In this document: positions 1 through 64,000 of the stretch, in pieces | Numbering within the stretch: position 1 is the stretch's first letter | How the letters are laid out: each line of letters starts with the position of its first letter | Origin: Pseudomonadota bacterium | GTDB lineage: Bacteria; Pseudomonadota; Gammaproteobacteria; Burkholderiales; DATLHW01 | Direction of reading: 5' to 3' | NCBI GenBank assembly: GCA_040388195.1 | Contig: JAZKCF010000008.1 | Location: 1,831-65,830 of the forward strand | DNA: 64,000 bases | The notes under the pieces: generated by a model | The model's database searches: none | What the model saw: the letters and a program-made list of their open reading frames with translations, nothing else | What the model was told of the DNA's origin: nothing | Program-made: the position numbers and the translations under genes

Positions 1-475
1 ACTCTTCCGCTCGGGTCACCGTGCGATTAGCGATGGTAATCATACTTGGCCCCTCCGCAAACAGCGGAAGGATTACACCGCGTGCCGCGCCCCCCGCACC
101 AAGTAACAAAACGTTGCGCCCCTGCATGGAAAAACAGAGGTTATGAGTAATATCACGGACCAATCCGGCACCGTCCGTATTGTCTCCAGCAGTTTCTCCC
201 GCGTTAAAGGAAAGCGTGTTTACCGCTCCCGCAGCCTGCGCGCGCTTGCTGAGACGATGCGCAAACTCGAACGCCTCGAGCTTAAAGGGAATTGTGACGT
301 TAAGCCCCTTACCCCCAGATTGAATAAAACTAGCCACCGCCCTCCTAAAATCATTCAACGGAGCTAATAAGGTAGAGTAAGTTAACGGCTCGCCTGTTTG
401 ACGAGCAAACTCTGCATGGATTTGCGGCGATTTACTATGCGCAACGGGATTGCCAATTACAGCGTAGCGGTCCAT
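1..475 (-). CDS. aroE: shikimate dehydrogenase AroE, N-terminal part (gene runs off left edge)
   Basis: Open-ended, so absent from the ORF track. My own minus-strand translation from the ATG at 475 reads MDRYAVIGNPVAHSKSPQIHAEFARQTGEPLTYSTLLAPL...NVTIPFKLEAF...GAVNTL...GDNTDGAGLVRD...LLLGAGGAARGV, which are typical AroE substrate and NADP motifs. Confidence 0.85.
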   Translation of the reverse strand, partial: MDRYAVIGNPVAHSKSPQIHAEFARQTGEPLTYSTLLAPLNDFRRAVASFIQSGGKGLNVTIPFKLEAFEFAHRLSKRAQAAGAVNTLSFNAGETAGDNTDGAGLVRDITHNLCFSMQGRNVLLLGAGGAARGVILPLFAEGPSMITIANRTVTRAEE

Positions 476-484
476 TTTCCGAAA

Positions 485-937
485 CTAACTCTGCACCCAG
501 GGCAGACCGGCCTTACGCCAACCACCTATCGAGTCACGGTGACCGGCCTGATCCTTATCACCTTGAAATCCCTCCAGCACATTGTAACTATCCCGATAAC
601 CTAACTCTGTCGCCAAAACCGCTGCCGCATGCGACCGACCGCCAGAACGGCAAATAAATATAGTGAGCGATTCAGGAGCGACTTGTTCTTTCAACTCAGC
701 AACGAAATTAGGGTTAAGTTGCCCGCCGGGGTAAGTATTCCATTCGATCTGCACGCTGCCGGGAATTTTGCCGATCCAATCCCATTCTGCTCGAGTCCGT
801 ACGTCGACTAATTTGGCGCCCGGCGTCGACGTTATTATTGCGAAGGCTTCCGCTGGCGTAAGCGCTCCTTCATAAAGAAAATTACCTTCGCGTGCACGCG
901 CTTGAGCACGCGCTAAAATTTCACTGATTGTTTCCAT
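485..937 (-). CDS. rhodanese-like sulfurtransferase
   Basis: 150 aa single rhodanese domain with the active-site loop CRSGGRS. Confidence 0.8.
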   Translation of the reverse strand: METISEILARAQARAREGNFLYEGALTPAEAFAIITSTPGAKLVDVRTRAEWDWIGKIPGSVQIEWNTYPGGQLNPNFVAELKEQVAPESLTIFICRSGGRSHAAAVLATELGYRDSYNVLEGFQGDKDQAGHRDSIGGWRKAGLPWVQS

Positions 938-1141
938 GGCATACCTCTCTATCTCTTGAACCCTTCTATAAATAGTAAGAAGCAGCTTCTACTTCGTGCA
1001 AGAGTTAGCCTAAAACTCTAAACATCTGCACTACAAATCGAGCCACCCAGGGAATTTTATAGAGGCACTTCAGTTGTTGTCATACAAAAATGCTTCGATA
1101 TGATACGAATTTTATGTCAGCTTGGAAGAAGCACCGAAACC

Positions 1142-1158
1142 CGCACCAATATGGAGCC
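1142..1158. promoter_or_regulatory. putative NtrC enhancer site upstream of glnA
   Basis: cGCACCAataTGGaGCc resembles the TGCACCA-N3-TGGTGCA consensus. Extra GCACC half-sites lie near 1130 and 1173, about 95 bp upstream of the sigma-54 element. Confidence 0.35.
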
Positions 1159-1249
1159 TTTAGGGGTAATCACGCACCAAAAATGAGTATAGAATTCGCT
1201 GTCCTGCGAAAAAGCGATTATGGCACAATGCCTGTCCTGCCGGCTTCGT

Positions 1250-1265
1250 TGGCACACTTTCTGCT
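1250..1265 (+). promoter_or_regulatory. sigma-54 (-24/-12) promoter candidate for glnA
   Basis: TGGCACactttCTGCT has GG and GC spaced as in TGGCAC-N5-TTGC, about 100 nt upstream of the glnA ATG. Confidence 0.55.
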
Positions 1266-1364
1266 ACGACTCATTCGTTTATTTATTACCAAGCTTAAGG
1301 TCTGCTAACGATTGAGACCAACGACCAATCGTTAACAGACCTCAAATTATTAGGAGAGACAGAG

Positions 1365-2774
1365 ATGGCGATCGCCGATGTACTAAAGTTGATTAAGGAC
1401 AACGAGGTCAAATTTATTGACTTTCGTTTTACTGACACACGCGGTAAAGAACAGCACGTTTCCGTGCCAGCCAAAGCATTTGACGAATCGAAATTCTCTG
1501 AAGGCCACGCCTTTGATGGCTCCTCGATCGCTGGCTGGAAGGGGATCGAATCCTCGGACATGCTGTTAATGCCCGACCCGACTTCCGCTCGCATGGATCC
1601 ATTCCTAGATGAACCAACCCTGTTATTAACCTGTGATGTGCTCGAACCATCCACCGGCAAAGGTTATGACCGCGACCCCCGTTCGCTGGCAAAACGCGCC
1701 GAAGCTTATTTAAAGTCCACGGGTATTGGCGATGTAGCTTACTTTGGACCAGAACCCGAATTTTTCATTTTCGATTCCGTGGAATGGAAAGTGGATATGG
1801 CCGGCTCTTATTGCAAAATCTTCTCTGAAGAAGCCCCATGGTCCAGCGATCAAAAATTTGACGGTGGCAACTTTGGTCATCGTCCTTCCGTAAAAGGTGG
1901 TTATTTCCCGGTTCCTCCTGTCGATTCCTTACAGGACATTCGCTCTGCAATGTGCTTGGCCCTCGAAGATATGGGCGTAGAAGTAGAAGTGCATCACCAC
2001 GAAGTCGCTGGTCCTGGCCAGTGCGAAATCGGCACCAAGTTTGCCCCGCTGGTACAACGCGCGGACTGGTTGCAAGTGCTGAAGTATGTCGTACATAACG
2101 TCGCCCATAGCTACGGCAAGACAGCGACATTCATGCCAAAACCTGTCGTTGGTGACAATGGGTCCGGCATGCACGTACACCAATCCATCTGGAAAGATGG
2201 CAAAAACTTATTCGCGGGCAATGGCTATGCCGGCCTGTCAGAATTCGCGCTTTACTTCATCGGTGGCACCATCAAACATGCTCGCGCACTGAACGCAATC
2301 ACCAACCCAGGCACCAACTCCTACAAGCGCTTGGTACCTGGCTTTGAAGCACCGGTGAAATTAGCCTACTCCGCCCGTAATCGCTCTGCATCTATCCGCA
2401 TTCCATTCGTGCAATCTGATAAAGCTCGCCGAATCGAAGTACGCTTCCCCGATCCAATGGCCAACCCATATCTCGCTTTTGCAGCATTGATGATGGCTGG
2501 CCTGGATGGCGTTCAAAACAAAATTCATCCTGGCGATCCGGCCGACAAAAATCTTTACGATTTGCCTCCGGAAGAAGACGCGAAAATCCCAACCGTTTGT
2601 TCTAGCCTCGATCAAGCGCTGGAATATCTGGACAAGGATCGTGAATTCCTTACGCGCGGCGGCGTTTTCTCTAACGACATGATCGATGCTTATATCGCAT
2701 TGAAGATGGAAGAAGTTACGCGCTTCCGTATGACTACTCACCCAATTGAATTCGAGATGTACTACAGTCTATAA
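1365..2774 (+). CDS. glnA: glutamine synthetase type I
   Basis: 469 aa, full-length GSI signature, including the adenylylation-site context [10 protein letters not shown]. Confidence 0.97.
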
Positions 2775-2795
2775 AGCGAACGCGTGTATCAAAAA

Positions 2796-2820
2796 GGACG
2801 GGAATTCCCGTCCTTTTTTT
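2796..2820 (+). terminator. rho-independent terminator after glnA
   Basis: GGACGGG-AATT-CCCGTCC stem-loop followed by a T7 run. Confidence 0.8.
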
Positions 2821-2913
2821 ATGTCTTTTGCTTTTGTGCCAACAACGACTATAAACAAAACGGCTGAATGAAAGTTGCCTAAAGCCGATGGCTTAGCTTA
2901 GACTGGAATCATC

Positions 2914-3387
2914 TTGTCGGATCAGATATTTATGCGATCAATTCTATTTATCGGTTTAAGTTTTTCCCTTACATTCCCAGCTTATGCAGAGATCTACAAA
3001 TACGTAGATGAGGGCGGCCGCGTTACCTACTCCAATCTGCCCATAAAAGGTGGAAAGAAAGTGGATTTACCGGAAGTGTCGTCAATGCCAATGCCTGCGC
3101 CAAAACCATCGCAGACAACCGCCCCCTCCAATTTCCCTAAGGTAGATGGCAAAACACAAAGGGATCGCGACGATGTGCGAAGAAAAATTCTGGAAGATGA
3201 ACTAAAGACCGAGGAAAAAGCTTTATCCCAAGCGCAGCAGGCACTACAAGAAGGCGAAGGCGTGCGTAATGGTAACGAAAAAAATTATCAAAAATACCTC
3301 GATCGAATACAGGGGCTGAAAGATAACTTAGATCTACACGAGAAAAACGTTTCCGCGATCCGCAAAGAGCTTGCTGGATTGAAATAA
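2914..3387 (+). CDS. DUF4124-like secreted protein
   Basis: Signal peptide followed by YKYVDEGGRVTYSNLP, the typical DUF4124 N-terminus. It sits between glnA and ntrB. The ATG at 2932 may be the true start (2914 is TTG). Confidence 0.7.
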   Translation: MSDQIFMRSILFIGLSFSLTFPAYAEIYKYVDEGGRVTYSNLPIKGGKKVDLPEVSSMPMPAPKPSQTTAPSNFPKVDGKTQRDRDDVRRKILEDELKTEEKALSQAQQALQEGEGVRNGNEKNYQKYLDRIQGLKDNLDLHEKNVSAIRKELAGLK

Positions 3388-3411
3388 AAACACTGGCTTA
3401 CATCTTGCTTA

Positions 3412-4503
3412 ATGCGAGTGGATAACATCCTTCCGCTCACTAGAATGAAAGCATCACCTTATCCCAGCCTCGATCTCCTGAGCACTGCCGTCCTGCTACT
3501 GAATCACCGTTTGCTGATTCAGTATGCAAATCCAGCGGCGGAAATTCTATTTGGCTTGAATCGCACTACATCGACTCGAACCCCCTTAGATCAACTGTTA
3601 GTAGGTAGCGAAATATTTAGCGCGACGCTACATACCGTGCTTGATAGTAACGCGGGGTACAACGAACATGATTTAACACTTACCGGACCGAATCAGATCC
3701 CATTGCAGATGAGTTGTACGATCACACCAGTGGATTTTGATGGCGCAGCAGTGCTGCTTGAGTTCCGGCAGATGGATCAACAATTGCGCCTTGCTCGCGA
3801 GGAGCGAATTCGCGAACATCAAGAATACAACCGCGAACTAATCCGTAATCTTGCTCATGAAATCCGCAATCCTCTCGGCGGCATCCGTGGCGCGGCACAA
3901 CTGCTGGAGCGAGAGTTGTCACGTCCTGACTTGCATGAATACACCGGCGTTATTATCGAAGAAACTAGCCGACTACAAGCACTGATGGATCGATTGCTTA
4001 CACCTCACCGCCCGCCGCAATTTACTTCGCTTAACATTCACGAAGTGCTGGAACGAGTCAAAAGCCTTATTCTTGCCGAATCGCAAGAAAGCCTTACCAT
4101 TCGGCGCGATTACGACGTCAGTCTGCCGACTATCGTAGGCGACAAGGAACAGCTTATCCAAGCGATATTAAATATAGCCCGCAATGCAGCCCAAGCACTA
4201 CAAGGCACAGGAGAGATCACGCTTCGCACGCGAGTCGCCAGGCAAGTAACACTCGCCAAGAAACGCTATCGGCATGCAGTGCAAATAGCGATTATCGATA
4301 ATGGGCCGGGGATTCCGGAAGAGATAAGGGACAAGATTTTTTATCCGCTCGTTACCGGTCGCCACGGCGGCAACGGACTCGGCTTGTCGCTCGCACAACA
4401 TTATGTTCAGCAACACCACGGCACCATCGAATTCACGACGCAATCCGAGCATACTTGCTTCATAATTTCTCTTCCGATCATTAACAATAATGGAGAAAAA
4501 TGA
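3412..4503 (+). CDS. ntrB: nitrogen regulation sensor histidine kinase NtrB
   Basis: H-box HEIRNPLGGIRGAAQLL, N/G boxes (NGPGIP, GGNGLGL), position upstream of ntrC. Confidence 0.9.
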   Translation: MRVDNILPLTRMKASPYPSLDLLSTAVLLLNHRLLIQYANPAAEILFGLNRTTSTRTPLDQLLVGSEIFSATLHTVLDSNAGYNEHDLTLTGPNQIPLQMSCTITPVDFDGAAVLLEFRQMDQQLRLAREERIREHQEYNRELIRNLAHEIRNPLGGIRGAAQLLERELSRPDLHEYTGVIIEETSRLQALMDRLLTPHRPPQFTSLNIHEVLERVKSLILAESQESLTIRRDYDVSLPTIVGDKEQLIQAILNIARNAAQALQGTGEITLRTRVARQVTLAKKRYRHAVQIAIIDNGPGIPEEIRDKIFYPLVTGRHGGNGLGLSLAQHYVQQHHGTIEFTTQSEHTCFIISLPIINNNGEK

Positions 4504-4550
4504 ACATCCTGATTTCGGGCTTCACGCAGTATTACTTTACTTAAATAAAT

Positions 4551-5963
4551 ATGAATCCTGTCTGGATTATTGACGATGATCGCTCCATTCGCTGGGTGTT
4601 CGAAAAAGCACTTACTCGTGAAAATATCAACTTCAAAACATTCTCAAGTACAGAGGAAGCACTCATCGCGCTACGGTCATCATCGCCGCAAGTTGTCGTC
4701 AGCGATATTCGGATGCCAGGCGCATCCGGCCTCGATCTTCTACAAACGCTAAAAGAAAAAATACCGCATATGCCGGTCATCATCATGACGGCGTATTCCG
4801 ACCTTGAAAGTGCAGTGTCGGCCTTTCAAGGTGGCGCATTCGAATATCTACCCAAGCCATTCGATGTAGACCACGCAATCGAACTTATTCGCCGCGCGCT
4901 TGAAGATAGCGTGCGCAGCAACGAAGAAACATCCGTAGTAGAAACTATGCCTGATCTCCTCGGGCAAGCGCCTGCTATGCAGGAGGTGTTTCGTGCGGTG
5001 GGCCGACTGAGTCAATCACACGCAACTGTTTTGATTACAGGCGAATCGGGCACCGGCAAGGAGTTAGTGGCAAGAGCACTGCATCGCCATAGCCCGCGTG
5101 CCTCAAAGCCGTTTATTGCCATCAACACGGCGGCCATTCCCAAAGACTTGCTCGAATCAGAATTATTCGGCCATGAACGTGGCGCATTTACCGGTGCGCA
5201 ACAAATGCGGCGAGGCCGTTTTGAACAAGCCGATGGTGGGACATTATTCTTGGATGAAATCGGCGATATGCCTGCCGATTTACAAACGCGACTTCTGCGC
5301 GTGTTATCGGATGGTAAGTTCTATCGTATTGGCGGCCATCAACCTACCGGTGCCAATGTACGCGTCATTGCCGCTACCCATCAGGATTTGGAAGCACGGG
5401 TAAAACAGAATTTATTTCGCGAAGATTTGTTTCATCGCTTAAATGTCATTCGTTTACGCTTGCCTTCGTTGCGTGAACGACGTGAAGACATTCCAATCTT
5501 GGCACGTCATTTTTTGCAAAAGAGCGCGCAGGAACTAGGGGTGGATACAAAACGCCTCTCAGATACAGCGATGCAGTTCCTGCAAAAGCAGGACTATCCT
5601 GGAAATGTCCGTCAATTAGAGAATATTTGTCACTGGCTGACGGTCATGGCGCTCGGGCAAATTATAGAAGTTAAAGACCTTCCCCCAGAATTATTAAAAA
5701 CTGGTTCTGAAAACGTGGAAAGCAGTAGTTGGTATACGCTCTTGGAGCGAGAAGCGGCGAGAATGTTAGTTCACGGCGAAACCGGAATCATGGACGCCCT
5801 GACTCGTCAGTTCGAAAAATCTCTAATCACGCAAGCGTTACAACACACCGGCGGCCGCCGCATCGAAGCAGCGAACTTGCTTGGCATTGGGCGAAACACG
5901 CTGACTCGAAAAGTTCAAGAATTAGGACTGGACAATCGGGAGTCTCCAAATGAGTCAGACTGA
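4551..5963 (+). CDS. ntrC: sigma-54-dependent response regulator NtrC
   Basis: Receiver domain, AAA+ domain (GESGTGKE, GAFTGA) and a C-terminal Fis-type HTH. Confidence 0.93.
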   Translation: MNPVWIIDDDRSIRWVFEKALTRENINFKTFSSTEEALIALRSSSPQVVVSDIRMPGASGLDLLQTLKEKIPHMPVIIMTAYSDLESAVSAFQGGAFEYLPKPFDVDHAIELIRRALEDSVRSNEETSVVETMPDLLGQAPAMQEVFRAVGRLSQSHATVLITGESGTGKELVARALHRHSPRASKPFIAINTAAIPKDLLESELFGHERGAFTGAQQMRRGRFEQADGGTLFLDEIGDMPADLQTRLLRVLSDGKFYRIGGHQPTGANVRVIAATHQDLEARVKQNLFREDLFHRLNVIRLRLPSLRERREDIPILARHFLQKSAQELGVDTKRLSDTAMQFLQKQDYPGNVRQLENICHWLTVMALGQIIEVKDLPPELLKTGSENVESSSWYTLLEREAARMLVHGETGIMDALTRQFEKSLITQALQHTGGRRIEAANLLGIGRNTLTRKVQELGLDNRESPNESD

Positions 5964-6095
5964 TTATTAATAAAGAAACAATCCGCTTACACCTCAGGAA
6001 TGGGTTAGTTCCGCGCCTCCGCCTACCTGTGGCGAATTGCTTTTTCTAGGTACAATGGCGTCTCGTTTTATGTGTCGCATCCACAGAGACCTCCC

Positions 6096-7703
6096 ATGAA
6101 CACCTCAGTCCCCAATTCCGTTCCAGGCGTCCAAATTTTAGGACGCGTTACTCCAGAATATGCCCAAATCCTCACGCCCGAAGCTATCGCATTCGTTGCT
6201 AAGCTTTGCAAGACGTTCGAACCCCGCCGTCAGGAGCTATTAGCAAAACGCCTACAACGGCAAAACGATTTAGACGCTGGCATGCTGCCGGATTTTCTAC
6301 CCGAAACGCAGCAAATCCGGACGGCTGAATGGACCGTCGCGCCGCAACCGGCGGATCTACAAGATCGTCGCGTGGAAATCACCGGCCCCGTCGAGCGCAA
6401 AATGGTCATCAACGCCTTCAACTCCGGCGCCAAGATCTACATGACCGACTTCGAGGATTCCAACTGCCCGAAGTGGGACAATAATCTGCAGGGACACATC
6501 AATCTGCGCGATGCAATTCGCCGCACCATCTCCTATACCAACGAAGCCGGGAAAACTTATCAGCTAAACGACAAAGTCGCAGCCCTAATGGTTCGCCCCC
6601 GTGGCTGGCATTTGCCAGAGAAATTTATTCTTGTCGATGGCAAACCTGTTTCTGGCGGCATCGTAGATTTCGGTCTTTTTTTCTTCCACAACGCAAAGGA
6701 GCTGCTTGCGCGTGGCTCTGGCCCTTATTTTTATTTGCCGAAGATGGAATCGCACCTGGAAGCACGCTTATGGAACGATATTTTTTGCATGGCCCAAGAC
6801 GAACTCGGCATTGCACGCGGCACCATTAAGGCCACCGTACTAATTGAAACGATTCTCGCCGCCTTCGAGATGGAAGAAATCCTTTATGAATTGCGCGAAC
6901 ACAGCGCCGGACTTAATGCAGGCCGTTGGGATTACATCTTCTCCTGTATCAAAAAATTCCGCACCAATAAAGATTTCTGTTTAGCAGATCGCGTTCGCAT
7001 CACGATGACCGTGCCATTTATGCGCGCCTACGCGCTGTTATTGTTAAAAACTTGCCATAAGCGCAACGCGCCAGCCATTGGTGGCATGGCAGCATTAATT
7101 CCGATCAAAAATGATCCAGCAGCTAATGAGAAAGCATTGGCTGGCGTACGGGCTGACAAGGAACGAGACTCTACCGACGGCTACGATGGCGGATGGGTGG
7201 CGCATCCAGGACTGGTGCCTATTGCAATGGAAGCGTGGGATAAAGTGATGCCTACGCCAAATCAAATTAACAAAAAACGGGATGATATTAACGTCACCGC
7301 AGCCGATCTACTCAATTTCCAGCCAGAACAGCCAATCACCGAAACCGGTATGCGTCAAAACATCAACGTCGGCATCCAGTACTTGGGTTCTTGGCTTGGC
7401 GGTAACGGATGCGTGCCGATTCATAATTTAATGGAAGACGCCGCAACCGCTGAAATATCCCGTTCGCAAGTCTGGCAGTGGATTCGCTCGCCGAAAGGCG
7501 TATTAGACGACGGACGTAAAGTAACCACAGAAATGGTGCGCAGCTTGATTCCGCAAGAATTGGAAAAAATCCGTGCTGAATATGGCGATGCAGCCTTCAA
7601 CACCACCCCATATAGCGAAGCAGCTAAGATGTTCGAAGAAATGTCTACTTCGGAACAGTTCGCGGAATTTTTGACGTTGCCAGCATATGAGCGAATTAGC
7701 TAA
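6096..7703 (+). CDS. aceB: malate synthase A
   Basis: About 535 aa with [12 protein letters not shown] and other malate synthase A motifs. The ORF track starts at GTG 6072; the ATG at 6096 gives the usual N-terminal length. Confidence 0.9.
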
Positions 7704-7937
7704 TCTGATTTAGTAAAATGCCAAAAAGTCATGGGCAAAGCATTCTTTTCCCATGACGCTCTTACACACATCGCCAACTTTTTTATTTTTCCTTCAACCA
7801 AACCAAGATAGCTAAGTTATTCCAACAACATCAAAACCTTTGTTTCTCGCATAAAAGTATGGGCAACTATAAAAGTTTTCCCTTTGGGGTACTAAAGATT
7901 TTGGTTTAGACTTGTCTTTTTTCTGTCAGTTGTCGCT

Positions 7938-8180
7938 ATGTCCACACACGGACAATCGTCTCAAGATCCCACTTTCGAAAGTGCACTCAAAGAACTGGAA
8001 GGAACCGTCACCCGTATGGAAGCCGGTCAAATGACGCTAGAAGAGGCGTTGGAAAGCTATCGGCGCGGAACGGAACTACTAAAGTTTTGCCAGAGCCAGT
8101 TGAATGAAGCACAGCAACAAGTCCGGGTACTCGAAGGCGATTTACTGAAACCATTTTCGGAAAATCAAAGTGAGCCCTAA
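7938..8180 (+). CDS. xseB: exodeoxyribonuclease VII small subunit
   Basis: 80 aa with FESALKELEGTVTRME...LEEAL, typical XseB, upstream of ispA-dxs. Confidence 0.9.
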   Translation: MSTHGQSSQDPTFESALKELEGTVTRMEAGQMTLEEALESYRRGTELLKFCQSQLNEAQQQVRVLEGDLLKPFSENQSEP

Positions 8181-9075
8181 CGCAAATCAGGAAGTATTGG
8201 TTTGGATGCACCGAATTCAGGAAGATGTCGAAACCACGCTACGCGAGGTCTTACCTACCGCATCGGTGGTCCCTAAACGTTTGCACGATGCAATGCGTTA
8301 CTCTGTATTAGAAGGCGGAAAGCGCATACGCCCCCTGCTGGTATATGCCGCAGGAGAAGTTACTGAGGGGCCACCTAAACGTTTGCGCATCGCAGCTGCA
8401 GCAGTGGAGTTGATTCATTGCTACTCCCTCGTCCATGACGATTTGCCGTGCATGGACAACGACGTACTACGTCGCGGTAAACCCACTTGCCATGTGGAAT
8501 ACGACGTACCCACAGCAATGCTTGTCGGCGATAGCTTGCAAAGCTTGGCATTCCAGTTGGTATCCGAGTACATCCTAGCCGAAGATCGAGAGACACAGCT
8601 CACCATGATCAAACTCCTAGCGCAAGCTAGCGGCTCTCGAGGAATGGCGGGCGGACAGGCAATTGATCTCGCGAGTACCGGTAAAGCTCTCAGCCTCCCG
8701 GAATTGGAATTGATGCATATCCATAAAACGGGAGCGCTCATTAGAGCGTCGGTCTTGCTTGGCGTTTATTGCGGTCAACCGTTAGAAGAAGAAGAACTTG
8801 AGCATCTAGATCATTATGCGAAATGTACCGGATTGGCCTTCCAGGTTGTTGATGACATTCTCGATACCGAAGCGGATACAGCCACATTAGGTAAAACCGC
8901 CGGCAAAGATGCCAATAATGAAAAACCGACCTACGTCAGCATTATGGGAGCAACAGCAGCAAAGGGATTTGCCGACGAACTCTATGAGGACGCCATTAGC
9001 GCATTAAGCGGATTTGACAGCCGCGCCGATCGACTGCGGCAACTCGCTGCTTATATCGTTAAACGACAATACTAA
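8170..9075 (+). CDS. ispA: farnesyl diphosphate synthase
   Basis: Two Asp-rich motifs (LVHDDLPCMD, VVDDILD). The start is GTG 8170; the ATG at 8206 is an alternative. Confidence 0.88.
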   Translation: MSPNANQEVLVWMHRIQEDVETTLREVLPTASVVPKRLHDAMRYSVLEGGKRIRPLLVYAAGEVTEGPPKRLRIAAAAVELIHCYSLVHDDLPCMDNDVLRRGKPTCHVEYDVPTAMLVGDSLQSLAFQLVSEYILAEDRETQLTMIKLLAQASGSRGMAGGQAIDLASTGKALSLPELELMHIHKTGALIRASVLLGVYCGQPLEEEELEHLDHYAKCTGLAFQVVDDILDTEADTATLGKTAGKDANNEKPTYVSIMGATAAKGFADELYEDAISALSGFDSRADRLRQLAAYIVKRQY

Positions 9076-9079
9076 ATAA

Positions 9080-10957
9080 ATGACTTATAAAATCCTAAAT
9101 CAAATTGATAATCCAGCCCAGCTACGAACGCTGGACCGGCGTGAATTGCCACATTTAGCGGGTGAATTGCGTAATTTTATTATCCGGTCGGTTGCTTCAA
9201 CCGGTGGGCATTTTTCGTCCAATTTAGGCACCATCGAGCTTACCGTCGCCTTGCATTACGTCTTCAACACACCTTTTGATCGTTTAGTGTGGGACGTGGG
9301 CCATCAAACCTATGCCCACAAGGTGCTTACAGGTAGACGTGCGGGAATGGCTAAACTTCGTCAAAGAGGCGGCGTCGCGGGCTTTCCGCGCCGAGAAGAA
9401 AGCGAATACGACACTTTTGGCGTTGCACATTCCAGCACATCCATTTCCGCGGCCTTAGGTATGGCAGTTGCCTCGCGGCTGGAAAATCAAAACCGCAAAG
9501 TAATAGCAATTATTGGCGACGGAGCGATGACCGCAGGCATGGCATTTGAGGCACTTAACAACGCCGAGTCCACCAGTGCGGACATGCTAGTGATACTTAA
9601 CGATAATGACATGTCCATTTCTCCACCGGTTGGTGCGTTAAACAACTACCTGGCTAAGCTGATGTCGGGAACGTTTTACTCCACTTTGCGCGAAGGCAGC
9701 GATCGCTTGCTTCGCGTCGCACCTCCCATTCATGAATTCGCCAAACGCGCCGAGGAACACGTAAAAGGTATGGTGACGCCGGGTACATTGTTTGAGGAAT
9801 TTGGCTTTAACTATATCGGCCCCATTGATGGTCATGATTTAGATGTGTTGGTACCGACGCTGACCAATCTGAGCAAGCTAAGGGGTTTGCAGTTTCTGCA
9901 TGTCATTACCAAAAAGGGTAAGGGCTATCCACCTGCGGAAAAAGACCCGATTCTTTATCATGGGCCGGGTAAATTCGATCCTGCTGTAGGTATCGTCGCC
10001 AAGCCAGCAACTAAACCGTCATATTCGAAAATATTCGGTGATTGGCTATGCGACATGGCCGCACAGGATAAAAAATTGGTTAGCATTACGCCGGCCATGC
10101 GCGAAGGCTCCGGCATGGTCGAATTTTCAGAAAAATTTCCGGACCGCTATTTTGATGTAGGCATAGCCGAACAGCACGCTGTGACGTTCGCAGCCGGTCT
10201 TGCGTGTGAAGGATTGAAGCCGGTAATCGCCATTTACTCCACATTTCTGCAGCGCGCTTATGACCAAGCTATTCATGATGTCGCGTTGCAAAATCTTCCC
10301 GTAGTATTTGCAATAGACCGGGCTGGGCTAGTCGGTGCGGATGGCCCAACGCATGCGGGTAGCTTCGATTTGAGCTTCCTACGCTGCCTTCCAAACATGA
10401 CGATCATGGCTCCCAGCGATGAAAATGAATGCCGGCAAATGCTTTATACGGCGTTTAAACTGAGTACGCCAAGCGCAGTGCGATACCCTCGTGGCACCGG
10501 TCCTGGTGCAGTTATTCAGCAAGAAATGACCGCCTTGCCAATTGGTAAGGGCATCATCCGTCGTGAAGGTAAGCGTATTGCGATTTTGTCGTTTGGCGGA
10601 TTGCTAAGCCCGGCGCTTTCAGCAGCAGAGAAATTAAATACGACTGTCGCCGACATGCGCTTTGTCAAACCCTTAGACGAAGAGCTCATTTTTAAGCTCG
10701 CCACTAGTCATGATTTGCTAGTAACACTGGAAGAAAACACGATTCACGGGGGCGCAGGCACTGCTGTACTTGAATATCTCTCAGCACAATCCATCAGCGT
10801 GCCGACGTTAACCTTAGGGCTCCCCGATCAATTCATCGATCACGGCGATCCACAAGAAATGCTCAGCGAGTGCGGCCTGGATGCAGCAGGTATTGCCGAT
10901 TCTATCGCCGCAAAGTTATCTACAGTGTTCAAAACCGTGGACATAGCCGTACGCTGA
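9080..10957 (+). CDS. dxs: 1-deoxy-D-xylulose-5-phosphate synthase
   Basis: 625 aa with the TPP-binding motif [15 protein letters not shown] and the conserved xseB-ispA-dxs order. Confidence 0.95.
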
Positions 10958-11065
10958 TAAAGATAGAAATACGAAAAATTTAAAAATCAAACCAGAATTT
11001 CCGAGTAGTTTACTCAACTATTATGGATCACTATAATGTTGGCAAAGCTATCCGAGGAACAATCC

Positions 11066-11872
11066 ATGAATCAACGTGAACCCCTACCAATTCCCGACGT
11101 CCAAAATACCCCGGATACGCGGCGCCTCGCTATTGACCGTGTCGGCATAAAATCTATCCGCCATCCAGTCAAAGTACGAGACAAAACAAGCGGAATCCAA
11201 CATACCATCGCCAATTTCAACATGTATGTGTATCTCCCCCATCATTTCAAGGGAACACATATGTCTCGCTTCGTCGAAATTCTTAATAGCCAGGAACGAG
11301 AAATTTCTATCGAATCCTTTGGGACAATGTTGACTGGAATGGTCAAACGTCTCGAAGCCGAAGCAGGCCGCATTGAAATGAACTTCCCCTATTTCATTGA
11401 GAAAGCAGCTCCGATCTCCGGCGTGAAATCACTGTTGGACTATGATGTGACCTTCATTGGCGAAGTTGAAGACGGACTTATTAAACAAATGGTTAAGGTC
11501 GTAGTGCCAGTAACCAGTTTATGCCCCTGCTCAAAGAAGATCTCCGATTACGGCGCCCATAACCAGCGCTCGCATGTGACGATCACAGCGCAGACAAATG
11601 ATTTCGTTTGGATCGAGGAACTGGTACAAATTGCCGAGCGGCAAGCTTCGTGCGAGTTATTCGGATTGTTGAAGCGCCCGGATGAAAAATACGTAACCGA
11701 ACGTGCTTACGACAATCCTAAATTCGTAGAAGATTTAGTACGGGACGTAGCGGCCGAGCTCAACGCCGATTCGCGGATCGACGCTTATGTGGTGGAATCG
11801 GAGAACTTTGAATCCATCCACAATCATTCCGCATACGCGTTAATTGAACGCGATAAAAGAGTACAGGAATAA
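11066..11872 (+). CDS. folE2: GTP cyclohydrolase FolE2 (type IB)
   Basis: [26 protein letters not shown] and the CPCSK motif. The ATG at 11066 has a GAGGA 8 nt upstream; the ORF track starts at 11036. Confidence 0.85.
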
Positions 11873-11923
11873 ACAGTAACGCTGCTTTTACGCATTAGAA
11901 GCCATCCAAAATGGGGCTTCTAA

Positions 11924-12565
11924 TCAGTACTGCTTTACAAGCGTCATCGTTGACCCTTCACGCTTCATCTCCACTCGAGTTAAAAAGCTCATACCCAAAA
12001 GCGTTATAGGCATTCCCGGGCCCTCCAGAACCATGCCATCCACCTGGTTCAGCGTAATGTCTCCAACTTTGACCGAATTCAGCGTTACCCGATAAGCAGA
12101 TACGGGGCCTGCAGCAGTACTCATATTAACCTGCTGACCGCTTAGGTATCGAATACCAAGTTTGCGTGCCTCGGCTGCACTCATGGAAACTGCCGTCGCA
12201 CCCGTATCAATTAAGAACTGTGTGCCACTACCGTTAATGGAGCCTGGGGTTAAAAAATGGCCTCTATTATCGGCAATCAACGTGACTGACGGCTTTTTTC
12301 CACTAACTTGATTGGCAGAGATCGATTGACCAAGCTGCAAAGTTTTGCGCTTACCGTCAATCTCAAAAACAGCGCCCTCCGAGCTTGCACTAATCAACTT
12401 CACGCCTTCCGGCGTCGTTTGCCCAGCGCTCAGCACGCGCGCTTTGCCACCATCAATTTCAACTAACGCTTTTTCGCCGAATAATCCCACCACATTGACA
12501 TCAGCTGCATCGGCTTGGGTTGCTAGTAGCAGACAACAGACCAGGTATGACAGCCTTAGGCGCAT
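11924..12565 (-). CDS. retropepsin-like (clan AA) aspartic protease, secreted
   Basis: Signal peptide and the FLIDTGAT catalytic motif. Confidence 0.65.
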   Translation of the reverse strand: MRLRLSYLVCCLLLATQADAADVNVVGLFGEKALVEIDGGKARVLSAGQTTPEGVKLISASSEGAVFEIDGKRKTLQLGQSISANQVSGKKPSVTLIADNRGHFLTPGSINGSGTQFLIDTGATAVSMSAAEARKLGIRYLSGQQVNMSTAAGPVSAYRVTLNSVKVGDITLNQVDGMVLEGPGMPITLLGMSFLTRVEMKREGSTMTLVKQY

Positions 12566-12585
12566 AATTTATCTTTATCCGTCCG

Positions 12586-13071
12586 CTATTCGCGAAAATT
12601 ATTGAATTGCAGAGGAAACCCTAATTCAGCTTTTCGTATGAGCGCAATGGCTTCTTGCAAGTTATCTCTCTTGGCACCCGATACACGAACGACATCGCCT
12701 TGAATACTTCCCTGAACCTTAAGCTTGCTATCTTTGAGAAGCTTAACGATTTTCTTGGCTAGTTCAGTTTCTACACCAACCTTCACCGTTTCGCTGCGCT
12801 TTACTTTCGCGCCGGAAATCTTTTCGACTTTGCCAATATCCAGGCATTTGATATCGATATTGCGCTTAACCAGCTTGCTCACCAAGATGTCCTGCATCTG
12901 GTCCAGTTTAAAATCGTCGTCGGCAAAAAGCGTAAGAACATACTCCGCTTGCTCAATCCGCGCGTCGGAACCCTTGAAGTCGAACCGCGTGCCAACTTCT
13001 CGGTTCGTTTGATCAACAGCATTTTTAAGTTCTTGCTTATCAACTTCAGAAACAATGTCGAAAGATGGCAT
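12586..13071 (-). CDS. yajQ: YajQ family nucleotide/c-di-GMP-binding protein
   Basis: [22 protein letters not shown]-terminus, 161 aa. Confidence 0.85.
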
Positions 13072-13153
13072 AAATTTTTACCTCTGAGATTGTGAAAAAA
13101 TCATAATGACCGACTGAAACTGGGAGCCGTGCAGTAGATTCTTTCACACACCC

Positions 13154-13465
13154 TTATGCAAAGTGGCAAACGTAGTCTAAGGTTTCCAGAACTTCAATAT
13201 CGAAAGAAGAATTTGCCGGCACATTAAAACTTGCCCCGGGACCATAAGAATTCCACTCAGCCCCGCCCTTCAAGCGCACACGGCATTTACCAGCACTCAC
13301 TTCCATTACTTCTGGCGCACCGGTATTAAAAGTTAACGCCGCAGGAAAAATAACGCCAAGGGTTTTCCGAGTGCCGTCTGGAAATAACACCGTATGTGAA
13401 ACGCACTTACCGTCAAAGTAGATATTGGATTTTTTCAGAACACTGACGTTATCGAATTGGCTCAA
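13154..13465 (-). CDS. ppnP: pyrimidine/purine nucleoside phosphorylase PpnP (DUF1255)
   Basis: 103 aa cupin-like protein with [13 protein letters not shown]. Confidence 0.8.
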
Positions 13466-13488
13466 GCTACTACCTCCGCTTACTTAAA

Positions 13489-14706
13489 TTAACTTCTTTT
13501 TAACTTTGCCGCTATGCGCATACGCAACGCATTCAACCGGATAAATCCACCTGCGTCGGCCTGATTGTAGGCCCCAGCATCGTCCTCAAAAGTAGCGATG
13601 GTGGGATCGAACAACGAATCGGATTTCGAGTCACGACCAGCGACAAACACATTTCCCTTGTACAACTTGAGTCGCACCCAGCCATTTACAGGCTGTTGGG
13701 TATGGTCTATCAATACCTGCATTGCTTTACGTTCTGGGCTCCACCAATAGCCGGTATAAATCAATTCCGCATAACGAGGCATGAGGCCGTCTTTAAGGTG
13801 CGCGACTTCGCGATCAAGGCAAATGGATTCAATAGCGCGATGGGCTTTCATCATGATGGTCCCACCCGGCGTTTCATAACAGCCGCGCGACTTCATGCCG
13901 ACGTAACGATTTTCCACCAAGTCTAATCTCCCAATGCCATGTTTACCACCGATACGGTTAAGCTCGGTCAACACTTCCGCAGCGGTCATCTTTTTGCCGT
14001 TCACAGCGACGATATCGCCTTTCTCGTATTCGAGCCCCAAGTATTCCGCTTGATCCTGCGCTTTTTCTGGGGAGACAGTCCACCGCCACATGTCTTCTTC
14101 GGCTTCCTTGGATGGATCTTCCAATGCGCGGCCTTCATATGAAATATGCAGTAAGTTGGCATCCATGCTGTAAGGACTACCGCCTTGCTTGTGCTTCATC
14201 TCGATAGGAATGCCATGCTGCTCTGCATAGGCAAGCAATTTTTCGCGAGAGGTCAAATCCCATTCACGCCATGGTGCGATAACACGGATATCTGGTTCTA
14301 AGGCGTAATAGCCCAACTCGAACCGGACCTGATCGTTGCCCTTTCCAGTTGCGCCGTGAGAAACCGCATCCGCTTTGGTAGCGCGAGCAATTTCGATTTG
14401 CCGTTTGGCGATTAGAGGCCGCGCAATGCTGGTACCCAGCAAGTACTCGCCTTCATAAATAGCGTTGGCACGAAACATGGGGAAGACAAAATCGCGTACG
14501 AATTCTTCGCGTAAGTCGTCGATAAAGATTTCCTGAATACCGAATTTTTTTGCCTTCTCGCGCGCCGGCTCCAGCTCTTCGCCCTGGCCTATATCGGCAG
14601 TAAAGGTCACTACCTCGCACCTATAAGTATCCTGCAACCATTTCAAAATGACCGAGGTATCGAGACCGCCAGAATAAGCCAATACAACTTTATTGATTTC
14701 ACTCAT
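13489..14706 (-). CDS. argG: argininosuccinate synthase
   Basis: [12 protein letters not shown] and [13 protein letters not shown] motifs. Confidence 0.95.
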
Positions 14707-14796
14707 GGGATGATTTACCGATTAAATTATTTCAAATTTACTGAAATTGCCATAAGACTTTCTATGGCCGTCAGCCTTAACGATTTTGTGATGAGA

Positions 14797-15729
14797 TTAA
14801 GTACTTTTCAATTTACCTATCAATAAATACTCTAGAAGCGCCTTTTGCACATGCATTCTGTTTTCTGCTTCATCCCATACAACGCTTTGCGATCCTTCTA
14901 ACACTTCTGCCGAGACCTCTTCACCGCGATGAGCAGGCAAACAATGCATGAATAATGCATCAGGCTTGGCTTGAGCCATCATGTCAGCATTCACCTGAAA
15001 ATTTGCAAACGCCTTTTTACGGTCGTTAGTTTCGTCTTCAAATCCCATGCTGGTCCAGACGTCGGTCGTCACTAAATCCACGCCCTTCGCAGCTTCCATT
15101 GGATCGACAAAGCATTCGAGGTGGCGGCTATCAAGAGATTTGCGTTGTTCTAGTGCCAATTCATATCCTGACGGTGTGGCCACGTGGACTTTAAAATCAA
15201 AAATCTTTGCTGCCTGCAACCATGTGTAACACATGTTATTAGCATCGCCAATCCAAGCAACAGTTTTCCCTTGAATGGCGCCACGAAATTCGGTGTAAGT
15301 AAAAATGTCCGCCAATATCTGACAAGGATGATATTCGTTGGTTAAACCATTGATCACAGGTACGCGCGAATTCTCCGCAAAATGCTCAATGATTGATTGT
15401 TCAAACGTGCGGATCATTACCACATCGACCATGCGGCTGATGACACGAGCCACATCCTCGATCGGCTCGCCACGGCCTAGCTGTGTATCACCGGTTGTAA
15501 GGTGAATCGAATTACCGCCCATCTGACTCATGCCGGCTTCAAACGAAACACGAGTACGGGTCGATTGTTTTTCGAACACCATAGCTAGCGTTCTATCCTT
15601 AAGAGGCTGATAAGTGACATAGCTTTTAAACAACAGCTTAATGGCACGGGTTCTATCGAAAAGATACTCGAACTCTTCGCGAGTGAAATCGCTTAACTGT
15701 AGGAAGTGCTTCAAACTAGGTTCAACCAT
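14797..15729 (-). CDS. argF: ornithine carbamoyltransferase
   Basis: STRTR, HPCQ and HCLP motifs. The ATG at 15729 (MVEPSLKHFL) avoids overlapping argD; the track start at 15774 would overlap it. Confidence 0.9.
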   Translation of the reverse strand: MVEPSLKHFLQLSDFTREEFEYLFDRTRAIKLLFKSYVTYQPLKDRTLAMVFEKQSTRTRVSFEAGMSQMGGNSIHLTTGDTQLGRGEPIEDVARVISRMVDVVMIRTFEQSIIEHFAENSRVPVINGLTNEYHPCQILADIFTYTEFRGAIQGKTVAWIGDANNMCYTWLQAAKIFDFKVHVATPSGYELALEQRKSLDSRHLECFVDPMEAAKGVDLVTTDVWTSMGFEDETNDRKKAFANFQVNADMMAQAKPDALFMHCLPAHRGEEVSAEVLEGSQSVVWDEAENRMHVQKALLEYLLIGKLKST

Positions 15730-15736
15730 ATTGATA

Positions 15737-16936
15737 TTATCGAGTTGTGGCTTGCGGCCCGGTGGCGTTGGCAAAGAAGGATTTAATTACAGGCACTAGT
15801 CGATCAACCAACTCATCGGCCTCAGTCTGCTTCATGATCAGAGGGGGCAATAGACGAATAACGCTATCACTGGTAACGCTAATTATAAGACCGGCATCGA
15901 GAGCCATTTTGACCATTTCAGGACAAGGTCGATTTAGTTCGATACCAATCATCAACCCTACGCCACGAACATCGACAACTCCAGCAACATCTTTCAAGTC
16001 ATTTGCAAAGCGGGTCTTTAAATGCGCACCAATATTCGCCGCATTAGCAAGAAGATCCTCCTCCTGCAAAACATTTAATGTGGTCAAGGCCGCCGTTGAA
16101 ACCAACGGCCCTCCGCCAAAGGTAGTACCGTGATTGCCAGGTTTGAATAGCTGCGCTGCAGGTCCTCGTGCAAGACAAGCACCTATTGGGACTCCCGAAC
16201 CAAGGCCTTTAGCAAGCGACACAACATCTGGAAGAATATTGGCATGCTGATACGCAAACCATTTGCCTGTACGGCCAATGCCGCTTTGTACTTCGTCGAA
16301 CATCAAAAGCCATTGCTGTTCATCACATAGCTGCCGTAATGCTCGCAAGTACTGGGCTTGAGCAAAATTGACCCCACCCTCCCCTTGAACTACTTCCATA
16401 AGAATGGCGACCACATCCGGATTTTGTCGAGCAAGATTCTTGATCGAATCGATATCGTTGTAAGGAACACGAATAAAGCCCGTCACTAGCGGTTCGAAGC
16501 CTGCCTGAATTTTACGTGAGCCTGTGGCAGTCAACGTGGCCAACGTCCGACCATGAAATGCCTTTTCCATCACGATAACGACAGGACTATCCACTCCCTT
16601 CTTATGGCCGAATAAACGCGCTAATTTAATCGCGCATTCATTGGCCTCCGCTCCGGAATTACAGAAAAACGCATTATCCATCGCAGAGATTTCGCAAAGC
16701 TTATCTGCTAATGCCTCTTGCTCTGGAACTTGTACCAAATTGGAAACGTGAATAAGCTTTTCTGCTTGTTGGCTAATCGCCTTGACCAATTTTGGGTGCC
16801 CATGACCTAAACCAGATACTGCAATACCAGCGAGCGCATCCAGATAGCGTTTGCCACTCGAATCCCAAAGCCATACCCCCTCACCACGGACAAAAGCCAC
16901 TGGCTGAGGGCTGTAAGTACTCATCAAATGCGACAT
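15737..16936 (-). CDS. argD: acetylornithine aminotransferase (class III PLP aminotransferase)
   Basis: 399 aa with DEVQSGIGRTGK and an SLAKGLGSG PLP-lysine region, in the arg cluster. Confidence 0.85.
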   Translation of the reverse strand: MSHLMSTYSPQPVAFVRGEGVWLWDSSGKRYLDALAGIAVSGLGHGHPKLVKAISQQAEKLIHVSNLVQVPEQEALADKLCEISAMDNAFFCNSGAEANECAIKLARLFGHKKGVDSPVVIVMEKAFHGRTLATLTATGSRKIQAGFEPLVTGFIRVPYNDIDSIKNLARQNPDVVAILMEVVQGEGGVNFAQAQYLRALRQLCDEQQWLLMFDEVQSGIGRTGKWFAYQHANILPDVVSLAKGLGSGVPIGACLARGPAAQLFKPGNHGTTFGGGPLVSTAALTTLNVLQEEDLLANAANIGAHLKTRFANDLKDVAGVVDVRGVGLMIGIELNRPCPEMVKMALDAGLIISVTSDSVIRLLPPLIMKQTEADELVDRLVPVIKSFFANATGPQATTR

Positions 16937-17286
16937 GATTCTCTTCTTTCCGAATAATTTCCGGCTTAGAAAACGAACACGGCGGCTCAGGCCGCCGTGT
17001 ACTATTTTGGAGACTGACGAAAATTAGATAATCTCTTTATCTCTTCTCGCCCCCCCTTAACTCTCCCCGAGGGCAAATATTAGACAAAAACCGCCTTACA
17101 ACGCAATCATCACCGTTATTTAAGAAAGTATTAATGCCTCAAGTTACATTGAATCGCTCGACAAACAAAGTACAAGTAAAATGGGAATTCAATGACTTAT
17201 CTCAAACCAGAGCATTTCACTAATCATTAAACCTAAAAAGACCTTCAGCAGGAAGTGTAGCAGCCGATATATACTCACGTCCTTAA

Positions 17287-17640
17287 TTGTTGGCTCAATC
17301 CAGACCAGTTCACCGCATGAATGAAATTCCTGACAAATTGATTATCCAGGGCGTTACTAAAACCGGCAGAGCGTTTCGCCCAAGCGATTGGGCTGAGCGG
17401 CTGTGCGGAGTTATGTCAGTTTTTGGCGCTAACCAGCAAATTCGCTATTCCCATCACGTGCGCCCCATCATGATGGATGGCGTTAGATGTGTTGTGCTCG
17501 AAGGCCAACTAGCAAAGCTGGAGCCACGAGCTTACCGCTTCATGTTAGATTTTGCGCAAGATAACGAGCTTAATGTAGTAGATCCCACAAGCCCGAATCA
17601 GGAGGACAATTATTGTGAGTTACCAATAGCTCTGACTTAA
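17287..17640 (+). CDS. DUF3579-like small protein
   Basis: 117 aa. The IIQGVTKTGRAFRPSDWAERLCG pattern is recalled from the DUF3579 family; the assignment is from memory only. Confidence 0.5.
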   Translation: MLAQSRPVHRMNEIPDKLIIQGVTKTGRAFRPSDWAERLCGVMSVFGANQQIRYSHHVRPIMMDGVRCVVLEGQLAKLEPRAYRFMLDFAQDNELNVVDPTSPNQEDNYCELPIALT

Positions 17641-17773
17641 CTTAACTCACACGCCAATGAAATATTATAGTCAGCAGCAAATCTTATACCGCTTTAACAA
17701 GATGGATTATTGAGAATAAGCGGTAACGTTTTACGAGAATTGCGGGGTAGGACTTAAGACTAACTTAGTCCCA

Positions 17774-17814
17774 TCCAAAACAAAAAGACGGCCTGCGGAA
17801 TACGCAGCACCGTC
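17774..17814 (-). terminator. rho-independent terminator after rpsT
   Basis: Minus strand reads GACGGTGCTGCG-tatt-CGCAGGCCGTC followed by TTTTTGTTTTGG. Confidence 0.55.
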
Positions 17815-17843
17815 AATTTTAAAGCCAAATAAAGCCGATAAAA

Positions 17844-18107
17844 CTAGGCTAAAGCTTTGATAGCAGCAGAGAGACGGCTCTTGTGACGAGCAGCCTTGTT
17901 CTTGTGAATTATTTTCTTATCAGCGATGCGGTCAATCACGCTGGTAGATGCTTGCAAAACGGCTTGAGCGGCAGCTTTGTCACCACCCTCAATCGCTTTT
18001 TTCACTTTTTTAATTGCCGTACGCAACGTCGTGCGGAGGCTCGTGTTATGGATACGAGCGCTTTCAGCTTGACGGGCGCGCTTTTCAGCTTGCTTGGAAT
18101 TCGCCAT
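17844..18107 (-). CDS. rpsT: 30S ribosomal protein S20
   Basis: [15 protein letters not shown]..., 87 aa. Confidence 0.93.
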
Positions 18108-18286
18108 AAATAAATCCTAATCCCAACTATAAAAGGGAGGGTGTGTTGACGGAAGCCGGCGATTATATGGGTTTTTCCATTCATTGCAAAGTACCCAATT
18201 TGTAATATTTCTTGCTTACGCCTTCTATTTCCCTTTCCAATTGAGAACCGCTAGCATGGCGAAGCTTTTACATCCACCCCTAAGCA

Positions 18287-19825
18287 ATGAATCTCCTCAA
18301 AGCCCTTGCCGCAATCAGCAGCATGACGCTGCTGTCACGTATTACCGGATTTATTCGGGAAATGTTGGCTGCCCGAATCTTTGGTGCGGGCCTCTATACC
18401 GATGCTTTTTTCGTCGCTTTCCGCATACCTAACTTGCTTCGGCGCTTATTTGCCGAGGGCGCATTTTCACAGGCATTTGTACCGATCCTATCCGAATACA
18501 AAACTCAACAAGGTTTCGAAGCCACTCGCCTTTTAATAGATCACGTCGCCACTCTGTTAGCGGTCATTTTATTTGTGGTCAGCGCAATCGGCATTCTTGC
18601 CGCCCCCGTTATTATCTACGCCAGCGCCTACGGCTTCACCAGCGATCCACAAAAATTCGCCGTGACCGTAATGTTGCTTAAGATTTGCTTTCCTTACATT
18701 TTGTTTGTTTCACTCACGTCTCTCGGCGCGGGGATTCTCAATACTTATAGTCAATTCAAAGTACCAGCCTTCACACCCGTATTTTTAAATTTAGCTATGA
18801 TCACGGCGACCCTTTTCGCCACTCCATACTTTAATCCCCCGATCTTAGCGTTAGCATGGGGCGTTTTTTTCGGCGGGATCTTACAACTCGCCTTTCAAGT
18901 ACCTTTCCTACTGAAGCTGAATTTATTGCCGCGCTTTCGGCCAAATTTCCGCGATCCAGGCGTATGGCGAATTCTCAAATTAATGGGCCCATCGGTATTT
19001 GGTGTTTCCATCGCCCAAATAAGCTTGTTGATTAATACATTTTTTGCTTCATTCTTAGTAACCGGAAGCGTGTCGTGGCTTAACTATGCGGACAGGTTAA
19101 TGGAGTTTCCCTCTGCTCTGCTTGGTGTTGCATTAGGCACCATCCTACTGCCCAGTCTTTCAAAACATTATACGAATAAAAGTTCCGACGAATATTCCAA
19201 GCTCTTGGATTGGGGGTTGCGTCTGACCATGTTGCTCACCCTGCCCGCCGCTGCGGCGCTGGCCATTCTCTCGATACCACTAGTGGCTACCCTCTTTAAA
19301 TCCGGCGCTTTTACAGCAACAGACGTATGGATGACACGGCAAGCGCTAGTAGCTTATAGCGTGGGACTGACCGGGATTATCATGGTGAAGATTCTCGCCC
19401 CCGGCTTTTACGCACGGCAAAATGTAAAAACGCCGGTTAAGATCGCTGTCGTTACTCTAATAACCACGCAATTACTAAATGTGGCTTTCATTCCATACTT
19501 AAAACACGCCGGGCTCGCACTTTCTATTGGCATGGCCGCGTCATTGAATTCGGGACTTTTGTACCATTACCTGCGAAAAAGTGGAATCTACCAACCGCAA
19601 CCCGGCTGGGCGGCATTCATTCTGAAGGTAATTTTAGCGCTTGGCGCTATGGCAGCAGTATTATGGTTTGCTATGGGGAGTGAAATTTCCTGGCTGTCCG
19701 GCACGCTATTTTCACGAGCGCTTCGACTCGCTTGGATTATGGCGTTAGGAGCTGGAACTTACTTTATTGGACTTTGGCTTTTGGGATTTCGGCTTAGGGA
19801 TTTTTCCCAGCGAGGTGCTTCGTAG
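18287..19825 (+). CDS. murJ: lipid II flippase MurJ
   Basis: 512 aa polytopic protein with SRITGFIREMLAARIFGAG at the N-terminus, divergent from rpsT. Confidence 0.92.
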   Translation: MNLLKALAAISSMTLLSRITGFIREMLAARIFGAGLYTDAFFVAFRIPNLLRRLFAEGAFSQAFVPILSEYKTQQGFEATRLLIDHVATLLAVILFVVSAIGILAAPVIIYASAYGFTSDPQKFAVTVMLLKICFPYILFVSLTSLGAGILNTYSQFKVPAFTPVFLNLAMITATLFATPYFNPPILALAWGVFFGGILQLAFQVPFLLKLNLLPRFRPNFRDPGVWRILKLMGPSVFGVSIAQISLLINTFFASFLVTGSVSWLNYADRLMEFPSALLGVALGTILLPSLSKHYTNKSSDEYSKLLDWGLRLTMLLTLPAAAALAILSIPLVATLFKSGAFTATDVWMTRQALVAYSVGLTGIIMVKILAPGFYARQNVKTPVKIAVVTLITTQLLNVAFIPYLKHAGLALSIGMAASLNSGLLYHYLRKSGIYQPQPGWAAFILKVILALGAMAAVLWFAMGSEISWLSGTLFSRALRLAWIMALGAGTYFIGLWLLGFRLRDFSQRGAS

Positions 19826-19833
19826 GCGAGGTA

Positions 19834-20775
19834 CTACAATTCGTAGTTGCTACCATCGCCCTTCATCGCCGTATCCACTGCTTTTCGCGTTAAGTGCGGC
19901 GCGAACATTTCGATAAAATCGTAAGCATAACCACGCAGATAAGTGTTCTTACGAATACCGATATGCGTCGCTGATGGCTCGAACAAATGACTGGCGTCTA
20001 TACTTCTCAATGCAGGATCTTCCTTGGGATCGAACGCCATTTGCGCCAAAATCCCAACGCCAAGCCCCAGCGCAACGTAAGTTTTGATGACATCCGAATC
20101 AATTGCAGTTAATACGATATTCGGCGTGAGTCCTTTTTGCTCAAATGCTCGTTGCATAGCCGAACGGCCAGTAAAAGCAAAATCATAGGTAATGAGGGGA
20201 TAGGAGGCGACGTCCTCCAAAGCAATGCGTTCTAATTTTAAAAGGGGATGTTTGGGCGGTACGACAATGCAACGATTCCACTGATAGCAAGGTAGTAGCA
20301 CCAATTCGTCAAAATGAGAGATAGCCTCGGTAGCAATTACCAAGTCGGCCTCGCCATCAATGACCGTCTGCGAAATTTGCATGGGACTGCCTTGCTTAAG
20401 GGATAGCCGCACATCGGGATACCGGCCCATGAATCGCTTAATTACCGGGGGCAAAGCATAACGAGCCTGAGTATGAGTCGTGGCAACCGTGAAACTGCCC
20501 GCCGTTTCGGCGGCAAATTCCCGCCCTACCTGCTTTAGGTTATCCACCTCTTTCAAGATTCGTTCGGCAATCGCGACGATCGTTTTACCAGGCTCCGTTA
20601 CATCGATGACTCGTTTGCCATGACGAACAAAAACATCAACGCCGAGCTCCTCTTCCAAGAGCTTGATTTGCTTTGATATCCCCGGCTGCGAAGTGTGCAA
20701 AGCTTCGGCTGCGTCGGAGACGTTTAGCCCCTGGCGAACTACATGAACAAGATAACGCAGTTGTTGTAGCTTCAT
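19834..20775 (-). CDS. cysB: LysR-family regulator, CysB-like
   Basis: MKLQQLRYLVHVVRQGLNVSDAAEALHTSQPGISKQIKLLEEELG, divergent from the sulfate-assimilation operon. Confidence 0.8.
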   Translation of the reverse strand: MKLQQLRYLVHVVRQGLNVSDAAEALHTSQPGISKQIKLLEEELGVDVFVRHGKRVIDVTEPGKTIVAIAERILKEVDNLKQVGREFAAETAGSFTVATTHTQARYALPPVIKRFMGRYPDVRLSLKQGSPMQISQTVIDGEADLVIATEAISHFDELVLLPCYQWNRCIVVPPKHPLLKLERIALEDVASYPLITYDFAFTGRSAMQRAFEQKGLTPNIVLTAIDSDVIKTYVALGLGVGILAQMAFDPKEDPALRSIDASHLFEPSATHIGIRKNTYLRGYAYDFIEMFAPHLTRKAVDTAMKGDGSNYEL

Positions 20776-20885
20776 GCCTTTTTAGCACTAAAGAACTATT
20801 GGTTATAAAATAGTAGCATAATAATCTTTGTGATTATATAAGGTAACGGTACCATTCTTTTTCAACATAAAGACTCTATATACAT

Positions 20886-21653
20886 ATGGATTGGTTATAT
20901 CCCTTAAGCGGTTTCCTAGTCGGTCTGATCGTAGGCGTGACTGGTGTGGGTGGCGGTTCGCTGATGACGCCGTTACTCGTTCTGCTATTTGGGATTCAAC
21001 CTGCAGTGGCAGTTGGCACTGATTTACTTTATGCGGCGTTTACAAAATCAGTCGGCGTCGTCGCACATAGCCGTCAGGGAAACATTGATTGGAAGACGCT
21101 TAAGCTATTAGCAATAGGCAGTTTGCCGGCAACACTGATAACGACATGGGTGTTACACACACTCAACATTGATGCGACGCGTACGGCGGTGCTTATTAAG
21201 AGTACGTTAGGGGTCGCCTTGCTACTCACCGCCGCAGCAATCATACTTCGCACCCGCATCATTCGGTTCTCCCGTGAAAGCGGCTGGATTAAGCCCCACC
21301 AAGTAGCGCCTGCGACGATTTTTGTTGGCGCATTTCTTGGCGCAATGGTAACAATTTCCTCTGTGGGCGCTGGTGCGGTAGGCGTTGCGGCACTTTTCTT
21401 TCTTTATCCGAATATGCCGGTGTTACGCATCGTCGGTACAGATATTGCACACGCCGTACCCCTTACTTTATTAGCCGGATTAGGCCATGCAAGCTTGGGA
21501 ACTGTTGACTACACATTACTGGGCAATTTACTTATTGGTTCAGTACCTGGAATTTGGATTGGTAGCCAGTTAAGTAGCCGCTTGCCAGAACGTTGGTTAA
21601 GGGGCTCGCTCGCGACACTGCTCGTACTAATTGGCGGAAAATTGGTGTTTTAA
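20886..21653 (+). CDS. TauE/SafE family sulfite/anion exporter-like membrane protein
   Basis: 255 aa with about 8 TM segments and the G-rich motif VTGVGGGSLMTPLL. Confidence 0.8.
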   Translation: MDWLYPLSGFLVGLIVGVTGVGGGSLMTPLLVLLFGIQPAVAVGTDLLYAAFTKSVGVVAHSRQGNIDWKTLKLLAIGSLPATLITTWVLHTLNIDATRTAVLIKSTLGVALLLTAAAIILRTRIIRFSRESGWIKPHQVAPATIFVGAFLGAMVTISSVGAGAVGVAALFFLYPNMPVLRIVGTDIAHAVPLTLLAGLGHASLGTVDYTLLGNLLIGSVPGIWIGSQLSSRLPERWLRGSLATLLVLIGGKLVF

Positions 21654-23327
21654 ATGTACATATACGACGAAATTGATCAACAGTTGGTGGATGAGCGAGT
21701 TGCTCAATTCCGAGACCAAACAAATCGCTTTTTATCGGGGAAATTATCTGAAGATGAATTTCGCCCGCTGCGTTTGCAAAACGGCCTCTACATCCAACGC
21801 CTGGCGCCCATGCTGCGCATTGCCATTCCTTATGGTTTTCTTTCCTCGCCTCAACTGCGCAAATTAGGGGAAATCGCCCGCAAGTTTGATCGCAGTTATG
21901 GTCATTTCAGTACGCGCCAAAACATTCAACTTAATTGGCCGAAGCTAGAAGATGTCCCTGAGATTCTCGCGGAATTGGCGACAGTACAAATGCATGCCAT
22001 TCAAACGTCTGGCAATTGCATTCGTAATACTACAACCGATCAGTTTGCTGGCGTTGCCTTCGATGAACTCATTGATCCACGCCCCTATTGCGAACTGATT
22101 CGCCAATGGTCGACATTCCATCCAGAATTTGCCTATCTGCCACGTAAATTCAAGATCGCGGTTTCGGGCAGTGTGGAAGATCGTGCCGCAACACTGGTCC
22201 ACGACATCGGCGTGCATGCAGTGCGCGATGCATCCGGTGAAGTGGGTTTCAAAGTCCTCGTTGGCGGCGGACTCGGGCGCACGCCAATCATCGGTCATGT
22301 GATTCGCGATTTCCTACCGCGCGAGCATTTCTTGTCCTATCTCGACGCTATTCTTCGCGTGTACAACCGTTATGGCCGGCGCGACAACAAATATAAAGCG
22401 CGGATTAAGATTCTGGTTAAGGAGCTCACGCCAGCAGTGTTCGCTGAAAAAGTGGAAGCGGAATGGCTTCATTTGAAAGACGGTCCTTCCGCTGTAACTG
22501 AAGCCGAATTCGAACGGCTGCGCGGCTTCTTCGTAGATCCCGCTTATGAAACCCTGCCTCAGGAAGATGCAAGTTTTCACGCCAAAATAGCGGAAAACAA
22601 AGGCTTCTCAAATTGGGTAAAGCGCAACGTATTCAAGCATAAAAAACCTGGCTATGCCGCTGTTACGCTCTCGCTTAAGAAAACCGGCGTGGCGCCAGGC
22701 GATGCGACTTCCGATCAAATGGAAGCGATAGCTGATTTAGCAGACCAATATAGTTATGGTGAAATTCGCGTTTCCCATGAACAAAATCTGATTTTGTCTG
22801 ACGTAAAACAATCGGATTTATTTGAAGTGTGGGAAAAAGCGCAAGCTCTTGGCTTAGCTACACCCAACATCGGGTTACTTACCAATATTATTGCCTGCCC
22901 AGGCGGTGATTTCTGCTCGCTAGCGAATGCAAAATCAATTCCAATTGCCGAGGCGATTCAAGAGCGCTTCGATGATCTGGATTATCTCTTCGATCTTGGG
23001 CCTATCGATCTCAATATTTCCGGTTGCATGAATTCCTGCGGTCACCACCATGTAGGACACATCGGCATTCTGGGTGTCGATAAGAATGGCGAAGAGTGGT
23101 ATCAGGTTTCCATTGGCGGCGCGCAAGGCTATCAAGCTTCGTTGGGCAAAGTGATCGGCCCGTCGTTTGCCCGTGAACAAATGGCAGATGTGATTGAGAA
23201 GTTGATCGATGTATATGTAGATATTCGCCACGAGGACGAAGTTTTTATCGATACCGTCCGCCGTACCGGCATTGAGCCCTTCAAAACTCGCGTCTATGGC
23301 GAAGCTCGTGCCGCAGCAAATGCGTGA
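21654..23327 (+). CDS. cysI: sulfite reductase hemoprotein (nitrite/sulfite reductase family)
   Basis: 557 aa with the siroheme/4Fe-4S cysteine cluster (CPGGDFC...CMNSCGHH). Confidence 0.88.
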   Translation: MYIYDEIDQQLVDERVAQFRDQTNRFLSGKLSEDEFRPLRLQNGLYIQRLAPMLRIAIPYGFLSSPQLRKLGEIARKFDRSYGHFSTRQNIQLNWPKLEDVPEILAELATVQMHAIQTSGNCIRNTTTDQFAGVAFDELIDPRPYCELIRQWSTFHPEFAYLPRKFKIAVSGSVEDRAATLVHDIGVHAVRDASGEVGFKVLVGGGLGRTPIIGHVIRDFLPREHFLSYLDAILRVYNRYGRRDNKYKARIKILVKELTPAVFAEKVEAEWLHLKDGPSAVTEAEFERLRGFFVDPAYETLPQEDASFHAKIAENKGFSNWVKRNVFKHKKPGYAAVTLSLKKTGVAPGDATSDQMEAIADLADQYSYGEIRVSHEQNLILSDVKQSDLFEVWEKAQALGLATPNIGLLTNIIACPGGDFCSLANAKSIPIAEAIQERFDDLDYLFDLGPIDLNISGCMNSCGHHHVGHIGILGVDKNGEEWYQVSIGGAQGYQASLGKVIGPSFAREQMADVIEKLIDVYVDIRHEDEVFIDTVRRTGIEPFKTRVYGEARAAANA

Positions 23328-23851
23328 GGATGCAAATGGCTAAAATTATTAAAGATAAGCAAATCGTCGAAGACCAATGGCTGACGATCAAATTAGGGGC
23401 TGAAGGCGCCTCGCCGGAAATTCCAGTGGCAGGAAATATCATCGTCCCGCTAAAACTCTGGTTGGCCAAAAAAGCGGAATTGCAACAACGTCAAGGACAA
23501 ACAGGAGTATGGCTCGATAGTAACGAAGAGCCCGCCCCATTAGCCGACGATCTGCCGAATTTACCTTTGATCGCCATCAATTTCCCGCAGTTTGCAGATG
23601 GACGTGGGTATTCGATTGCCCGATTGCTGCGTGAACGTTTTGGCTTCAAAGGAGAAATGCGCGCGATTGGCGATGTACTCCGCGACCAGATTTTTTATAT
23701 GCATCGCTGCGGTTTCAACGCTTTCGAAGTCCGCGCTGATAAAAGCATTGAAGATGCGCTTACCGCCTTTAACGATTTCTCTGATGGCTATCAAACCTCT
23801 GTGGATCAGCCGGTGCCTTATTTTCGCCGGCGGTTAAGCGGAGGCAATTAA
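23324..23851 (+). CDS. DUF934 protein (CysI-associated)
   Basis: 175 aa with FPQFADGRGYSIARLLRERFGF, translationally coupled to cysI. Confidence 0.75.
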   Translation: MRMQMAKIIKDKQIVEDQWLTIKLGAEGASPEIPVAGNIIVPLKLWLAKKAELQQRQGQTGVWLDSNEEPAPLADDLPNLPLIAINFPQFADGRGYSIARLLRERFGFKGEMRAIGDVLRDQIFYMHRCGFNAFEVRADKSIEDALTAFNDFSDGYQTSVDQPVPYFRRRLSGGN

Positions 23852-23852
23852 T

Positions 23853-24539
23853 ATGAGTCTTGAACAAAAAATTCAGAACGCAAAACAATTGCTGGCCGAG
23901 ATCGAGCGCGATTACTCGCCAGTAGCTTTTGCGAATAGTTTCGGCGTGGAAGATATGGTGCTTACCGATTTGATGAAGGATTTCCGATCGATCGAAATCT
24001 TCTCGCTCGATACCGGTCGGCTCCCACCCGAAACTTACGATTTGATGCAGAAGACCACCGAGCACTACCGGCGCAAAATCAAGATTTATTTCCCGGAAGC
24101 CGCAGCGGTTGAAAATTATGTCCGCATCAACGGTATCAATGGCTTCTACGAAAGCATCGCGCAACGGAAAGACTGCTGCCACGTACGCAAGGTGGAACCA
24201 CTAAAACGCGCACTTACCGGCAAAAAAGCATGGGTTACCGGCCTGCGACGCGAACAAGCCCCAACGAGGCAGGACCTCGGTGTTTCCGAGTTCGATAAAG
24301 ATCACGAACTGCAGAAATTTAATCCATTAATCAACTGGAGTTTGCAGGATGTACTAGATTACATATCTGCTCACCAAGTGCCTTATAACGCGTTGCATGA
24401 TCGAGGCTATCCTAGCATTGGTTGTGCGCCTTGCACGCGCGCTATTCAACCGGGTGAAGACGTTCGCGCCGGCAGATGGTGGTGGGAATCCGCAGATCAT
24501 AAAGAATGCGGATTGCACGTTAAAGCGGAAACTACTTGA
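23853..24539 (+). CDS. cysH: adenylylsulfate (APS)/PAPS reductase, Fe-S type
   Basis: Contains CC (DCCHVRK), CxxC (CAPCT) and a C-terminal ECGLH motif. Confidence 0.88.
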   Translation: MSLEQKIQNAKQLLAEIERDYSPVAFANSFGVEDMVLTDLMKDFRSIEIFSLDTGRLPPETYDLMQKTTEHYRRKIKIYFPEAAAVENYVRINGINGFYESIAQRKDCCHVRKVEPLKRALTGKKAWVTGLRREQAPTRQDLGVSEFDKDHELQKFNPLINWSLQDVLDYISAHQVPYNALHDRGYPSIGCAPCTRAIQPGEDVRAGRWWWESADHKECGLHVKAETT

Positions 24540-24720
24540 ATTAAAAACACCCGTCCTAATAAATTGGGATCAAGCCTCTGAAAGCATGACGAGCATTCGA
24601 ATTATCGCAATGCTCGTCTGAAAAAAATTTATGAATGCCATTGTTCAACGAATTAAGGACGAACCGCCAGTAATCGGCGAAAATAGCGTCTTTGCAAACT
24701 TTGCACGCCCAACGTCCAAA

Positions 24721-25623
24721 ATGACCTCTATCGTATCCCATCTCGCTTGGCTTGAATCCGAGGCAATCCACATCATGCGGGAAGTGGCCGCTGAGTGCCG
24801 CAACCCCGTACTGCTGTTTTCCGGCGGTAAAGACTCCATCGTTTTATTACGATTGGCGGAAAAAGCTTTCCGGCCCGGACGCTTTCCGTTTCCGTTAATG
24901 CATATCGATACCGAACACAACTTCCCAGAAGTTATCGAGTTTCGTGATCGCAGGGTAAAAGAATTAGGCGAGCAGCTAATTGTCCGTTCGCTTGAAGATT
25001 CTATTAAGAAAGGCCGAATACGTCTGAAGTCACCGGACGAAAGCCGCAACCGTCATCAAAGCGTTACGCTGCTAGATGCCATCGCCGAATTCGGCTTCGA
25101 CGCCTGTTTCGGGGGTGCACGCCGCGACGAGGAAAAAGCACGGGCGAAAGAACGCATTTTTTCCTTCCGCGATGAATTCGGCCAATGGGACCCGAAAAAC
25201 CAACGGCCCGAGCTATGGGACCTGTACAACACCCGCGTACATTCCGGCGAAAACATGCGCGTATTCCCGATCAGCAATTGGACGGAATTGGACGTGTGGC
25301 AATACATCGCGCAAGAAAATCTTGAAGTCCCCTCGATTTATTTTGCTCATCAACGTGATGTAATTCTGCGCAGCGGTGGTCTGTTGCCCACATCTCACTT
25401 GGTTCAACCCAAGGATGGGGAAATCGTCGAAAACAAACTGGTTCGCTTCCGCACAGTGGGCGACATGACTTGCACCTGCCCAGTCGAATCCCCCGCCACA
25501 TCGGTGGAAGAAATTATTCTCGAAACATCAGCTACACGCATAACGGAACGCGGCGCCACGCGCATGGACGACCAAACATCGGAAGCATCGATGGAGTTGC
25601 GTAAGAAAGAAGGGTATTTCTAA
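24721..25623 (+). CDS. cysD: sulfate adenylyltransferase subunit 2
   Basis: HLAWLESEAIHIMREVAAE...SGGKDS aligns with the usual CysD N-terminus from the ATG at 24721. The track start at 24631 adds 30 aa. Confidence 0.92.
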   Translation: MTSIVSHLAWLESEAIHIMREVAAECRNPVLLFSGGKDSIVLLRLAEKAFRPGRFPFPLMHIDTEHNFPEVIEFRDRRVKELGEQLIVRSLEDSIKKGRIRLKSPDESRNRHQSVTLLDAIAEFGFDACFGGARRDEEKARAKERIFSFRDEFGQWDPKNQRPELWDLYNTRVHSGENMRVFPISNWTELDVWQYIAQENLEVPSIYFAHQRDVILRSGGLLPTSHLVQPKDGEIVENKLVRFRTVGDMTCTCPVESPATSVEEIILETSATRITERGATRMDDQTSEASMELRKKEGYF

Positions 25624-26909
25624 TGGCTATATCAACCGAACTTCTTCGCTTCACTACCGCCGGTTCAGTCGACGACGGTAAGAGCACGCTGATTGGCCGC
25701 TTGCTGTTCGATGCTAAATCCATTTTTGAAGATCAAATCTCTGCCATCGCTAAAACGACGAAACGGCGAGGCACGCTGCTTACCAACGAGGCAGGCCTTG
25801 ATCTTGCGTTACTGACAGATGGATTATTGGCCGAACGCGAGCAAGGCATTACCATTGATGTGGCCTATCGCTACTTCGCCACGCCGAAGCGTAAATTCAT
25901 CATTGCCGACACACCAGGGCATGAACAATACACTCGCAACATGGTAACCGGCGCCTCCTCGGCGCAGCTTGCTATTGTGCTCGTAGATGCGCGAAAGGGT
26001 GTGCTCACGCAATCACGCCGCCACGCCATTATCGCCAGCCTTCTCGGTATTCCGCATGTTGCCGTCGCAGTCAACAAGATGGATTTAGTCGATTACTCGC
26101 AAGAAATATTTGAAACGATTCGCCAAGATTTTGAAGCATTCGCCGATAAATTAGCGATCCGCCATCTACACTTTGTGCCCATTTCCGCACTACTTGGCGA
26201 CATGGTCGTTGAGCGAGGCGAAAGCCTGAATTGGTATAGCGGCCCAACCTTATTAGAGCTATTGGAGAACGTTGATCTCCATTGCGATGATGCACCGGCG
26301 CTCCGCTTCCCCGTGCAATTGGTAAGCCGCCCACAAACACCGGAACTCATCGATTTTCGCGGTTATATGGGTCGCATTGAATCGGGCTCGGTGAAAAAAG
26401 GTGACGCCGTCCAAGTACTACCTTCCGGTCTCGAAACAAAGGTAAAAGAGATCGTCACGCTCGACGGCTCTCTCGATATTGCTGAAGCACCGCAGTCAGT
26501 CACACTCCTGCTGGAAGATGAAATTGATATCTCTCGCGGTGATATGCTGGTGCACCTCAACGAACCGCCTCGGGTTACGAAAGAGTTCGCCGCGATGCTT
26601 TGCTGGATGGGCGACGAGCCGTTGAATCTCTCGCACAAGTATCTCATTAAGCAAACGACCAACACGGTGCGCGCTTTATTTCAAAGCATCGACTACCGGC
26701 TTGATATCAATACCGTAGAACGCGACAAGTCGGCAACCGAGTTCAAAATGAACGACATTGGCCAAGTTCGCATTAAAGTACAGAAGCCAATCGTCTGCGA
26801 TACCTACATCGACAATCGCGCCACTGGCAGTTTTATCGTCATTGATGAAGCGACCAATCACACAGTCGCGGCAGGCATGATTCTCCCGGAAGAGGCGATC
26901 GGTGGGTAA
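25623..26909 (+). CDS. cysN: sulfate adenylyltransferase subunit 1 (GTPase), no APS-kinase domain
   Basis: GSVDDGKSTLIGRLL, DTPGHEQY and NKMD motifs. At 428 aa it is too short for a CysNC fusion. Confidence 0.92.
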   Translation: MAISTELLRFTTAGSVDDGKSTLIGRLLFDAKSIFEDQISAIAKTTKRRGTLLTNEAGLDLALLTDGLLAEREQGITIDVAYRYFATPKRKFIIADTPGHEQYTRNMVTGASSAQLAIVLVDARKGVLTQSRRHAIIASLLGIPHVAVAVNKMDLVDYSQEIFETIRQDFEAFADKLAIRHLHFVPISALLGDMVVERGESLNWYSGPTLLELLENVDLHCDDAPALRFPVQLVSRPQTPELIDFRGYMGRIESGSVKKGDAVQVLPSGLETKVKEIVTLDGSLDIAEAPQSVTLLLEDEIDISRGDMLVHLNEPPRVTKEFAAMLCWMGDEPLNLSHKYLIKQTTNTVRALFQSIDYRLDINTVERDKSATEFKMNDIGQVRIKVQKPIVCDTYIDNRATGSFIVIDEATNHTVAAGMILPEEAIGG

Positions 26910-27660
26910 GGTTTATCTCGTCGGCGCCGGCCCTGGTGCGCCGGATCTGTTGACGCTACGCGCCGCCAAGCTACTCGCCGAAGCGGACGTAGTGTTCTAC
27001 GACGCGCTTGTGCATCCCGATACCATTGCACTCGCAGTCAACGCGAAGAAGATCGCTGTCGGCAAGCGCGCCGGTCAATTGTCTACCGATCAGCGCTTCA
27101 TTAATCGCATATTGGTAGAGGCCGGGTTACGCCACGCGTGTGTTGTTCGACTCAAAGGCGGAGATCCGATGCTGTTCGGACGCGCGCAAGAGGAAATCGA
27201 CGCACTTAATGCGGCTGGTGTGCCGTTGGAAGTTGTACCTGGTATCACTTCTGCGCTCGCTGCCGCAGCGTCACTAAAAACTTCTCTTACTAAACGTGGT
27301 ATTTCCCGTAGCGTGACATTTGCCACGCCACGCGTTGGTCATGGTGAGACACCAGGCGAATGGGCCGACGCAGCCGCCAGTGGTGATACGGCAATTCTTT
27401 ACATGGCAATAAGCGAAGCGGAAGCAGTCCGCGCCGCACTAATGAGTCGTGGCGTTGCTCCCGATACCCCAGTCGTTATCGTTGAAAATGCCTCGCTGCC
27501 GAACGAACGGCAGATTCGCGGCATACTCGAAACACTTCCAGAAATCGTTACCAACCGAATGAGTGGCCCGGCCATTCTTTGCATTGGCCAAGTATTTGAA
27601 GCGACGGAAACCTGGTCGAACACAGCCACGGAAGCCGTTCTTGGCACACTCAACAATTAG
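26902..27660 (+). CDS. cobA: uroporphyrinogen-III C-methyltransferase
   Basis: VYLVGAGPGAPDLLTLRA and GGDPMLFGR motifs, GTG start overlapping the cysN end. Confidence 0.85.
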   Translation: MGKVYLVGAGPGAPDLLTLRAAKLLAEADVVFYDALVHPDTIALAVNAKKIAVGKRAGQLSTDQRFINRILVEAGLRHACVVRLKGGDPMLFGRAQEEIDALNAAGVPLEVVPGITSALAAAASLKTSLTKRGISRSVTFATPRVGHGETPGEWADAAASGDTAILYMAISEAEAVRAALMSRGVAPDTPVVIVENASLPNERQIRGILETLPEIVTNRMSGPAILCIGQVFEATETWSNTATEAVLGTLNN

Positions 27661-27761
27661 CCCAGATGTTTTACAAATTGCGCGAGCCCTCGCGAATTCA
27701 TGAAACATCCGCGCTAACCCGCTACAATTCAAATTTTTAGCCTCGCCTAAACACATTCCCC

Positions 27762-28718
27762 ATGCGCGTCTTTCGCGGCATTCCGGCGCGAGCCTTAAAT
27801 CCTACCGCGCTAACCCCTACTGCGCTTACCATCGGCAACTTCGACGGCCTTCACTTAGGCCATCAAGCAATGCTCGCCCGGCTCATTGCCGCAGCACGGG
27901 AACAGAATCTGCCGGCGGCAGTGATGACGTTCGAGCCACATCCGCGTGAGTTCTTTCGCCCTGATAATGCCCCTACACGGCTAACGAATTTACGCGAGAA
28001 ATTGGAACTGCTAAGCAAAGCTGGCGTGGACCACGTGTATGTTTGCCACTTCAATCGGGCCTTTTCGCAAATCAGCGCCGATGATTTCGTCACCCATATT
28101 CTTCATGAGCGTCTAGCGATAAAGTGGCTGTTAGTCGGCGACGATTTCCAGTTTGGCGCCAAGCGAATCGGCAACAGCGGCATATTGGCAGACTATGCGC
28201 CGAAACTTGGCTTTACGTTCTCTGCCATGCCATCGTTAGAAGTGAACGACAAACGTGTTTCCAGCACGCTAGTTCGAGAAGCGCTTGCCGCCGGTGATTT
28301 AGTATCTGCTCAACAGTATTTAGGCAGGCCTTATAGCATCTCCGGCAGAGTCATCCACGGCGAAAAAATCGGCCGCAGCATAGGCTTCCCTACTGCAAAT
28401 GTGCAGCTCAAGCACAACCGACCGCCGGTAAAGGGCATCTTTGCTGTAAAATTATACGTTTCCGAAGGCGTTTCATTTGCAGGCGTCGCGAGCCTCGGCA
28501 CACGTCCTACCGTTTCAAGTAGCGGCAAATGGCAGTTAGAAGTGCATGTATTCGATTTTGCGGACAACTTGTATGGCCAACACGTCCGCGTAGAATTTCT
28601 GCATAAGCTGCGTGATGAAGCCTTCTATCCTGATATGCAAACTCTGATCGCACAGATTGCCCGCGACGTAGAAAATGCGAAAGCCTATTTTGAATCTTTG
28701 CGGCTAACCCTTCCATGA
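27762..28718 (+). CDS. ribF: bifunctional riboflavin kinase / FAD synthetase
   Basis: [13 protein letters not shown] and GFPTAN motifs. Confidence 0.92.
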
Positions 28719-31528
28719 CCGATTACAAAAAAACACTGAATCTTCCCGATACGCCTTTTCCAATGCGCGGCGACCTGGCTAAACGTGAGCCCGGCTGGTT
28801 AAAAGCGTGGCAGGATCAAAAGCTTTATCAAAAAATCCGCGCAGTTTCGAAGGACCGGCCTAAATTTATTCTGCATGACGGACCACCGTACGCCAATGGC
28901 GATATTCATATCGGCCACGCCGTTAACAAGATTCTCAAAGACATCATCGTCAAATCAAAAACACTTGCTGGTTTTGATGCGCCTTATACCCCAGGTTGGG
29001 ATTGTCACGGGCTACCGATTGAACATCAAATCGAAAAAAAGCATGGGCGCGGTTTAGAAGGCAACAAAATGCGTGCGCTTTGCCGCGCATATGCGTCTGA
29101 GCAAATCGAGCGGCAGAAGGCGGATTTCATCCGTCTTGGCGTATTGGGCGATTGGGATCACCCGTACAAAACGATGAACTTCAAAACCGAAGCGGATGAG
29201 ATTCGTGCGCTCGGTCAAATTTGGCAGCAAGGGCTTTTGTTCCGAAGACTCAAGCCGGTTAATTGGTGTCTTGATTGCCGCTCTGCGCTCGCTGAAGCAG
29301 AAGTGGAATACGAAGATAAAACATCTCCTGCTGTCGATGTTAAGTTTGAAGTTATCGATAAAGAAGATTTCTGGAAAAAGGTAACCTCTGATACAAGATT
29401 CATTGATAAGGCGAAACCAATCTATTTTGTTATTTGGACAACGACTCCATGGACACTACCCGCGAATGAGGCAGTCAGCTTAAATCCATACGAGGATTAT
29501 CATGTTATTGATATCGGAAAAGAGTGCTTAGTTATTGCAAACGCCTTGACAGATAGCGTTTTAAAGCGCTATGGAATCGACCCGTTGACCAATCACCAGA
29601 TAAATCCCAAAGGTGGTGGTGCGGGCGCTATATTTGAACACATAAAATTAAAACACCCACTCTTTGATAAAACCGTTCCCATCATCCTGGGCACCCACGT
29701 CACGATGGATGCCGGTACTGGCGCCGTTCACACCGCGCCTGCGCATGGTATGGACGACTATTTGGTTGGCCTGCAATACAAGCTACCCATCGATAATCCA
29801 GTAACCGCAAACGGAACCTTTCGCGAAGACATTCCATTAGTCGGTGGCCAATTGGTTTGGAAGGCGAATGACGTCATCATCGCTGAGTTAGAACAACGCG
29901 GCTTGCTACTTAAGCACGAGAAATACCTGCATAGCTATCCACATTGCTGGCGGCACAAAACGCCGATTATTTATCGTGCGACGACGCAGTGGTTCATCGG
30001 CATGGATACCCCGAGCGCTCGCGAACAAACATTGCGTCAATTAGCAGAAAAAGCCGTAGCCGATACGCAATTCTTCCCCGAATGGGGTCGAGCCCGGCTT
30101 GAAGCAATGATCAGAACTCGCCCGGACTGGACGCTGTCCCGGCAACGCAATTGGGGCGTGCCGATGCCTTTTTTTCTGCATCGGGAAACAGAAGAACTAC
30201 ACCCGCGTACGCTCGAAATTCTCGAAGAAGTTGCTAACCGGATCGAGCAAGCTGGCATCGAAGCATGGTTCTCGCTGACGCCAGCAGAAGTAAACGTTGA
30301 TGAAAATGTTTACCGCAAAATTAGCGATACGCTCGATGTCTGGTTTGATTCCGGCACTACGCATTTTTCAGTCTTACGCCAATTAACGGACGCCACCTAC
30401 CCCGCCGATCTTTATTTGGAAGGTTCAGATCAACATCGCGGCTGGTTCCAATCCTCCCTTCTCACTGGCTGCGCAATGGATGGTCGCGCGCCATACAAAG
30501 CCCTGCTAACGCACGGCTTTGTCGTCGATGGCAAAGGCTTGAAGATGAGCAAGTCGCAGGGCAATGTAGTCGCCCCGCAAAAAGTAATGGATGCATTCGG
30601 CGCAGACATTCTACGTTTATGGGTAGGCGCTACTGATTACTCCGGCGAGCTTTCAATTTCCGACGAGATTTTGAAACGCGTTGTAGAAAGCTATCGGCGA
30701 ATTCGCAATACACTGCGGTTTCTGCTCGCCAATATTGCTGACTTCGATGTAAAGTCTGCCGCTGTTCCAGTTGAACAATGGTTGGAGATCGACCGTTATG
30801 CGCTTGCGCTAACAAATAAACTACAAGACGAAATCGCTGCCGATTACGCACGATTCGAATTCCATCTAGTCACCCAAAAACTGCAAACGTTCTGCTCCGA
30901 AGATCTGGGCGGCTTTTATTTGGACATTCTAAAAGACCGACTTTACACCTCGGGCGCCAACTCTGCTGCACGACGCTCAGCGCAAAATGCGCTCTATCAC
31001 ATCACCCACACCCTGGTGCGGTTGATGGCACCTATACTTTCCTTTACTGCTGAAGAAGTATGGTCTACTTTGACAGGTGATACAGAGGACAGCGTATTAC
31101 TGCACACTTGGTATACGCCCCCTGCCGTTGCGAATGCCGAGCTGCTGCTGGAGCGCTGGAGCAAATTACGCGCCCATCGCACAACTGTACAAAAACATTT
31201 GGAAGAAGTGCGCGTCGCCGGCAAGATCGGCGCATCGCTCGCTGCGGAAGTAGAGCTACAAGCAAATGGCGAGACTTATGAATATTTGCGCTCTTTCGAT
31301 AACGATCTTCGCTTTGTTTTCATTACGTCACAAGCAAGCGTGATCAACGGCCTAGCGACATCGGCAGATAACGAAATTGCCGTCAATGTCATCCCCAGCT
31401 CACATCAGAAATGCGAACGTTGCTGGCATTATCGCGCCGATGTCGGGAGCACTGCCGAACATCCGTCCATATGCGGTCGTTGTGTGAGCAACTTATACGG
31501 ATCAGGAGAACCTCGTACTTATGCTTAG
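28715..31528 (+). CDS. ileS: isoleucine--tRNA ligase
   Basis: 937 aa with HIGH (GDIHIGH), KMSKS and a C-terminal Zn-finger CERCWHY...CGRC. Confidence 0.97.
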
Positions 31529-32009
31529 ATTATGGCTAGCTATCTCGGCGTTTGTTATCGTCGCCGATCAAATTACGAAGGCTGCTATTGTGCGTAATTT
31601 CGCGTTTGGCGAAAGCACTACGCTGACGTCGTTCTTCAATCTGATATTGACCTACAACACCGGCGCAGCATTCAGTTTTCTCGCTGACGCAGGTGGATGG
31701 CAACGCTGGTTCTTCGCCGCAGTTGCTGCGGTTGCCTCAATCGTCATTATCTATTTCTTGCGTAAGCATGCGAATGAAAGAAGTTTCTGCTTCGCACTTT
31801 CTCTCATACTCGGCGGCGCACTCGGTAACTTGGTGGATCGTGTACTGCTCGGCCATGTGGTCGATTTTCTTGATTTCCATCTTGCGGGTTACCACTGGCC
31901 GGCATTCAATGTAGCTGACTCGGCGATTACCGTTGGCGCAGCGATACTAGTGTGGGAAAGTTTCGTCGGTAGCAAATCAGGCAAGGTTGTGCCAAACGGC
32001 AGCCACTGA
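31521..32009 (+). CDS. lspA: lipoprotein signal peptidase II
   Basis: 162 aa with 4 TM segments and the NTGAAFS and FNVAD motifs. Confidence 0.9.
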
Positions 32010-32038
32010 TGCCGCCCACTAAAATTCAGGAAACCTCT

Positions 32039-32980
32039 ATGCAAATTTTCCTCGCTAATCCTCGTGGTTTCTGCGCTGGCGTAGACCGCGCCATCGAAAT
32101 CGTGGAGCGCGCGCTACAACTTCACGGTGCACCTATTTACGTACGTCACGAAGTTGTACACAACAAATTCGTTGTCGATAATTTACGGCAAAAGGGCGCC
32201 ATATTTATTGAATCACTCGATGACGTACCTGCCGGCAGCACGCTCATTTTTAGCGCTCACGGCGTTCCCAAAGCGATCGTTGCCGAAGCAGAGCGGCGTG
32301 GATTAAGGGTTTTTGATGCGACCTGCCCGCTAGTTACCAAGGTACATGTGGAAGTCGCAAAAATGCGCGCGCAGGGAAAAGAAATCATCATGATCGGCCA
32401 TGCCGGTCATCCAGAAGTTGAAGGCACGATGGGCCAATGTCGTGATGGCATGTATTTGGTCGAGGATGAAACGGATGTCGCCAAACTGCGGGTTAAAGAT
32501 GAAAACCAACTTGCGTTCGTTACACAAACAACGCTATCGGTTGATGACGCGACGAAAATCATCGAAGCGCTGAAAGTACGCTTCCCCACAATTATCGGGC
32601 CAAAGAAAGACGATATCTGCTACGCCACGCAAAACCGGCAAGACGCGGTAAAAGCAATGACGGCGAAATGCGATTTAGTCATCGTCGTAGGTTCACCGAA
32701 TAGCTCCAACTCCAATCGATTGCGTGAAGTCGCGGAAACGTATGGGATCGAAGCCTATATGGTGGACAACGCGGGTGAGTTAAAAGCGGAGTGGCTGGTT
32801 GGAAAAAAGAATATCGGGGTAACGTCAGGCGCTTCGGCACCAGAGGTTCTGGTAAAGGCTGTAGTAGAGAGACTCAAGGCGTTAGGTGCCAACGGAGAGA
32901 TTACCGAGATAGAGGGGATTGCAGAGGCCGTCGTATTTCCGTTGCCAAAAGGACTATCGGTTCCTCGCGAATCAACATAG
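32039..32980 (+). CDS. ispH: 4-hydroxy-3-methylbut-2-enyl diphosphate reductase
   Basis: [19 protein letters not shown] is the canonical IspH N-terminus. The track start at 32009 adds 10 aa. Confidence 0.93.
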
Positions 32981-32987
32981 TTAAAAA

Positions 32988-33015
32988 GCTCTCGGGCCGT
33001 TTCCGGCCCGAGACT
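32988..33015. terminator. hairpin terminator between convergent ispH and pilY1
   Basis: CTCGGGCCG-tttc-CGGCCCGAG stem-loop. A T5 run follows on the minus strand, downstream of pilY1. Confidence 0.7.
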
Positions 33016-33032
33016 CTGTCAATCGTAAAAGC

Positions 33033-36000
33033 TTAATTCGTCAATTCTCGCCAGCTCACGCGCTTCCCGTTAGTGGAAGCCGGCTTTACAGGCACCTCTT
33101 TAACTATAATACCGCCATCCGACAATCGAACAATTTGTTTAAGCAGCCCTGAAGGAAGCTTAATAATAATTGGTCGGCTAGCTAAGGCGGTAGAGCTAAG
33201 AGATTGCGCCGCATAAGTTGCATCCGATAACTGGCCACCCGTTTCAAAATCAATCGAAAACGACCAACTTGACCCACCCGCAGTACAAACATCTGAGCTG
33301 GGAATATTGGATGTAAATATCAATGCGCCGACAGCCAATGTAGGGTTGGTCACAATACGCTCGCCGGTGATCGGTAAATCCATGTACCAACCTTTCTTAA
33401 CGGTTAAGTCCACTGGATTCGTTGATGCGACGCGGAGAAGAGAGTTAGTCGGGCTAACCGTAATTGTTTGTGCCACTAAATTACTACGCAATGGCGTGAT
33501 GACTGGAGAATTGGAAAGGTCATCGACCAAGCCATACATCGTCTGCGTTTGAGTCGCGCTTGCGTTAGCACTGGTAGCACCCGGAACATCTTTATCCCCC
33601 AGAAACGAGCCAGTCCCCAGAAGTATCATCCGTTTGTTGCTAACAACACCCAGTTCAGGAATCGTGGTAATCGGCTGTGCCACACCGCTGCTATCCACTA
33701 ACGTAGCAAGTTTTGTGACATCCCATTGGTTGGTATTATTACCACTGAGATCGATACGCCAAACGTTACCAAGTAGGTCCCCTCCATATACATACTCAGT
33801 TGTGTTATCTGTGTCGGCATCATCAACGTAGGCGCTAAGATGGGCAAGCCCACTTGGTGTTGTGGAACTGCCAACACCAGTAGAAATGTCTTTGATGACT
33901 GCACCTGTTCTAGGGTTAAGTACAAATATATGCCCCATCCCGTCACCGCCAGTATCAGCGCCATTGTTGTAACCGGAAGTAGCCAGTATTACCCATCCTT
34001 TGGCAGTTGTTTTCACAATGATAGGCTTGCCAAAGCTATAACCCATATTCGCAACATAGGCACTAGTTGAATTATTGGGAAATTCCCAAAGCACTTTTGA
34101 CGCTGCTGTGGCTTCACTCGTAGGCACGGGGTTCGTCACATCTAACGCATAAAATCCACGGCCACCTTTGCCTAGACCACCGACTAAAATGGATCTCCAA
34201 TCTGCCGTCCCGCTTCCGCCACTGGTATTCCCAAAATCCACGTCTCCAACAGCCGGGGTAGCATCAACGTAATATAAGTGCTGAAAACTGGTCTTGCGGC
34301 TGAGATTATTCAGCTTAGAAAATAAAAAGCTAGGCACGTAGGCCCATTTCTCATCACCACCCGTTGTCGGATTACCGCTAAATACATGCATCATCCCATC
34401 ATTAGCGCCCTGGAAAATCACCTTTTCGCGACTAGCATTCGCAGCCAAATTCTTAAAATCCGAATACCCTGTATCCGCATAACTATTCCGAGGCGGATTT
34501 AAGATAACCGGCTCTGCATTTATGGTATCGCCCAAACGAGAATTACGAATTCGATAGCCAGGACTTGTAGTGCCCTCTTTACTTCTATCTCCACGCAAGA
34601 AAGCGAGAACGTCTGCACCGTCCGTATAACTCGTTGTATTGAGCAAAGTCTGCTGAGCTGCAGAAATTTTTGTGCTGGTGGTAGCAGTAGTCGGCTGAAA
34701 TTGAATACCACTTTGGCTGCTCGTTGCGTCCGAATAAGTAACGATCTTGCGCGAGGACGACGTCACACTATCGTCATCCAACTGCGTTTTCGCCGTACCA
34801 TTTGTCCAAGTAGTGTCTGTGCCTGGAATTCCGGTGGTCAAATCTACCGCAAAGGCGTCTAATTCACCGGTCCAACTGATTGAACTATAGGAAGACGCAT
34901 AAGTAGTATTGTCTCCGTCGGATACGTTGGGGTTACTTACCGTCACTGCAGCGGCGCCTCCCCCGTTGCCAATAACATCGTTCAGTATCGATAAAATTGC
35001 GGTCTGCGCTTCGTCGGGATTTGTTGCGCTAAGCATGACGCCTCGCCCATTCAAAGTCGCGTGCCAAAGGTCATCAACAGATTTAGGTTGTCTATCGGTG
35101 TAAGTATAGACTGACGACCAGGCCGGCCCTGGGTATACGTACGGATTTAAATCGGCGGTGGACCCTGTTCCAAAAATTGTTCCTTTTACCCCTAGCCCCA
35201 AGGCGAAAGTATTCATATGCAAATTCGGGTTACGATCTGCGTCTGCCGCATAATTCGTACTGTCGAACGGCACTTTTCCAGCAGTAAGATCTGGGCGAAG
35301 ATTTTCGGTGTAATACTTCATCGCGATATCGCCCAGTGTGTTTGATTCACTGTCTTGATAGGGGTAAGTAATCGTCGCCCCCGTTTTGCTGTATTGAGTG
35401 TTGTAGGGGAAAGAAGAGTAAGTCGTTTGGCCATCATAATTTGCAGGACTGACGGTAGGTCCGCCCGCATTTGCGTAACCGTCGGTAATAACAAACCCTG
35501 CATTGTATTGGCACGCATACTGAATGGGGGCACCCGCACCAGTCCGCATAAACTGCTGACCGAGATAGTCCAGAGCATCCTTAGTCGGCGTTCCACCACT
35601 GGTGTCCACTTTATAAATCGCGTTCAGCAATCTCTTAGCATTAGCGCTATCCGTTGTACTAGTAAAGTCATACATCGTGGCGTTACTACGATTGTTGAAT
35701 CCAAACATGCCCACGCGAATCCCTTGCACATTGCCAAACGCTTTGCCTATCGAATCCCACATAAATAATTTGCGCTTGCGGTAATACGTAAACCAATTGG
35801 CAAAATTCTGTATTTCTTCAGTATAAGTACATGTCGCTGTCCCCGCGCAATCAGAACGATCACTTGATTTAGCAAAAGGCGCATTGGCTGACTTTATTTC
35901 AAACTTGCGTAGAGGGACGCCATCCGGTCCTGCCAATGTACAAGTCGAACAGGTTGAGTCTTTAGCGTAGAACGTAGCTGGAAAATAGCTAATCTGCACA

Positions 36001-36776
36001 TCCCAAGCTTCTCCATTAGGAACTGTAGTTTCAACGGTTAACGTGGCGTTTGGAGACGATAGGATCGTAGCCGGTGCGGCAGCACTACGTTTTGTCAACA
36101 CTATCGCATTAACGGGCGCCTTCATGCCTTGTTGCATGCGAAATATCTCATCCGTTGCGCTGGAGTTAATGTTTGCTGTTAAATTCGCTGTTGTAGAACC
36201 GACGGCAGGATGGCTTTGGGCGCTGGTTGTGGAGGCGTTACTGTAGTTTTTCGTTGTAGTGCCATCATTAGACGCACTCCACGGCGAATACCGTATCGCG
36301 GGGTTATAGTACATTGGGTTGTAGTCCGCGCTTCTAGCCCAGGCAAACTCATTAGTCGGTGGAACTGCATAATGATCACTATCAGCGTCGGCCTTTATCC
36401 TATCGCCTAATGCTGTACCGTTAGGAAAAAGATAAACATATTTCTTCCATGTCGAGTTTGCACCACCACCATTATTAAAATTGATAGCGCCAGCAAGACT
36501 TGTATCATTTTGATCGAGGCCCACGAAACTCTTGTTCGTCATATGCCACCAAAACGCGCCATCATTTGTTGGCATTAAAACCTCGTAATCCATGCTCGCA
36601 GAATCATCTATCGCAAAGATTATGTTTGGCTGTGCGCGATTTTTGATCGCCATCGGCACATCAGCAATATCCGTAGAAGCAGCGTAGACAACACCAATAT
36701 CTCCCCATATCATCAAAAATCCGAGATAAGCGCTGAGAATTTTGCAAGCAAATTTATTTTGAATTTTCATATTCAT
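33033..36776 (-). CDS. pilY1: type IV pilus tip-associated adhesin PilY1/PilC family
   Basis: 1247 aa with a signal peptide and an N-terminal vWA-like DxSxS motif (IFAIDDSASMDYE). It is the last gene of the minor-pilin operon. Confidence 0.85.
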   Translation of the reverse strand: MNMKIQNKFACKILSAYLGFLMIWGDIGVVYAASTDIADVPMAIKNRAQPNIIFAIDDSASMDYEVLMPTNDGAFWWHMTNKSFVGLDQNDTSLAGAINFNNGGGANSTWKKYVYLFPNGTALGDRIKADADSDHYAVPPTNEFAWARSADYNPMYYNPAIRYSPWSASNDGTTTKNYSNASTTSAQSHPAVGSTTANLTANINSSATDEIFRMQQGMKAPVNAIVLTKRSAAAPATILSSPNATLTVETTVPNGEAWDVQISYFPATFYAKDSTCSTCTLAGPDGVPLRKFEIKSANAPFAKSSDRSDCAGTATCTYTEEIQNFANWFTYYRKRKLFMWDSIGKAFGNVQGIRVGMFGFNNRSNATMYDFTSTTDSANAKRLLNAIYKVDTSGGTPTKDALDYLGQQFMRTGAGAPIQYACQYNAGFVITDGYANAGGPTVSPANYDGQTTYSSFPYNTQYSKTGATITYPYQDSESNTLGDIAMKYYTENLRPDLTAGKVPFDSTNYAADADRNPNLHMNTFALGLGVKGTIFGTGSTADLNPYVYPGPAWSSVYTYTDRQPKSVDDLWHATLNGRGVMLSATNPDEAQTAILSILNDVIGNGGGAAAVTVSNPNVSDGDNTTYASSYSSISWTGELDAFAVDLTTGIPGTDTTWTNGTAKTQLDDDSVTSSSRKIVTYSDATSSQSGIQFQPTTATTSTKISAAQQTLLNTTSYTDGADVLAFLRGDRSKEGTTSPGYRIRNSRLGDTINAEPVILNPPRNSYADTGYSDFKNLAANASREKVIFQGANDGMMHVFSGNPTTGGDEKWAYVPSFLFSKLNNLSRKTSFQHLYYVDATPAVGDVDFGNTSGGSGTADWRSILVGGLGKGGRGFYALDVTNPVPTSEATAASKVLWEFPNNSTSAYVANMGYSFGKPIIVKTTAKGWVILATSGYNNGADTGGDGMGHIFVLNPRTGAVIKDISTGVGSSTTPSGLAHLSAYVDDADTDNTTEYVYGGDLLGNVWRIDLSGNNTNQWDVTKLATLVDSSGVAQPITTIPELGVVSNKRMILLGTGSFLGDKDVPGATSANASATQTQTMYGLVDDLSNSPVITPLRSNLVAQTITVSPTNSLLRVASTNPVDLTVKKGWYMDLPITGERIVTNPTLAVGALIFTSNIPSSDVCTAGGSSWSFSIDFETGGQLSDATYAAQSLSSTALASRPIIIKLPSGLLKQIVRLSDGGIIVKEVPVKPASTNGKRVSWRELTN

Positions 36777-36844
36777 ACTCCTTAAATTTCTCGTGACGCC
36801 TATTCGAAAATAATTAATGTTTATGAAGGATTAAGCTATGTCGC

Positions 36845-37495
36845 TCAGCTACCTCGACCAACAACAGCTTGCACAATGGAAACTGAATTTTTTGGCCCTG
36901 ATGCTCTGGAGGTAATTCGGTAATAAACAAGACTACTGCCCGTAAAAACAAAACCGTCACTCCGGTGGCTACCACCACCACTCTCCTGGTCGGCAATACA
37001 TTTCCCATTAATATCCGTAATGATGCCAGTCCCTTTACATAGGCGATCAATCACAATCCGTACGTCATAGCCGTTCACAGAAGTAGCAATCGGCACCGCA
37101 GACCAATTTATAGCGGTAGTACCAGTAGAACTCGTATCCTGCTGGTAAGGCACGCCGTTCGCGTCTACCTTCCGCTGCGTGGAGTAGTACTGATAACCAG
37201 GTGAAGTCGATGTTTTATTCGTATCAAGTGAAGTTGCGATAATGCTTGGAAGTGCAGCCATCGCCGTTTCTACACCGACGTCCGCGACTTGCACCGCGGC
37301 TTCCTTAAATGCCAAGTTACCTGCAATCACATTACTCGTATCGATAGACCGAACAATCGACACGGCAGCAATACTCATGGCCACCAGCATAATTAGGGCA
37401 ACGAAAAGCACTACCCCGCGTTGCATGGAGAGGGCATTAATACGTACTTCTTTAAAACCGCTATAACCATTCTTCGAAAAAACGCGCACGCTCAT
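36845..37495 (-). CDS. pilX: type IV pilus minor pilin PilX-like
   Basis: QRGVVLFVALIMLVAMSIAAV N-terminal hydrophobic segment. The ATG at 37495 lies 2 nt after the pilW stop; the track start at 37573 would overlap pilW. Confidence 0.7.
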   Translation of the reverse strand: MSVRVFSKNGYSGFKEVRINALSMQRGVVLFVALIMLVAMSIAAVSIVRSIDTSNVIAGNLAFKEAAVQVADVGVETAMAALPSIIATSLDTNKTSTSPGYQYYSTQRKVDANGVPYQQDTSSTGTTAINWSAVPIATSVNGYDVRIVIDRLCKGTGIITDINGKCIADQESGGGSHRSDGFVFTGSSLVYYRITSRASGPKNSVSIVQAVVGRGS

Positions 37496-37496
37496 C

Positions 37497-38618
37497 TTAG
37501 TTACTCCCCCATATAACATTCCGCATAGGGACAACTGTTTGGTAAACCTTGTAGCGATAATATCTATCCGCATCCGCTACCGCATAAGTAAGGCCTGAAG
37601 TAGTTTGCCCGGAGGTTACCTGAGGCCAAAGCGTCAGTGATGTAGAAGTTACCTGCGTGCTTTCACGAAGGTTCGAACGTGCTACCACGGCGAAGCGAAT
37701 TGCCTTAATGCGCTGAAAGTCAGTAGCTGAGGGGGCCGCCCAATTTGTGCCTGTCGTTGGATCAACTGTCGCATTAACCCATTTGGTGACTGCGTGGTCG
37801 CTGGAAACAGCGGTGGCAGTAATACCATATTGCGCTTGGATAGTAACGATATCGCGAACTAGGTCATTAAAGGTAACGCCACTATCTTCAGAGAGCTGCA
37901 AACTATTATTTAAAATTTTATACTGGCGCGACGTTATGCTTCCCAAGTTAAAAAGACTCGCGCCCGCATCATATGCAGGCCAAGCATTAGTGGTTTGGAA
38001 AGGTACGGTTGGATTATAGGTAAGACCGCTGCCGCCCGGATTATGCTGCAAGTGAAAAGAAGCTGCTTGCACTTGCGTGATTTGCATTAGAGTGCATTTA
38101 GTCCCCTGAACAACCATCATCAAGTCTCCATCACTAAAACCATTCGTATTGGAGACTTTTAATTCTGACGAAGATTGCGGCATCGTATCCGAAATTGTCG
38201 AATCGACACCAGCGCGAATCGACGTGCCATATTGAAAAGTCAGCTCGTCAGGCCCCGCACCACCGTCTGTAATGCTAAACCCTCGCAAAGAAAAGTTGGG
38301 GATGGGGGCATCGATATCACTTCTATATGTATAGGTAGTCGTGCAATTGAGTAAAGCGCTATTGGTAAGCCCGTAACCTGCCGAGCGAATATCTCGTTCA
38401 ATCATCTGCGACGCGACCAAGCCGTTCTCTTGCGCATCCGCACCACTTGTCGTCGTCCGGCTTTGCGCGGAAAAAACTGAAAACATTTGCTGAATTACAA
38501 GGCTGGCTACTAAGCCAATGACCATGGCAACCATTAGCTCCGCCAAGCTGAAACCCTGCTGCTTTATATGGCGTAAGAAAAGACGATTCACTTTATGCTC
38601 CCCTCTTTTACCCGCCAA
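37497..38618 (-). CDS. pilW: type IV pilus minor pilin PilW
   Basis: Prepilin motif QQG/FSLAELMVAMVIGL, 373 aa. Confidence 0.8.
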   Translation of the reverse strand: MAGKRGEHKVNRLFLRHIKQQGFSLAELMVAMVIGLVASLVIQQMFSVFSAQSRTTTSGADAQENGLVASQMIERDIRSAGYGLTNSALLNCTTTYTYRSDIDAPIPNFSLRGFSITDGGAGPDELTFQYGTSIRAGVDSTISDTMPQSSSELKVSNTNGFSDGDLMMVVQGTKCTLMQITQVQAASFHLQHNPGGSGLTYNPTVPFQTTNAWPAYDAGASLFNLGSITSRQYKILNNSLQLSEDSGVTFNDLVRDIVTIQAQYGITATAVSSDHAVTKWVNATVDPTTGTNWAAPSATDFQRIKAIRFAVVARSNLRESTQVTSTSLTLWPQVTSGQTTSGLTYAVADADRYYRYKVYQTVVPMRNVIWGSN

Positions 38619-39063
38619 TTTGCGTGACTATCACGAAATTATGTGCCGCTCCGCGCGGTGACTTCCAACCCACAGTAACCGTAACTTGATTTACCCCAGC
38701 AGCACCAGTACCCGCAATCGCAACGGTTTGTGTTTGATTCGCTGCATCGGGCAATACGTCCCTTATTCCCGCCAGCCAACCACATACGGTGGGATTGGTA
38801 CCCGACGGACAACTTGTCGCTGCAACGCCGTTATAGGCATAGGAACCAACATTGTCTCTATCACTCCAAATGTGACCGACAATTTGATTCGCGAGAAAAC
38901 TGGCGTCGGCGCGGAACTTCGCTTCGCTGGCATTGTTAAGTGCAGCTGCTTGCAAGCCCATCAAAGCGATAATTGCTATAGAGAAAATAAGCAGTGCAAT
39001 AAGCCCTTCAAGCAAGGCTATGCCACGCTGATCTTTGTTTAAAAAATCATGCGATGTGCGCAT
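38608..39063 (-). CDS. pilV: type IV pilus minor pilin PilV
   Basis: QRG/IALLEGLIALLIFSI motif. The ATG at 39063 avoids a 44-nt overlap with the upstream gene (track start 39111). Confidence 0.8.
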   Translation of the reverse strand: MRTSHDFLNKDQRGIALLEGLIALLIFSIAIIALMGLQAAALNNASEAKFRADASFLANQIVGHIWSDRDNVGSYAYNGVAATSCPSGTNPTVCGWLAGIRDVLPDAANQTQTVAIAGTGAAGVNQVTVTVGWKSPRGAAHNFVIVTQIGG

Positions 39064-39067
39064 ATTG

Positions 39068-39667
39068 TTAAGAACAACCCTGTAAGTTTGTCGATGCCAG
39101 CCCGGGTTCACACATTCTGATTTGCCCTTGTGAATTCACTCTAATCTGCATTGGGCGAGTGCCGCTGGTGCTAGTCACGCTAATCACAATGCTATTTCCT
39201 GCTGGCGCAGTTACAAGCCTGCCTAGCCCGTTAAATACGATAGAACTAGCAAACGCCGCACTGCTGCCATCTGCTGCCGATATCGCCACGTTTGCCGTCC
39301 CCTCGCTCTTTGATTTCCCTTGTATCGGCGTTGTAATAGAACAGTCTTCGACCCTCACAACCCAGTTAGTACCAGTCGCAGATGGCGTAACCGAACACGT
39401 CGTTGGAGAGGCTGCAGTTAGAACGAAGCCCACCTGTTGGTTACGTTTAACCGCTTCAGTACGAGCAAGCTGCAATCCATTTTGAACGGAGTTCGCGGCC
39501 GTGCGAATTTTTTGGTTGATGATATAACCGCTCATATTCGGCGCCGCAATTGCAAATAGAATGCCCATAAGAGAAACCACTACCGCCAACTCCACGAAAG
39601 TAAACCCACGGGCGGCAGGTCGATTAAAATGCCTTAACACGATTGACCCTTTGTTGATATCCAACAT
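39068..39667 (-). CDS. GspH/FimT-family minor pilin
   Basis: Prepilin motif ARG/FTFVELAVVVSLMGIL. The GTG at 39640 is an alternative start. Confidence 0.75.
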   Translation of the reverse strand: MLDINKGSIVLRHFNRPAARGFTFVELAVVVSLMGILFAIAAPNMSGYIINQKIRTAANSVQNGLQLARTEAVKRNQQVGFVLTAASPTTCSVTPSATGTNWVVRVEDCSITTPIQGKSKSEGTANVAISAADGSSAAFASSIVFNGLGRLVTAPAGNSIVISVTSTSGTRPMQIRVNSQGQIRMCEPGLASTNLQGCS

Positions 39668-40086
39668 ACATCGGTACGCGTAAGTGCGTTGAATTTCGTT
39701 GTGGCCTTCGCGTTGTCTTGATCTATCGTATAGGTGTAATCCCCCGCCGCACCAAGCCCGGCACCGGTGGCACTTTGCGCTGTGATTCTGAAACCCTGAT
39801 TTGTGGCGGTCGCGCCCCAGTTACAGGTATAAGTAAAATATTTAACGGTTGTGCCAGTGGCCGGCATTGCTAGGCCGCAGGTGGTTGCCGACGATCCATA
39901 GTTGCGATTGTCTTGATAGTACTGTTCCATCTTGACGCGTAAGTCGGCAAGCTGTGAGTGAGCCTCTGCCACTCTACTGCGAACGAGATATTCTGCGTAA
40001 TTGATGAAAGCGATGCTTCCAAGAATGCCAATGATGGCAAGCACCACCAATAACTCGATAAGGCTAAATCCGGAATGGCTTTTCAT
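39634..40086 (-). CDS. pilE: type IV pilin PilE-like
   Basis: MKSHSG/FSLIELLVVLAIIGIL is a canonical class III signal. Start taken at the ATG at 40086, not the track start at 40275. Confidence 0.8.
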   Translation of the reverse strand: MKSHSGFSLIELLVVLAIIGILGSIAFINYAEYLVRSRVAEAHSQLADLRVKMEQYYQDNRNYGSSATTCGLAMPATGTTVKYFTYTCNWGATATNQGFRITAQSATGAGLGAAGDYTYTIDQDNAKATTKFNALTRTDVCWISTKGQSC

Positions 40087-40201
40087 AATGCTCCCTCTTT
40101 GCGTACTTGCACTGTAAACAAAACCGCCGCTAATGAGCGAATACAACCGACCAATGGCCACTTTGTTAGAATGAGCGGCCATTTTTGCGGATTTTTCATT
40201 C

Positions 40202-41308
40202 TTGAACCACCCAGATTTTCTTATTGTCGGCGCCGGCATTATCGGTTTATCGACGGCATGGCAATTAGCACGCAAGGGGTTTTCGGTCGAGGTAATCGAC
40301 TGCGGAGAAGCGGGTCGCGAGTCTTCGTGGGCAGGCGGAGGAATATTATTTCCGTTGTGGCCATGGGATTACTCCGAAGCAGTTACCGCGCTTACTGAAT
40401 GCGGTCGCACTGTTTATCCTCAGTGGGTCAGTGAGATTTCAGAAGCTGGCAAGGTTGATCCTGAATATCGGCAAACAGGGTTGCTCGCGTTGCCTCCGCT
40501 GGATATTGAACGCGCACAAACATGGTGTGCAGCGCATGACCTTCAAGAGAGCCGCGTGACCGGGACGGAGATATCACCATTACTCGCCATGCATTCACAT
40601 GGCCTTTGGCTTCCATCCGTGGCGCAAGTACGTAATCCACGCCTAATCAGAAGTCTCGTCAATGCAGTCGACTCTTGTGGAGTAACGATTCGTGAACATA
40701 CAAAAGTTCTAGACATCGTCATCGATAAAAATCGAGTAAGCAGTTTAGCCACCACACAGGGAACGATTTCAGCCGGCACGTTTATCGTTTGTGCCGGCGC
40801 TTGGAGCAAAGACCTACTTGGCCAATATGCGGCAGGTACAAATATTTTCCCGGTAAAAGGTCAGATGCTGCTATATGCAACTCCCCCCGGCACACTCGAT
40901 ACAATCGTGCTTAGAAAAGACCACTACCTCATTCCCCGCGCCGACGGCCATATCCTAGCTGGCACCACTAAAGAGCTCGTGGGTTTTGAAAAAAACATCA
41001 CTGAAGTCGCTGCGAAGGAACTACATGATTCTGCTAAAGCAACGCTACCTTACTTAAGCAATCTACAGCCTTTGCATCACTGGGCGGGGCTTCGTCCGGG
41101 TTCGCCAGCTAACATTCCCATTATTTCCCGGCACCCTGATATTGAAAATTTATATCTTAATAGCGGTCATTTTCGTTACGGATTGACGATGGCACCTGCC
41201 GCTGCGCAAATTTTGACTAATTTGATTACCGGGCAACCGCAGATGTTAGACGTCACCTCCTACCAATGGCCGAAATCAGAAAGTAGTAAATACAATCTAG
41301 GCGGATAA
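40202..41308 (+). CDS. thiO: FAD-dependent oxidoreductase, glycine oxidase ThiO-like
   Basis: Rossmann motif DFLIVGAGIIGLSTA and a C-terminal GHFRYGLTMAP motif resembling ThiO/DAO. TTG start. Confidence 0.6.
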   Translation: MNHPDFLIVGAGIIGLSTAWQLARKGFSVEVIDCGEAGRESSWAGGGILFPLWPWDYSEAVTALTECGRTVYPQWVSEISEAGKVDPEYRQTGLLALPPLDIERAQTWCAAHDLQESRVTGTEISPLLAMHSHGLWLPSVAQVRNPRLIRSLVNAVDSCGVTIREHTKVLDIVIDKNRVSSLATTQGTISAGTFIVCAGAWSKDLLGQYAAGTNIFPVKGQMLLYATPPGTLDTIVLRKDHYLIPRADGHILAGTTKELVGFEKNITEVAAKELHDSAKATLPYLSNLQPLHHWAGLRPGSPANIPIISRHPDIENLYLNSGHFRYGLTMAPAAAQILTNLITGQPQMLDVTSYQWPKSESSKYNLGG

Positions 41309-41360
41309 CGTATTCCGCATTGCCAGTCCCCCCTTCCACGTTTATAATTCCGCCCTCGGC

Positions 41361-41436
<76 letters not shown>

Positions 41437-41592
41437 TCTCTTTCCTCGATGGCGCTCTTGTCGCTGGCAATTTTGTTTCAAAACACAGTCAACGCAATTA
41501 GCCTATTGTTGGTTTAGTCGTGCAGTAAGACATAAAACCAACAGTATCCACCTCTCGCCTCCATGGCGGCCCCAACCATCCGGGAGCCGCTC

Positions 41593-42471
41593 ATGAAAAT
41601 CGCAATTGTCAGCACTAAAGGAGGCGTCGGCAAGACGACCCTCGCCGCCAACCTAGCCGGACTTCTCGCCGACATGGGACTACGCGTCCTCATGGTCGAT
41701 GCGGATATCCAGACTTCCCTCACAAAATATTACGGAATCGGAGACTTAGCGCCTCACGGGCTAACCCGCATGATCCGGCAAGGCTACATTTCTGCCGATT
41801 GCGTATCTCAAACGGTTTGGCCCAACCTCCACCTTGTCCGATCCGATCTCGATCTAGACACTGACGATGGCGATCTGGAAATGTGGTTGAAAGACCAGAT
41901 TGCCGGCTCGCTCAGACTCCGTCGCATCCTCCGCGCGCCGTATGTCTCTGAAAACTACGATGTCGTCGTGATGGATACCCAGGGCGCGCTCGGCGGCTCT
42001 GGGTCTCTCCAAAGCAATGCCGCGCTAGCCGCAGACGTCGTTTTATTCCCAATCACCCCTGATTCTCAAGCTGCAGCAGAGTTTTTTGATAACACGAAAA
42101 AATTGGTGCGGAACCTTCAGCAAGCCGAGGAATTCAATGTCTCGCTTGGCTTGCTGAAGGGACTGATTTACCGGCAAGAGCGGCTAACCAACGACCGCCT
42201 TTTTGCCGAAGAACTACGCACCAGCTACGTCCAGTTCTCCACCAAGCTGACCATGCTGGAAACCGTCATTCCCCACGCGAAAGCATATAAAGAAGCCTCC
42301 GCCCGGCAGATGCCGGTCCATCGGCATGAACCCGCGCCACGCGGCAGAACGACCAGCGCTTGGGACGTCATGCATCAATTGGCCTATGAACTTTTCCCGG
42401 ATCTGAAAGGCATTCAAGCACCACGTGACGCTACGTTAGTTTTACCTGTCGTTGTGGAGGGCGGCAAATGA
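41593..42471 (+). CDS. parA: ParA/Soj-type partition ATPase
   Basis: MKIAIVSTKGGVGKTT deviant Walker A. ATG at 41593. Confidence 0.85.
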   Translation: MKIAIVSTKGGVGKTTLAANLAGLLADMGLRVLMVDADIQTSLTKYYGIGDLAPHGLTRMIRQGYISADCVSQTVWPNLHLVRSDLDLDTDDGDLEMWLKDQIAGSLRLRRILRAPYVSENYDVVVMDTQGALGGSGSLQSNAALAADVVLFPITPDSQAAAEFFDNTKKLVRNLQQAEEFNVSLGLLKGLIYRQERLTNDRLFAEELRTSYVQFSTKLTMLETVIPHAKAYKEASARQMPVHRHEPAPRGRTTSAWDVMHQLAYELFPDLKGIQAPRDATLVLPVVVEGGK

Positions 42472-44030
42472 TGCAATCCAAACTTCCACCCTCTTCCCAG
42501 CCGGGGAAGCTTTCTCGCGAGGATATCAAAGCGAGACTCCGTCTAGCCGATCAACCCAAAGCATCGAAGGAAGCCGAGGACCCTGCTGGCGCGCAGTTTG
42601 TGTTGAATGTGATGCAGATTGGCGCCTATGACAAAAACCCTCGTCAATCTGTGTATGAGGACTTCGAATCACTTAAGGAAGGTATTCGTGAGCAGGGCTT
42701 CAATGGCGCTTTCCCTGTAACCCGTCGACCAGGCGATAACACCTACATGCTTGCGCAAGGTCACAATCAGCGACTTCGCGCAGTACAGGAGCTGTGGCAA
42801 GAAACCGCCGATCCGAAATTCCGCGATGTGCCGGTTGTGTACGTTCGATGGACTACGGAGAGCAACAATCTAGCCCGCCATCTCTCTGAAAACATGAATC
42901 GCAGCGATATGACCTTTTGGGATAAGGCCACTGGATTCCTGAATTTCAAGGAAACGCGCGAAGCCGAAATCGGCACGACGCTTACGCTCAGGAAATTAGA
43001 AGAAGAAACAAAGAAGGCCGGTATACAAACCTCGATTACCGCGTTGTCCTTCTTTCTATTTGCAGCCATCAAGCTAGCGGCACTTAGAACCGAGATACAC
43101 AACCAATTATCGCTGGAAGATATAAAAACGATCCAGCCAGCAGTTAATCGCTTCGCTGCAGTCTACAAAATCCTTGGTTTTGACGAGGGATGTTTTACCG
43201 ATGATGTTTTATCGATCGCCATAGATACGGTGAATCGAGAGTCCATTCATGAAAAGTGGTCAGCCAAAGGATTTATCACGGCGTGCGAACAGGCGCTTGG
43301 CAAAAAGACGCATACAAGCGCGGATCATGTCCGCGTGATGGTTGCCGTCAATGACCGATTTCCGTCCTTAAGCAAGGTTGAACTTCTCGAAGCGGCCCAA
43401 AATCCCAAGCCAGAGCCCTTGGTGAAAGCAGCTGCCCGACAACCCATTACAGAGGATCGGCCTACGCCAGCTACTCCACAACCTAGCGAAGCTATCAATG
43501 TAACAGCGCCCTCGCTCAGGCTTGGCGCGATTGGCCCGACAACAGAACCCACAACATCACAGGATATAAACGGAGCACAAAATCTGCTCGATCAAATATG
43601 GCGCCTCATCGAACAATTCGCCAAGGCCACAGAGATCACGGATTTGGTACGACAGACAGACTGCATGCCTGCCGGTTTCTACATGGAAGTACAAACAAAT
43701 GATGAACCGAATATCGATTTCGATCCCCGCGAATTCCGACATGCTGGCTGGTGGATGCTCGCCAGCATCTCCGGCCAACTAAATCGCAGTTTGAGTATCC
43801 GTTTGCCCGCAAACTCAACATGGCGGCGCGCCCATCAAAACGAAGATCCTGACCTAACGCTTGATTATCTGGTTCAAGAGCGACTAGGCATGTTCTGCTA
43901 TTTAACGACTGTGGCTCCATGGTTGATCGATCCAAGCCACGACATTGGCAGTATCTATTTTTCACTATTAAAAACTTTACGGGCATTGCGCGAAGCAGCG
44001 CCAGAACGATTTGCGGAGGTGTCGCAATGA
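42468..44030 (+). CDS. ParB-family protein, ICE (PFGI-1) class
   Basis: ParB/Srx-like N-terminal domain (YDKNPRQS...FPVTRRPG) with a long C-terminal extension, coupled to parA. Confidence 0.75.
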   Translation: MMQSKLPPSSQPGKLSREDIKARLRLADQPKASKEAEDPAGAQFVLNVMQIGAYDKNPRQSVYEDFESLKEGIREQGFNGAFPVTRRPGDNTYMLAQGHNQRLRAVQELWQETADPKFRDVPVVYVRWTTESNNLARHLSENMNRSDMTFWDKATGFLNFKETREAEIGTTLTLRKLEEETKKAGIQTSITALSFFLFAAIKLAALRTEIHNQLSLEDIKTIQPAVNRFAAVYKILGFDEGCFTDDVLSIAIDTVNRESIHEKWSAKGFITACEQALGKKTHTSADHVRVMVAVNDRFPSLSKVELLEAAQNPKPEPLVKAAARQPITEDRPTPATPQPSEAINVTAPSLRLGAIGPTTEPTTSQDINGAQNLLDQIWRLIEQFAKATEITDLVRQTDCMPAGFYMEVQTNDEPNIDFDPREFRHAGWWMLASISGQLNRSLSIRLPANSTWRRAHQNEDPDLTLDYLVQERLGMFCYLTTVAPWLIDPSHDIGSIYFSLLKTLRALREAAPERFAEVSQ

Positions 44031-44587
44031 AGCTCGCCATGTTCCCAGTAAATGACGTATCTGCCCGTTCCGTGCTTCTGCAAGAAATTTCACGGCGTAT
44101 CGAAAAAACCCAAATTAATGAATTGCAGACTAGCGGCCTTGATGTACCAACAATCGATCGGCTACGCGCTTTACCATATGGCACAGCCATATGTTTAGCG
44201 GACTTAGCGGCGGATTTGTTTTTTGTGGGAATCGATACCGGTCGATTGCATCTGCTGTTGGACGCTATGGAAGAGCGGAATCGAGCTGCGGCACTTCTCG
44301 AATACTACGTCGAGCACGGCGCCACGCTCACGATGATTCGCGCTTTGTTACGCCCTAGAAAGGACGTGCTCGCAGCCTACATCGAAAAGCTTTGCGGCGC
44401 CCTCCCTCGCGGCCGCCCGTCGCTTCCCGAAGTCACTATTCGCGATCGCATCCATGCAGTCTGGGCTGAGATTCAGAAATCCAAATTCGATCTCCCCGAA
44501 CGCGAGCGCCTCGTTGAGCTACATCGAGCGTTCTCTGTTTACAGCATGGCCACCCTCTACTCCGTCCTGAATGAGTTCAAGCGATGA
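44027..44587 (+). CDS. DUF2857-like ICE protein
   Basis: ATGA overlap with the parB stop, 186 aa. Position and size match DUF2857 in related islands; the assignment is from memory. Confidence 0.5.
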   Translation: MKLAMFPVNDVSARSVLLQEISRRIEKTQINELQTSGLDVPTIDRLRALPYGTAICLADLAADLFFVGIDTGRLHLLLDAMEERNRAAALLEYYVEHGATLTMIRALLRPRKDVLAAYIEKLCGALPRGRPSLPEVTIRDRIHAVWAEIQKSKFDLPERERLVELHRAFSVYSMATLYSVLNEFKR

Positions 44588-45048
44588 ATCAATACACAAC
44601 GACCCGCATCCCTTTCACTGCCACTCCCGCCAAGAACCCCAGCCATAGTCTGGGTCTTGATCCCGAACTGTTGCTGGAGTGGTTCCAAGCGCCTATTGCC
44701 TTTCATCGACCGTTGGTGGACTTAGCTGGCGGCAGCATTAGTGCCGCTGTCATGCTCACCCATGCCTTGCACGGGACGCGCGAGTTCTATTTTGCCGGCG
44801 AGTGCCATCCAAATTTGGCATTACAAGGTTTTATGCAAATGAGTCAGGTCGATTGGGAGCGTGAAACCGGACTTACTCGCTCGGCGCAAGAGACGGCACG
44901 ACGAATTCTCCGTAAACGCGGCTATCTCGAAGAAAAGCGCACCGGCATTCCAGCAAAGCTTTATTTCCGCGTGAATATTGAAAAACTATATGCGGATTTA
45001 AAAGCACAAGCGCGGAACCGCCTTAAAGAAGCTCATAGCAAACCATGA
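44584..45048 (+). CDS. island replication-like protein, one copy of a winged-helix-like module (STY4526-like?)
   Basis: 154 aa with the module PIAFHRPLVDLAGGSISAAVMLTHAL...RTGIPAKLYFRVNIEKL, shared with the next ORF. Confidence 0.45.
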   Translation: MNQYTTTRIPFTATPAKNPSHSLGLDPELLLEWFQAPIAFHRPLVDLAGGSISAAVMLTHALHGTREFYFAGECHPNLALQGFMQMSQVDWERETGLTRSAQETARRILRKRGYLEEKRTGIPAKLYFRVNIEKLYADLKAQARNRLKEAHSKP

Positions 45049-46469
45049 GGGACTTCCCAGTCCCTGGTGATCGAAAAGGTGTGTCGAATGCACTGACGAC
45101 GCTTTGGCCCCTTATCGGGCGGCCTGTCGCACTGCATCGTGGGCTGGTCGAACTGTGCGGCGGCGTCAAAACAGCCTTGATGTTGTCGCAAGCGATCTAC
45201 TGGACGCGCAAGGGAGTCGCCATTGCTGAAATGGATGGGTGGTTTCACAAGCGAATGGAAGACTGGCAATTAGAAATTGGCTTACGACGCCGCACACAAG
45301 AGCGCGCACGCAAGCACCTGCTTGCACTGGGCGTACTGGAGCAACGACTGCACGGACTACCAGCGCAGCTTGAGTTTCGAGTGAATCTTGAACAACTCGC
45401 AAACCTGCTTACAAAAGGTTCGGAAGCCGCTCAACCAATGCGCGAAATGATGTCGCTTTTCGGTGCGCCGCTTGCTTTTCATACCAGTCTTGCAAAGCTC
45501 ACCGATTCAGTTGCTGCCGGATTATTGCTTTCGAACCTACTTCATTTCACCCGACGACGCGTAATGGATGGCGTCGGCAATTTTGTTGAAATGCCATGGA
45601 TTGCGCTGGCGGCAACACGATGGATGGCTACCACCGGTTTATCACGACGAGAATTTGATGGTGCTAGAAACACCCTGCAGGCATTGGCGCTGATCACCGA
45701 ACGCCTACGCGGAATACCGCCAATTCTGGAAATGCGGGTGGAAATTATGGCGCTAGGGCGGCAATTAAGTCAGCAAATCCCCCAAAAAATGGGAAAACCC
45801 GTCAATTTGTACGTTTTGGACAACCAAGATTGCGAACAGCCCGCAATCACAGTTACCAACGACGCACATTCTAGTTTGTCCAAAATGTACAAATCAGATT
45901 GGCCGGAACACACAAAACAGGTTGGCCCAATCGCACAAAATGGTTTGGCCGAAAGCGCCAAAACATTATTAGATCTGACTACAGCTTTTAATACCTCTCT
46001 CTTACAACCACCTATTCAGGTAGAAACATCTACGCCCGCGACTACGCCGTGTGGTGGTGCGAACGATTCTTCTCTCATTTACCCCCACGTCCTCACATCG
46101 ATTGAGAAACAAGCTGTCAGTAACTTGCTAAGGAATGTTCAGCAAAAACACGCGCAGCTAATTCTCGACGAACTGGAGGGCAGATTACATCACGTTGGCG
46201 CGACAGGAATTCCCAATCGAGTGGGGTACGTGCGGCGATTACGCGACCTACATCTCGTTGGCGGCTTTGTACCGGAAACCGCATTGTCAGTTCAAGCGAC
46301 ACGTCTGCGGAAAACGGAAGAACGCGCCCGCCGCGTTATCGAAGCAGAAGACCGCGAAAAAGCAGCGGCTATCGCAGCAACGCCCGAAGCGAAGAAACGA
46401 CGCGAACAGGCTTTGGCCCAGACAAAAGCATTACTTGGCATTTCAGGAGCGGGGAGGAGCACCGCATGA
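45045..46469 (+). CDS. island replication-like protein, two copies of the same module (STY4528-like?)
   Basis: 474 aa containing two further copies of the module plus a basic C-terminal tail. Confidence 0.45.
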   Translation: MRDFPVPGDRKGVSNALTTLWPLIGRPVALHRGLVELCGGVKTALMLSQAIYWTRKGVAIAEMDGWFHKRMEDWQLEIGLRRRTQERARKHLLALGVLEQRLHGLPAQLEFRVNLEQLANLLTKGSEAAQPMREMMSLFGAPLAFHTSLAKLTDSVAAGLLLSNLLHFTRRRVMDGVGNFVEMPWIALAATRWMATTGLSRREFDGARNTLQALALITERLRGIPPILEMRVEIMALGRQLSQQIPQKMGKPVNLYVLDNQDCEQPAITVTNDAHSSLSKMYKSDWPEHTKQVGPIAQNGLAESAKTLLDLTTAFNTSLLQPPIQVETSTPATTPCGGANDSSLIYPHVLTSIEKQAVSNLLRNVQQKHAQLILDELEGRLHHVGATGIPNRVGYVRRLRDLHLVGGFVPETALSVQATRLRKTEERARRVIEAEDREKAAAIAATPEAKKRREQALAQTKALLGISGAGRSTA

Positions 46470-46488
46470 AAGCTAGCTACATGAAATG

Positions 46489-46553
46489 TGTTTACGCCGT
46501 AAACAAGAATTCGAGCAACCAATTCAAAGCAAATGTTGTTTACGCCGTAAACA
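46489..46553. promoter_or_regulatory. two copies of the 17-bp palindrome TGTTTACGCCGTAAACA (parS-like)
   Basis: Exact copies at 46489-46505 and 46537-46553, each preceded by AAATG. Confidence 0.6.
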
Positions 46554-46596
46554 GCCAACCAGTAATGATTCACCCATTCACCCACGCTGATGTTGC

Positions 46597-47733
46597 TTGC
46601 AGAGAGCCTGCCGCAACGACAATCGGAGACTTAATGTGAACCCGCACAAAATCGCAACGACCGCGCCCACAGAGCCGATGGAATTGATCGCTCAGCCAAT
46701 AGAAATTGCATCAACTTTGACGAGGTCTAACCAGCGCTCGCCGTTTTTTTCAGATGGCTATGACATCAACACCGAACGCGAAGCTCTCAAGGATTTATCT
46801 GAAAACCCAGATCCCGCTGATCCACGCTGGCCTCGATTCGTGGAACTACAAGAACGAGAGGAAGAACTGACGCAAATGCAGCGGCGACTTGAAGCACGCG
46901 CCGCCGCTGAACCAGTTGTTCCAGACCCTGAGGCACGTGGCATCCGCGAAGTGGGCCGCTTAGTCTCCGAAGAACAAGACCGGATGACATTGCACACGAA
47001 GGAAGCTTACCGGCTATTCATCGGCAAGGTGAATACCGGCGGCAAGAGCTTCGCTATCGCTGGAGGCAAACGCGTGGCTTCTGCCTTGCGATCGATTTAC
47101 TACCTGTCAAGCAATGACAACCCGTATGCCGACTGGGTCCTGGTGTCCTTCCAGCAAGGGCTGGACGAACTGCGCCAACTCATCGCACAAGAAACTGCCG
47201 CAAAGATGAAGCTGTTGAACGAACTGCGCCAACGCGGTTTGAGCTATTCCGTATTGCGCGCCGATCCGCCGAAGGATGTCGAGATTGGATTCAAGAGTCC
47301 ATACGGTTACGGCGTCGCCGAAATGCTGGTCGCGTTCGATTACTACGTGCGGCTCGCGAAAACTCTCGTTCGCAAAGATTTGTTGTCTGATCAAGATGGA
47401 TACGACGCGGTTCGGAAGGTCGCCCGTGTTGCACGGGCACTATTTTGGCAACCGGTTTCTTTCGAGCGGTATTTGATGCGGAAAGAACTGCAGCCACTGT
47501 CACGCGCCGATTGGCTGCCTGGCGCAAATGAATTAGCGGCGCAACGAGTACGGGCAGTTGTCGCGATATTCGGAGAGGTCCCAAGAGCAGTGTTTTCTGG
47601 CGCAGAAGCGCCACGACACAGTCGCCGGCGAGTGAATCTATCCGCAGAGGAACTGCGGCTATTAGAGACCATCGCATTAAATCCTGTATCGGTCGATACG
47701 GCGGACGATACCGCGATCAATCAACTGGTATGA
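46597..47733 (+). CDS. ICE protein, PFL_4669/TIGR03761-like
   Basis: 378 aa in the conserved position after the replication-like genes. The start is uncertain (TTG 46597, GTG 46636 with GGAGA upstream, ATG 46678). Confidence 0.5.
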   Translation: MQRACRNDNRRLNVNPHKIATTAPTEPMELIAQPIEIASTLTRSNQRSPFFSDGYDINTEREALKDLSENPDPADPRWPRFVELQEREEELTQMQRRLEARAAAEPVVPDPEARGIREVGRLVSEEQDRMTLHTKEAYRLFIGKVNTGGKSFAIAGGKRVASALRSIYYLSSNDNPYADWVLVSFQQGLDELRQLIAQETAAKMKLLNELRQRGLSYSVLRADPPKDVEIGFKSPYGYGVAEMLVAFDYYVRLAKTLVRKDLLSDQDGYDAVRKVARVARALFWQPVSFERYLMRKELQPLSRADWLPGANELAAQRVRAVVAIFGEVPRAVFSGAEAPRHSRRRVNLSAEELRLLETIALNPVSVDTADDTAINQLV

Positions 47734-47746
47734 AGTGGATTGTGTA

Positions 47747-48235
47747 ATGAACTCGATTGAGAGCGTAACGCTTTGTCAACAACGTGTTGACACAAAGGGT
47801 TTCAAGGGTAAGGGGGGCGTGGAAACCTGGGTCAGAAATGTGGTGAGCCGATTGAATGCTGTTCGTGAGGATATGGCGGCGTTGGCATCCGCGAGCAACC
47901 AGGTGGCGCCGCGTTACTTCCACCTGCAACTACATGCGCGAAGCGCTACCGGTAGTCTCTCGCTACGCTGGCGATTTACCACAGGAAAACATGCGCTATG
48001 GAAAGACTTGGCGCCGCACTTAACCGGCGTGCCCCAACGAATCGCTGATTGGTATCGCGCCGCGAATGAGGAAGCGGAACTGCTGAATGCGATGGAGCAA
48101 GCTTTACGCGCGGAACTCAGGATGGCGGAGCGACTGGCTATCCGAATGGGAGTTGGGCAGCAATGGCAACGGGAAACCGGATTGCGGTCATCGATAGTTT
48201 CGGTAGGCCAGCAAGAACCGAACCGAAAGCGTTGA
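47747..48235 (+). CDS. DUF3158-like ICE protein
   Basis: About 162 aa immediately upstream of ssb, as in related islands. Confidence 0.45.
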   Translation: MNSIESVTLCQQRVDTKGFKGKGGVETWVRNVVSRLNAVREDMAALASASNQVAPRYFHLQLHARSATGSLSLRWRFTTGKHALWKDLAPHLTGVPQRIADWYRAANEEAELLNAMEQALRAELRMAERLAIRMGVGQQWQRETGLRSSIVSVGQQEPNRKR

Positions 48236-48322
48236 CGAACATTTTGAAATTTAAGTGCGGACAATTATTTGAAGACGTTTCACGGGCAACGGGGTAATTC
48301 AACTTACTGATTGGAGAACACC

Positions 48323-48727
48323 ATGAGCAATGAATTTCGTGGCAATGGCAATCTTGCCGAGAATCCCGCTATCAAAACCGTCACCGTGGATGGCGAGGAG
48401 CGAAAGTTGGCCGAGATGCGTATCTTCTTCGACCGGCTTCGGCAGGATGGTGATGGCGGCCTCGCCGACAAGGGCGGCTTTTGGCTTGATGTGACGGCAT
48501 GGGGCAATGATCTCGCCGAGCGTTGCGGCAAGCTACTTCGCAAAGGTGCGCGGCTCCATGTGGTGGGTGAACTGCAACAACAGAAATGGACAAGTAAAGA
48601 ATCGGGTGAGGAAAAAAACGCGATGCAGCTTAATGCGAGCGAGGTGTACCTCGGCCTCTCACGCGTTGAGTCGGTGACTTACAAAGAACGTAAAACCGCA
48701 GCGGAGCGGGACTCCGAAGCGGCCTAA
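48323..48727 (+). CDS. ssb: single-stranded DNA-binding protein (short, no acidic tail)
   Basis: OB-fold pattern NEFRGNGNLAENP...FWLDVTAWGNDLAERC...GARLHVVGELQQQKW. GGAGAA RBS before the ATG at 48323. Confidence 0.85.
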   Translation: MSNEFRGNGNLAENPAIKTVTVDGEERKLAEMRIFFDRLRQDGDGGLADKGGFWLDVTAWGNDLAERCGKLLRKGARLHVVGELQQQKWTSKESGEEKNAMQLNASEVYLGLSRVESVTYKERKTAAERDSEAA

Positions 48728-48747
48728 GACGTTGAGAGGGATCGCCT

Positions 48748-49002
48748 ATGACAACGCAAAGGACGACACCTTCCATCGCGCATGCCGAATTACGAATGCT
48801 GCAAGGTATCGCCGCAACTATCGTGATGGATGCGGCTAACAACATTGGTGTTTCGCGATGCCGATTTGGTCGCTTCGAACTAACCGCGCAGCGCTTCGGA
48901 AATACTGAGGTACAGGACAAGGTGACGATGGAACTCATGGTCACCTATGCCGGCGAGATTATCGAATATGACAGAGGACACATTCCTCGCCGTTCAATTT
49001 AA
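48748..49002 (+). CDS. hypothetical protein
   Basis: 84-aa ORF, same strand and close spacing after ssb. Confidence 0.4.
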   Translation: MTTQRTTPSIAHAELRMLQGIAATIVMDAANNIGVSRCRFGRFELTAQRFGNTEVQDKVTMELMVTYAGEIIEYDRGHIPRRSI

Positions 49003-49028
49003 ACACATTTGAAAGGAGACGGATTGCT

Positions 49029-49385
49029 ATGAACAGTTTATTTGGCACGCCACAAGCTTTCGTTATATCGCTCTTCATTTTTATTGCCACTGTCTCGATT
49101 GGTTATCGCGTTTCCGCATTATTAAAAGACGGCGACGTGATTGTAAATAAAACACCTATCGGCAATGTCGAAAAGGTCGAATTTTTAAAACCGTTGACTT
49201 TCTTTGGTTCTGATACGCAAACCGTTATTACAACTGAAAAAGGATCGTTCTTAATCCAAGGCGCTGCGTCTCCCAAAAACGATATGCCACTTGAAAAGCA
49301 GATTATGAAAAGCGGCAATACCCGGATTTGCGATTCTTCTATCTGCTGGTGGATGGTTGAGGATGGTGTACCGCAATCAAAATGA
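49029..49385 (+). CDS. hypothetical membrane-anchored protein
   Basis: 118 aa with one N-terminal TM segment (FVISLFIFIATVSIGY). AGGAGA RBS upstream. Confidence 0.45.
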   Translation: MNSLFGTPQAFVISLFIFIATVSIGYRVSALLKDGDVIVNKTPIGNVEKVEFLKPLTFFGSDTQTVITTEKGSFLIQGAASPKNDMPLEKQIMKSGNTRICDSSICWWMVEDGVPQSK

Positions 49386-49540
49386 TCATTGGACGAGATG
49401 TCGGTGTCGACGTTACCGAGATTGCGCGAGAGTTAATGGCAACTCTGTAAACAATACGCGTGTGAAACAATCAGTCGCCGATCACGTTTAATAATTGCCA
49501 CTTGCGGACCGCGATATCGTGCTGGCGCTATGCCTGCTTC

Positions 49541-49572
49541 AGACTCTTATGTATAGCTATATATAAGAGTCT
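49541..49572. repeat. 32-bp near-perfect palindrome
   Basis: AGACTCTTATGTATAG|CTATATATAAGAGTCT, with 15 of 16 arm positions complementary. Confidence 0.8.
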
Positions 49573-49592
49573 ACGGCGGTCATGGCTGTGAT

Positions 49593-49656
49593 ACATAACG
49601 TAGAGTTGAGGAGACTGCGCGGCTTTTTGCGCAACTCCCTCGAACGCCCGTTTAGC
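49593..49656 (-). repeat. attC-like site A (64 bp)
   Basis: Minus strand reads GCTAAAC-GGGC-GTTCGAGGGAGTTGCGC...GCGCAGTCTCCTCAAC-TCTAC-GTTATGT. The TAA stop of the upstream ORF lies inside the first box. Confidence 0.55.
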
Positions 49657-50086
49657 TGGCACGAACTGGGAAGGACTCGGTAACAAGGCTAAGTTCTGCA
49701 AGGGTTTTCTGCAACTGCGTTTGATCTAAGGTTAATTCGAACACGAGACGATTGCCGGTGCCTGGTATGTCTATTGCCGTGCCCTTAAGAAGTATTTCCC
49801 CACGGCCATTTCCATGAAGCAGCAGCGACAATTGCTCCTCCATTGTGGAAAACTTTGCTATACCGTTCAACGAGCGATACAGCTCGATAAGCTGGTTATG
49901 AAAACTTACTAATTCCTCTGTAAGGAACGCGGCGTCATACTTGCCCGAGAACGCGCCAGAGACAACCAACACACGGACACGAAGCCAGTTGTCGTCGAAA
50001 TATTCTCCGACGGGGTTACGCTTATAACCAACCACTTGCACTTCAATGCGCTCGCGACTGTTGCTGCCGATGGAAAATGATGACAT
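49652..50086 (-). CDS. cassette ORF 6, hypothetical (144 aa)
   Basis: ATG at 50086 (MSSFSIGS...), 8 nt after the GTTAGCC box. The track start at 50137 reads through the attC-like site. Confidence 0.55.
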   Translation of the reverse strand: MSSFSIGSNSRERIEVQVVGYKRNPVGEYFDDNWLRVRVLVVSGAFSGKYDAAFLTEELVSFHNQLIELYRSLNGIAKFSTMEEQLSLLLHGNGRGEILLKGTAIDIPGTGNRLVFELTLDQTQLQKTLAELSLVTESFPVRAS

Positions 50087-50094
50087 GGATTGAC

Positions 50095-50184
50095 GGCTAA
50101 CGGCCCAATTGAAGGACGCCCGCCCCGATGCTTGCATTAAGAAGTAACATTATTCGCTCACCGCTTTCGAATATAGTGTTAGAG
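50095..50184 (-). repeat. attC-like site B (family 2, 90 bp)
   Basis: Minus strand reads CTCTAAC-ACTAT-ATTCGAAAG...CCTTCAATT-GGGCC-GTTAGCC. It shares the blocks CGCCCCGATGCTT and AACATTATTCGC with sites C and E. Confidence 0.6.
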
Positions 50185-50571
50185 CGCATTTTCATACACA
50201 GCCGGCTCATTGCGGCAAATTACTGAAACGCAGTCATTTCCACCGGCAACCAAACACTCCTTGGCTTCGGGATTCATTGCAGAGATAAGACTTCCTTCTC
50301 GGTTGGCTTCTTGTGATAACCAACCTCCCCCTGTGACCTCAAACAACCCACCATTAGGTGTTGAGCATTCCGGCCAATATTCTAGGAGGTCACGTTCATC
50401 GAGAACGCGAAAACCGATTGTGTCGATAAATTCAACGACCAATGCCGTGGCATTCTCAGCGCCTTGCACACGAATAGATAGCCTTCCAAGCCCGTATTCG
50501 AGCCCATTCACTTCTGAGCCACGAGGGAAGGAAACCTTTGAGTTCAGTGGCCGAGCCGAAACTTTAGCCAT
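50179..50571 (-). CDS. cassette ORF 5, hypothetical (130 aa)
   Basis: In-frame ATG at 50571 (MAKVSARPL...) just after the GTTACGG box. The track start at 50619 is a GTG inside the attC-like site. Confidence 0.5.
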   Translation of the reverse strand: MAKVSARPLNSKVSFPRGSEVNGLEYGLGRLSIRVQGAENATALVVEFIDTIGFRVLDERDLLEYWPECSTPNGGLFEVTGGGWLSQEANREGSLISAMNPEAKECLVAGGNDCVSVICRNEPAVYENAL

Positions 50572-50579
50572 GGCATGCG

Positions 50580-50671
50580 CCGTAACGGATAAATTGAAAG
50601 GTTCGTCCGCCTCGAACACCTTTCAAAAAAAGTGGGTTCATCGGCCGGTGCCTTTCGAACGCCCGGTCAGC
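50580..50671 (-). repeat. attC-like site C (family 2 relative, degenerate first box)
   Basis: Minus strand reads GCTGACC-GGGCG-TTCGAAAGG...CCTTTCAATTTATCC-GTTACGG. Its 5' arm is shared with site A and its 3' arm with sites B and E. Confidence 0.45.
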
Positions 50672-50681
50672 AGTATTTGGG

Positions 50682-51101
50682 CTACTTCTTACCATGGGGA
50701 AAATTGAGTTGCTCAAACATTAGACGATTATATTCGGAGACATACTCTTGAAGTGCATTCAGACGTTGGGAAGCTTCTTCCCCGAGAAGTGTTTCACAAG
50801 AAGGGCCGAATTTCTTAACGCCCTGCTTCCAAGGCGGCTCAATCTTTGAAACGTCACCTGCGGGAACAGAATATCCGAGGATCATATCATTGCACTGAAC
50901 TACCGAAAGATAACGTTTATCCCCAGACTTTAGCGCATCTGCGACCGCTTCCTTTGGTGGTACCTGGAGTAGTATTTTTTCGTCCAGGGTAGGTTGCTGC
51001 GACCATCCAGACGTAGCAAAAAGCACGGCAAGAATCGTAACTTTGGAACGAATCATAAGATTGCTAACGCATCGACGTAAGCGATTAGCCAGCGCGTTCA
51101 C
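50682..51101 (-). CDS. cassette 4, second ORF: hypothetical N-terminally anchored/secreted protein
   Basis: 139 aa with a hydrophobic N-terminus (VTILAVLFATSGW). It overlaps the upstream ORF by 4 nt. Confidence 0.5.
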   Translation of the reverse strand: MNALANRLRRCVSNLMIRSKVTILAVLFATSGWSQQPTLDEKILLQVPPKEAVADALKSGDKRYLSVVQCNDMILGYSVPAGDVSKIEPPWKQGVKKFGPSCETLLGEEASQRLNALQEYVSEYNRLMFEQLNFPHGKK

Positions 51102-51580
51102 TCGCGAACTCCTTTGCGAAACTGCTCGTAGGTGTACCAGGCCGCATCAGGAGCTGCGTGGATCTCAATGGGAAACCGGGGCTGACCAGCGAGTGCCTTG
51201 TTGAGAGCAGTAAAGAAGTCGTCTTCCGACCGCGCATAGAAGGTCCATTCGCGCAGGTTCTCGCCTGTTGACACCAGAACAAGCACGCTGGCTCCTGACT
51301 TTTCGACGAGTGGTGCAAGTAGATCTTCCATGCGATCCATTGCTTCGCGCTCCTTGGGCGCTGGCATGCCCGAATCGGACTTGTACTTCCACACGATAAT
51401 AACGCGATCAGGGAAGGTCGACCGCTGAAACCCCTGAAGGAACGACTTGGCGTACCGAAAGACTATTGTGCGTTCAGTTCCCTGTTGCTTGGAGACAGCG
51501 GTTGCCCACTCTGTGATTTCCGCTGACGAGACGGGAAGAGAAAGCAAGGCGACAAGAACGAAGGCAAGAATACGCTTCAT
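51098..51580 (-). CDS. cassette 4, first ORF: DUF695-like protein with signal peptide
   Basis: 160 aa with the signal peptide MKRILAFVLVALLSLPVSSA and the pattern IVWKYKSDSGMP...REAMDRMEDLL recalled from DUF695. Confidence 0.55.
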   Translation of the reverse strand: MKRILAFVLVALLSLPVSSAEITEWATAVSKQQGTERTIVFRYAKSFLQGFQRSTFPDRVIIVWKYKSDSGMPAPKEREAMDRMEDLLAPLVEKSGASVLVLVSTGENLREWTFYARSEDDFFTALNKALAGQPRFPIEIHAAPDAAWYTYEQFRKGVRE

Positions 51581-51593
51581 ATAACGGCTAGCC

Positions 51594-51673
51594 GATTAAC
51601 GTAACAGGCGCACGACGGAAAATCGAGCAGAGAAAGAACGATTATCGGCGCGTCCTGGTTCACGAGGTTAGGC
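51594..51673 (-). repeat. attC-like site D (family 1, 80 bp)
   Basis: Minus strand reads GCCTAAC...GTGAACCAGGACGCGCC...CGTCGTGCGCCTGTTAC-GTTAATC. The arms are near-identical to site F. Confidence 0.65.
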
Positions 51674-52090
51674 TTTAGCATAGAACTTGACGATCTCTTG
51701 CTCCCGCTCGTTGGCCGAGATGTGTAGTACGAGAGTTTGCGTCAACTCGACATTTGGATGGAATGCGTTATTCTTGCAGAACCAGAACACTTCAGCCATC
51801 GTCTCGTCTTCGTGCCATGTCGTCATGACGAACTTGTTCTCCGGAATCTCTTTGAAATTGAACTCCTCGATATTGGCCATGTCCACCGAGTCATCCCATG
51901 AACTGCAGTTCGTTCCCCATGCCATAGTGTAAAGACATCCGGACTGCACGAGCCAGACGCTAACCGACGCTTGCCAGTCCGGGGACACCTCGGCCTCCGC
52001 TACGATGACTGCGCGAAATGGAGCGAGGGTAGAGATGTCTGGCAATACAGCTCCCATTGGCGCCAGATGCAGATAGGTGGGTGGTGACAT
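51668..52090 (-). CDS. cassette ORF 3, hypothetical (140 aa)
   Basis: ATG at 52090 (MSPPTYLHL...), 3 nt after the GTTAGGC box. The TAA stop lies inside the GCCTAAC box of site D. The track start (TTG 52207) reads through site E. Confidence 0.55.
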   Translation of the reverse strand: MSPPTYLHLAPMGAVLPDISTLAPFRAVIVAEAEVSPDWQASVSVWLVQSGCLYTMAWGTNCSSWDDSVDMANIEEFNFKEIPENKFVMTTWHEDETMAEVFWFCKNNAFHPNVELTQTLVLHISANEREQEIVKFYAKA

Positions 52091-52093
52091 GAA

Positions 52094-52181
52094 GCCTAAC
52101 GAAATTGAGAGGGGCGCGCCCCGATGCTTCCTTGAAAAACCAACATTATTCGCGCGTCCTTTCTCGAATGGGGTGTTAGAT
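52094..52181 (-). repeat. attC-like site E (family 2, 88 bp)
   Basis: Minus strand reads ATCTAAC-ACCCC-ATTCGAGAAAGG...CCCTCTCAAT-TTC-GTTAGGC. Both boxes match RYYYAAC and GTTRRRY exactly. Confidence 0.7.
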
Positions 52182-52238
52182 TGGAGAGCAACCATACGAT
52201 GTTGCAATCACATTTTTTCGTTACTTCATCTGTATTTG

Positions 52239-53204
52239 TCAAGTGTTGTTGGATGAGGTGTCTTCGCACTCATAAGGGCCAAACATTTCAATACCAGACG
52301 CGGCAGTTACTGGTAGGCTTACTTGTAGCTCATCTACATCCACCAATCGTCTGCGCAGCGAAAAGCTATCACGAACTTCGTGCATTTCATAAAACCGAAC
52401 TTCCTTTTCGCGCCCCTCTATAGCCTTGATCACTGAATGTATGATTGATGGCGGACAGCGAAGACCGAAAACAACCTCAGTTAGAAGTAACGGAGAGTCT
52501 TGTAGACCTTGCTTGCCGATCAAGCGCCATTCGGACTCATATTTCCAGCCACTCGCCTTTCGAAGCAATACATCTCGGTCCAAATCCACCATAGCCTTTT
52601 CGGCGTTATGCAGGAACGCATCACAAAGTATTGAAGTTCTAATTGCGCGACTACCTCCATAGATAACTTTTTGCAACTGAGGGACAGGATTACGCTTTGT
52701 GCTGTATCCGATACAAATTCCTTGGTGCTGATCACCATAGTGGCTCCAAAGAAGAGGATTTGAATACGATGTGGAGAAACAGCAAACACCTCTTTCATAC
52801 CAACGGCGCAACTCACACTCAATAGCTTGCATTAGTAACCAGGACTCGTTTTCTTCCAATGCTCCCTCGTAGTCTGGATTCGTCGCGTTGTAGGCTATGT
52901 TGGCCAGCTCATTTTCTGTCTCACGTCGGGCTCTCTTCGTTGCGTGCTCACTGGCAGTATTTCCTCTTATACGAGCATGGCTCAAATGGGAAAGCACTTC
53001 GGATGAAACTCTCTTGCTAAAGAAAAAAGCAAGAAGCTTTCTGAGATCATCATTATTGGAGTCACAACTGAGTGTTGGGCTACAGTCTAGGGGATCATTA
53101 AACGCGCCGGGATGAGAAAAGAAAAGAGTGTCATAGCATAGTGAATCCAGCGTTGTCGTACTAAACGCGCGATAACGGTAGAAAGTCTTGGGTTGGTTTG
53201 TCAT
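52239..53204 (-). CDS. cassette ORF 2, DUF2971-like protein
   Basis: 321 aa. The N-terminal FYRYRAFS...TLDSLCYDTLFFSHPGAFNDPLDC is typical of DUF2971. Confidence 0.6.
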   Translation of the reverse strand: MTNQPKTFYRYRAFSTTTLDSLCYDTLFFSHPGAFNDPLDCSPTLSCDSNNDDLRKLLAFFFSKRVSSEVLSHLSHARIRGNTASEHATKRARRETENELANIAYNATNPDYEGALEENESWLLMQAIECELRRWYERGVCCFSTSYSNPLLWSHYGDQHQGICIGYSTKRNPVPQLQKVIYGGSRAIRTSILCDAFLHNAEKAMVDLDRDVLLRKASGWKYESEWRLIGKQGLQDSPLLLTEVVFGLRCPPSIIHSVIKAIEGREKEVRFYEMHEVRDSFSLRRRLVDVDELQVSLPVTAASGIEMFGPYECEDTSSNNT

Positions 53205-53235
53205 GAAACTTGGTTTTGTAATCGTTGAGTCTAAC

Positions 53236-53318
53236 GATTAACGTAACAGGCGCACGACGAAATGCTAAGCAGAGAAGGAGCGATTATTCGTGCGTCCTGG
53301 TTCACGACTGAGTTAGAG
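53236..53318 (-). repeat. attC-like site F (family 1, 83 bp)
   Basis: The first 24 nt (plus strand GATTAACGTAACAGGCGCACGACG) are identical to site D. The distal arm TGCGTCCTGGTTCACGA is also shared, and the centre is variable. Confidence 0.65.
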
Positions 53319-53585
53319 TTGCGTTTGGATTGCATAGACAACAAACCTCTCACCATTCAAATCGATAGTTTTGCACCAGACATTCTTTCGGTTGGGGACT
53401 TCAGCAAACTCACCACCGTGTGCCTTTTGAGACAACTCTTTTTTCAGCGGCGGCGAGAGACCAGGAAGGGCGTTCTCTGGTAAGTCACCAGACCAACTTG
53501 AAACGAACCCTTTAAAGTTACTGTAACTACCTTGCGCAACATAGGTCGAGTCTCTGAAAGAGGCAATGTATGTATAGAGTGGCAT
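53313..53585 (-). CDS. cassette ORF 1, hypothetical (90 aa)
   Basis: The ATG at 53585 lies 5 nt after a perfect GTTAGAT core (53591-53597). The stop is next to site F. Confidence 0.5.
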   Translation of the reverse strand: MPLYTYIASFRDSTYVAQGSYSNFKGFVSSWSGDLPENALPGLSPPLKKELSQKAHGGEFAEVPNRKNVWCKTIDLNGERFVVYAIQTQL

Positions 53586-54253
53586 TGAAAATCTAACAGT
53601 GTTTATACGGACCCGTCGATCTGTATATCAATTATTAATAATGACAGCCATTATGCGTCGTACATTATTGATCTACAACATGGGATCAGTTTTTGCATCT
53701 CTATAAAAACCTCAATATTGGGGGCGCGACGAAGCGTAAAACTTCAATTAGGGTTCTCTGCTTTTTCATAAGAAGTGACAATCTTATGGGATGAATCGGT
53801 TAATCCCCTACACTTGCGTGATCAACACTCCATCGTTTGACGGGAAGCACGGACCGGGTTCGGCACGAACGGCCGCATTAGGAACTGTACTTCTGCGGTC
53901 GCTTTGATCGGGTATTGCCTGATCGTTGAAAAGCGATGCGTTCGGTTCCGCTGCATTGCTACCATCGAGTCGTGTGAGTACGATATACCACTGTGGCACG
54001 AAGTTGCTGATCGACAAAGGCAACATGCCAGAAGATATTCCCATGGATGAAGTAACGCTCTCCAAGATAATCGAATGTCGCAAAGCAATTATGCATGTCA
54101 GCACGCTTGTCACAATCGATCCGTTACTAGATATAAAATGGTTGAGAAAACCTCATAATCTGCCTTGACAACGAATTCGATCAGTGTACGATTTAAAGTG
54201 TTCTTCGTTAGCTGAGTCAGCTCGCCTCACATGCGCAAAGTGTGGCCTTTAAA

Positions 54254-54301
54254 GCCGTGAGACCCCTGGTAGGAACGGCATAACCGCAAGGTTTGGGGTA
54301 A
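54254..54301 (+). other. type I conserved pseudoknot-forming element, copy 1
   Basis: GCCGTGAGACCCCtggtaggAACGGCatAACCgcaaGGTTtGGGGTAA. Pairings are CCGT/ACGG and ACCCC/GGGGT, with an inserted GCAA-tetraloop hairpin. Confidence 0.6.
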
Positions 54302-54634
54302 TGAGTCATTCACCATCAGACGAGAAATCATTTCTCGTTACTAGCACGATGCATTTGATTTCTCTTTGAGAAAGTATCGTGCCGATCATTTGCACGATTA
54401 CCAATCGACTACAGCATTGAAGAAAGTCGTACGTCCACGTAATGGCGATCACGATATTTTTTCCGGCTTGAAAACGATGTGACGTTCCTCGTTTATAGCC
54501 GCGTTACTCACCTTGACCGGTGATGCATTGTCGCAGTCGATTCATCGTTTCACACCCCTGTCCGGGAGGCTTTTGTCTCCCCTTGGGGCGACATGACCTC
54601 CCTTTTTTTGTTTGTCATTAGAAAGGAGATGTTC

Positions 54635-55087
54635 ATGTCCGACCTTACCCACAATGAAGCAAATACCAACGCCACCGACGGTTCCGTATTCTTTGACCTC
54701 CATGTCAATGGTATCGGCTATCTCAATCGCGTCCGCGAAGTGAAGGTGAAGAAAGGCCAATTCCTGGCCTGCTCCATCAGCGCCATTCGTGGAGATACAT
54801 CCGATGTCGATTACACGAAGTTCGATGTCCGTGTGACCGGGACTGAAGCGAAAGAAATCGTCAAGCAGTTGAAGTCGACCGTCGATGCTAAAAAAGCGGT
54901 GATCGTCGGCTTCAAGCTGGGTGACATTTATCCAGAGAAATTCGTGTACGAAAACGGTGATCGCAAAGGTGAAGTCGGCGTTGTCATTAAAGGCCGGCTT
55001 CTCAAGGTGCGATTCGCCAAGGTAGACGGTATGAACATCGATCTGCCGAGGGAAGTCCCTGCCCAAGCGACCGGAACCAACGGTTGA
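54635..55087 (+). CDS. DUF3577-like (STY4534-like) ICE ssDNA-binding/replication-associated protein
   Basis: About 150 aa with FFDLHVNGIGYLNRVREVKVKKGQFLACSISAIRG. AAGGAG RBS before the ATG at 54635. Confidence 0.65.
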   Translation: MSDLTHNEANTNATDGSVFFDLHVNGIGYLNRVREVKVKKGQFLACSISAIRGDTSDVDYTKFDVRVTGTEAKEIVKQLKSTVDAKKAVIVGFKLGDIYPEKFVYENGDRKGEVGVVIKGRLLKVRFAKVDGMNIDLPREVPAQATGTNG

Positions 55088-55102
55088 ACTAACTGGGATA
55101 TC

Positions 55103-55142
55103 GACGGAACACTCGCGCCCTTTCGGCGGCGGGTGTTCCGTC
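55103..55142 (+). other. long GC-rich hairpin after the DUF3577-like gene
   Basis: GACGGAACAC...GTGTTCCGTC is a 10-bp stem with an inner CGCC/GGCG pairing. No T-run follows. Confidence 0.5.
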
Positions 55143-55173
55143 ACTTACTGGATAGCAATCGAAAGGAGTTTTC

Positions 55174-55656
55174 ATGAATTGCATAAACAACCAATTACGG
55201 CCACTGCCGACACGAAAATCCATCACGGTCGAAATCGATGCGGCAAAAGCACCGGCCTTTAATGAACTGCTCAACGAATTTTTCAACGGAACGCGTTATC
55301 AAGCAATCGTTGAAAAAAAGCGAGCGGATCAGGAAACACAAATTGCATCTCTGCAGCATCTTTATAACTTGACTCAAAAGCATTCAGGAACTGGGCAAGC
55401 GCGTGTGATCGCTCATTTCTTGGCTTGCCTGTACAACGGTTATCGCTTTCAATTTGATCTGACCGATTTTCGATCGCTTGATACCGATATCTTCCAGCAT
55501 TGCCTCAATGTGTTGTGGCTTGATAATCAACCGGCGCAAGAAGTGCATTGTTACTTCCAAAACGGCGGCGAATTATGGGAGCGCATGATCGAGGAATATG
55601 GACTGAAAGACCGGAGCAAGATAAATGCGTTGGCAAGTAGTAGCCGAAACATTTAG
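55174..55656 (+). CDS. hypothetical ICE protein
   Basis: 160 aa with an AAGGAG RBS 7 nt upstream. No motif recognised. Confidence 0.5.
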   Translation: MNCINNQLRPLPTRKSITVEIDAAKAPAFNELLNEFFNGTRYQAIVEKKRADQETQIASLQHLYNLTQKHSGTGQARVIAHFLACLYNGYRFQFDLTDFRSLDTDIFQHCLNVLWLDNQPAQEVHCYFQNGGELWERMIEEYGLKDRSKINALASSSRNI

Positions 55657-55782
55657 CTTCATGTCTCAGGCAGATGAGACAGTTATGTTTTCGCATCATC
55701 GCCAGTTCCATCGCTTTAACGCTGAGCCTTACCTTGAACCAAATTCCCGTTTTGCACGTTTCGGACAAAACGTGCGCCATAA

Positions 55783-55827
55783 ACCGTGAGACCCCTCGAA
55801 AGAACGGCGGGCGCAAGCCTGGGGTAA
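55783..55827 (+). other. type I conserved pseudoknot-forming element, copy 2
   Basis: ACCGTGAGACCCCtcgaaagAACGGCgGGGCgcaaGCCTGGGGTAA, preceded by the hairpin GCACGTTT-cggac-AAACGTGC. Confidence 0.6.
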
Positions 55828-56120
55828 TCCGTAATTCCTCGCGAATGGCGTCTGGGACTCCCTGACACCTGCTCGGATCAACTTGGCGGTTATCCTGGTG
55901 CCGTCACAGTATCTAGCGCTTCTCGCGGGCGTCGTCTTCGTCGGCGTGAATCGCTGCCGAATTTCTTGAAGTAACTACTGCCGTCGTGATTTTGTCGATC
56001 GAGATGAAATCCCGGCGGCGCCATTTTTTAATTTCCTGCGGGATATGCAATTTCCCCGCAGGGAAGTTGCGTCTTTCGCGGGCCTTTTTGTTCCATCACC
56101 CACGCAAAGGATACGCAATC

Positions 56121-56684
56121 ATGATTACCGTTAGTGGCACCCTACTCGTTAAAACGGTTCACGGTCGTCGCGGTGATTTCGCCGTCGGCACGCTGCTCAC
56201 CGAAATCGGCGAGTTCAAAGTGAAAGACACCATTCTCGATCAATTTTCCGAAGGGGAATATCGCGGTCATTTCGCAATCGGACGCATCTATCAAGGCTCC
56301 TATGCATGGAAAGGAGCAACGATCAGTGAGCTGCGCGCGAATATCACCGATATAGAACTGGAAGAGGCGAATGAGAAACCGGTTCAATCGACGGAGAACC
56401 CGTCGTCGGCGGATCCGATTGAAGAACCAAGTCCGGTAGCAGATGTGCCGGAGGACTCAAGTACATCAGCGGTGATCGATACGCAGCATGCGATGCCTTC
56501 GTCGTTGGACACAGCGGCGGAGACAGATGATATCGAATCAGCTATCGCGTTATCGCTACCCGTAAAACTTGATCCAACTGTCGACCGTGCGCTCTTTAGA
56601 ACGCAACGCGATCGATTAAAAACAGCCGGCTACCGCTTCGACGCTTCAAAGCAGACTTGGCTTTCGTCTGCTACGGATGAATAG
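56121..56684 (+). CDS. DUF3275-like ICE protein
   Basis: MITVSGTLLVKTVHGRRGDFAVGTLLTEIGEFKVKD N-terminus and an acidic C-terminal half. ATG at 56121 with an AAGGA RBS. Confidence 0.55.
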   Translation: MITVSGTLLVKTVHGRRGDFAVGTLLTEIGEFKVKDTILDQFSEGEYRGHFAIGRIYQGSYAWKGATISELRANITDIELEEANEKPVQSTENPSSADPIEEPSPVADVPEDSSTSAVIDTQHAMPSSLDTAAETDDIESAIALSLPVKLDPTVDRALFRTQRDRLKTAGYRFDASKQTWLSSATDE

Positions 56685-57006
56685 GTGATTTTCAATTAAC
56701 AATCATGAGTGGTATTTGCCCGCATTCGCGGGCATACCGATGGGGCGTCTCATCGGCATGCCCGTGAGCTCCGGGTGTATTCAGCCTGGGTAAGCGACCG
56801 CCCGAGAAAGGTCGCGCCCTTGGCGCTTGCGGCGCGCAGTTCATACAAGGAACGCGCTAGGAATCCATATATTTGTTGGTGAGCCTCTTTATACAAAGGG
56901 GCCGCTAAAGCGTGTCAAAACTATCCAAGCACGTTTTAGCAGCCGTTTTGTCGTTGTTCAACCGTGACTGCCGGCAGCAGTCCGATTAACGTCCGTTAGA
57001 CGTTAT

Positions 57007-57052
57007 GCCGTGAGACCCCTTGAAAGAACGGCTGGCGATTAGCCTGGGGTAA
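57007..57052 (+). other. type I conserved pseudoknot-forming element, copy 3
   Basis: GCCGTGAGACCCCttgaaagAACGGCtGGCgattaGCCTGGGGTAA, preceded by the hairpin AACGTC-cgtta-GACGTT. Confidence 0.6.
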
Positions 57053-57136
57053 CCGTACTTACACATCACCAACCTGGTGGGAAGCCGATTCCCGCCGGGG
57101 AGAGGGTTTTCCGCTTTTCTTAAGGAGATCCTCGCC

Positions 57137-57727
57137 ATGAAAAATCACCACGTCATCGACGACATTCGCGCTCTGCCGGATGCCGCGTTATTGCAACAAT
57201 TTTTTCACGCCGACACGCGGCAAATTCTTGCTGAATGCAATGAAAGCTTACTCGCTGTGCTTGCACGGCGTAATTGTTCCAAGCGGCAACGAACGTTGCT
57301 TGCCGGTATTGAAGTAGCGCGTCGGGCAGTGCTTGAAGAACTGAGCGCAATGAAGTCGCTGACATCACCATGTTTAGTTAACGAGTATCTGCATCTTCAC
57401 TTTCTGGGGTGCGAAGAAGAACGGTTCTGCGCTGTTTGGCTTGATGCGAGAAACAGACCCATAGCGTTCGACGAATTGTTTCGCGGAACGCTGACGCAGG
57501 CCAGTGTCTATCCACGTGAAGTGGCGAGACGCGCATTGCAACGAAATGCAGCGAGTGTGATTTTTGCGCACAACCATCCGAGTGGCACGGCTGAACCATC
57601 TCACGCGGATGAGCTGTTAACGCAAAATCTTAAAAAAACGCTCGCATTGGTTGACGTGCGTGTATTGGATCATTTCATCGTCGCCGGCGCAGCCACGCTG
57701 TCGTTTGCACAACGCGGACTGCTCTAG
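57137..57727 (+). CDS. radC: RadC-like JAB/MPN domain protein
   Basis: HNHPSG...PSHAD JAMM motif. AAGGAG RBS before the ATG at 57137. Confidence 0.85.
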   Translation: MKNHHVIDDIRALPDAALLQQFFHADTRQILAECNESLLAVLARRNCSKRQRTLLAGIEVARRAVLEELSAMKSLTSPCLVNEYLHLHFLGCEEERFCAVWLDARNRPIAFDELFRGTLTQASVYPREVARRALQRNAASVIFAHNHPSGTAEPSHADELLTQNLKKTLALVDVRVLDHFIVAGAATLSFAQRGLL

Positions 57728-57749
57728 CGTTTTGCTTTTATAAAAACGC
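57727..57749 (+). terminator. weak hairpin terminator after radC
   Basis: GCGTTTT-gcttttata-AAAACGC followed by a T-rich tract. Confidence 0.4.
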
Positions 57750-57768
57750 CTTATTTACTTTTCTTCAT

Positions 57769-57815
57769 CAACCCTCGCGGGGAATCAGCCCGCATGGGCG
57801 AATGGTTTCCTGCGA
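57769..57815 (+). other. type II conserved intergenic element, copy a
   Basis: CAACCCTCGCGGGGaatCAGCCCgcatGGGCGAatggTTTCCTGCGA, directly upstream of the methylase gene. Confidence 0.5.
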
Positions 57816-57834
57816 TTTCTTTCAGGAAAATATC

Positions 57835-58950
57835 ATGGCACTCATGTTTCAGCGCTTGGCGCGCAACTTTATCAAAGCTGGTTATTTTCCAACCGACGAG
57901 GTAACACTTTCGCGCATCCTAAATGCCATCGATATCGGTGGTGCCCGTTTGCGAGTACTTGATCCTTGTTGTGGCGAAGGTACTGCGATCGCTGAGGTAT
58001 GCAACCACCTTGGCGAATGTGGCGCCGACATCGATAGTTTCGGCATCGAGTACGACCTGGAACGAGCATGGCACGCGAAATCGATTGTCAGTACCGTGAT
58101 TCATGCCGATATGAACGATGTATTTGTCACAGCTCGCTCGATGGGACTGTTATTTCTCAATCCTCCCTACGGCAATGCCGTCCGGGATCAAGCGGAGACA
58201 GGTTCTGGAAAACGCAGTGAACGTATTGAAACGGCGTTTGTGAAGCGGTGCATGGGCTGGCTGCAATTTGGCGGGCTGCTCGTACTCATCGTGCCGCACT
58301 ACGCTTTCGATCGGGAACTCTCTACGATTGTTGCGCGCAACTTTGAGCGTGTAACGATTTTCACCGCACCGGAGCCACGCTTCAAGCAAGTGGTGCTCTT
58401 TGGGGCGAAGCGACGTAGCGATGTTCCTGATATGGACGTGGCAGCGATGTTGGAGAAAGTAGGCCGCTCGACGTATGGCAGTCCGGAAATGCCATCCGTG
58501 TTACCGCAAGATTGGAGTGGCATGCCCTACGAAATTCCATCACCAAAGGAAACGGCCGAATTTCGATTCGTCTCCGTAAAGCTCGATGGCCCGCAACTTG
58601 CCGTCGAATTGGATCGATTGAAAAAATCGACACTATGGCCACAATTCGATGCCATTTTTCAGACAAACGCCCGACCACATCGTCGACCGTTACGCGACTT
58701 ATCTCGCTGGCATTTGGCTCTGGCGCTTGCGGCAGGCCAAGTGGCTGGTGTGGTTCGAAGCCATGATGGTAGATCGCTGCTAATCAAGGGCGATACCTTC
58801 AAGGAAAAGAGCGCTACTGTCGAGCGTCAAGAACATGCGGATGGCACCTTTGCCGAAACGAGAATCCTGACGGACAAATTCGTGCCCGTCATCACCGGCA
58901 TCGACTTTACGCCGGGTCCTAATTTCGGCGAAATCGTCACCATACGTTAA
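57835..58950 (+). CDS. SAM-dependent DNA methyltransferase (NPPY type)
   Basis: Motif I VLDPCCGEG, then motif IV LFLNPPYG. ATG at 57835 with an AGGAAA RBS. Confidence 0.8.
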   Translation: MALMFQRLARNFIKAGYFPTDEVTLSRILNAIDIGGARLRVLDPCCGEGTAIAEVCNHLGECGADIDSFGIEYDLERAWHAKSIVSTVIHADMNDVFVTARSMGLLFLNPPYGNAVRDQAETGSGKRSERIETAFVKRCMGWLQFGGLLVLIVPHYAFDRELSTIVARNFERVTIFTAPEPRFKQVVLFGAKRRSDVPDMDVAAMLEKVGRSTYGSPEMPSVLPQDWSGMPYEIPSPKETAEFRFVSVKLDGPQLAVELDRLKKSTLWPQFDAIFQTNARPHRRPLRDLSRWHLALALAAGQVAGVVRSHDGRSLLIKGDTFKEKSATVERQEHADGTFAETRILTDKFVPVITGIDFTPGPNFGEIVTIR

Positions 58951-58958
58951 TCATTTAC

Positions 58959-59009
58959 CAACCCACTCGCGAGGGAGTCTGTCCCTCACGGGGCATGGCT
59001 TCCCTGCGA
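58959..59009 (+). other. type II conserved intergenic element, copy b
   Basis: CAACCCACTCGCGAGGGAgtctgTCCCTCACGGGGCATGGCTTCCCTGCGA. Confidence 0.5.
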
Positions 59010-59031
59010 CTTTTTGTCAAAAGGAGTAACC

Positions 59032-59676
59032 ATGCCACTGTATCGAGTTAGAGAAATGTCTGATGTTTTCGTCGACGCTTGCGTTCGCGATACATCGGGA
59101 GATCTCTTGTTTTTATCCTGTTACGGCCGTGATACGGCGCTGACGCAGCTTTTCGCCGCGTTTTCGCTGAGTCCGGCCCAAGGCGGTTTTACGCAAATCA
59201 CATTGGAAGCAGACGATGGCTGCGTTCATCGCGTAGGTATCGCTGGTGCAGAACGTTTTAAGAAACTGGCCGGACGATTGCCGAAGGACAATCTATTCGG
59301 CAATGTGGCGCAGACGTGGATCTACGATCCTATCGTTTTGGAACCAGATCGATCCAATCGGATCGGTTGGGTATTGCTCGATCTCAACTCAGCTTCGAGC
59401 GAGGCAAGCGCAATTAGGACAGAAATCGACCGGCGAGTTTGGGCGATGTATCAGATTCTGTCTCCTGTGCCCTTGCTACCAGCATGGGAACGACCTATCC
59501 GTAACGCAACACGAGAGGCCGTTCATGACATGCAGGCTTCCCCGTTTCCGGCGCTTGGACGCATTTCTGCATTGCTCGTGCATTTGCCGGCTGAATTTAG
59601 CGAGCAAGTGTCGCAGCTCGTGAAAACCCGTGTCATCGATATCGTTACGCCAACTCAGGTAGCGATAGCAGCCTAA
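59032..59676 (+). CDS. hypothetical protein between methylase and helicase
   Basis: 214 aa with an AAGGAG RBS. No motif recognised. Confidence 0.5.
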   Translation: MPLYRVREMSDVFVDACVRDTSGDLLFLSCYGRDTALTQLFAAFSLSPAQGGFTQITLEADDGCVHRVGIAGAERFKKLAGRLPKDNLFGNVAQTWIYDPIVLEPDRSNRIGWVLLDLNSASSEASAIRTEIDRRVWAMYQILSPVPLLPAWERPIRNATREAVHDMQASPFPALGRISALLVHLPAEFSEQVSQLVKTRVIDIVTPTQVAIAA

Positions 59677-59689
59677 ACGTTACTTCAAT

Positions 59690-59736
59690 CAACCCTCGCG
59701 GGGCCAACGCCCTGCTGGGGCGTTGCCTCGCCTCGA
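59690..59736 (+). other. type II conserved intergenic element, copy c
   Basis: CAACCCTCGCGGGGcCAACGCCCtgctGGGCGTTGcCTCGCCTCGA. Confidence 0.5.
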
Positions 59737-59753
59737 ATCTTTATGGAGGCATT

Positions 59754-62012
59754 GTGGAAACAATTCTGGAAGCATCTCAAGAAATCACAAATGTATTAGC
59801 GCTACCGCAGTTCATCGCGGATTTTGGCGATAGTTTGCTTGAATCAGTCCGGTCGGGTAATCCGCCGATTTATGACGGAAAATCCGATGCGACACGTAAT
59901 CAAGTAATGGAGCAGCTTCTCCGTAAACCATTCGGCGCTCAACAGGAAACCGTCCAGGCGGTGACAAAGCTACTGGTCGATCACAATCAACCGGCAGCGG
60001 TCATCAACGCGGAAATGGGGACTGGCAAAACCATGATGGCGATCGCTACAGCCGCTGTCATGCACGCCGAAGGCTTTCGTCGCACGCTCGTTATTTCGCC
60101 ACCGCACTTGGTCTACAAATGGCGGCGTGAAATCAAGCAGACGATTCCCAACGCAATCGTAACGATCTTGAACGGTCCCGACACCCTCCGAAAATTACTT
60201 GCGCTTCGCGGCATGCAGGCTAATGCGGAGACGCCGGAATTTTTCATTCTCGGGCGAGTCCGCATGCGAATGGGTTTCCACTGGCGTCCTGCGTTTGCCA
60301 TTCATCGCCGTCAATTGATCGACGACAACGGCGCCAAGGCCGGCGGGTTTGCCTGCTGTCCAAGGTGCGGATCGTTTGTCACCGACGAGGACGATGACCC
60401 TCTTCTGGAATTGGCTGCACAAAGTTTTCTCGATCGTGAACGGCGGGCTTGTCAGTCTTGTGGCGAGCGGTTATGGATGCTTGTCGCTCGTGGCAAGGCG
60501 TCGAAATCCAAACGTGACCTGCTTCTTGGTTCACTCACGCAAATTCCGACGATCGGCGAGAAAAGTGCTGAACGCTTGGTAACCAGATTCGGCGAAGAAA
60601 TGCTTGCCGGCATGTTGGAAGACAATGTGTTCGAATTTATCAATCTGATGAACGATGAAGGAGAGTTGGTATTCAACGATCGGCAAGCCCGCCGAATGGA
60701 ACGCGCCATGGCGAATATGGAGTTTTCTTTTGGTCAAGGCGGTTATCAGCCGACGGAATTCGTGAAGCGTTATCTGCCTCAAGGGTTTTTCGGACTCTTG
60801 GTTGTAGATGAAGGCCACGAATACAAAAACGAAGGCTCAGCGCAAGGACAAGCCATGGGCGTGCTGGCGCGGAAGTGTAGTAAGACAATTCTGCTAACCG
60901 GCACGTTGATGGGCGGTTACGCCGATGATCTGTTTCATTTGCTGTGGCGCCTCAATCCACAGCTCATGATGGAAGATGGATTCGGTTACAACGCACGACG
61001 AAGTCTTGGCCCTGCACAGTTGGCGTTCATGCGAGAGCATGGTGTGGTGAAGGATATCTATAAGTCGACTGAATCGGGTGAAGCGCATCGTACCGCAAAG
61101 GGAAGCAAGACCACTCATCGCGTTGCAAAGGCGCCTGGCTTTGGTCCAAAGGGCATCGCGCGATTTGTTCTGCCGATCACGGTTTTCCTGAAGCTTAAGG
61201 ATATTGGTGGCAATGTGTTACCACCATACCGTGAATTCTTTACCGATATTGCGATGACGACTGAGCAATTGGATGCCTACTCTCGATTGGAGTCAAGACT
61301 GGTGAGTGAACTGCGCACTGCATTGGTAAGGGGTGACAAGAGCTTGCTGGGTGTTGTGTTGAATACGTTACTGGCTTGGCCCGAGTGTTGTTTTCGGGAT
61401 GAGTTGGTACGACACCCGCATACTCGATCACAGCTCGCATACCAGCCGGCGATTTTCCGCGAGGAAGATGTCATGCCCAAGGAGGCGATGTTGCTTGATC
61501 GATGCAAAACTGAGCGTGCAAAAGGTCGTCGCGTTCTTGCCTATACGATTTACACGGGCACGCGTGATACCTCCGCACGCTTGAAGGCGCTCCTTGAACG
61601 TGAGGGGTTCCGGGTAGCCGTGCTGCGTGCAAGCGTTGAAGCAGTGAAGCGGGAAGACTGGCTATTCGAGCAGGTTGACCGTGGTGTGGATGTGCTCATT
61701 ACGAATCCGGAATTGGTGAAAACGGGATTGGATTTGCTGGATTTTCCGACGATCGTTTTCATGCAATCGGGTTTTAATGCCTACACGCTTCAACAAGCCG
61801 CACGCCGAAGCTGGCGAATCGGACAAAGGCAAGATGTGGATGTGCATTATCTTGGTTATGCCGGTAGTGCGCAGATGCAGTGTCTGCGGTTGATGGCGAA
61901 GAAGATTGCGGTGTCGCAGTCTACGTCAGGTGATATGCCGGATTGTGGGCTCGATATTCTTAATCAAGATGGTGACAGTATTGAGGTTGCACTGGCAAAA
62001 CAACTTGTGTAA
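59754..62012 (+). CDS. SNF2-family helicase with inserted zinc ribbon
   Basis: Motif I AEMGTGKT, motif II VVDEGHEYKN, motif III LLTGTLMGG, motif VI QQAARRSWRIGQ, plus CPRCG...CQSCG. GTG start. Confidence 0.8.
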   Translation: METILEASQEITNVLALPQFIADFGDSLLESVRSGNPPIYDGKSDATRNQVMEQLLRKPFGAQQETVQAVTKLLVDHNQPAAVINAEMGTGKTMMAIATAAVMHAEGFRRTLVISPPHLVYKWRREIKQTIPNAIVTILNGPDTLRKLLALRGMQANAETPEFFILGRVRMRMGFHWRPAFAIHRRQLIDDNGAKAGGFACCPRCGSFVTDEDDDPLLELAAQSFLDRERRACQSCGERLWMLVARGKASKSKRDLLLGSLTQIPTIGEKSAERLVTRFGEEMLAGMLEDNVFEFINLMNDEGELVFNDRQARRMERAMANMEFSFGQGGYQPTEFVKRYLPQGFFGLLVVDEGHEYKNEGSAQGQAMGVLARKCSKTILLTGTLMGGYADDLFHLLWRLNPQLMMEDGFGYNARRSLGPAQLAFMREHGVVKDIYKSTESGEAHRTAKGSKTTHRVAKAPGFGPKGIARFVLPITVFLKLKDIGGNVLPPYREFFTDIAMTTEQLDAYSRLESRLVSELRTALVRGDKSLLGVVLNTLLAWPECCFRDELVRHPHTRSQLAYQPAIFREEDVMPKEAMLLDRCKTERAKGRRVLAYTIYTGTRDTSARLKALLEREGFRVAVLRASVEAVKREDWLFEQVDRGVDVLITNPELVKTGLDLLDFPTIVFMQSGFNAYTLQQAARRSWRIGQRQDVDVHYLGYAGSAQMQCLRLMAKKIAVSQSTSGDMPDCGLDILNQDGDSIEVALAKQLV

Positions 62013-62017
62013 GAAGT

Positions 62018-62049
62018 AGCGCCCCGCCTTTTGGTGGGGTGCTTTTTTT
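62018..62049 (+). terminator. rho-independent terminator after the helicase
   Basis: AGCGCCCCGCC-tttt-GGTGGGGTGCT followed by T7. Confidence 0.8.
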
Positions 62050-62202
62050 AAATAAAATAGGGCTATGACCTGAATAAACGAAGCTTAAAATCTTTTAGTG
62101 GACAGCGGGGCAACGATTGGCACCAATGATTGGAAACGTTAGGGGCGAGCGGATGTTAACAGCATAATTTTCGTTGCTTACTTGATCGAATTGAAAGCCG
62201 AT

Positions 62203-63078
62203 TTATACTGGGCGTTTTGAGTTCGTCAAGTAACAATTCTGGAGCAATGGGGACTTGTAATAGTCCTCATCGAGGAACCGAAGAATTGTCTTCAAATCTT
62301 TCTTGGTCTCCGGTATTAGAATTTTCTCAGTTCCTTCGCTTATCGTTGTTTGAAGTTGGATGCTGAATTCTGCCGCAACTGCTTTAATGTCACACACAGG
62401 TACTTTTTGCAATATTTGACTCTGTGATATTAGCCACAACTTCCGGCGCACCCAGGTATCTGAAACGGCTACCAGATTGGTGGCGTTAGTAACATGGACA
62501 CAAGGCAAACTTGCAAATTGCTGGATGTCTCCGTCTGTTGCCTCTTTGTAATAGGCAGACACGTCAAAAATTTGCCTTAACAAATGGAAGCTTTGAAATT
62601 TAAGTACGCCTGCACGAATGATAGCGGTAAGTTTGCTATCTATAGTAAGTCCGATCCCCTCTATCTTTTTGTAGACATTTGATGAGTGAAAAATAGATAG
62701 CCCATTTGTTGAAATTACTCGCTTTTTGTCAAAGTGCTGCAGAAGTACGACAGGCAATCCATCTTGACCGACATATCCAGAAAATAAGGCCTTTATCGTA
62801 TTGAATGCCTCAGGGATAGGGGCTACCTCTGGAACAGAAAGAGGATGCGCTACTGCATCGGCTAGCTCATCGATATCATCAAACTCGCCAATAGTCAAAA
62901 CCTCGCCAAAATCTGGCTTATATTTTCCGTCAAACGGGATTTCGTCGTGACCATTGCTGTTGAAGCTAGACTCTTGCTGCTGCAGTAGCTCGGTTAAATC
63001 CCTCTGCACCTCATTTGACAAAGAAAATCGGAGGCGACGCGTTGCAGGATCATCGGTTAATGCAAAGAGATTAAACAC
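62203..63078 (-). CDS. KwaB-like (DUF4868-like) protein, Kiwa-type defence candidate
   Basis: 291 aa cytoplasmic protein 4 nt downstream of a 4-TM protein. The C-terminal LKTILRFLDEDYYKSPLL resembles my recollection of KwaB. Not verified. Confidence 0.45.
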   Translation of the reverse strand: MFNLFALTDDPATRRLRFSLSNEVQRDLTELLQQQESSFNSNGHDEIPFDGKYKPDFGEVLTIGEFDDIDELADAVAHPLSVPEVAPIPEAFNTIKALFSGYVGQDGLPVVLLQHFDKKRVISTNGLSIFHSSNVYKKIEGIGLTIDSKLTAIIRAGVLKFQSFHLLRQIFDVSAYYKEATDGDIQQFASLPCVHVTNATNLVAVSDTWVRRKLWLISQSQILQKVPVCDIKAVAAEFSIQLQTTISEGTEKILIPETKKDLKTILRFLDEDYYKSPLLQNCYLTNSKRPV

Positions 63079-63082
63079 CGTT

Positions 63083-63592
63083 TTAGTCCTCTATGAGCAT
63101 GGTTTCGGATAGTTTTTTTACATACTTTACTTCTGTTGGATCTCTTATTTCTCGCTTGGATATCAACGTATAAACCATACCGGTAGATGATTCTAATTTG
63201 TAAAACTTAAACTTAAGTACTCTAAGCAGAGGATGCGCAGGTAATGAGCTCATGAGCCAGAGAAGTCCACCGGTAATGGCTAGAACACCTGCTATAGCAT
63301 TCACTGATATTTCAGCGCCTCTTAAGATTAGTGGAAGCAAATAACTTCCAACGAATGCTAATAACATAAAATCGCTTGATTCTATTTTTTTAGCTTGGAT
63401 ATGGAATGACTCGCCTTGATCCTTGACGAGCTTAATTATTGCGATTGGAATCATGGAGCCGAGAAAACCAATTATGAGCAACTGAAGGACATCAGTTCGC
63501 CAGCCGTAGATTTCATACCTAACGTATGCCATTGTTATAAGGGCTGGCGAAAAGGCAGAGATAAATAAGAGAGTTCGGAGCCAGTTACGCAT
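63083..63592 (-). CDS. KwaA-like four-TM membrane protein
   Basis: 169 aa with four predicted TM helices and a roughly 45-aa cytoplasmic tail. AT-rich codon usage differs from the flanks. Confidence 0.45.
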   Translation of the reverse strand: MRNWLRTLLFISAFSPALITMAYVRYEIYGWRTDVLQLLIIGFLGSMIPIAIIKLVKDQGESFHIQAKKIESSDFMLLAFVGSYLLPLILRGAEISVNAIAGVLAITGGLLWLMSSLPAHPLLRVLKFKFYKLESSTGMVYTLISKREIRDPTEVKYVKKLSETMLIED

Positions 63593-63838
63593 AAATGGTA
63601 AGCGCCGTCTATGCGGCTAACGAAGCTGTATAAAAAGCAAAGTCTGCGTCATCGCCACACCTGAGGCAACCGTTGAAGTTGCAATAAAACTGACTAACCG
63701 TCTAAATGACTTGCTACAAAATTGTTGATCGTAGTCTCTGCGTGCTTCCATCGATATTAGACTTGCAGTTCATGATTGGTAGTTTTGAATTTGCCTTGAG
63801 TGTCCCAAAAGCCAAAAAATAAAGTAGAAAAGATACCA

Positions 63839-64000
63839 TCAAGGCTTCAGGATCAGCAGTTCACGGATCAATGCATGATGTGTGTTCTTCATGGTCACGG
63901 GCTCAACTCGAAAGGCGTGCCGTTCAGCTAGGGCGCGCACTTCGGGCGCATCATCATACGTCAACATCACCGAACCAAGAACAGATTCCATGAGCGCAAA
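63839..64000 (-). CDS. Dam-like N6-adenine DNA methyltransferase, C-terminal 53 aa (gene runs off right edge)
   Basis: Open-ended, so absent from the ORF track. My own translation reads ...VMLTYDDAPEVRALAERHAFRVEPVTMKNTHHALIRELLILKP*, resembling the C-terminus of D12-class methylases. Confidence 0.6.
   Translation of the reverse strand, partial: FALMESVLGSVMLTYDDAPEVRALAERHAFRVEPVTMKNTHHALIRELLILKP

Follow-up and report, generated by a model that had tools for sequence, protein, structure and literature searches.

The island and its cargo slot

We analysed a stretch of 64 kb of DNA, referred to below as the window, in which a PFGI-1-type island begins with parA at 41563 beside a tRNA-Thr gene (Table 1); a match to a related island fragment, L095, spans 41378-41805. 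The PFL_4669-family protein encoded in the island scored 131.6 bits with the TIGR03761 model, above the cutoff of 110.7, and further backbone genes code for ParA, SSB, DUF2857, DUF3275 and RadC. The PFGI-1 ParB model scored just below its cutoff, as did the DUF3577 gene with NCBIfam model NF040584 (STY4534; 148 bits for a cutoff of 160). Downstream of ssb there are two small ORFs on the plus strand (48748-49002 and 49029-49385), both also present in a related island; in the P0122 locus the gene order is SSB, 83 aa, 121 aa.

The sequence-only reading had placed a cassette array between ssb and the DUF3577/STY4534-family gene, and this placement was confirmed. In L095, whose DUF3577 side shows 91% identity, a hydrolase gene and a 278-aa gene replace the array, and in the P0122 locus the slot is filled by about 8 kb with other genes, SLATT and HEPN_AbiU2 among them. 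The cargo of this slot is thus shown to differ between related islands. The L095 alignment sets in at about 54163, where there is a conserved TTGACA promoter-like box, and this leaves some 565 nt of array-associated DNA in front of the first cassette; this segment showed no similarity to IntI, and its ORFs had no Pfam match. The array has neighbours of leading-region type (ssb, RadC, a DUF6094 methyltransferase and an SNF2 helicase). The array would be horizontally mobile with the island, whose conjugation genes, relaxase and own integrase are located beyond the limits of the window.

Table 1. Features of the island and of the cassette array, in window coordinates
Feature	Coordinates	Strand	Basis or score
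tRNA-Thr, island boundary mark	41361..41436	+	ARAGORN
PFL_4669-family ICE protein (AcaB-like), PFGI-1-type ICE signature	46597..47733	+	TIGR03761; Pfam AcaB
ssb, ICE backbone	48311..48727	+	Pfam SSB
attC F, GCTAAAC ... GTTATGT, last site of the array	49593..49656	-	R2 22.5 bits, E 2.9e-3
Cassette 6: ORF 49652-50086 (144 aa), WapI-like immunity protein family	49599..50100	-	Pfam PF24716 5.3e-26
attC E, CTCTAAC ... GTTAGCC	50095..50184	-	R2 23.3 bits, E 1.9e-3
Cassette 5: ORF 50179-50571 (130 aa, no family match)	50101..50585	-	
attC D	50579..50672	-	R2 13.3 bits, E 0.46, sixth-best in window
Cassette 4: overlapping ORFs 51098-51580 (DUF695, 160 aa) and 50682-51101 (139 aa)	50586..51592	-	
attC C	51586..51673	-	R2 13.6 bits, E 0.39, fifth-best in window
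Cassette 3: ORF 51668-52090 (140 aa), DUF7684	51593..52099	-	Pfam 4.3e-59
attC B, ATCTAAC ... GTTAGGC	52094..52181	-	R2 27.4 bits, E 1.9e-4
Cassette 2: ORF 52239-53204 (321 aa), DUF2971	52100..53234	-	Pfam 1.8e-9
attC A	53229..53318	-	R2 30.6 bits, E 3.3e-5, best match in window
Cassette 1: ORF 53313-53585 (90 aa, no Pfam match) and attC A	53235..53596	-	
Upstream array junction GTTAGAT	53591..53597	-	Read from sequence
Array-associated DNA (about 565 nt) between cassette 1 and resumed L095 homology	53598..54162	.	
DUF3577/STY4534-family gene (ICE replication protein), backbone	54593..55087	+	Pfam 3.8e-44

Cassettes and their cargo

The six proposed minus-strand units were all present at the coordinates given in the sequence-only reading. 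In each of them an imperfect hairpin comes after the ORF or ORF pair and has the layout of an attC, with R'' (7 nt) and L'' (3 bp, one extra base and stem) about 5 nt apart, and then L' and R' (7 nt) about 6 nt apart. The stop codon lies within R'' in cassettes 1, 3, 5 and 6, and 13 nt and 57 nt upstream of it in cassettes 4 and 2, respectively; from R' to the next ATG there are 3-24 nt. At the upstream junction the crossover point falls between G53597 and T53596. No attC was found upstream of this junction in the scan of the window with our covariance model R2, and it may be an attI-like or a secondary-site junction.

The cargo consists of small accessory proteins, among them DUF7684, DUF695, WapI-like immunity and unknown proteins and the DUF2971 protein of cassette 2, which matches the PADLOC candidate defence family PDC-S31 (2.8e-43). 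Pfam and PADLOC recognised no resistance protein among the cassettes. In a collection of 15 billion proteins clustered at 90% identity, all the cassette proteins are singletons, and homologues of the cassette 2 protein in five other loci had no attC nearby.

The six junctions as attC sites

The covariance model R2 was trained only on 128 attC sites beside IntI genes in 82 other loci. Scanning of the whole window on both strands returned the six proposed junctions as its six best matches, all on the minus strand, the next-best match elsewhere in the window reaching 8.6 bits. The scores were significant at four sites (30.6-22.5 bits, E 3e-5 to 3e-3, all E-values of the model being rough owing to a shortened calibration) and weak, not individually significant, at C and D (13.6 and 13.3 bits, E about 0.4). 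At E<=1, R2 gave no match in unrelated control loci totalling 41.6 kb, and the fragments L095 and L093 of related islands were likewise free of matches. Standard pairs made up 90% of the modelled pairs across the six sites, compared with 29-43% when partners were slid, and 6 of the 9 L-helix pairs exhibited changes on both sides.

Site A exhibits R'' CTCTAAC, which holds the TAA stop, spacer TCAGT, an L'' starting CGT[G]AAC, L' GTTACG, spacer TTAATC and R' GTTAGAC. The junction positions of the sequence-only reading were right, its boxes only in part. The GTTAATC that it had given twice as the second box belongs to the spacer between L' and R', and in A the R' proper reads GTTAGAC (53235-53229); its first boxes of D and F were shifted, R'' in the attC-family register being TGCTGAC in D and AGCTAAA in F. 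In site D a long loop separates L'' GTT[C]GAAAGG from L' CCTTTCAAT, and R' is GTTACGG. In B, D, E and F the extra L'' base is a top-strand C, hence a bottom-strand G, which is the canonical arrangement; A and C have G on top and C on the bottom.

The same hairpins could be ordinary intergenic structures such as terminators or REP-like repeats, resembling attC by coincidence. The narrow first model R1, built from 9 seed sites, missed all six sites even with the threshold relaxed to E<=10, Rfam gave no match, and in the folding of the bottom (plus) strand that had been proposed as a check only site A, whose hairpin closes with the R box, did better than shuffled sequences (z = -2.7), the other energies being mostly no better. 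This reading is nevertheless strongly disfavoured: the top six R2 matches in the 128 kb searched coincide with the six gaps between ORFs and are on the correct strand, terminator-like sites are about as frequent as expected by chance, the boundaries of cassette 3 are shared with a cassette of a true integron, and sites B, E and F have sequence homologues among the attCs of real cassette arrays.

The integron in question, L006, has an IntI scoring 466 bits with TIGR02249 (cutoff 265), and its fifth cassette codes for a DUF7684 protein 68% identical to that of cassette 3. Both cassettes start with GTTAGGC, 3 nt and ATG (G/TTAGGC-ttc-ATG in cassette 3, the slash marking the crossover) and end with TAA within GCCTAAC; direct cassette homology was found for cassette 3 only. 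The sites belong to three attC families mixed in one array. Site F, which aligns with D as the same family, shares 87-89% identity with one attC of the array of a Thiobacillus integron (L068) and has relatives among the attCs of integrons L091 (Comamonas), L064, L047 and L076. Site E is 78% identical to B; attCs of their family lie on either side of classical cassettes in the metagenome contig L097 (38-49 bits), and in L096 the family carries an IS110-family insertion sequence. Site C is 85% identical to A, with an R''-L'' spacer shorter by 3 nt. The sequence, structure and homology of the six junctions identify them as attC sites.

Integrase search and identity of the array

The sequence-only reading had noted the lack of an integrase, and no IntI homologue or remnant was found in the window, the best E-values being 1.2 by tblastn and 0.41 with the IntI HMM on all six-frame ORFs. 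The gene intI and the first cassette are usually no more than a few hundred bp apart. We therefore consider it very improbable that a complete integron has its intI beyond the window, which covers 64 kb of a 143-kb contig, since the 10 kb upstream of the array are ICE backbone. We give the same low credence to a chimeric MAG assembly joining integron and ICE DNA. An independent Logan contig, L001, stops 55 nt short of the junction upstream of cassette 1, which could reflect an assembly branch point; at the other end it crosses the end of the array and is 100% identical on through ssb to DUF2857, so that the downstream junction is supported by a second assembly. The minus-strand segment 49593-53597 is thus very probably a six-cassette CALIN in the variable cargo slot of a PFGI-1-type ICE beside tRNA-Thr.

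Proposed origin and present mobility

Each cassette would owe its formation and its movement to an IntI tyrosine recombinase that used the bottom (plus) strand of the folded attC, with crossover at G/TT, and the mixture of three attC families suggests that the cassettes were drawn from different pools. The array could have entered the ICE by IntI insertion at a secondary site, or could be the remnant of an integron platform after loss of intI. With no recombinase of its own it would travel passively with the island, single cassettes being movable only if IntI were supplied in trans.

Intact control attCs scored 33-62 bits with R2, all six sites of the window 13-31 bits. These lower scores, together with lesions relative to intact family members, suggest partial decay of the sites: C has a degenerate R' (GGCTAGC) without GTT, AAC has become GAC in R'' of D, the L'-R' spacer of B is 3 nt short, and the inner stem of E is broken by substitutions in its L'' arm. 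The low scores may also reflect divergence from the training set of R2 and not loss of function. Given the lesions, cassettes 3, 4 and perhaps 5 are probably locked together.

A fully working cassette pool, with functional attCs served in trans by IntI from the host or from recipients, is unlikely in our view. The ICE would then be a shuttle for harvestable cassettes, possibly as ssDNA during conjugation; conjugative ssDNA entry favours attC folding and induces IntI via the SOS response, and the array does sit among genes of leading-region type. Four sites have significant scores and canonical geometry, and decay as the cause of the low scores of the other two is itself inferred. Against such a pool, site C lacks the crossover triplet, R'' of D is mutated, six of six sites score below the intact controls, no cassette occurs elsewhere at >=90% identity, and there is no evidence of IntI in this genome, as searched over the 64-kb window.

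Comparison with known systems

The array is a genuine member of an established class of elements, CALINs having been described before, also in ICEs. Like the CALINs defined in 2016 with IntegronFinder, it has two or more attC sites spaced by under 4 kb and no intI nearby, and its cassettes are co-oriented and promoterless. It does not lie beside an intI pseudogene, in which it agrees with about 95% of CALINs; the commonest CALIN size is two cassettes (10.1101/2022.09.11.507474). It differs from a typical CALIN in being larger, in its three attC families, in its location in an ICE cargo slot and in the lesions of several sites.

An attC array as accessory ICE cargo has precedents in the integrons of the SXT family and in one CALIN of another ICE (PMC5587801). 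In ICEPmiW2 antibiotic-resistance cassettes are found next to a class 1 integron (PMC13358208), whereas here the ICE is of PFGI-1 type and no resistance cassette was recognised. In secondary-site insertion (attG, SALIN) the consensus is G/WT, with a hotspot motif CRGM at +6 to +9 (Loot et al., 10.1101/2022.09.11.507474). Our array is similar in that cassettes lie off an integron platform and G/TT, compatible with G/WT, is found at both outer junctions; it differs in having six cassettes instead of one, and TATC, not CRGM, after the last R'.

The attCs are related to those of chromosomal integrons of betaproteobacterial type. Betaproteobacterial and environmental chromosomal integrons (L006, L068, L091, L064, L047 and L076) share the DUF7684 cassette family, with the same boundaries, and the D/F attC family with our array; they differ from it by an adjacent IntI and higher-scoring attCs. 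The resemblance to a sedentary chromosomal integron proposed in the sequence-only reading holds for the small-protein cargo: as in the Vibrio superintegron, the proteins are small and mostly uncharacterised and include immunity-like and defence-like genes. It does not extend to the sites, since sedentary chromosomal integrons have intI and highly homogeneous attCs, whereas this array combines the lack of intI with heterogeneous sites that form no homogeneous repeat.

A cassette array ending in attC-like hairpins

The sequence-only reading had placed six consecutive cassette-like units on the minus strand at 49593-53597, and these were confirmed, each unit ending in an imperfect hairpin (attC A to F for cassettes 1 to 6, respectively). 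The region holds seven ORFs in six units, every ORF lying on the minus strand in the same orientation as its site. As in integron cassettes, which carry one or, rarely, two promoterless ORFs extending from R' to R'', the ATG was found 3-24 nt past R' across the array, and in four of the six units the stop codon falls within R''. Scans for promoters and terminators gave counts at chance level, Pfam and PADLOC recognised no resistance gene among the cassettes, and an Rfam scan of 48-56 kb of the window returned no match. By exact-protein look-ups, the array was found only on this MAG contig and on one Logan contig, 100% identical over its whole length. Megablast and blastn searches of plasmids with the array gave no match, nor did a scan of viral contigs with two attC family patterns.

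Features of the cassette array and of the island that carries it
Feature	Position (nt)	Strand	Remarks
tRNA-Thr	41361-41436
attC F	49593-49656	minus	R2 22.5 bits, E 2.9e-3
Cassette 6 ORF	49652-50086	minus	WapI-like immunity family (Pfam)
attC E	50095-50184	minus	R2 23.3 bits, E 1.9e-3
Cassette 5 ORF	50179-50571	minus
attC D	50579-50672	minus	R2 13.3 bits, E 0.46, not individually significant, rank 6
Cassette 4 ORF pair	51098-51580 and 50682-51101	minus	DUF695 (51098-51580); 4-nt overlap
attC C	51586-51673	minus	R2 13.6 bits, E 0.39, not individually significant, rank 5
Cassette 3 ORF	51668-52090	minus	DUF7684
attC B	52094-52181	minus	R2 27.4 bits, E 1.9e-4
Cassette 2 ORF	52239-53204	minus	DUF2971; PADLOC candidate defence family PDC-S31 (2.8e-43)
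attC A	53229-53318	minus	R2 30.6 bits, E 3.3e-5
Cassette 1 ORF	53313-53585	minus	90 aa
Kiwa anti-phage pair	62203-63592	minus	Complete, on island; PADLOC
KwaB	62203-63078	minus	PADLOC 4.7e-104
KwaA	63083-63592	minus	PADLOC 1.1e-71

Covariance-model search for attC sites

The integrase of L006, a metagenomic integron, was aligned with IntI1, IntI3 and a cyanobacterial IntI, and 80 IntI loci were then fetched from genome contigs. A seed covariance model, R1, made from nine hand-delimited and trimmed attCs, yielded 128 sites across 82 loci; nearly all had the strand and side expected of a cassette array. R1 gave no match at the six window junctions; it was too narrow and served only to bootstrap R2, a proxy attC model rebuilt from these 128 sites of other integrons. 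When all 64 kb were searched with R2 on both strands with filters off (128 kb searched), the six junctions took precisely the first six places, each on the minus strand, and the best match elsewhere in the window reached 8.6 bits. The attC character read from the palindromes was upheld by this check with the proxy model, four of the six junctions being significant (E 3e-5 to 3e-3) and two lying at E ~0.4; these two, attC C and D, fall on the correct strand in the two inter-ORF gaps that were left. In control searches with R2, 41.6 kb of unrelated loci gave no match at E<=1, and the related island fragments gave none either.

Among the fetched loci, a Candidatus Eisenbacteria MAG (L090, 16245-19757, plus strand) had its attC matches on the strand of intI and downstream of that gene, an orientation inverted with respect to the other 79 loci.

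Anatomy and erosion of the sites

Read on the minus strand, the six hairpins follow a common plan, with a 7-nt box ending in AAC, ~5 nt, three pairs followed by one extra base and a stem, the loop, and then the return arm, ~6 nt and a 7-nt box beginning with GTT. This geometry is that of attCs from plasmid class 1 and class 3 integrons (GES, aac(6')-Ib, cmlA5). The earlier description of the palindromes stood as regards the hairpins, and two of its box assignments had to be corrected. The extra base after the first three L'' pairs is present in all six sites; on the top strand it reads C in four of them (B, D, E and F) and G in the other two (A and C). Pairing between the R'' and R' core boxes is intact in A, B, E and F; over the six sites, 79.5% of the cells of the R helix are paired, with the central 4 pairs nearly invariant. 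In an alignment fitted to the model, standard pairs made up 90% of the modelled pairs (29-43% with slid partners), and both sides had changed in six of the nine L-helix pairs.

The sites fall into three types: A and C are 85% identical, B and E 78% identical, and D and F form the third. The R''-L''/L'-R' spacers measure 5/6 nt in A and E, 5/3 in B, 2/6 in C and 4/5 in F, and in D 4 or 5 nt on the R'' side and 6 nt on the R' side. Lesions were found in B (L'-R' spacer 3 nt short compared with intact family members), C (R''-L'' spacer 3 nt short, and the GTT crossover triplet replaced by GGC), D (AAC replaced by GAC), E (L'' substitutions that break the inner stem) and F (AAC replaced by AAA, in the family register). 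From these sequence differences we infer that the array sites are probably partly eroded, the integrase being absent. The R2 scores of 13-31 bits for the window sites against 33-62 bits for intact control attCs could alternatively reflect, in part, divergence from the R2 training set.

Related cassettes and attCs in other genomes

For the DUF7684 protein encoded by cassette 3, 266 relatives were found, the majority of them on short contigs from metagenomes. A homologue 68% identical to it is encoded by the fifth cassette of L006, the integrase of which scored 466 bits with TIGR02249 (cutoff 265). The L006 cassette starts with G|TTAGGC-ctc-ATG and ends with the TAA inside GCCTAAC, and window cassette 3 shows the same anatomy (G|TTAGGC-ttc-ATG ... 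GCCTAAC). Complementarity of R'' to the start of its own cassette is a signature of circular cassette intermediates. In L006, complementarity of this kind holds for every R'', and in window cassette 3 the R'' and the first six bases are perfectly complementary; for the other window cassettes the comparison is uninformative, because TTAG is common to all junctions. DUF7684 cassettes were also found in a two-cassette integrase-less cluster beside pmbA in a Burkholderiaceae MAG (L002, 9440-10430) and as a single, SALIN-like cassette with an attC (25.8 bits) after sucD (L003, 5183-5685).

Some of the attC sites themselves have relatives in other arrays. An attC in the array of a Thiobacillus integron (L068) shares 87-89% identity with attC F, and the loop TGCGCAAAAAGCCGCGCAG is common to attC F and the attCs of four more integrons. 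A metagenome scan with the B-type pattern matched two contigs, one (L097) with classical cassettes (GGCTAAC ... G|TTAGCC) delimited by three attCs (38-49 bits), the other (L096) with a B/E-type attC interrupted by an IS110-family element. In the latter contig (~420-1510 and 1590-1681), the IS110-family transposase gene abuts the B/E-type attC and the R'' side is replaced; this arrangement resembles that of the IS1111-attC group, which targets attC sites.

A tblastn search with the seven cassette proteins against 97 loci gave homologues only for DUF7684. No attC was found near cassette 2 homologues in five loci, and a cassette 2 homologue, 68% identical, lies directly beside a CBASS operon in two loci (L101 and L102). 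Boxes, stems, scores and ORF layout place the units among attC-ended cassettes, as does homology for cassette 3, attC F and the B/E sites, but not for cassette 2.

The array lies in a cargo slot of a PFGI-1-type island

Downstream of the tRNA-Thr, the gene order is parA, parB, DUF2857, a PFL_4669-family ICE protein, ssb, the array and an STY4534-family replication protein, followed by DUF7673, DUF3275, RadC, a DUF6094 methyltransferase, an SNF2 helicase and the Kiwa pair. The PFL_4669-family protein scored 131.6 bits with TIGR03761, above the cutoff of 110.7; the PFGI-1-type ParB (TIGR03764, 123.6 bits, cutoff 143.75) and the STY4534-family protein (NF040584, 148 bits, cutoff 160) scored below theirs. 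With these signature backbone proteins, the window holds the tRNA-proximal part of a PFGI-1/ICEclc/SPI-7-type island, of which 22 kb next to the tRNA-Thr are covered, the transfer genes and the island's own integrase lying outside. The backbone matches bear out the earlier placement of the array between ssb and the DUF3577-like gene of a conjugative-type island.

A related island fragment, L095, matches the window at tRNA-Thr/parA, at ssb and at 54163-55937 (91% identity). In place of the array, a hydrolase and a 278-aa gene lie between its ssb and DUF3577 genes, and homology resumes at ~54165, at a conserved TTGACA box. In another relative, SSB is followed by proteins of 83 aa and 121 aa and by ~8 kb of other genes (SLATT, HEPN_AbiU2) before DUF3577. 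Since the relatives carry other cargo between ssb and DUF3577, the array occupies a cargo hotspot.

L095, which occupies the same tRNA-Thr site, has lost large internal parts, the parA 5' end being joined to an AcaB fragment and this to the ssb 3' end; it looks like a copy of the ICE in decay. An intergenic element of 55-60 nt (AAGCCGTGAGACCCC...GAACGGC...TGGGGTAA) is repeated at 54252-54311, 55781-55837 and 57005-57060, before the three consecutive backbone genes DUF3577, DUF3275 and RadC, and is kept in L093 and L094, two fragments of related islands; it might act as a regulatory hairpin or as a single-strand promoter of an ICE leading region. In the chromosomal flank just before the tRNA-Thr, a type IV minor pilin with a ComP_DUS (DNA-uptake-sequence receptor) domain is encoded at 39634-40275 (minus strand).

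Integrase absence and origin of the array

No integron integrase had been seen near the array, and searches of the window agreed, revealing neither intI nor a remnant: the best E values were 1.2 by tblastn with IntI and 0.41 when the 565 six-frame ORFs were all searched with an HMM built from four IntIs. No Phage_integrase domain was present in the ORFs scanned at 39.6-64 kb. Nothing recognisable was found in the 565 nt (53598-54162) that separate the backbone from the first cassette, and no empty site was found.

Secondary-site (attG) insertion by IntI uses G|WT, with CRGM as hotspot motif (10.1101/2022.09.11.507474). The G|TT at both outer junctions of the array would agree with insertion by IntI at such a site; CRGM is absent. 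A decapitated integron would fit the upstream junction, TATAAAC-ACT-GTTAGAT, which loosely resembles an attI simple site, but no intI remnant was found in the window. Either origin may account for the array.

Two observations concern the edges of the array. The Logan contig (L001) is 100% identical to window 43850-53652. Its end, 55 nt upstream of the junction of the first cassette, may reflect strain heterogeneity at the array's upstream edge or a branch point of the assembly. Immediately downstream of the last attC lies an AT-rich palindrome of 30+30 nt (49527-49586, AGACTCTTATGTATAG/CTATATATAAGAGTCT), after which no T-run was found.

Significance and comparison with known systems

The array indicates that environmental cassettes of the chromosomal-integron type, beyond the clinical resistance ones, can become cargo of a conjugative island and, once aboard, can cross host boundaries without their integrase. 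Here the cargo includes a candidate phage-defence protein (cassette 2) and a WapI-like immunity protein (cassette 6). It seems improbable that the array works as a functional 'cassette ferry', in which the position of the array in a leading-region-like part of a PFGI-1-type ICE would bring the attCs into the recipient single-stranded and an SOS-induced recipient IntI would harvest single cassettes. Such a process, if real, would link conjugation directly to integron capture and would spread non-resistance cassettes (defence, immunity) between integron-owning lineages. Since two of the three attC families have intact relatives to set beside the array sites, the locus also lends itself, as a natural case, to asking how fast attCs erode after loss of the integrase.

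IntegronFinder defines a CALIN as at least two attC sites within 4 kb of each other with no integron integrase within 4 kb. The six sites lie 0.4-1.1 kb apart and nothing in the window resembles IntI, which supports the interpretation of the array as an integrase-less cassette array of this kind. A complete integron, with an adjacent and divergent intI, an attI and a Pc promoter, was rejected, there being no intI or remnant of one in the window. The suggested likeness to sedentary chromosomal integrons did not extend to the sites and the integrase: these have homogeneous, species-specific attC repeats and a resident intI, whereas the array mixes three attC families (A/C, B/E and D/F) and has no intI.

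CALINs are frequent, with 2961 in 21,105 genomes (10.1101/2022.09.11.507474). One in an ICE was reported in 2017, together with SXT-borne integrons (PMC5587801), and later ICE-borne cases exist (PMC13358208). Particular to this array are the ICE family, the lack of a recognised resistance gene, the three mixed attC families and the visible decay. As CALINs are common and their presence in an ICE was noted already in 2017, the array adds one case to a known type and leaves the current picture unchanged.

Follow-up and report, generated by a model that had tools for sequence, protein, structure and literature searches.

The approximately 90-bp repeats D and F of the analysed stretch of DNA (64 kb in full, hereafter the window) are very probably two attC sites of one family in an integrase-less cassette array (CALIN), carried as cargo by an integrative conjugative element (ICE) of the PFGI-1/SPI-7 type in a betaproteobacterial MAG. 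Each gene cassette of an integron ends, at its 3' side, in an imperfect palindrome, the attC site. The array occupies ~4 kb of the minus strand (49.6–53.6 kb) and comprises about six cassettes; five firm attC sites (F, E, D, B, and A, the last two assigned partly by position) and one weak site (C) are lined up at 49.6–53.3 kb.

The repeat pair and its cassette array

The 5' arm of the pair, GATTAACGTAACAGGCGCACGACG, was found exactly at 51594 and 53236 on the plus strand and nowhere else in the 64-kb window with up to three mismatches (chance expectation, 0). The distal arm, GCGTCCTGGTTCACGA, has its two exact matches at 51650 and 53292 (chance expectation, 0.44); each arm is thus present exactly twice, as a previous sequence-only reading of this DNA had stated. 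A repeat search of the window gave the pair a length of 73 nt and an identity of 85%, and the DNA beyond the ~90-bp sites differs between D and F, in agreement with the unrelated flanks of that reading. The centre had been described as variable. Divergence is mostly confined to the first ~8 nt past the 5' arm (GAAAATCG vs. AAATGCTA), and the remainder, AGCAGAGAA.GA.CGATTAT, is kept between D and F and partly kept in the metagenome copies described below, so the description applies to the first part only. The sites are also longer than had been proposed: the true R' box lies ~8 nt outside the earlier start coordinate, and GATTAA, formerly taken for the R' box, is an unpaired spacer in F since the outer TCTAAC (53228–53233) pairs with GTTAGA (53312–53317).

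Sites were scored with a covariance model of family 1 (R1) and with a broad attC covariance model (R2), the latter run unfiltered over the whole window. R2 recovered F (77 bits), D (45), E (43), A (20.7), and B (19.7), all five on the plus strand and within the array. An off-target match at 23375 scored 21.3 bits, the same level as A and B, and for this reason these two sites rest partly on their position. Each array site lies directly 3' of a small minus-strand ORF with constant polarity, and in four sites (F, D, B, and A) the R'' box encloses the stop codon of the preceding cassette ORF. An attC site is expected to lie, in fixed polarity, at the 3' end of an ORF that usually has no promoter, and to bound cassettes of about 0.4–1.5 kb; in accordance with this, the window sites and the metagenome copies all come after an ORF encoded on the strand opposite to the bulged one. 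The attC types alternate along the array (F, family 1; E, family 2; D, family 1; C, possibly a third type; B, family 2; A, possibly the third type) with pairwise identities of 47–81%. At least three attC types are therefore mixed in the array, and the homogeneous family proposed earlier was not found.

All features of the array described below are on the minus strand. The first cassette starts with an isolated R'-type core (53593–53599; plus strand, ATCTAAC; cassette strand, GTTAGAT), located 7 nt before the start codon (ATG) of an ORF of 90 aa without a family match (53313–53585). No partner of this core, attC or attI-like, was detected to its right, with no R2 match on the plus strand in 53600–54600. 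A candidate site G (53593–53700) was rejected, as it consisted of the R'-type core alone and a neighbouring AT-rich palindrome without a covariance score.

The 90-aa ORF is followed by site F (53225–53320), which scored 106.7 bits with R1 and, with R2, 77.1 bits on the plus strand vs. 12.8 bits on the minus strand. On the plus strand, its R' box TCTAAC (53228–53233) is followed by the unpaired spacer GATTAA and then by the L box and stem CGTAACAGGCGCACGA; the R'' box GTTAGAG (53312–53318) holds the stop codon (TTA, 53313–53315) of the 90-aa ORF. Read on the cassette strand, the core sites are CTCTAAC and GTTAGAC. The top strand of F corresponds to the sense of the cassette ORFs (window minus), and the predicted recombinogenic bottom strand is window plus.

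The second cassette encodes a protein of 321 aa with a DUF2971 domain (52239–53204; Pfam, 1.8e-09) which matches the PADLOC candidate defence family PDC-S31 (2.8e-43). It ends in site E (52090–52183; R2, 43.1 bits; R' GCCTAAC and R'' GTTAGAT on the plus strand). The next cassette carries a DUF7684 ORF (51668–52091; Pfam, 9.8e-59), the true start of which is likely the ATG at 52091, 6 nt past the R' box of site E. The homologues of this ORF are 139 aa long and cover 77–80% of the longer ORF; in other contigs, they are cassettes with attC sites on their flanks.

Site D (51582–51675; R1, 80.1 bits; R2, 45.4 bits) follows the DUF7684 ORF and contains its stop codon in the R'' box GTTAGGC (51667–51673). 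Its arms are as in F, but the R' core on the plus strand is CTAGC instead of CTAAC (top strand GCT vs. GTT), and the GTT cleavage triplet (bottom-strand AAC) that is conserved in R' is missing from D. The R2 alignment showed, besides this AAC to AGC change, one extra nucleotide and the loss of 3 nt from the 3' spacer. Site D is an attC-derived variant that is probably decaying or impaired through the change of the GTT core to GCT and the spacer indels.

A two-gene unit (50682–51580), composed of a DUF695 ORF (51098–51580) and an ORF of 139 aa (50682–51101) with a 4-nt overlap, is located between site D and the weak site C (50576–50674). Site C, a possible degenerate attC, scored only 8.8 bits with R2 (E value within the array, 0.88); the R' box CCGTAAC is present, and the R'' position reads GGTCAGC, not GTT.... 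The site has the correct position and strand between two cassette ORFs, and on sequence inspection its 3' arm is similar to the one in site A. The ORF that follows (50179–50619; at most 146 aa, or 130 aa in the gene call of locus L001) has no family match and ends in site B (50091–50186), a more degenerate member of family 2 (R2, 19.7 bits; E value 0.013 window-wide and 0.0011 within the array) with R' GGCTAAC and R'' GTTAGAG on the plus strand, the latter containing the stop codon of the ORF. Sites E and B share 75–78% identity and were recovered as repeat D4 in the repeat search. The last cassette encodes a WapI-like immunity protein of 161 aa (49652–50137; Pfam PF24716, 7.6e-26), followed by site A (49589–49659), a site of short type (R2, 20.7 bits; E value 0.0075 window-wide and 0.00062 within the array) with R' ACATAAC and R'' GTTTAGC on the plus strand, the latter including the WapI stop codon. 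The cassette ORFs are all intact. No match at an E value of 1e-3 was obtained in a tblastn search with eight cassette-region proteins against 84 loci, and the promoter and terminator counts in the scan of the array were equal to those in shuffles.

Folding, covariation and strand asymmetry

The minimum free energy fold of single-stranded site F has the canonical shape of an attC site (z −3.3), with an R box of 6 bp and an unpaired spacer of 6/5 nt (GATTAA/ACTGA). The stem carries three bulges, all in the 3' arm (bulged C, G, and T on the plus strand). Site F therefore possesses pairable inverse core sites R'' (RYYYAAC) and R' (GTTRRRY), L'/L'' boxes, an unpaired spacer, and extrahelical bases in one arm only. 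The single-stranded fold of site A had a z of −2.2. In the fold of site D, only 3 bp were formed in the R box, and in single-stranded DNA folding sites D, E, and B were no more stable than shuffled sequence (z −0.6, +0.2, and −0.2, respectively).

Among the six distinct family-1 sites, 88.5% of the cells were paired vs. 29–40% in slid controls. Compensatory changes were observed at eight pairs across these sites, a number reached in 0 of 500 shuffles. The R-box pairs covary across family 1, and AAC/GTT cores are present in sites E, B, and A as well. A purpose-built hairpin scan (YAAC...GTTR with constrained DNA folding) yielded zero hits at strict thresholds and about 80 at loose ones, mostly within genes. 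Neither the attC sites nor the second repeat matched an Rfam family, at the gathering threshold or at E ≤ 1.

Integrase-linked relatives, the conjugative element and rival readings

Four independent JGI metagenome contigs share with the window the ~90-bp site only (82–88% identity), with unrelated flanks. A further locus, L001, is 100% identical to the window and is not independent evidence. In contig L002, family-1 and family-2 sites form an array divergent from the N-terminus of an integron integrase (TIGR02249, 6.8e-34; IntI4 of PDB entry 2A3V, 1.1e-21), and a site related to family 2 is present in the integron array of L002/L005 (R1, 52.3 bits). The family-1 model matched 36 sites in 80 integrase-bearing genome loci, and all 36 lay upstream of intI, on its sense strand; the family thus occurs in arrays beside integron integrases, as attC sites do. 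The exact two-arm pattern had no match in 185,579 representative genomes, and therefore the donor integron is known only from short metagenome contigs. Viral contigs contained no match to the 21-mer arm.

The array is located within a PFGI-1/SPI-7-type ICE (41563–64000), partial because it runs off the window. The tRNA-Thr(CGT) gene at 41361–41436 on the plus strand is its probable attachment site. Before the array, the gene order is ParA, ICE ParB, DUF2857, the PFL_4669 family, and SSB; after it, STY4534/DUF3577, DUF7673, DUF3275, RadC, a DUF6094 methyltransferase, an SNF2 helicase, and Kiwa. TIGR03761 was matched in the ICE at 131.6 bits (cutoff 110.7).

Pfam analysis of 40 ORFs revealed no tyrosine recombinase (PF00589), and tblastn searches of the 64-kb window, using eight IntI proteins of full length plus the L002 fragment as queries, gave 0.9 as the best E value. 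The window, with 49 kb on the left side of the array and 10.7 kb on its right side, contains neither an integrase nor an intI pseudogene, and the array is therefore a CALIN. By definition, a CALIN comprises two or more attC sites on the same strand, spaced by less than 4 kb, without intI or an intI pseudogene within 10 kb (PMC4889954). Here, sites F, E, and D (43–77 bits) are 0.5–1.1 kb apart and, together with B and A (~20 bits), on one strand, with no integrase within 10 kb. The array is not a complete integron, as intI, attI, and Pc do not adjoin it; promoter-like sites in the array were no commoner than in shuffles. Nor is it a sedentary chromosomal integron, the setting suggested by the sequence-only reading: it has 5–6 sites of at least three types and lies on an ICE next to tRNA-Thr.

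The structure of the sites, their position relative to ORFs, the copies with unrelated flanks, and the integrase in L002 support the earlier proposal that D and F are attC-type recombination sites, not a duplicated gene segment or a REP/MITE. A dispersed palindromic repeat of REP/MITE or similar type, unrelated to integrons, would also be short, imperfectly palindromic and intergenic, and would agree with the lack of an Rfam match. We regard this origin as extremely improbable and largely refuted: each of the six distinct copies directly follows an ORF, always in one polarity, so that the scatter without relation to ORF ends that would speak for such a repeat was not seen; the family adjoins an integron integrase; the model matches in the 80 loci are on one strand and upstream of intI only; and the 64-kb window has no copies outside the array. 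It is equally improbable that the repeats are intrinsic terminators or hairpins stabilising 3' untranslated regions that were duplicated together with gene ends. The hairpins do lie directly past stop codons, but they have no T-run, none was called by the terminator scan, and the gene ends beside them show no relationship to one another. Terminators are not characterised by asymmetric bulges or by conserved AAC/GTT outer boxes either, and the covariance scores differ strongly between strands (77 vs. 13 bits).

Somewhat more weight belongs to the possibility, which we still consider unlikely, that the array is an inert relic, i.e., that once integron-borne sites are decaying with no integrase acting on them and serve at most as mRNA hairpins. 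The loss of the GTT core in D, the degenerate sites C (8.8 bits) and B (19.7 bits), and the lack of intI or its pseudogene in 64 kb would fit such a history, and half of CALINs are found in genomes without IntI (Cury et al., 2016; PMC4889954). Against it, F is a full-scoring canonical site (77–107 bits) and E scores 43 bits, both with intact AAC/GTT cores, and no cassette ORF is disrupted.

Possible mobility and likeness to known systems

From established integron biology, a mechanism can be proposed for the CALIN cassettes. Once exposed as single-stranded DNA, the window plus strand (the attC bottom strand) would fold into a hairpin at each site, with an unpaired spacer between the R and L boxes, and the extrahelical bases on the 3' arm would mark the strand. 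IntI supplied in trans would bind the hairpin, cut AA|C in the R' box, and then excise or re-insert the unit of ORF and attC. We infer that F and E, and perhaps also B and A, can still recombine, and that the cassettes are derived from betaproteobacterial integrons.

ICEs transfer as single-stranded DNA, and the folded attC bottom strand entering a recipient is the substrate of laboratory conjugation assays of attC recombination. A speculative and rather improbable extension is that the ICE-borne array acts as a cassette shuttle spreading integron cassettes among betaproteobacteria. The transferred strand would then be window plus, with the attC bottom strands folding on entry into the recipient, and a resident IntI, SOS-induced by the incoming single-stranded DNA, would move the cassettes, the PDC-S31-like defence candidate among them, into the integron of the recipient. 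If true, the ICE would disseminate integron cassettes without carrying an integrase.

An ICE-borne integrase-less cassette array is an already known kind of element. Among the ICEs surveyed by Cury et al. (2017), only one case of a CALIN on an ICE was reported (PMC5587801), and the array described here adds a well-documented example. A new attC sequence family is defined and tied to betaproteobacterial-type integron integrases of environmental metagenomes, and its covariance model generalises to real integron arrays. The PDC-S31-like cassette fits the view of integron cassettes as reservoirs of defence genes. The understanding of integrons is unchanged; the data are of use for MAG annotation and possibly as a test case for trans-mobilisation of ICE-borne cassettes.

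Like other CALINs (PMC4889954), the array is small (5–6 sites) and contains cassettes of unknown or non-resistance function; it differs from them by its location on an ICE. ICEs of the SXT family likewise carry cassettes, but as complete integrons with their own intI, which is absent here. With the VCRs and sedentary chromosomal integrons, it shares repeated attC sites that resemble one another more than they do the sites of other integrons; the VCR substrate is likewise a folded bottom strand with extrahelical bases (VchIntIA–VCR structure 2A3V, the one matched by the L002 integrase). VCR arrays, in contrast, are long, homogeneous, and located beside intIA, while the array described here is short, has at least three attC types (51–81% identity), and carries no integrase. 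The attC sites of betaproteobacterial chromosomal integrons (e.g., in loci L069, L009 of Azonexus sp. R2A61, L055, and L048 of Methylophilaceae) belong to a distinct sequence family, the D/F two-arm pattern being found only in the four JGI metagenome contigs; however, they share the overall architecture of family 1 (R1, 30–57 bits) and its polarity with respect to intI.

The repeat pair D and F

The 24-nt arm GATTAACGTAACAGGCGCACGACG was present in two exact copies on the plus strand of the window, at 51594 (site D) and 53236 (site F). No third copy appeared in the window when up to three mismatches were allowed, and shuffled sequences predicted none. The distal arm GCGTCCTGGTTCACGA was also exact at both sites (51650 and 53292), the repeat search aligned the two sites over 73 nt with 85% identity, and the DNA outside the two sites was unrelated. 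Hence the sequence-only reading of two copies with identical arms was borne out, coordinates of the arms included. The sites proved longer than proposed on the R' side. The variable centre that it described holds for the first ~8 nt past the 5' arm, where the differences are concentrated, and not for the remaining centre (AGCAGAGAA.GA.CGATTAT), which is conserved.

On the plus strand, site F reads TCTAAC-GATTAA-CGTAACAGGCGCACGA...TCGTGCG(T)CCT(G)GTT(C)ACG-ACTGA-GTTAGA. The outer box of 6 bp with AAC/GTT cores is followed by an unpaired spacer of 6/5 nt and by a stem with three bulged bases, on the 3' arm only. The minimum-free-energy fold of the single-stranded DNA was exactly this layout (z = −3.3). 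It is that of a canonical attC, in which an unpaired central spacer separates the R box from an L box with extrahelical bases and the terminal structure is variable; F is a full, canonical site. Since the bulges lie on the 3' arm, the plus strand of the window is the bottom (recombinogenic) strand, and the minus-strand cassette ORFs are therefore in standard orientation. The R'' boxes of F, D, B, and A each enclose the stop codon of one ORF (four ORFs), an arrangement common among cassettes.

Site D had the L box and stem of F. Its R' core on the plus strand was CTAGC instead of CTAAC (GCT instead of GTT on the cassette strand), with one extra base and a 3-nt deletion in the 3' spacer. The R box of its single-stranded fold was only 3 bp, and stability was no better than that of shuffles (z = −0.6). 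In integrons, the cleavage point lies within the GTT/AAC triplet; because this triplet is altered, D is probably impaired as a recombination site.

Related sites in metagenomes and integron loci

Searched with the centre left free, the two-arm pattern had no matches in 185,579 representative genomes and five in four JGI metagenome contigs, two of which overlap, leaving four independent metagenomic sites. According to BLAST, these have only the site of ~80–90 bp in common with the window (82–88% identity), the flanks being unrelated, and every copy lies directly 3' of an ORF on the opposite strand. D and F carry a derived A in place of the G found in all metagenome copies and are thus each other's closest relatives. 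Contig L003 contained three attC-like sites within 1.1 kb. In the array of contig L002, a site of the D/F family (family 1) at 597–692 was accompanied by one of family 2, a relative of window site E. At the contig end, a gene starts divergently from the array; its 101 residues matched TIGR02249 "integron integrase" (E = 6.8e-34) and VchIntIA/IntI4 of PDB 2A3V (E = 1.1e-21); the TIGR02249 match misses the full-length cutoff solely owing to truncation of the gene by the contig end. Family 1 is therefore seen in a bona fide integron.

Six distinct family-1 sites were aligned and scored against the canonical structure. Paired cells made up 88.5% of the alignment, compared to 29–40% when the partners were slid by 1–3 columns. 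Compensatory changes occurred in eight pairs, and 0 of 500 column shuffles reached the observed values. The long central stem was near-invariant and uninformative; covariation came from the R box and inner stem (for example, an A-T pair of the stem in F where the metagenome copies have G-C). Based on six sequences, this covariation is supportive of the canonical attC structure rather than conclusive.

With the L002 integrase fragment as a query, we obtained 80 genome loci with related integron integrase genes (intI; 58–76% identity). The closest relatives (70–76%) belonged almost entirely to Betaproteobacteria (Gallionellaceae, Sideroxydans, Nitrosomonadales, Methylophilaceae, Burkholderiales, and Azonexus). 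The family-1 covariance model found 36 sites at E < 1 in these loci, all of them on the intI-sense strand at coordinates lower than intI, the expected place of attC bottom strands. From 55 such hits a broader model was derived, which, run unfiltered across the whole window, scored F (77.1 bits), D (45.4), E (43.1), A (20.7), and B (19.7) on the plus strand of the array. F on the opposite strand reached only 12.8 bits, and the sixth candidate, C, only 8.8. An off-target hit in a coding region (23375–23469, plus strand, 21.3 bits, E = 0.005) lies within ORF 23324–23851 of a sulfate-assimilation gene cluster and is almost certainly a false positive. It sets the noise level at about the scores of A and B, which are therefore accepted in part for their position.

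Readings of D and F as REP/MITE elements, terminators, or duplicated segments were not supported. The fold, the position 3' of ORFs, the unrelated flanks, and the occurrence of the family in the integrase-bearing L002 array agree with the earlier view of recombination sites rather than a duplicated gene segment, and the attC reading of D and F is strongly supported.

A mixed cassette array

The region 49.6–53.6 kb is a succession of small minus-strand ORFs, single or in a pair, and an imperfect palindrome lies behind every such unit. The first ORF has 90 aa; the array also encodes DUF2971 (321 aa, 52239–53204, between F and E), DUF7684, a pair of DUF695 and a 139-aa ORF, an ORF of about 130–146 aa, and a WapI-like immunity protein (domains by Pfam). 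The DUF2971 protein matched the PADLOC candidate defence family PDC-S31 (E = 2.8e-43), and a single-gene defence cassette is possible. An isolated GTTAGAT core (53593–53599) precedes the first cassette; no attI-like or attC partner beyond it was found at the upstream end of the array. The public assembly of SRR26324621 breaks at 53652, in AT-rich palindromic DNA on the upstream side of the first cassette; its Logan contig (L001, 9803 bp) is 100% identical to window 43850–53652. At the distal end, just past the last attC (A), there is a palindrome at 49541–49575, AGACTCTTAT(11 nt)ATAAGAGTCT. At least three attC types alternate along the array. Because of this heterogeneity, the argument from homogeneity as a hallmark of host-specific chromosomal integrons does not apply here as stated.

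DUF7684 homologues (69–76% identity, ~139 aa) were found as cassettes in other contigs; from their length, the window gene starts at ATG 52091, 6 nt past the R' box of site E. One homologue (L090) lies between strong attC sites on both sides in an array of five sites over 1.9 kb, and another (L086) directly behind a 64-bit attC. In L087 (5183–5689, Logan SRR10520223) and L089, a lone DUF7684 gene stands between sucD and other housekeeping genes, and one attC-like site (23.7 bits) overlaps its stop codon; this has the look of a one-cassette insertion into a secondary site of the chromosome. The attC types beside the homologues differ from family 1 (55–72% identity), a difference to be expected in a mobile gene pool.

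ICE context and class of the element

The left 41 kb of the window is ordinary chromosome (glnA, ntrBC, dxs, argG, ileS, ispH, and pil genes). ArgG is 86–87% identical to that of Sulfuricella, Sulfurimicrobium, and Rhodocyclales; the host MAG is therefore a betaproteobacterium and falls into the broad clade of the closest integrase relatives. A tRNA-Thr(CGT) gene (41361–41436, plus strand) directly precedes a PFGI-1/SPI-7-type integrative conjugative element (ICE) backbone. ParA, ICE-type ParB, DUF2857, a PFL_4669-family ICE protein (TIGR03761 score above cutoff), and SSB are encoded before the array, and an STY4534/DUF3577 ICE protein, DUF3275, RadC, a DUF6094 methyltransferase, an SNF2 helicase, and a Kiwa system past it. 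Because the array lies within this gene order, it is assigned to the cargo of the ICE. The ICE (41437–64000) extends beyond the window, and no ICE integrase or conjugation genes were seen within the window. The Kiwa anti-phage system is complete (62203–63592, minus strand), with KwaA at 63083–63592 (PADLOC E = 1e-71) and KwaB at 62203–63078 (E = 5e-104).

A second repeat, not an attC, occurs on the plus strand at 54255–54279, 55784–55808, and 57008–57032, each copy extending ~50 nt. Its core, CCGTGAGACCCCTnGnArGAACGGC, is followed by ...GCCTGGGGTAA; three exact-core copies were present with 0 expected by chance, each upstream of a plus-strand ICE gene (STY4534/DUF3577, DUF3275, and RadC). CCGT/ACGG (hairpin) and ACCCC/GGGGT can pair in a pseudoknot-like arrangement. 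Rfam 15 gave no match even at E ≤ 1. A cis-regulatory RNA or an ssDNA element of the ICE family, so far undescribed, is a possible identity of the repeat.

No tyrosine recombinase was detected in Pfam scans of 40 window ORFs (almost every ORF of at least 250 aa), and the best tblastn match in the window to the L002 fragment or to any of eight full-length IntI proteins from the loci obtained above had E = 0.9. A CALIN is defined by two or more attC sites on the same strand, separated by <4 kb, with no intI close by (PMC4889954). With such sites and no intI found, the array is a CALIN by this definition. Four origins are possible for CALINs: secondary-site integration, intI loss, rearrangement, and intI-independent cassette genesis (PMC4889954). 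A CALIN on an ICE has a precedent, rare in a 2017 survey (one case; PMC5587801), and the ICE-borne CALIN described here is a further case of a kind already known.

Follow-up and report, generated by a model that had tools for sequence, protein, structure and literature searches.

A repeated pseudoknot domain related to the radC motif in probable leader RNAs of a PAPI-1/ICEclc-type ICE

A short element with conserved pairing is repeated ahead of three genes in the stretch of a Pseudomonadota contig analysed here (64,000 nt of JAZKCF010000008.1, the window), which raises the question of what kind of element it is, at which level it acts and to which known class it belongs. The gene content of the window includes tRNA-Thr, ParA, DUF2857, an AcaB-like gene, SSB, DUF3577, DUF3275, RadC, DUF6094 and SNF2, and the host element is a PAPI-1/ICEclc-type ICE adjoining tRNA-Thr; DUF2857 is the domain of ICEclc BisC. 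The genes named downstream of the copies in the initial annotation were confirmed as DUF3577 (copy 1), DUF3275 (copy 2) and RadC (copy 3). They belong to unrelated families, and the flanks outside the repeated unit could not be aligned between copies.

The unit, in which GCCGUGAGACCCCU-N6-AACGGC is followed by a hairpin and GGGGUAA, occurs at 54254, 55783 and 57007, always on the + strand, with distances of 1529 and 1224 nt between copies and genes in between. A scan of the window for the exact core CCGTGAGACCCCT-N6-AACGGC gave three matches (54255, 55784 and 57008), on the + strand only, while 0.00 were expected in shuffles, and so the three plus-strand copies reported earlier were recovered. 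With the N7 spacer of that report the search found nothing; the spacer is 6 nt, or N7 when counted up to ACGGC. The stem P1 was read from the sequence as GCCGU/ACGGC, the outermost pair of copy 2 being an A·C mismatch that leaves 4 bp. P1 encloses a loop of 16 nt (GAGACCCCU-N6-A), and the pseudoknot helix PK is formed by ACCCC with GGGGU. The inserted hairpin P2 is AACC-GCAA-GGUU, (G)GGC-GCAA-GCC(U) and GGC-GAUUA-GCC in copies 1 to 3. The coordinates of these and the neighbouring features are collected in Table 1.

Table 1. Positions of the leader features around the three copies in the window
Feature	Position	Strand	Details
Sigma-70-like promoter before copy 1, TTGACA-16-TACGAT	54165..54192	+	10/12 matches; predicted TSS ~54199
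Palindrome IR-A of copy 1, AGCTGAGTCAGCT	54210..54222	+	Conserved in window, L112 and L111
P0 hairpin of copy 1, CAUGC-GCAAA-GUGUG	54228..54246	+	Predicted fold; orthologues keep the hairpin with different sequence
Pseudoknot domain of copy 1	54254..54301	+	P1 54254-58/54275-79; PK 5' strand (ACCCC) 54262-66; P2 54282-85/54290-93, GCAA loop; PK 3' strand (GGGGU) 54295-99
3' leader module of copy 1	54562..54636	+	P3-like hairpin, anti-SD CCUCCC, U-run, SD AAGGAGA; ends at DUF3577 start codon
P0 hairpin of copy 2, GCACGUUU-CGGACA-AAACGUGC	55754..55775	+	Predicted fold; covaries with L111 (GUGCGU/ACGCAC)
Pseudoknot domain of copy 2	55783..55827	+	P1 55784-87/55804-07; PK 5' strand 55791-95; P2 55809-12/55817-20, GCAA loop; PK 3' strand 55821-25
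IR-A of copy 3, GACUGC-CGGCA-GCAGUC	56970..56986	+	Conserved in L111 and L108
P0 hairpin of copy 3, UAACGUC-CGUUA-GACGUUA	56987..57005	+	Predicted fold; covaries in L111 and L108
Pseudoknot domain of copy 3	57007..57052	+	P1 57007-11/57028-32; PK 5' strand 57015-19; P2 57034-36/57042-44, GAUUA loop; PK 3' strand 57046-50
3' leader module of copy 3	57067..57131	+	P3 = CAACC..GGUGGGAA..UUCCCGCC..GGGG; anti-SD UUUCC; U-rich stretch; SD AAGGAGA

A covariance model built from the three window copies (R1) scored copies 1, 2 and 3 at 65.7, 71.5 and 75.5 bits, the next match in the window being at 11 bits. A second model (R2), which contained no sequence of the window lineage, gave copy 1 as its best match in the window, a weak one (13.5 bits, E 0.074), and copies 2 and 3 were not detected by it. 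Folding energies of the copies were no better than those of shuffles (z -0.1 to -1.0), and thus the support for the fold is comparative and not energetic.

With one descriptor and two covariance models, about 100 related copies were found across 80 related loci, in at least seven sequence flavours and almost throughout on the gene strand. The descriptor matched 128 times on the + strand against 40 on the - strand, and 73 of the 75 matches of R2 were on the + strand. The window lineage comprised 18 copies, 13 of them aligned in set A11 and five added to these, two of which are re-finds on the contig of locus L108. The core was almost invariant in the 13 aligned copies, while P2 was present as six different stems with the pairing kept and with GCAA/GAAA loops, in agreement with the hairpin covariation noted at first from three copies. 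One of the five added copies (L117:1595) has GAGCCCCCC in place of GAGACCCCU.

Among 49 distinct copies, 97.7% of the pairing was kept against 85.0% in shuffles, and the covariation was 0.377 against 0.143 when shuffled (as high in none of 500 shuffles; 0.03-0.06 in slid controls), part of this evidence being circular because the descriptor demands pairing. Double-sided changes were found in four of the six pairs of P1, in all four of P2 and in one of six of PK, together with G·U/G-C alternation in the last. Within the window lineage there is hardly any variation in P1 and PK and no compensatory change was seen in them, the A·C of copy 2 and one G·U being the sole deviations in P1; the covariation of these two helices comes from other flavours. 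In this alignment all three helices (P1, P2 and PK) covary, which backs the H-type pseudoknot with a variable inserted hairpin that had been proposed. The three repeats are genuine copies of a small pseudoknotted RNA domain in ICE gene leaders. The PK and loop sequences are uniform inside a lineage and different between lineages, those of the flavours including AGUCCC, GGAUCG, AUCUCC, AGACCCC and GAUC.

The promoter ahead of copy 1 was kept in orthologous leaders (TTGACA-16-TAGGAT in L112, TTGACT-16-TATATT in L111) and places copy 1 inside a predicted transcript; none was recognisable upstream of copies 2 and 3. Sigma-70-like promoters were detected in 23 of 70 leaders against 25 of 1000 random windows, and a conserved TTGACA-16-TAnnnT promoter lay 65-125 nt upstream. 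Data from ICEclc are in line with transcription of such leaders: the region upstream of ORF58432, whose published 27-bp motif carries the radC 5' hairpin sequence, showed no drop in RNA-seq reads (PMC9286271), and a weak primer-extension product was found ~250 bp upstream of orf81655, the transcript of which is among the most abundant (PMC2892462). The palindrome IR-A AGCTGAGTCAGCT, of which the window has one exact copy, is the likely counterpart of GCUGAC-GUU-GUCAGC, the 5' hairpin found in the radC and STAXI motifs, and IR-A of copy 3 aligns with GCTGTCGGTCACAGC of other lineages. The hairpin ahead of each pseudoknot, first described as non-homologous, is real but is actually a conserved, covarying part of the unit (P0); in copy 3 its stem is exchanged for GACGCG/CGCGUC in L111 and for CACGCC/GGCGUG in L108.

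Downstream of the pseudoknot, a segment that could pair with the SD is visible at the 3' end of the leader. The 3' module of copy 3, which ends at the RadC start codon (57137), was recovered at 57067-57131 with nhmmer E 4.7e-9 by an HMM from other lineages only; it is collinear with flavour-1 and canonical radC leaders, and a helix was predicted in it by RNAalifold. For the module of copy 1 the E value was 0.15 (HMM built without the window lineage), and its L112 orthologue is conserved. Copy 2 has a conserved leader of 290 nt from the pseudoknot to DUF3275. The distance from pseudoknot to SD hairpin varies from 30 to 280 nt, and the 3' module was also present without any pseudoknot upstream.

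The closest relative of the window copies is the radC RNA motif (RF01754), described by Weinberg et al. 2010 (PMC2864571), by topology, gene context, synteny in pKLC102 and collinear leaders. The published radC alignment carries an SS_cons_1 pseudoknot line, and in both cores the P1 loop (n-GRYC-UUCRA in radC) pairs with a strand 3' of a variable tetraloop hairpin. A hairpin ahead of the core, a TTGACA promoter upstream and a P3/anti-SD module downstream are likewise common to both. The leader as a whole is collinear with radC leaders, and the shared 3' module points to common descent of the surrounding leader. Both kinds of element lie 5' of radC and other DNA-handling genes, several per PAPI-1/ICEclc-family ICE, and the copies sit where radC motifs are located, in potential 5' UTRs of the radC, methyltransferase, antirestriction and integrase type of gene. 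However, the loop is 16 nt in the window and 11 in radC, PK is ACCCC/GGGGU instead of GAUC/GAUC, and the window has an extra P0 hairpin between palindrome and P1. The window copies lack the ~65-nt 3' extension that the Rfam model has, and no radC-type outer stem was seen around their 5' hairpins. The conserved loop n-GRYC-UUCRA and the flanking CAUGCCC-AG were unmatched in the window, 'AGAC' and the terminal A alone being common. Palindromes related to the radC-type 5' hairpin (GCYGRY...GYCRGC) are present at copy 1 (GCUGAGUCAGC) and copy 3 (GACUGC..GCAGUC) and unclear at copy 2.

The initial annotation also noted a resemblance to the STAXI motif (RF01728), which holds for the topology of one repeated unit. 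In the published STAXI alignment this unit is CGCUUC-a-[CAACC]-UGAAA-GAAGCG-[CCU-GUUAUC-AGG]-ac-[GGUUG], and its UGAAA-type tail is shared with the window (another example is CCGGUG-c-[AGACCUC]-UGCAAA-CACCGG...[GGAGGUC]); the unit is preceded by a GCUGUC-GUU-GACAGC hairpin. STAXI was found near ssb, antirestriction and integrase genes, in tandem units (2-3 within ~250 nt), was reported from Enterobacteriales and was classed as an sRNA (Weinberg et al. 2010, PMC2864571). In contrast, the window copies are not in tandem, 1.2-1.5 kb apart and each in the leader of its own gene. No Rfam family, RF01754 and RF01728 included, matched the window copies at gathering threshold (40 bits for radC) or at E<=10 in slices of 4.5 kb, 181 nt and 136 nt, which was the fate of the proposed search with the STAXI model. 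The same scan recovered canonical radC motifs, with scores of 82-106 bits, in the syntenic region of pKLC102 and of a plasmid from P. veronii. The window copies thus appear to be a diverged, Rfam-invisible variant of the radC/STAXI motifs, of the same structural and evolutionary class, a membership which rests on architecture, synteny and flank homology and not on score.

Each copy is probably one module, the pseudoknot domain, of a structured cis-acting leader RNA that precedes 'establishment-type' genes of an ICE of the PAPI-1/ICEclc family. The leader of copy 1 would be a 5' UTR and those of copies 2 and 3 would lie between cistrons, with parts in the order IR-A, P0, pseudoknot domain (the P1 loop pairing past a GNRA-capped P2), spacer, P3 and, at the start codon, an anti-SD:SD hairpin. 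Folded compactly near the 5' end, the domain would most likely set the stability or processing of the mRNA in cis, and together with the SD-sequestering hairpin it would set protein yield; the PK and loop sequence, which differs by lineage, may be recognised by a further factor. No experiment on radC or STAXI function was found in the literature searched, and the stabilising and translation-control step is therefore an inference.

Processive antitermination, as by the put RNA of phage HK022, in which the pseudoknot modifies RNA polymerase so that hairpin/U-run structures and a long ICE operon are read through, was considered unlikely. In this reading the pseudoknot would be made soon after initiation; the domain lies 40-100 nt downstream of predicted promoters, and copies recur along the gene array. 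In ICEclc a 14.5-kb transcript starts from the radC-bearing leader of orf81655 (PMC2892462). A hairpin with a T-run was present at most 300 nt downstream in 40 of 73 elements (opposite strand, 8 of 73; random windows, 127 of 600), and L108 has GCGGGCUCCCCGC-U7 just ahead of the RBS. However, most of these 'terminator-like' matches are the anti-SD/U-rich/SD region at the ribosome-binding site, which argues for translation instead of termination. In addition, there is no likeness to put, EAR or nut in sequence or structure and no Rfam match, and the distance from pseudoknot to hairpin varies between 30 and 280 nt.

A double-stranded DNA operator is an improbable explanation for the whole unit. 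The inverted repeats GCCGT..ACGGC and ACCCC..GGGGT and the palindrome would then be half-sites for dimeric regulators (BisC/DUF2857, BisD, AcaB-like), and the covariation would be co-evolution of half-site and protein, which is consistent with the lineage-specific PK and loop sequences and with the DUF2857 and AcaB-like proteins encoded in the window. In ICEclc, of the same ICE family, a 27-bp motif is shared by BisDC-dependent promoters, among them those of the transfer-competence regions P81655 and P58432 (Sulser et al. 2022, PMC9286271; PMC12409273). In these two regions the motif (GCCTGCTGACGTTGTGAGCGACATGCC) is the radC 5' hairpin, and AGGCAACC or CAGGTAGTCC comes next, where P1 starts; the motif is treated as a DNA promoter element in the ICEclc studies, in which the pseudoknot is undiscussed, so part of the unit may be read as DNA. 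The window palindrome differs from that of ICEclc, and a promoter is recognisable at copy 1 only. Against an operator, P2 pairs despite free change of sequence and length and is capped by GNRA/UUCG loops, which would be meaningless in duplex DNA, and the non-Watson-Crick cells are mostly G·U on the sense strand (48, versus 8 A·C/C·A and 12 others). In copy 1, as in canonical radC leaders, the -10 box also precedes the palindrome. An operator could still be the right reading of the IR-A palindrome by itself.

In preQ1-II-type aptamers an H-type pseudoknot has a hairpin inserted before its last strand, a topology like that of the window copies. The domain might accordingly be a sensor, either a riboswitch-like aptamer or a specific protein/RNA site, relayed to the SD hairpin and switching the translation of establishment genes after transfer, a reading to which we give little credence. 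Conservation is strong in its loop and PK nucleotides and not in its stems, the anti-SD:SD hairpin stands at the 3' end of the leader, and the riboswitch potential of radC was scored '? complex' by Weinberg et al. (PMC2864571). But the conserved loop/PK sequence is entirely different between flavours, which argues against a single small-molecule ligand. The variable spacing before the SD hairpin, the lack of an evident alternative pairing and the occurrence of the 3' module without the pseudoknot also disfavour a sensor.

Even less probable is a single-stranded DNA element of the transferred strand, a Frpo-like promoter or a primosome/ssi site used in the recipient after conjugative entry, which the initial annotation had likened to the copies. 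ICE transfer occurs as ssDNA, the downstream genes are typical of leading or establishment regions (SSB-like, RadC, methyltransferase, helicase), and the strand bias is compatible with a strand-specific element; Frpo and ssi elements are likewise structured, strand-specific and upstream of early genes of conjugative elements. An ssDNA reading was also raised for STAXI by Weinberg et al. (PMC2864571); GNRA and UUCG loops speak for RNA, as argued in that paper. In Frpo a long, imperfectly paired hairpin restores -35/-10 boxes on the transferred strand (e.g. PMC9849209, PMC11541004), whereas the pseudoknot stems of the window (3-7 bp) contain no such hexamers, stems of 4-7 bp are unable to rebuild them, and an ordinary conserved promoter lies ahead of copy 1. 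Moreover, it is the template strand that has to fold in a Frpo-type promoter, and there the sense-strand wobbles become C·A mismatches; the unit is also continuous with an RNA hairpin that sequesters the SD.

That the copies have no function of their own, being the conserved 5' flank of duplicated genes (the condition named at the outset as refuting the motif) or a product of gene conversion, is scarcely credible: the cores are nearly identical and P1 and PK show no compensation inside the lineage, but the unrelated downstream genes, the unalignable flanks, the compensatory divergence of P2 and the recurrence of the architecture with other sequences and with covariation in many lineages contradict it.

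Beyond the leader RNA proposed above, we suggest tentatively, and with more doubt than confidence, that radC, STAXI and the at least seven unmodelled flavours, that of the window included, are one large pseudoknot-leader superfamily of PAPI-1/ICEclc/SPI-7-type ICEs, in which the lineage-specific loop/PK docks a matching trans-factor of ICE or host that licenses the establishment genes. Licensing might proceed through antitermination, by protecting the transcript from decay or by opening the SD hairpin, and if this were true an RNA layer would be added to the BisDC transfer-competence regulon. The two motifs have been orphans since 2010; at the core of both is a single pseudoknot module, which sits within a conserved leader with an SD-sequestering hairpin at its end. 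Current Rfam models cover a small part of the diversity of this module, with ~100 copies in ~80 related ICE loci undetected. In ICEclc the published BisDC 'promoter motif' falls on the radC 5' hairpin, and it can be tested in an established genetic system whether early genes in a very widespread family of ICEs are controlled by an RNA structure.

Relatives of the ICE genes of the window were found in beta- and gammaproteobacterial MAGs (Thiobacillus, Methylococcales and others).

Early genes of an integrative conjugative element (ICE) have conserved leaders that hold a strand-specific, covarying, pseudoknotted domain, and a conserved predicted promoter lies upstream of at least the first leader in each array. 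In the 64-kb window, the core CCGTGAGACCCCT-N6-AACGGC was matched exactly three times (54255, 55784 and 57008; copies 1, 2 and 3), all on the plus strand, with a chance expectation from shuffles of 0.00 matches. The three plus-strand repeats of the initial annotation were thereby recovered, while its N7 spacer gave 0 matches and should be read as N6. The stem P1 could be formed by GCCGU and ACGGC in each copy (the outermost pair of copy 2 is A·C), and ACCCC in the P1 loop can pair with GGGGU 3' of the inserted hairpin P2, giving the pseudoknot helix PK. P2 was AACC-GCAA-GGUU, GGGC-GCAA-GCCU and GGC-GAUUA-GCC in copies 1 to 3. R1, a covariance model built from these three copies, scored them at 66-76 bits and everything else in the window at 11 bits or less. 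Minimum-free-energy z-scores were uninformative, with no advantage over shuffles (z -0.1 to -1.0), and the minimum-energy fold chose either P1 or PK, as expected of a pseudoknot. In the spacer between DUF3275 and RadC, GCCCGUGAGCUCCGGGUGUAUUCAGCCUGGGUAAGCG (56752-56790) resembled the core (GUGAG...GGGUAAG) without the 3' strand of P1; it was given no score by R1 and may be a decayed fourth copy.

Genes downstream of the copies are listed in the table, and those upstream encode ParA, a 520-aa protein, DUF2857, an AcaB-like protein, DUF3158 and SSB, an order known from PAPI-1/pKLC102/ICEclc-type integrative conjugative elements. The tRNA-Thr(CGU) gene directly precedes ParA (from 41563), the 520-aa protein, DUF2857 and the remaining ICE backbone; on this side the ICE probably has its attachment end, and it would then reach at least the window end. 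Sparsely annotated or unannotated genes of the opposite strand occupy 49650-54110, between SSB and the DUF3577 leader. SLATT and HEPN_AbiU2 genes stand at the equivalent place in a related contig, and the block is a possible hotspot for variable cargo or for defence. At 56880-56955, GCCGUUUUG comes after two strong hairpins, GCCUCUUU-AUAC-AAAGGGGC and GCUAAAGCGUG...CACGUUUUAGC. Both hairpins are kept in two related contigs (L111 and L108) and resemble a terminator region for the DUF3275 unit. A MIR7510 match at the second hairpin was spurious.

Features of the window around the pseudoknot leaders (downstream genes by Pfam; 3' module, the conserved end of the leaders, by HMM; promoter predicted)
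Feature	Position	Strand	E value	Remark
tRNA-Thr(CGU)	41361-41436			upstream
DUF7684	51668-52207	-		within 49650-54110 block
DUF2971	52239-53204	-		within 49650-54110 block
Promoter of copy 1	54165-54192			sigma-70-like, TTGACA-16-TACGAT
3' module	54562-54636	+	0.15	DUF3577
DUF3577	54635-55087			downstream gene
DUF7673				among downstream genes
DUF3275	56121-56684			downstream gene
3' module	57067-57131	+	4.7e-9	RadC
RadC	57137-57727			downstream gene
3' module	57767-57837	+	3.3e-4	DUF6094 methyltransferase
DUF6094 methyltransferase				among downstream genes
3' module	58967-59034	+	9e-5	220-aa ORF
3' module	59688-59749	+	0.06	SNF2 helicase
SNF2 helicase				among downstream genes

DUF3577 homologues were gathered, and in the contigs retrieved for the closest of them (L108-L112) R1 revealed 10 further copies (52-72 bits) upstream of DUF3577, DUF3275 and DUF6573 genes. 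A metagenome scan with a 21-base pattern matched 4 contigs only, one of them by chance, and added five copies on three contigs; two of the five were on the contig already known as L108, leaving three new. The window flavour (a flavour being a sequence variant of the pseudoknot unit) is rare, with about six independent contigs. In the alignment of 13 copies of the window lineage, the core GCCGUGAGACCCCU-N-G-NN-GAACGG and GGGGU were almost invariant, one copy had a G·U in P1, and P2 was present as six different stems, always foldable, with loops GCAA or GAAA and one GAUUA. At L117:1595, one of the five copies from the metagenome scan, GAGCCCCCC replaces GAGACCCCU. Since the P1/PK core is nearly invariant in the lineage, compensation there is limited to P2, the hairpin for which the proposed covariation across copies holds. 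In viral contigs the pattern GTGAGACCCCT-N6-AAC gave 33 matches, all attributed to chance, with no P1 or PK context.

The initial annotation had likened the element to STAXI and called for a search of Rfam. No Rfam 15 model, STAXI included, matched the region at gathering or at E<=10 (slices of 4.5 kb, of 181 nt around copy 3 and of 136 nt around copy 1, all at E<=10), chance-level matches of miRNA, snoRNA and EBER2 families apart. As these motifs are modelled, the element thus belongs neither to STAXI (RF01728) nor to radC (RF01754). Both motifs come from Weinberg et al. 2010 (PMC2864571), where the radC core, ..[GYAGCC]-n-n[GRYC]UUCRA-[GGCURC]-[variable hairpin]-[GRY-C], is explicitly annotated with a pseudoknot line and follows a hairpin GCYGRY..GYCRGC; the Rfam consensus agrees with it. 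In the STAXI alignment a hairpin and the first unit are GCUGUC-GUU-GACAGC .. CGCUUC-a-[CAACC]UGAAA-GAAGCG-[CCU-GUUAUC-AGG]-ac-[GGUUG] and the second is CCGGUG-c-[AGACCUC]UGCAAA-CACCGG...[GGAGGUC] (PMC2864571). From these alignments one common unit could be derived, namely P1, 1-3 nt, PK 5' strand, A-rich tail, P1', P2 and PK 3' strand. Precisely this arrangement is present in the window copies, with a longer loop and a different sequence. The window element can be classed with the established but functionally unexplained radC/STAXI kind, as a variant new in sequence; no functional study of either motif was found in the searched literature. With the DUF3275 protein as query, tblastn led to pKLC102 and other ICE-like plasmids with the same gene order in those regions. 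In pKLC102, Rfam recognised canonical radC motifs at three sites, and in a P. veronii plasmid at two (82-106 bits); each of them precedes early genes, among which are the 'STY4534 family' and DUF3275 clusters. Seven MAG loci and a further four syntenic regions had 0 Rfam matches.

For the broader class, 68 loci anchored on the DUF3577 protein were fetched. R1 gave a single weak match there and otherwise nothing convincing; this match (L045) has the topology of the window copies with both P1 and PK altered (CCGGU/ACCGG; GAUCUCC/GGAGAUC). Two structure-only descriptors were dropped as too permissive (plus/minus strand counts of 467 vs 540, then 302 vs 259). A tighter one placed the PK 5' strand 1-3 nt after P1, with a 4-9-nt tail whose last base is A, P2 0-2 nt downstream of P1' and the PK 3' strand 0-1 nt after P2, and at a score of at least 15 it gave 128 matches on the gene strand against 40 on the other. 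Several flavours came to light, each recurring in many copies at a locus: GCUCGU-c[AGUCCC]ugaa-ACGAGC..[GGGAUU], GCAGCUC-c[GGAUCG]ggga-GAGCUGC..[CGAUCC], ACCGGU-uug[AUCUCC]ugaga-ACCGGU..[GGAGAU], GCAUC-uuc[GGAUCC]ggugga-GAUGC..[GGAUCC], GCACGG-a[AGGCCUC]ugcaa-CCGUGC..[GAGGCUU], the canonical radC form and the window form. The P2 loop was mostly GCAA. MAFFT was unable to align different flavours structurally, so there is no single multi-flavour alignment or model. AUCUCC-flavour elements were also seen on the minus strand in L046 and L047 (descriptor positions 3698 and 3707), presumably reflecting an inverted gene module, so part of the minus-strand background of the descriptor is probably genuine. 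A different pseudoknot-like repeat, GGCCG-cu[GUGCCCGU]gggua-CGGUC-cg-GCACAUC-cgag-GAUGUGC-[AUGGGCAC], is oriented against the DUF3577 gene in L059 (minus strand, 9613 and 1181) and L061 (minus strand, 5414 and 3417; descriptor coordinates of the reverse complement).

With R2, the covariance model of the commonest flavour, 75 matches were obtained in 1.16 Mb, and 73 lay on the plus strand. Pairs including the pseudoknot were counted in 61 matches (49 distinct): 97.7% of cells were paired against 85.0% in shuffles, and the covariation score was 0.377 against 0.143, a value reached by 0 of 500 shuffles and falling to 0.03-0.06 in slid registers. Double-sided changes occurred at nine pairs (P1 4/6, P2 4/4, PK 1/6), and PK also alternates between G·U and G-C. 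There were 48 G·U against 8 A·C/C·A among paired cells (33 of the G·U at one position), and by this asymmetry the folded strand is the sense side. As the alignment had been fitted to the model and holds related sequences, all these figures are supportive and should not be taken as probabilities. In the window R2 detected copy 1 alone, top-ranked yet weak (13.5 bits, E 0.074); the pseudoknot core of the window is itself diverged beyond detection.

Orthologous flanks were aligned for the leaders. The promoter predicted for copy 1 is kept as TTGACA-16-TAGGAT in L112 and TTGACT-16-TATATT in L111, and is followed by the palindrome GGCUGAGUCAGCC, the hairpin P0 and the pseudoknot. The palindrome GCTGAGTCAGC was ruled out as a repeated operator, not being repeated in the window. 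A promoter was predicted within 160 nt in 23 of 70 leaders against 25 of 1000 random windows, at fixed distances of -124/-125 (flavour-1 DUF3577 leaders), -65 to -67 (canonical radC leaders) and -85/-86 (window lineage), which would put the pseudoknot of these leaders 40-100 nt into the predicted transcript. P0 covaries between orthologues (AACGUC/GACGUU, GACGCG/CGCGUC, CACGCC/GGCGUG; in a second set GCACGU/ACGUGC, GUGCGU/ACGCAC).

Window copy 3, flavour-1 leaders and canonical radC leaders have a common 3' module, CAACCC-CGnGGGGA..UCCCCGCC.GGGGC..UCUCC..U-rich..GGAGA-N-AUG, in which RNAalifold predicted a helix of CCC/GGG plus CGGGGA/UCCCCG and UCUCC could pair with the Shine-Dalgarno (SD) sequence. 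An HMM built without any window-lineage sequence found the module in the window at plus-strand sites only, each ending at a start codon (table), and is therefore non-circular evidence that the window leaders are homologous to radC-type leaders. Five ICE genes are preceded by such a structured translation-initiation module (CAACCC-CGCGGGGA..CCCCGC..GGGGC..anti-SD..U-rich..GGAG-AUG); those of the DUF6094 methyltransferase, the 220-aa ORF and the SNF2 helicase have no upstream pseudoknot. The sites suggest start codons at ~57835 and ~59032 instead of the longest-ORF starts 57802 and 59014.

The domain would work as RNA in cis, most likely as a 5'-proximal protective or organising fold that could set mRNA stability or processing and act jointly with the SD-sequestering hairpin on translation. 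PK and its loop, unlike the variable P1 and P2, are nearly invariant across the paralogous leaders of one lineage and differ from lineage to lineage, giving a hint of a sequence-specific partner. The main alternative is a put-like antitermination role. A hairpin with a T-run lay within 300 nt downstream of 40 of 73 elements against 8 of 73 on the opposite strand, but on inspection most of these matches were the anti-SD/U-rich/SD region, and the enrichment was rejected as one of terminators. Action as a DNA operator or as ssDNA is a weakened reading, given a freely varying, GNRA-capped P2, wobble pairs on the sense strand, an ordinary promoter and an SD hairpin, which is an RNA-level feature.

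In ICEclc, a 27-bp motif is common to eight of nine transfer-competence promoters (PMC9286271), being CAT-GCCTGCTGACGTTGTGAGCGACATGCC-AGGCAACC in P81655 and AAT-GCCTGCCGACGTTGTGCGCGACATGCC-CAGGTAGTCC in P58432 (PMC9286271, S3 Fig). Both match the radC consensus cauG-ccc-GCuGacGUuguCaGC-gaCaugCCC-AGGcAGCC (Rfam RF01754), so that, by sequence match, the 27-bp 'transfer-competence promoter motif' of P81655 and P58432 and the 5' hairpin of radC RNA are one and the same. The ICEclc-promoter and radC literatures appear to be without mutual cross-reference. It was not previously stated in the searched literature that radC and STAXI have one pseudoknot unit in common, that Rfam models miss most members, that the unit belongs to a modular leader with a terminal SD hairpin, or that the radC 5' hairpin overlaps the ICEclc 'promoter motif'. 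At transfer-competence promoters there are BisC ChIP peaks (PMC12409273), and the 5' palindrome may be recognised at the DNA level as well. Read depletion in RNA-seq was absent upstream of ORF58432 (PMC9286271). 5'-RACE was unsuccessful upstream of ORF81655 and ORF58432. For ORF81655, whose 14.5-kb transcript is among the most abundant, a weak primer-extension product was obtained ~250 bp upstream of the start (PMC2892462), which is upstream of the motif (-195). The ICEclc data fit a transcribed leader.

Follow-up and report, generated by a model that had tools for sequence, protein, structure and literature searches.

The radC RNA motif (Weinberg et al. 2010, PMC2864571; Rfam RF01754) is represented by a model of 149 positions that has a pseudoknotted core and a 3ˊ hairpin of its own, and has been without a proposed function since 2010. 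It is located in the 5ˊ UTRs of genes carried by a family of mobile elements in Proteobacteria, where the downstream classes include radC, methyltransferases, antirestriction genes and integrases. The published description of the motif includes neither pairing with the Shine-Dalgarno (SD) sequence and AUG nor an alternative fold (PMC2864571). Genes that guard incoming conjugative DNA, such as those for antirestriction proteins, methylases, SSB and RadC, require fast and brief production, and their control has until now been attributed to ssDNA promoters and repressors of transcription. The leader described here shares with the radC motif the mobile-element family, the strand, the 5ˊ-UTR location and the classes of downstream gene listed above, and it forms a separate module downstream of that motif. 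It is best read as a cis-acting RNA element of the establishment and anti-restriction block of PAPI-1/pKLC102-type ICEs that is absent from Rfam.

The pattern CAACCC[N0-2]TCGCG[N0-2]GGG has exactly three matches in the window (the whole 64-kb stretch of DNA analysed here), at 57769, 58959 and 59690, all on the + strand. None is expected and none occurs in 100 dinucleotide-preserving shuffles of the window, which bears out the three copies reported in the initial annotation. As originally delimited, the elements end 17-22 nt 5ˊ of the start codons at 57835, 59032 and 59754. A fourth, more diverged copy that precedes radC at 57067-57142 had been missed, and a search of positions 41000-64000 with the covariance model R1 and its filters off yields four leader copies only (Table 1). 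The E-value of this additional copy is 1.6e-5 in a search of 81 sources and 5e-7 in the filters-off search. The unit is also longer than the 47-51 nt first assigned to it, because a U-rich loop, the SD and the start codon also belong to it, for a total of about 75 nt. Copy 3 starts 8 nt beyond the stop codon of the methylase gene, and copy 4 starts 13 nt beyond the preceding stop codon.

Table 1. Positions of the leader copies, the upstream pseudoknot element and the associated genes, in window numbering.
Feature	Position	Strand	Remarks
Element A (upstream pseudoknot)	57005..57060	+	One of three copies; repeat families D3, D4
Element A, other copies	54252-54300; 55781-55836		
Leader copy 1	57067..57142	+	Before radC (ATG 57137); R1 37.6 bits
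RadC-like JAB-domain gene	57137..57727	+	Behind leader copy 1; Pfam PF04002, E=1.8e-40
Leader copy 2 (initially 57769)	57767..57843	+	Before DUF6094 methyltransferase (ATG 57835); pattern match; R1 32.3 bits
Copy 2, S1 and S2	57769..57782	+	S1 CAACCC 57769-57774; S2 TCGCGGGG 57775-57782; read from sequence
Copy 2, 3ˊ half	57806..57837	+	Anti-SD TTTCCTGCGA 57806-57815; U-rich loop 57816-57822; SD CAGGAAA 57823-57829; ATG 57835-57837
DUF6094 methyltransferase gene	57835..58950	+	Behind leader copy 2; Pfam PF19587
Leader copy 3 (initially 58959)	58961..59040	+	Before conserved 214-aa ORF (ATG 59032); pattern match; R1 28.2 bits
Conserved ICE protein gene	59032..59676	+	Behind leader copy 3; no Pfam match
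Leader copy 4 (initially 59690)	59688..59759	+	Before SNF2-type helicase (GTG 59754); pattern match; R1 27.2 bits
SNF2/DEAD-type helicase gene	59754..62012	+	Behind leader copy 4; Pfam PF00176, PF04851, PF00271

Across related loci, the genes located behind leader copies encode RadC, the DUF6094 methylase, the SNF2 helicase, KlcA/ArdB-type and ArdC-like antirestriction proteins, DUF3577, SSB and RecT. By Pfam identification and clustering, these belong to one functional class, establishment and anti-restriction, and the leader lies in the 5ˊ UTRs of the same kinds of Proteobacteria genes as the radC motif. The helicase is the commonest of them, its cluster accounting for 25 of 136 downstream ORFs. 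A 371-aa protein identical to the DUF6094 methyltransferase of the window exists in the database. By eye, the N-terminus of the protein encoded behind copy 3 resembles that of an ORF behind a radC motif in the published radC alignment.

The covariance model R1 has 235 matches at E<=0.01 in 719 kb of sequence, spread over 80 related loci, and all 235 are on the gene strand. An additional 68 matches are present in independently retrieved metagenome contigs, with a single orientation within each contig. The model also matches leader copies in pKLC102, and the leader is conserved from Betaproteobacteria to this Pseudomonas element. Orthologous blocks carry the element throughout, contrary to the absence that the initial annotation had named as a refutation. 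Among the 129 copies with an identifiable start codon, 110 have the 5ˊ anchor 60-70 nt from that codon. Spacing from the preceding stop codon is variable, with a peak at 10-19 nt, and more than half of the copies are more than 40 nt from any ORF end, which led us to reject translational coupling as a general mechanism. Six exact matches to the pattern in viral contigs are probably due to chance, since none corresponds to an R1 match at E<=0.001. In cmscan searches of Rfam, neither the leader nor the pseudoknot element located upstream in the window was assigned to a family, and no description of the leader was found in the literature on the radC RNA motif, on ICEclc/PAPI-1 leader structures or on leading-region translation.

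From 5ˊ to 3ˊ, the leader consists of a pyrimidine-rich flank, S1 ((C)AACCC), S2 ((C)GCGGGG), the variable segment V5, S3 (CCCCGC), S4 (GGGG), the variable segment V3 (often CAUGGUG), the anti-SD segment S5 (UCUCCGC), a U-rich loop of 7-9 nt, the SD (GGAG), the spacer V6 and the start codon. These segments can form two folds. In state 2, S1 pairs with S4 and S2 with S3 to create a 5ˊ hairpin (ACCC/GGGG around GCGGGG/CCCCGC), and a second hairpin forms when V3 and S5 (anti-SD strand ..GGUGUCUCC) pair with the SD, V6 and AUG. In state 1, which excludes state 2, S2 and V5 pair with V3 and S5 in a single long hairpin (GCGGGG.. with ..CUCCGC) capped by S3:S4. With the anti-SD strand taken up in this fold, the U-rich tract, the SD and AUG stay single-stranded.

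Each copy in the window has the complementarity that these folds use. The MFE fold of copy 1 contains hairpin A and a hairpin that includes the SD. In copy 2, the G-run of S2 is able to pair with S3 (CCC) or with the anti-SD strand, and the MFE fold pairs TCGCGGGGAA with TTTCCTGCGA around the hairpin GCCC-gcat-GGGC; the S1 and S2 positions are near-invariant throughout the family. Read from the sequence, TTTCCTG of this copy is complementary to CAGGAAA and can pair with it, and in the family alignment A4 covariation is seen at the homologous pairs. In copy 3, CATGG (58994-58998) is complementary to CCATG (59030-59034), and in copy 4, GCCTC (59731-59735) pairs with GAGGC inside the SD GGAGGC (59745-59750). 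The three hairpins quoted in the initial annotation as one hairpin with changed sequence are literally present in the window. However, GCCC-gcat-GGGC is the apical S3:S4 hairpin, GAGGGA-gtctg-TCCCTC represents S2 paired with S3 in the alternative fold, and CAACGCCC-tgct-GGGCGTTG is S3:S4 with an extension. These are not homologous positions, and so the differences among them are not compensatory changes within the window. Real covariation is found in the larger alignment.

State 2 is the better-supported fold by covariation, and support for state 1 is weaker. In A4, which was fitted to state 2 and is biased accordingly in the column counts of both folds, 86.2% of cells are paired in state 2, compared with 78.1% in shuffles and 47-58% with slid partners, and 16 of 22 pairs carry two-sided changes. 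The covariation score is 0.235 versus 0.117 and is reached by 0 of 500 shuffles, a count that, like the z-scores below, overstates independence because the copies share descent. Examples include columns 18-31 (AU 74, UA 23, CG 15, GC 4) and columns 56-121 of the SD hairpin (GC 41, GU 23, CG 19, UA 7). In helices 3 and 4, which comprise the pairing of the SD and start codon, 9 of 12 pairs vary on both sides. The corresponding figures for state 1 are 80.1% versus 76.2% paired, and its middle-stem pairs are broken in 40-50% of sequences in this alignment fitted to the other fold.

Alignment with MAFFT followed by RNAalifold on 28 copies recovered invariant S2:S5 and S3:S4 pairs only and no covariation, and scanning for partners column by column gave no information owing to the C-runs and G-runs. 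For this reason, segment-based duplex tests and covariance-model alignment were used. An alignment-free test that compares the energies of cognate and non-cognate duplexes in 54 non-redundant copies gives z=-8.3 for the anti-SD strand with the SD region, z=-8.5 for S2 with S3, z=-11.3 for S2+V5 with V3+S5 (state 1) and z=-6.2 for V5 with V3 alone; two control pairings are not significant. A similarity between V5 and V6 that would have made V5 an SD mimic was expected and was not found (z=0.8). The G.U pair of S2:S5 is present in 113 of 137 sequences and would become a C.A mismatch if the complementary strand folded. Across pairs, GU/UG combinations number 165 and AC/CA combinations 79. The G.U pairs point to folding of the sense strand.

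Energy modelling predicts that both folds are stable and nearly equal in energy (E2-E1 = -3.0 +/- 5.7 kcal/mol). When S0+S1 is masked, the predicted cost of opening the ribosome-binding site (RBS) decreases by 1.7 kcal/mol (p=9e-8). The modelled probability that the SD is unpaired is 0.20, compared with 0.25 when the upstream part is shuffled, and the RBS opening energy is 9.4 kcal/mol, compared with 8.1 kcal/mol in shuffled controls (p=0.017). These differences from shuffled controls are only marginal, and thermodynamics alone does not reveal strong or switchable repression.

The relationship of the leader to the radC motif was assessed with the RF01754 covariance model at its gathering score of 40 bits. 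There is no match at this score in the window or in 16 related loci, and none at E<=10 on 53000-62000, 56940-57145, L039:3640-3840 or L039:3730-3840, whereas the positive control, pKLC102, yields three matches of 82-97 bits. The leader likewise lacks the pseudoknotted core of the motif (a hairpin-1 loop ..GRYCUUCRA.. pairing with 3ˊ GRY..C, and flanking hairpins). The leader is not the Rfam radC motif. In pKLC102 (locus L081), however, the radC matches end at 2629, 3709 and 6224 and leader matches begin at 2637, 3736 and 6230, such that all three radC motifs have a leader 6-27 nt downstream. Because the motifs end only a few bases upstream of leaders, the leader may be the expression platform of the radC motif. 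The SD and start codon are paired with an upstream anti-SD strand and this pairing is kept by covariation, as is expected for an SD-sequestering translational leader or expression platform. The unaligned 3ˊ flank of the published radC alignment contains canonical leader sequences, with GUCUCCGC present 30 times and CGCGGGGA eight times.

In the window, leader copy 1 is located about 10 nt 3ˊ of element A. This element forms an H-type pseudoknot with a hairpin GCCGT..ACGGC whose loop contains ..AGACCCC.., a second hairpin, and a GGGGT segment complementary to the loop ACCCC. By eye against the radC consensus it has the same layout as the radC core, although the Rfam radC model does not match it. 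About two-thirds of leader copies, including the three in the window that were initially annotated, have no radC-like domain within 80 nt upstream. The PesA sRNA of PAPI-1 was considered as a possible equivalent of the leader and was rejected, as its probe and primer map to about 1854-2118 of the pKLC102 locus, upstream of the first radC motif.

We lean towards the view that the leader is a cis-acting mRNA element that serves as a translational gate of about 75 nt located directly 5ˊ of individual establishment and anti-restriction cistrons. A shared translational signal was among the possibilities raised in the initial annotation and is the reading we favour, given the fixed distance to the start codon, the covarying pairs between the 3ˊ half and the SD, spacer and AUG, and the location of all 235 matches on the sense strand. 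We infer that the element functions as RNA rather than as DNA, that it controls translation and that the two folds interconvert. State 2 would hide the RBS and start codon, and state 1 would free the SD by withdrawing the anti-SD strand. Most likely, the leader sets or switches translation initiation gene by gene through a chain of alternative partners, SD-S5-S2-S3-S4-S1. Since 16S rRNA fixes the SD, such a chain would by itself account for the conserved sequence of the C-runs and G-runs next to flanking stems that covary. The trigger could be a ribosome that reaches its stop codon 10-19 nt upstream of S1, the radC-type pseudoknot in front of those copies that have one, loss of S1 through 5ˊ processing, or an RNA-binding repressor encoded by the element.

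The U-rich tract that follows the long hairpin of state 1 could instead mark an intrinsic terminator before each cistron, with the 5ˊ hairpin acting as antiterminator. Expression of the block would then require that termination be prevented, for example by a processive antitermination factor of the element or host or by a stabilizer of the 5ˊ hairpin. We judge this arrangement unlikely. The GC-rich base of the stem (GCGGGGA/UCUCCGC) is indeed followed directly by a pyrimidine/U-rich tract, with at least five U nucleotides in the next 8 nt in 83 of 137 distinct copies (61%), a loop composition of 57% U and 5% G, and hairpins (sub-hairpins) flagged by a simple scan within three of the four window copies. 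Conjugation operons of Gram-positive plasmids are known to be under bipartite antitermination systems. However, the U-tracts are often interrupted (e.g. ACUUCUU, ACUCUCU), no more than two of the first 4 nt are U in 57 of the 137 copies, and the region shows no excess of terminator-like sites (13 versus 10.6 expected). Ordinary terminators also lack sequence conservation across genes and genera, and termination leaves the covariation of V3+S5 with the SD, spacer and AUG unexplained. The SD would still be untranscribed at the moment of the termination decision, and neither fold would yield both a full transcript and an open SD. Somewhat less probable again is an intercistronic processing or stability element, with an RNase III-type site or U-rich RNase E flanks like those between phage T7 early genes, that would cut the polycistronic mRNA into units whose leftover hairpins protect ends or activate translation. 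Single copies between consecutive cistrons, the hairpin of about 17-20 bp with internal loops in state 1, the pyrimidine/U-rich single-stranded flanks on both sides, and the processing of the transcript PesA, a neighbour in this family of islands (PMC5493400), are consistent with such a role. Nevertheless, about one-third of copies are not intercistronic and are preceded by a radC-like domain or a long gap, the sequence has no identifiable nuclease site, and processing alone does not require covarying SD/AUG pairing. Processing is compatible with a translational gate, for which it could be the trigger, and the two are not exclusive.

Signals at the level of DNA are far harder to reconcile with the data. 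A per-gene ssDNA promoter, also suggested in the initial annotation, or a double-stranded operator that is repeated and bound by a repressor of the element, as before the establishment genes of plasmid p576, would suit genes of the establishment or leading-region type, for which ssDNA promoters and repeated operators are known (PMC11541004, PMC6294495), and the 5ˊ half of the leader is conserved in sequence as well as structure. We consider either form very improbable, and the promoter proposal in particular is not supported. There are no promoter-like -35/-10 hexamers in or beside the copies, the hairpins are only about 50 nt long, against >100-300 nt for Frpo-type promoters, and the conserved G.U pair, which is C.A on the complementary strand, favours the sense strand, as does the GU:AC ratio of 165:79. 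A double-stranded operator is not expected to show base-pair covariation, and the SD and AUG are part of the element at fixed spacing. Barely credible is the idea of a selfish or neutral intergenic repeat of the REP/MITE kind spread within the island, which could account for the many copies per locus and the GC-rich, partly palindromic sequence. It is already contradicted by the orientation and spacing statistics, as all 235 copies are co-oriented with the genes and lie at a fixed distance from the start codon, with the 5ˊ anchor 60-70 nt away. The 3ˊ part is gene-specific and covaries with the SD-to-AUG spacer of each gene, no terminal repeats or target duplications are seen, and conservation spans Betaproteobacteria to Pseudomonas pKLC102.

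Returning to translational control, a more ambitious proposal can be offered only tentatively, and we would not expect it to be correct in full. The leader might both supply the expression platform that the orphan radC RNA motif lacks and act on its own as a translational gate for each cistron, flipped via its 5ˊ ACCC segment. Under this proposal, alternating C-runs and G-runs anchored on the SD would act as a relay, and occupying the ACCC segment would turn on all establishment genes together just after entry into a new cell. The occupant could be the G-run of the radC-type pseudoknot, a ribosome ending just upstream, a 5ˊ cut that removes the segment, or an RNA-binding repressor that is encoded by the element and absent from a fresh recipient. 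Zygotic induction would then operate at the level of translation, not transcription. More generally, a conserved leader that hides the RBS of every such gene in both beta- and gammaproteobacterial ICEs, among them the clinically relevant PAPI-1/pKLC102 elements, would add a translational layer to the control of these genes and would provide the radC RNA motif with a concrete output domain. The leader itself is a short modular part of about 75 nt.

Several known systems resemble the leader in part. The Frpo/ssp promoters, EGeRS1 and the Reg576 operators of the pLS20/p576 family (PMC8708921, PMC6294495, PMC11541004) share with it a conserved GC-rich structured sequence that recurs before antirestriction or SSB-type genes that need fast, transient expression after transfer. 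They are 100-500 nt long, contain promoters or operators, have an actual or proposed action on transcription and occur once per operon, whereas the leader occurs once per cistron, and no sequence relationship with it was seen. Intrinsic terminators and the intercistronic RNase III sites of phage T7 also provide a stable GC-rich, U-tailed intercistronic hairpin that recurs along a polycistronic unit. Unlike these, the leader has a hairpin sequence conserved across genes and genera, a covarying alternative fold, and a 3ˊ strand complementary to the downstream SD and AUG.

Parallels in mode of working are offered by leaders with mutually exclusive folds that sequester the SD, such as riboswitch expression platforms and the dinQ, hok and aapA1 type I toxin mRNAs (PMC5066626, PMC5416894). 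There too, the SD and start region are paired with an anti-SD strand for which a segment farther upstream competes, and losing or occupying the 5ˊ-most segment is predicted to favour the open form. This likeness is not one of family membership, and for the leader the switch is a presumptive one. In contrast to riboswitches and type I toxin mRNAs, the 75 nt of the leader contain no ligand-binding domain and no toxin gene is present, and the leader is repeated within an operon-like block, once for each cistron.

Direct inspection of the region from 57400 to 60200 bears out the repeated element described in the initial annotation. The pattern CAACCC[N0-2]TCGCG[N0-2]GGG occurs on the plus strand at 57769, 58959 and 59690 and nowhere else in the window, it gives 0 matches across 100 dinucleotide-preserving shuffles, and the three hairpins quoted for it are all present as written. 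The proposed length of 47-51 nt proved too short: each copy continues 3ˊ through a U-rich stretch, an SD and the start codon, forming a leader of ~75 nt. Searches with a covariance model of the leader (R1, built on 28 copies) return four copies in the window, one of them newly found. With filters off, R1 detected no further copy between 41000 and 64000, including the tRNA-to-SSB part of the surrounding element. The DUF3577 gene has a leader at 54540-54634 (+), CACCCC..CCGGGAGG..CTCCCC-TT-GGGG..CCTCCC-T-rich-AGGAGATGTTCATG, that is not an R1 match. Its C-runs and G-runs alternate as in the leader family and an anti-SD/SD pair is present; judged by sequence, this may represent a fifth copy that has degenerated.

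The RadC, methyltransferase and helicase genes, together with the DUF3577, DUF7673 and DUF3275 genes upstream on the same strand, the tRNA gene and the ParA-like, ParB-like and SSB-like ORFs, argue that the block belongs to an integrative conjugative element (ICE) of the PAPI-1/pKLC102/GGI type. Such islands carry the same domain families (PMC3334931, PMC12629846). The ParA-like, ParB-like and SSB-like ORFs directly follow the tRNA gene (41563-48727) and, with further ICE maintenance ORFs there, were assigned by eye from translations; this stretch, from the tRNA gene to the SSB-like ORF, looks like one end of the ICE, inserted at the tRNA 3ˊ end. A database protein of 371 aa, identical to the methyltransferase, confirms the start of that gene. 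A complete Kiwa system lies directly downstream of the helicase gene and convergent with it, and is defence cargo in what a study of Pseudomonas islands terms a helicase-bounded hotspot. Between the radC stop and the second leader lies a hairpin rich in AT, GCGTTTT..AAAACGC, whose tail is T-rich (57727-57768, +), and the helicase stop is followed by AGCGCCCCGCC..GGTGGGGTGCT TTTTTTT (62018-62043, +), a strong hairpin that resembles a terminator and ends in a T-run; together, the two may be where transcripts of the block end, partially and finally. Two pairs of direct repeats (51593-51665/53235-53307, 73 nt, 85% identity; 50107-50157/52103-52153, 51 nt, 78% identity) lie in the minus-strand cargo between the SSB and DUF3577 genes, each close to the start of a minus-strand ORF.

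Features of the leader-bearing block and its surroundings, in window coordinates
Feature	Position	Strand	Basis
tRNA gene	41361-41433	+	
SSB-like ORF	48311-48727		by eye from translation
Element A copy	54252-54300	+	repeat family
Element A copy	55781-55836	+	repeat family
Element A copy	57005-57060	+	repeat family
Leader copy, before radC (newly found)	57067-57142	+	R1 match
RadC gene	57137-57727		Pfam
Leader copy	57767-57843	+	R1 match
DUF6094 methyltransferase gene	57835-58950		Pfam
Leader copy	58961-59040	+	R1 match
ORF, no family	59032-59676		Pfam search without match
Leader copy	59688-59759	+	R1 match
SNF2/DEAD-type helicase gene	59754-62012		Pfam
KwaB (Kiwa anti-phage system)	62203-63078	-	PADLOC E=4.7e-104
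KwaA (Kiwa anti-phage system)	63083-63592	-	PADLOC E=1.1e-71

Eighty related loci, mostly from Betaproteobacteria, were retrieved via alignment of methylase homologues. A regular expression followed by an nhmmer profile revealed many leader copies per locus, nearly all on the gene strand, and across 719 kb R1 returned 235 matches with E<=0.01, every one (235/235) on that strand. A second sample, collected from metagenome contigs by a methylase-independent pattern scan and then searched with R1, added 68 matches whose orientation is uniform within each contig; among viral contigs, none of six pattern matches was an R1 match. Of 129 copies for which a start codon could be identified, 110 have the 5ˊ anchor of the leader 60-70 nt from it. 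How far away the upstream stop codon lies differs between copies, with a peak at 10-19 nt and many copies at 40 to more than 200 nt. Downstream ORFs in the methylase-anchored loci encode SNF2 helicases (25), a 55-aa protein (14), RadC (13), KlcA/ArdB-type antirestriction proteins (PF03230; 11), DUF3577 (11), DUF6094 methylases (7), DUF6573 (7) and several unknowns, to which the methylase-independent contigs add ArdC-like antirestriction proteins, RecT, SSB and DUF932. The genes behind leaders are the establishment and anti-defence repertoire of conjugative elements.

From 5ˊ to 3ˊ, the leader consists of a pyrimidine-rich flank (S0), (C)AACCC (S1), (C)GCGGGG (S2), a variable segment (V5), CCCCGC (S3), GGGG (S4), a second variable segment that is often CAUGGUG (V3), UCUCCGC (S5), a U-rich loop, the SD GGAG, a spacer (V6) and the AUG. 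Single-sequence folding yields two distinct minimum-energy pictures. In state 2, seen in canonical copies, a 5ˊ hairpin pairs S1 with S4 around S2:S3, and a second hairpin pairs V3+S5 with SD+V6+AUG. In state 1, seen in the window copies at 57767 and 58961, S2+V5 pairs with V3+S5 in a single long hairpin capped by S3:S4. On an alignment that was itself fitted to state 2 (A4), and whose copies share descent so that all fold statistics overstate independence, 86.2% of state 2 cells are paired (78.1% in shuffles, 47-58% with slid partners), both partners vary in 16 of 22 pairs, and the covariation score is 0.235 versus 0.117, a level reached by 0 of 500 shuffles. Examples are columns 18-31 (AU 74, UA 23, CG 15, GC 4), columns 13-37 (CG 109, UG 9, UA 7, AU 3) and, in the SD hairpin, columns 56-121 (GC 41, GU 23, CG 19, UA 7). 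State 1 fares less well on A4 (80.1% versus 76.2% paired; score 0.179 versus 0.146). An alignment-free comparison of duplex energies between cognate and non-cognate segments of 54 non-redundant copies supports both folds: z=-11.3 for S2+V5 with V3+S5 and -6.2 for V5 with V3 alone (state 1), and z=-8.3 for V3+S5 with SD+V6 and -8.5 for S2 with S3 (state 2), while two control pairings were not significant. Constrained folding places state 2 at -3.0 +/- 5.7 kcal/mol relative to state 1. The compensatory changes originally proposed for the hairpins within the window compared positions that are not homologous, although covariation is real across the leader family.

Several features point to a leader that acts as mRNA: its sense orientation in all copies, a structure that takes in the SD, spacer and start codon of the very gene it precedes, a conserved G.U pair in the S2:S5 helix (113 of 137 sequences) that would be a C.A mismatch on the other strand, and an excess of GU/UG over AC/CA among non-Watson-Crick cells of state 2 (165 versus 79). 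An ssDNA promoter for each gene, as the initial annotation offered, is unsupported because no sigma-70-like hexamer pair occurs at any copy. Strand, spacing and covariation contradict both this reading, together with that of a DNA operator, and the notion of a selfish repeat. The suggestion of a shared translational signal is the one we favour, since V3+S5 can pair with SD+V6+AUG and these pairs covary.

The leader probably controls translation initiation by sequestering the SD and AUG; that it switches between two states is a claim we make with less confidence. In state 2, the ribosome-binding site (RBS) and AUG would be base-paired, whereas in state 1, S2+V5 would capture the anti-SD strand and free the U-rich tract, SD and AUG. 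With the SD fixed by the ribosome, S5, S2, S3, S4 and S1 would each be bound to pair with the next segment in a chain, which would explain sequence conservation in the C-runs and G-runs alongside covariation in neighbouring stems. Candidate triggers include a ribosome terminating 10-19 nt upstream and reaching S1, possible in about a third of copies; a radC-like pseudoknot just upstream, whose 3ˊ G-run (GGGGU/GGGAC) is complementary to S1; removal of S1 by 5ˊ processing; and an RNA-binding protein encoded by the element. Such a pseudoknot ends within 80 nt upstream in 52 of the 150 best leader copies, about a third. Energy modelling lends modest support to this gate: RBS opening energy is 9.4 kcal/mol for natural leaders versus 8.1 for shuffled controls, SD accessibility is 0.20 versus 0.25, and opening becomes cheaper by 1.7 kcal/mol (p=9e-8) once S0+S1 is masked. 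A predicted V5/V6 'mimic' similarity is absent.

At its base the long hairpin is GC-rich, and the tail after it is rich in U, with at least five U in 8 nt in 61% of copies, as might be expected of a transcription attenuator or terminator. This reading is unlikely, for it leaves the covarying SD/AUG pairing unexplained, provides for expression from neither fold, and meets interrupted U-tracts in many copies. A T7-like processing or stability site is rated slightly lower still, and could serve as a trigger within the sequestration model.

The leader has no match among Rfam 15 families, either at gathering thresholds or at E<=10. Its closest counterpart among known elements is the radC RNA motif (RF01754), found in the 5′ UTRs of radC, integrase, methyltransferase and antirestriction genes and described by that location only (Weinberg et al. 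2010, PMC2864571). In the pKLC102 locus (L081, NC_019202.1), used as a positive control, Rfam finds three radC motifs (L081:2482-2629, 3559-3709, 6087-6224), and R1 places a leader directly 3ˊ of each (2637-2721, 3736-3822, 6230-6293) and stand-alone leaders before other cistrons, such as those at 8302-8374 and, ahead of the helicase, at 10473-10559. Canonical leader sequences also occur in the unaligned 3ˊ flank of the radC Stockholm file as published, and at least one row there has the leader 5ˊ hairpin aligned as the motif's variable 3ˊ hairpin. That the two are separate but adjacent, and that leaders also stand alone, argues for a distinct, unannotated module neighbouring the radC motif, for which it may be the expression platform. 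For PesA, a small RNA of PAPI-1, primer and probe map with a few mismatches to L081 at ~1854-2118, in the pilM-proximal part of the long intergenic region; the first radC motif with its leader begins about 360 nt further downstream. PesA is reported as a processed transcript, so the whole of this region is transcribed in the sense direction.

A second repeat family, element A, precedes the DUF3577, DUF3275 and radC genes at a distance of 130-380 nt. Its parts are a hairpin, GCCGT..ACGGC, with the loop ..AGACCCCTTGAAAGA.., a second small hairpin, and GGGGT complementary to the loop ACCCC. By eye, this layout is an H-type pseudoknot like the radC motif core; the Rfam radC model gives no match to it. 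A relative, GTCAGTCCCTGAAACGAGCACGGCC-GCAA-GGTCCGGGAC, occurs 90 times in the related loci, always on the gene strand.

The leaders form an uncatalogued, probably SD-sequestering family, deployed once per cistron in proteobacterial ICE establishment modules and physically coupled to the orphan radC motif. Their proposed working resembles that of riboswitch expression platforms and of type I toxin mRNAs with their mutually exclusive folds (PMC5066626). The biological logic of their use resembles that of the regulatory sequences of plasmid establishment genes (PMC8708921, PMC6294495), although those act on transcription.
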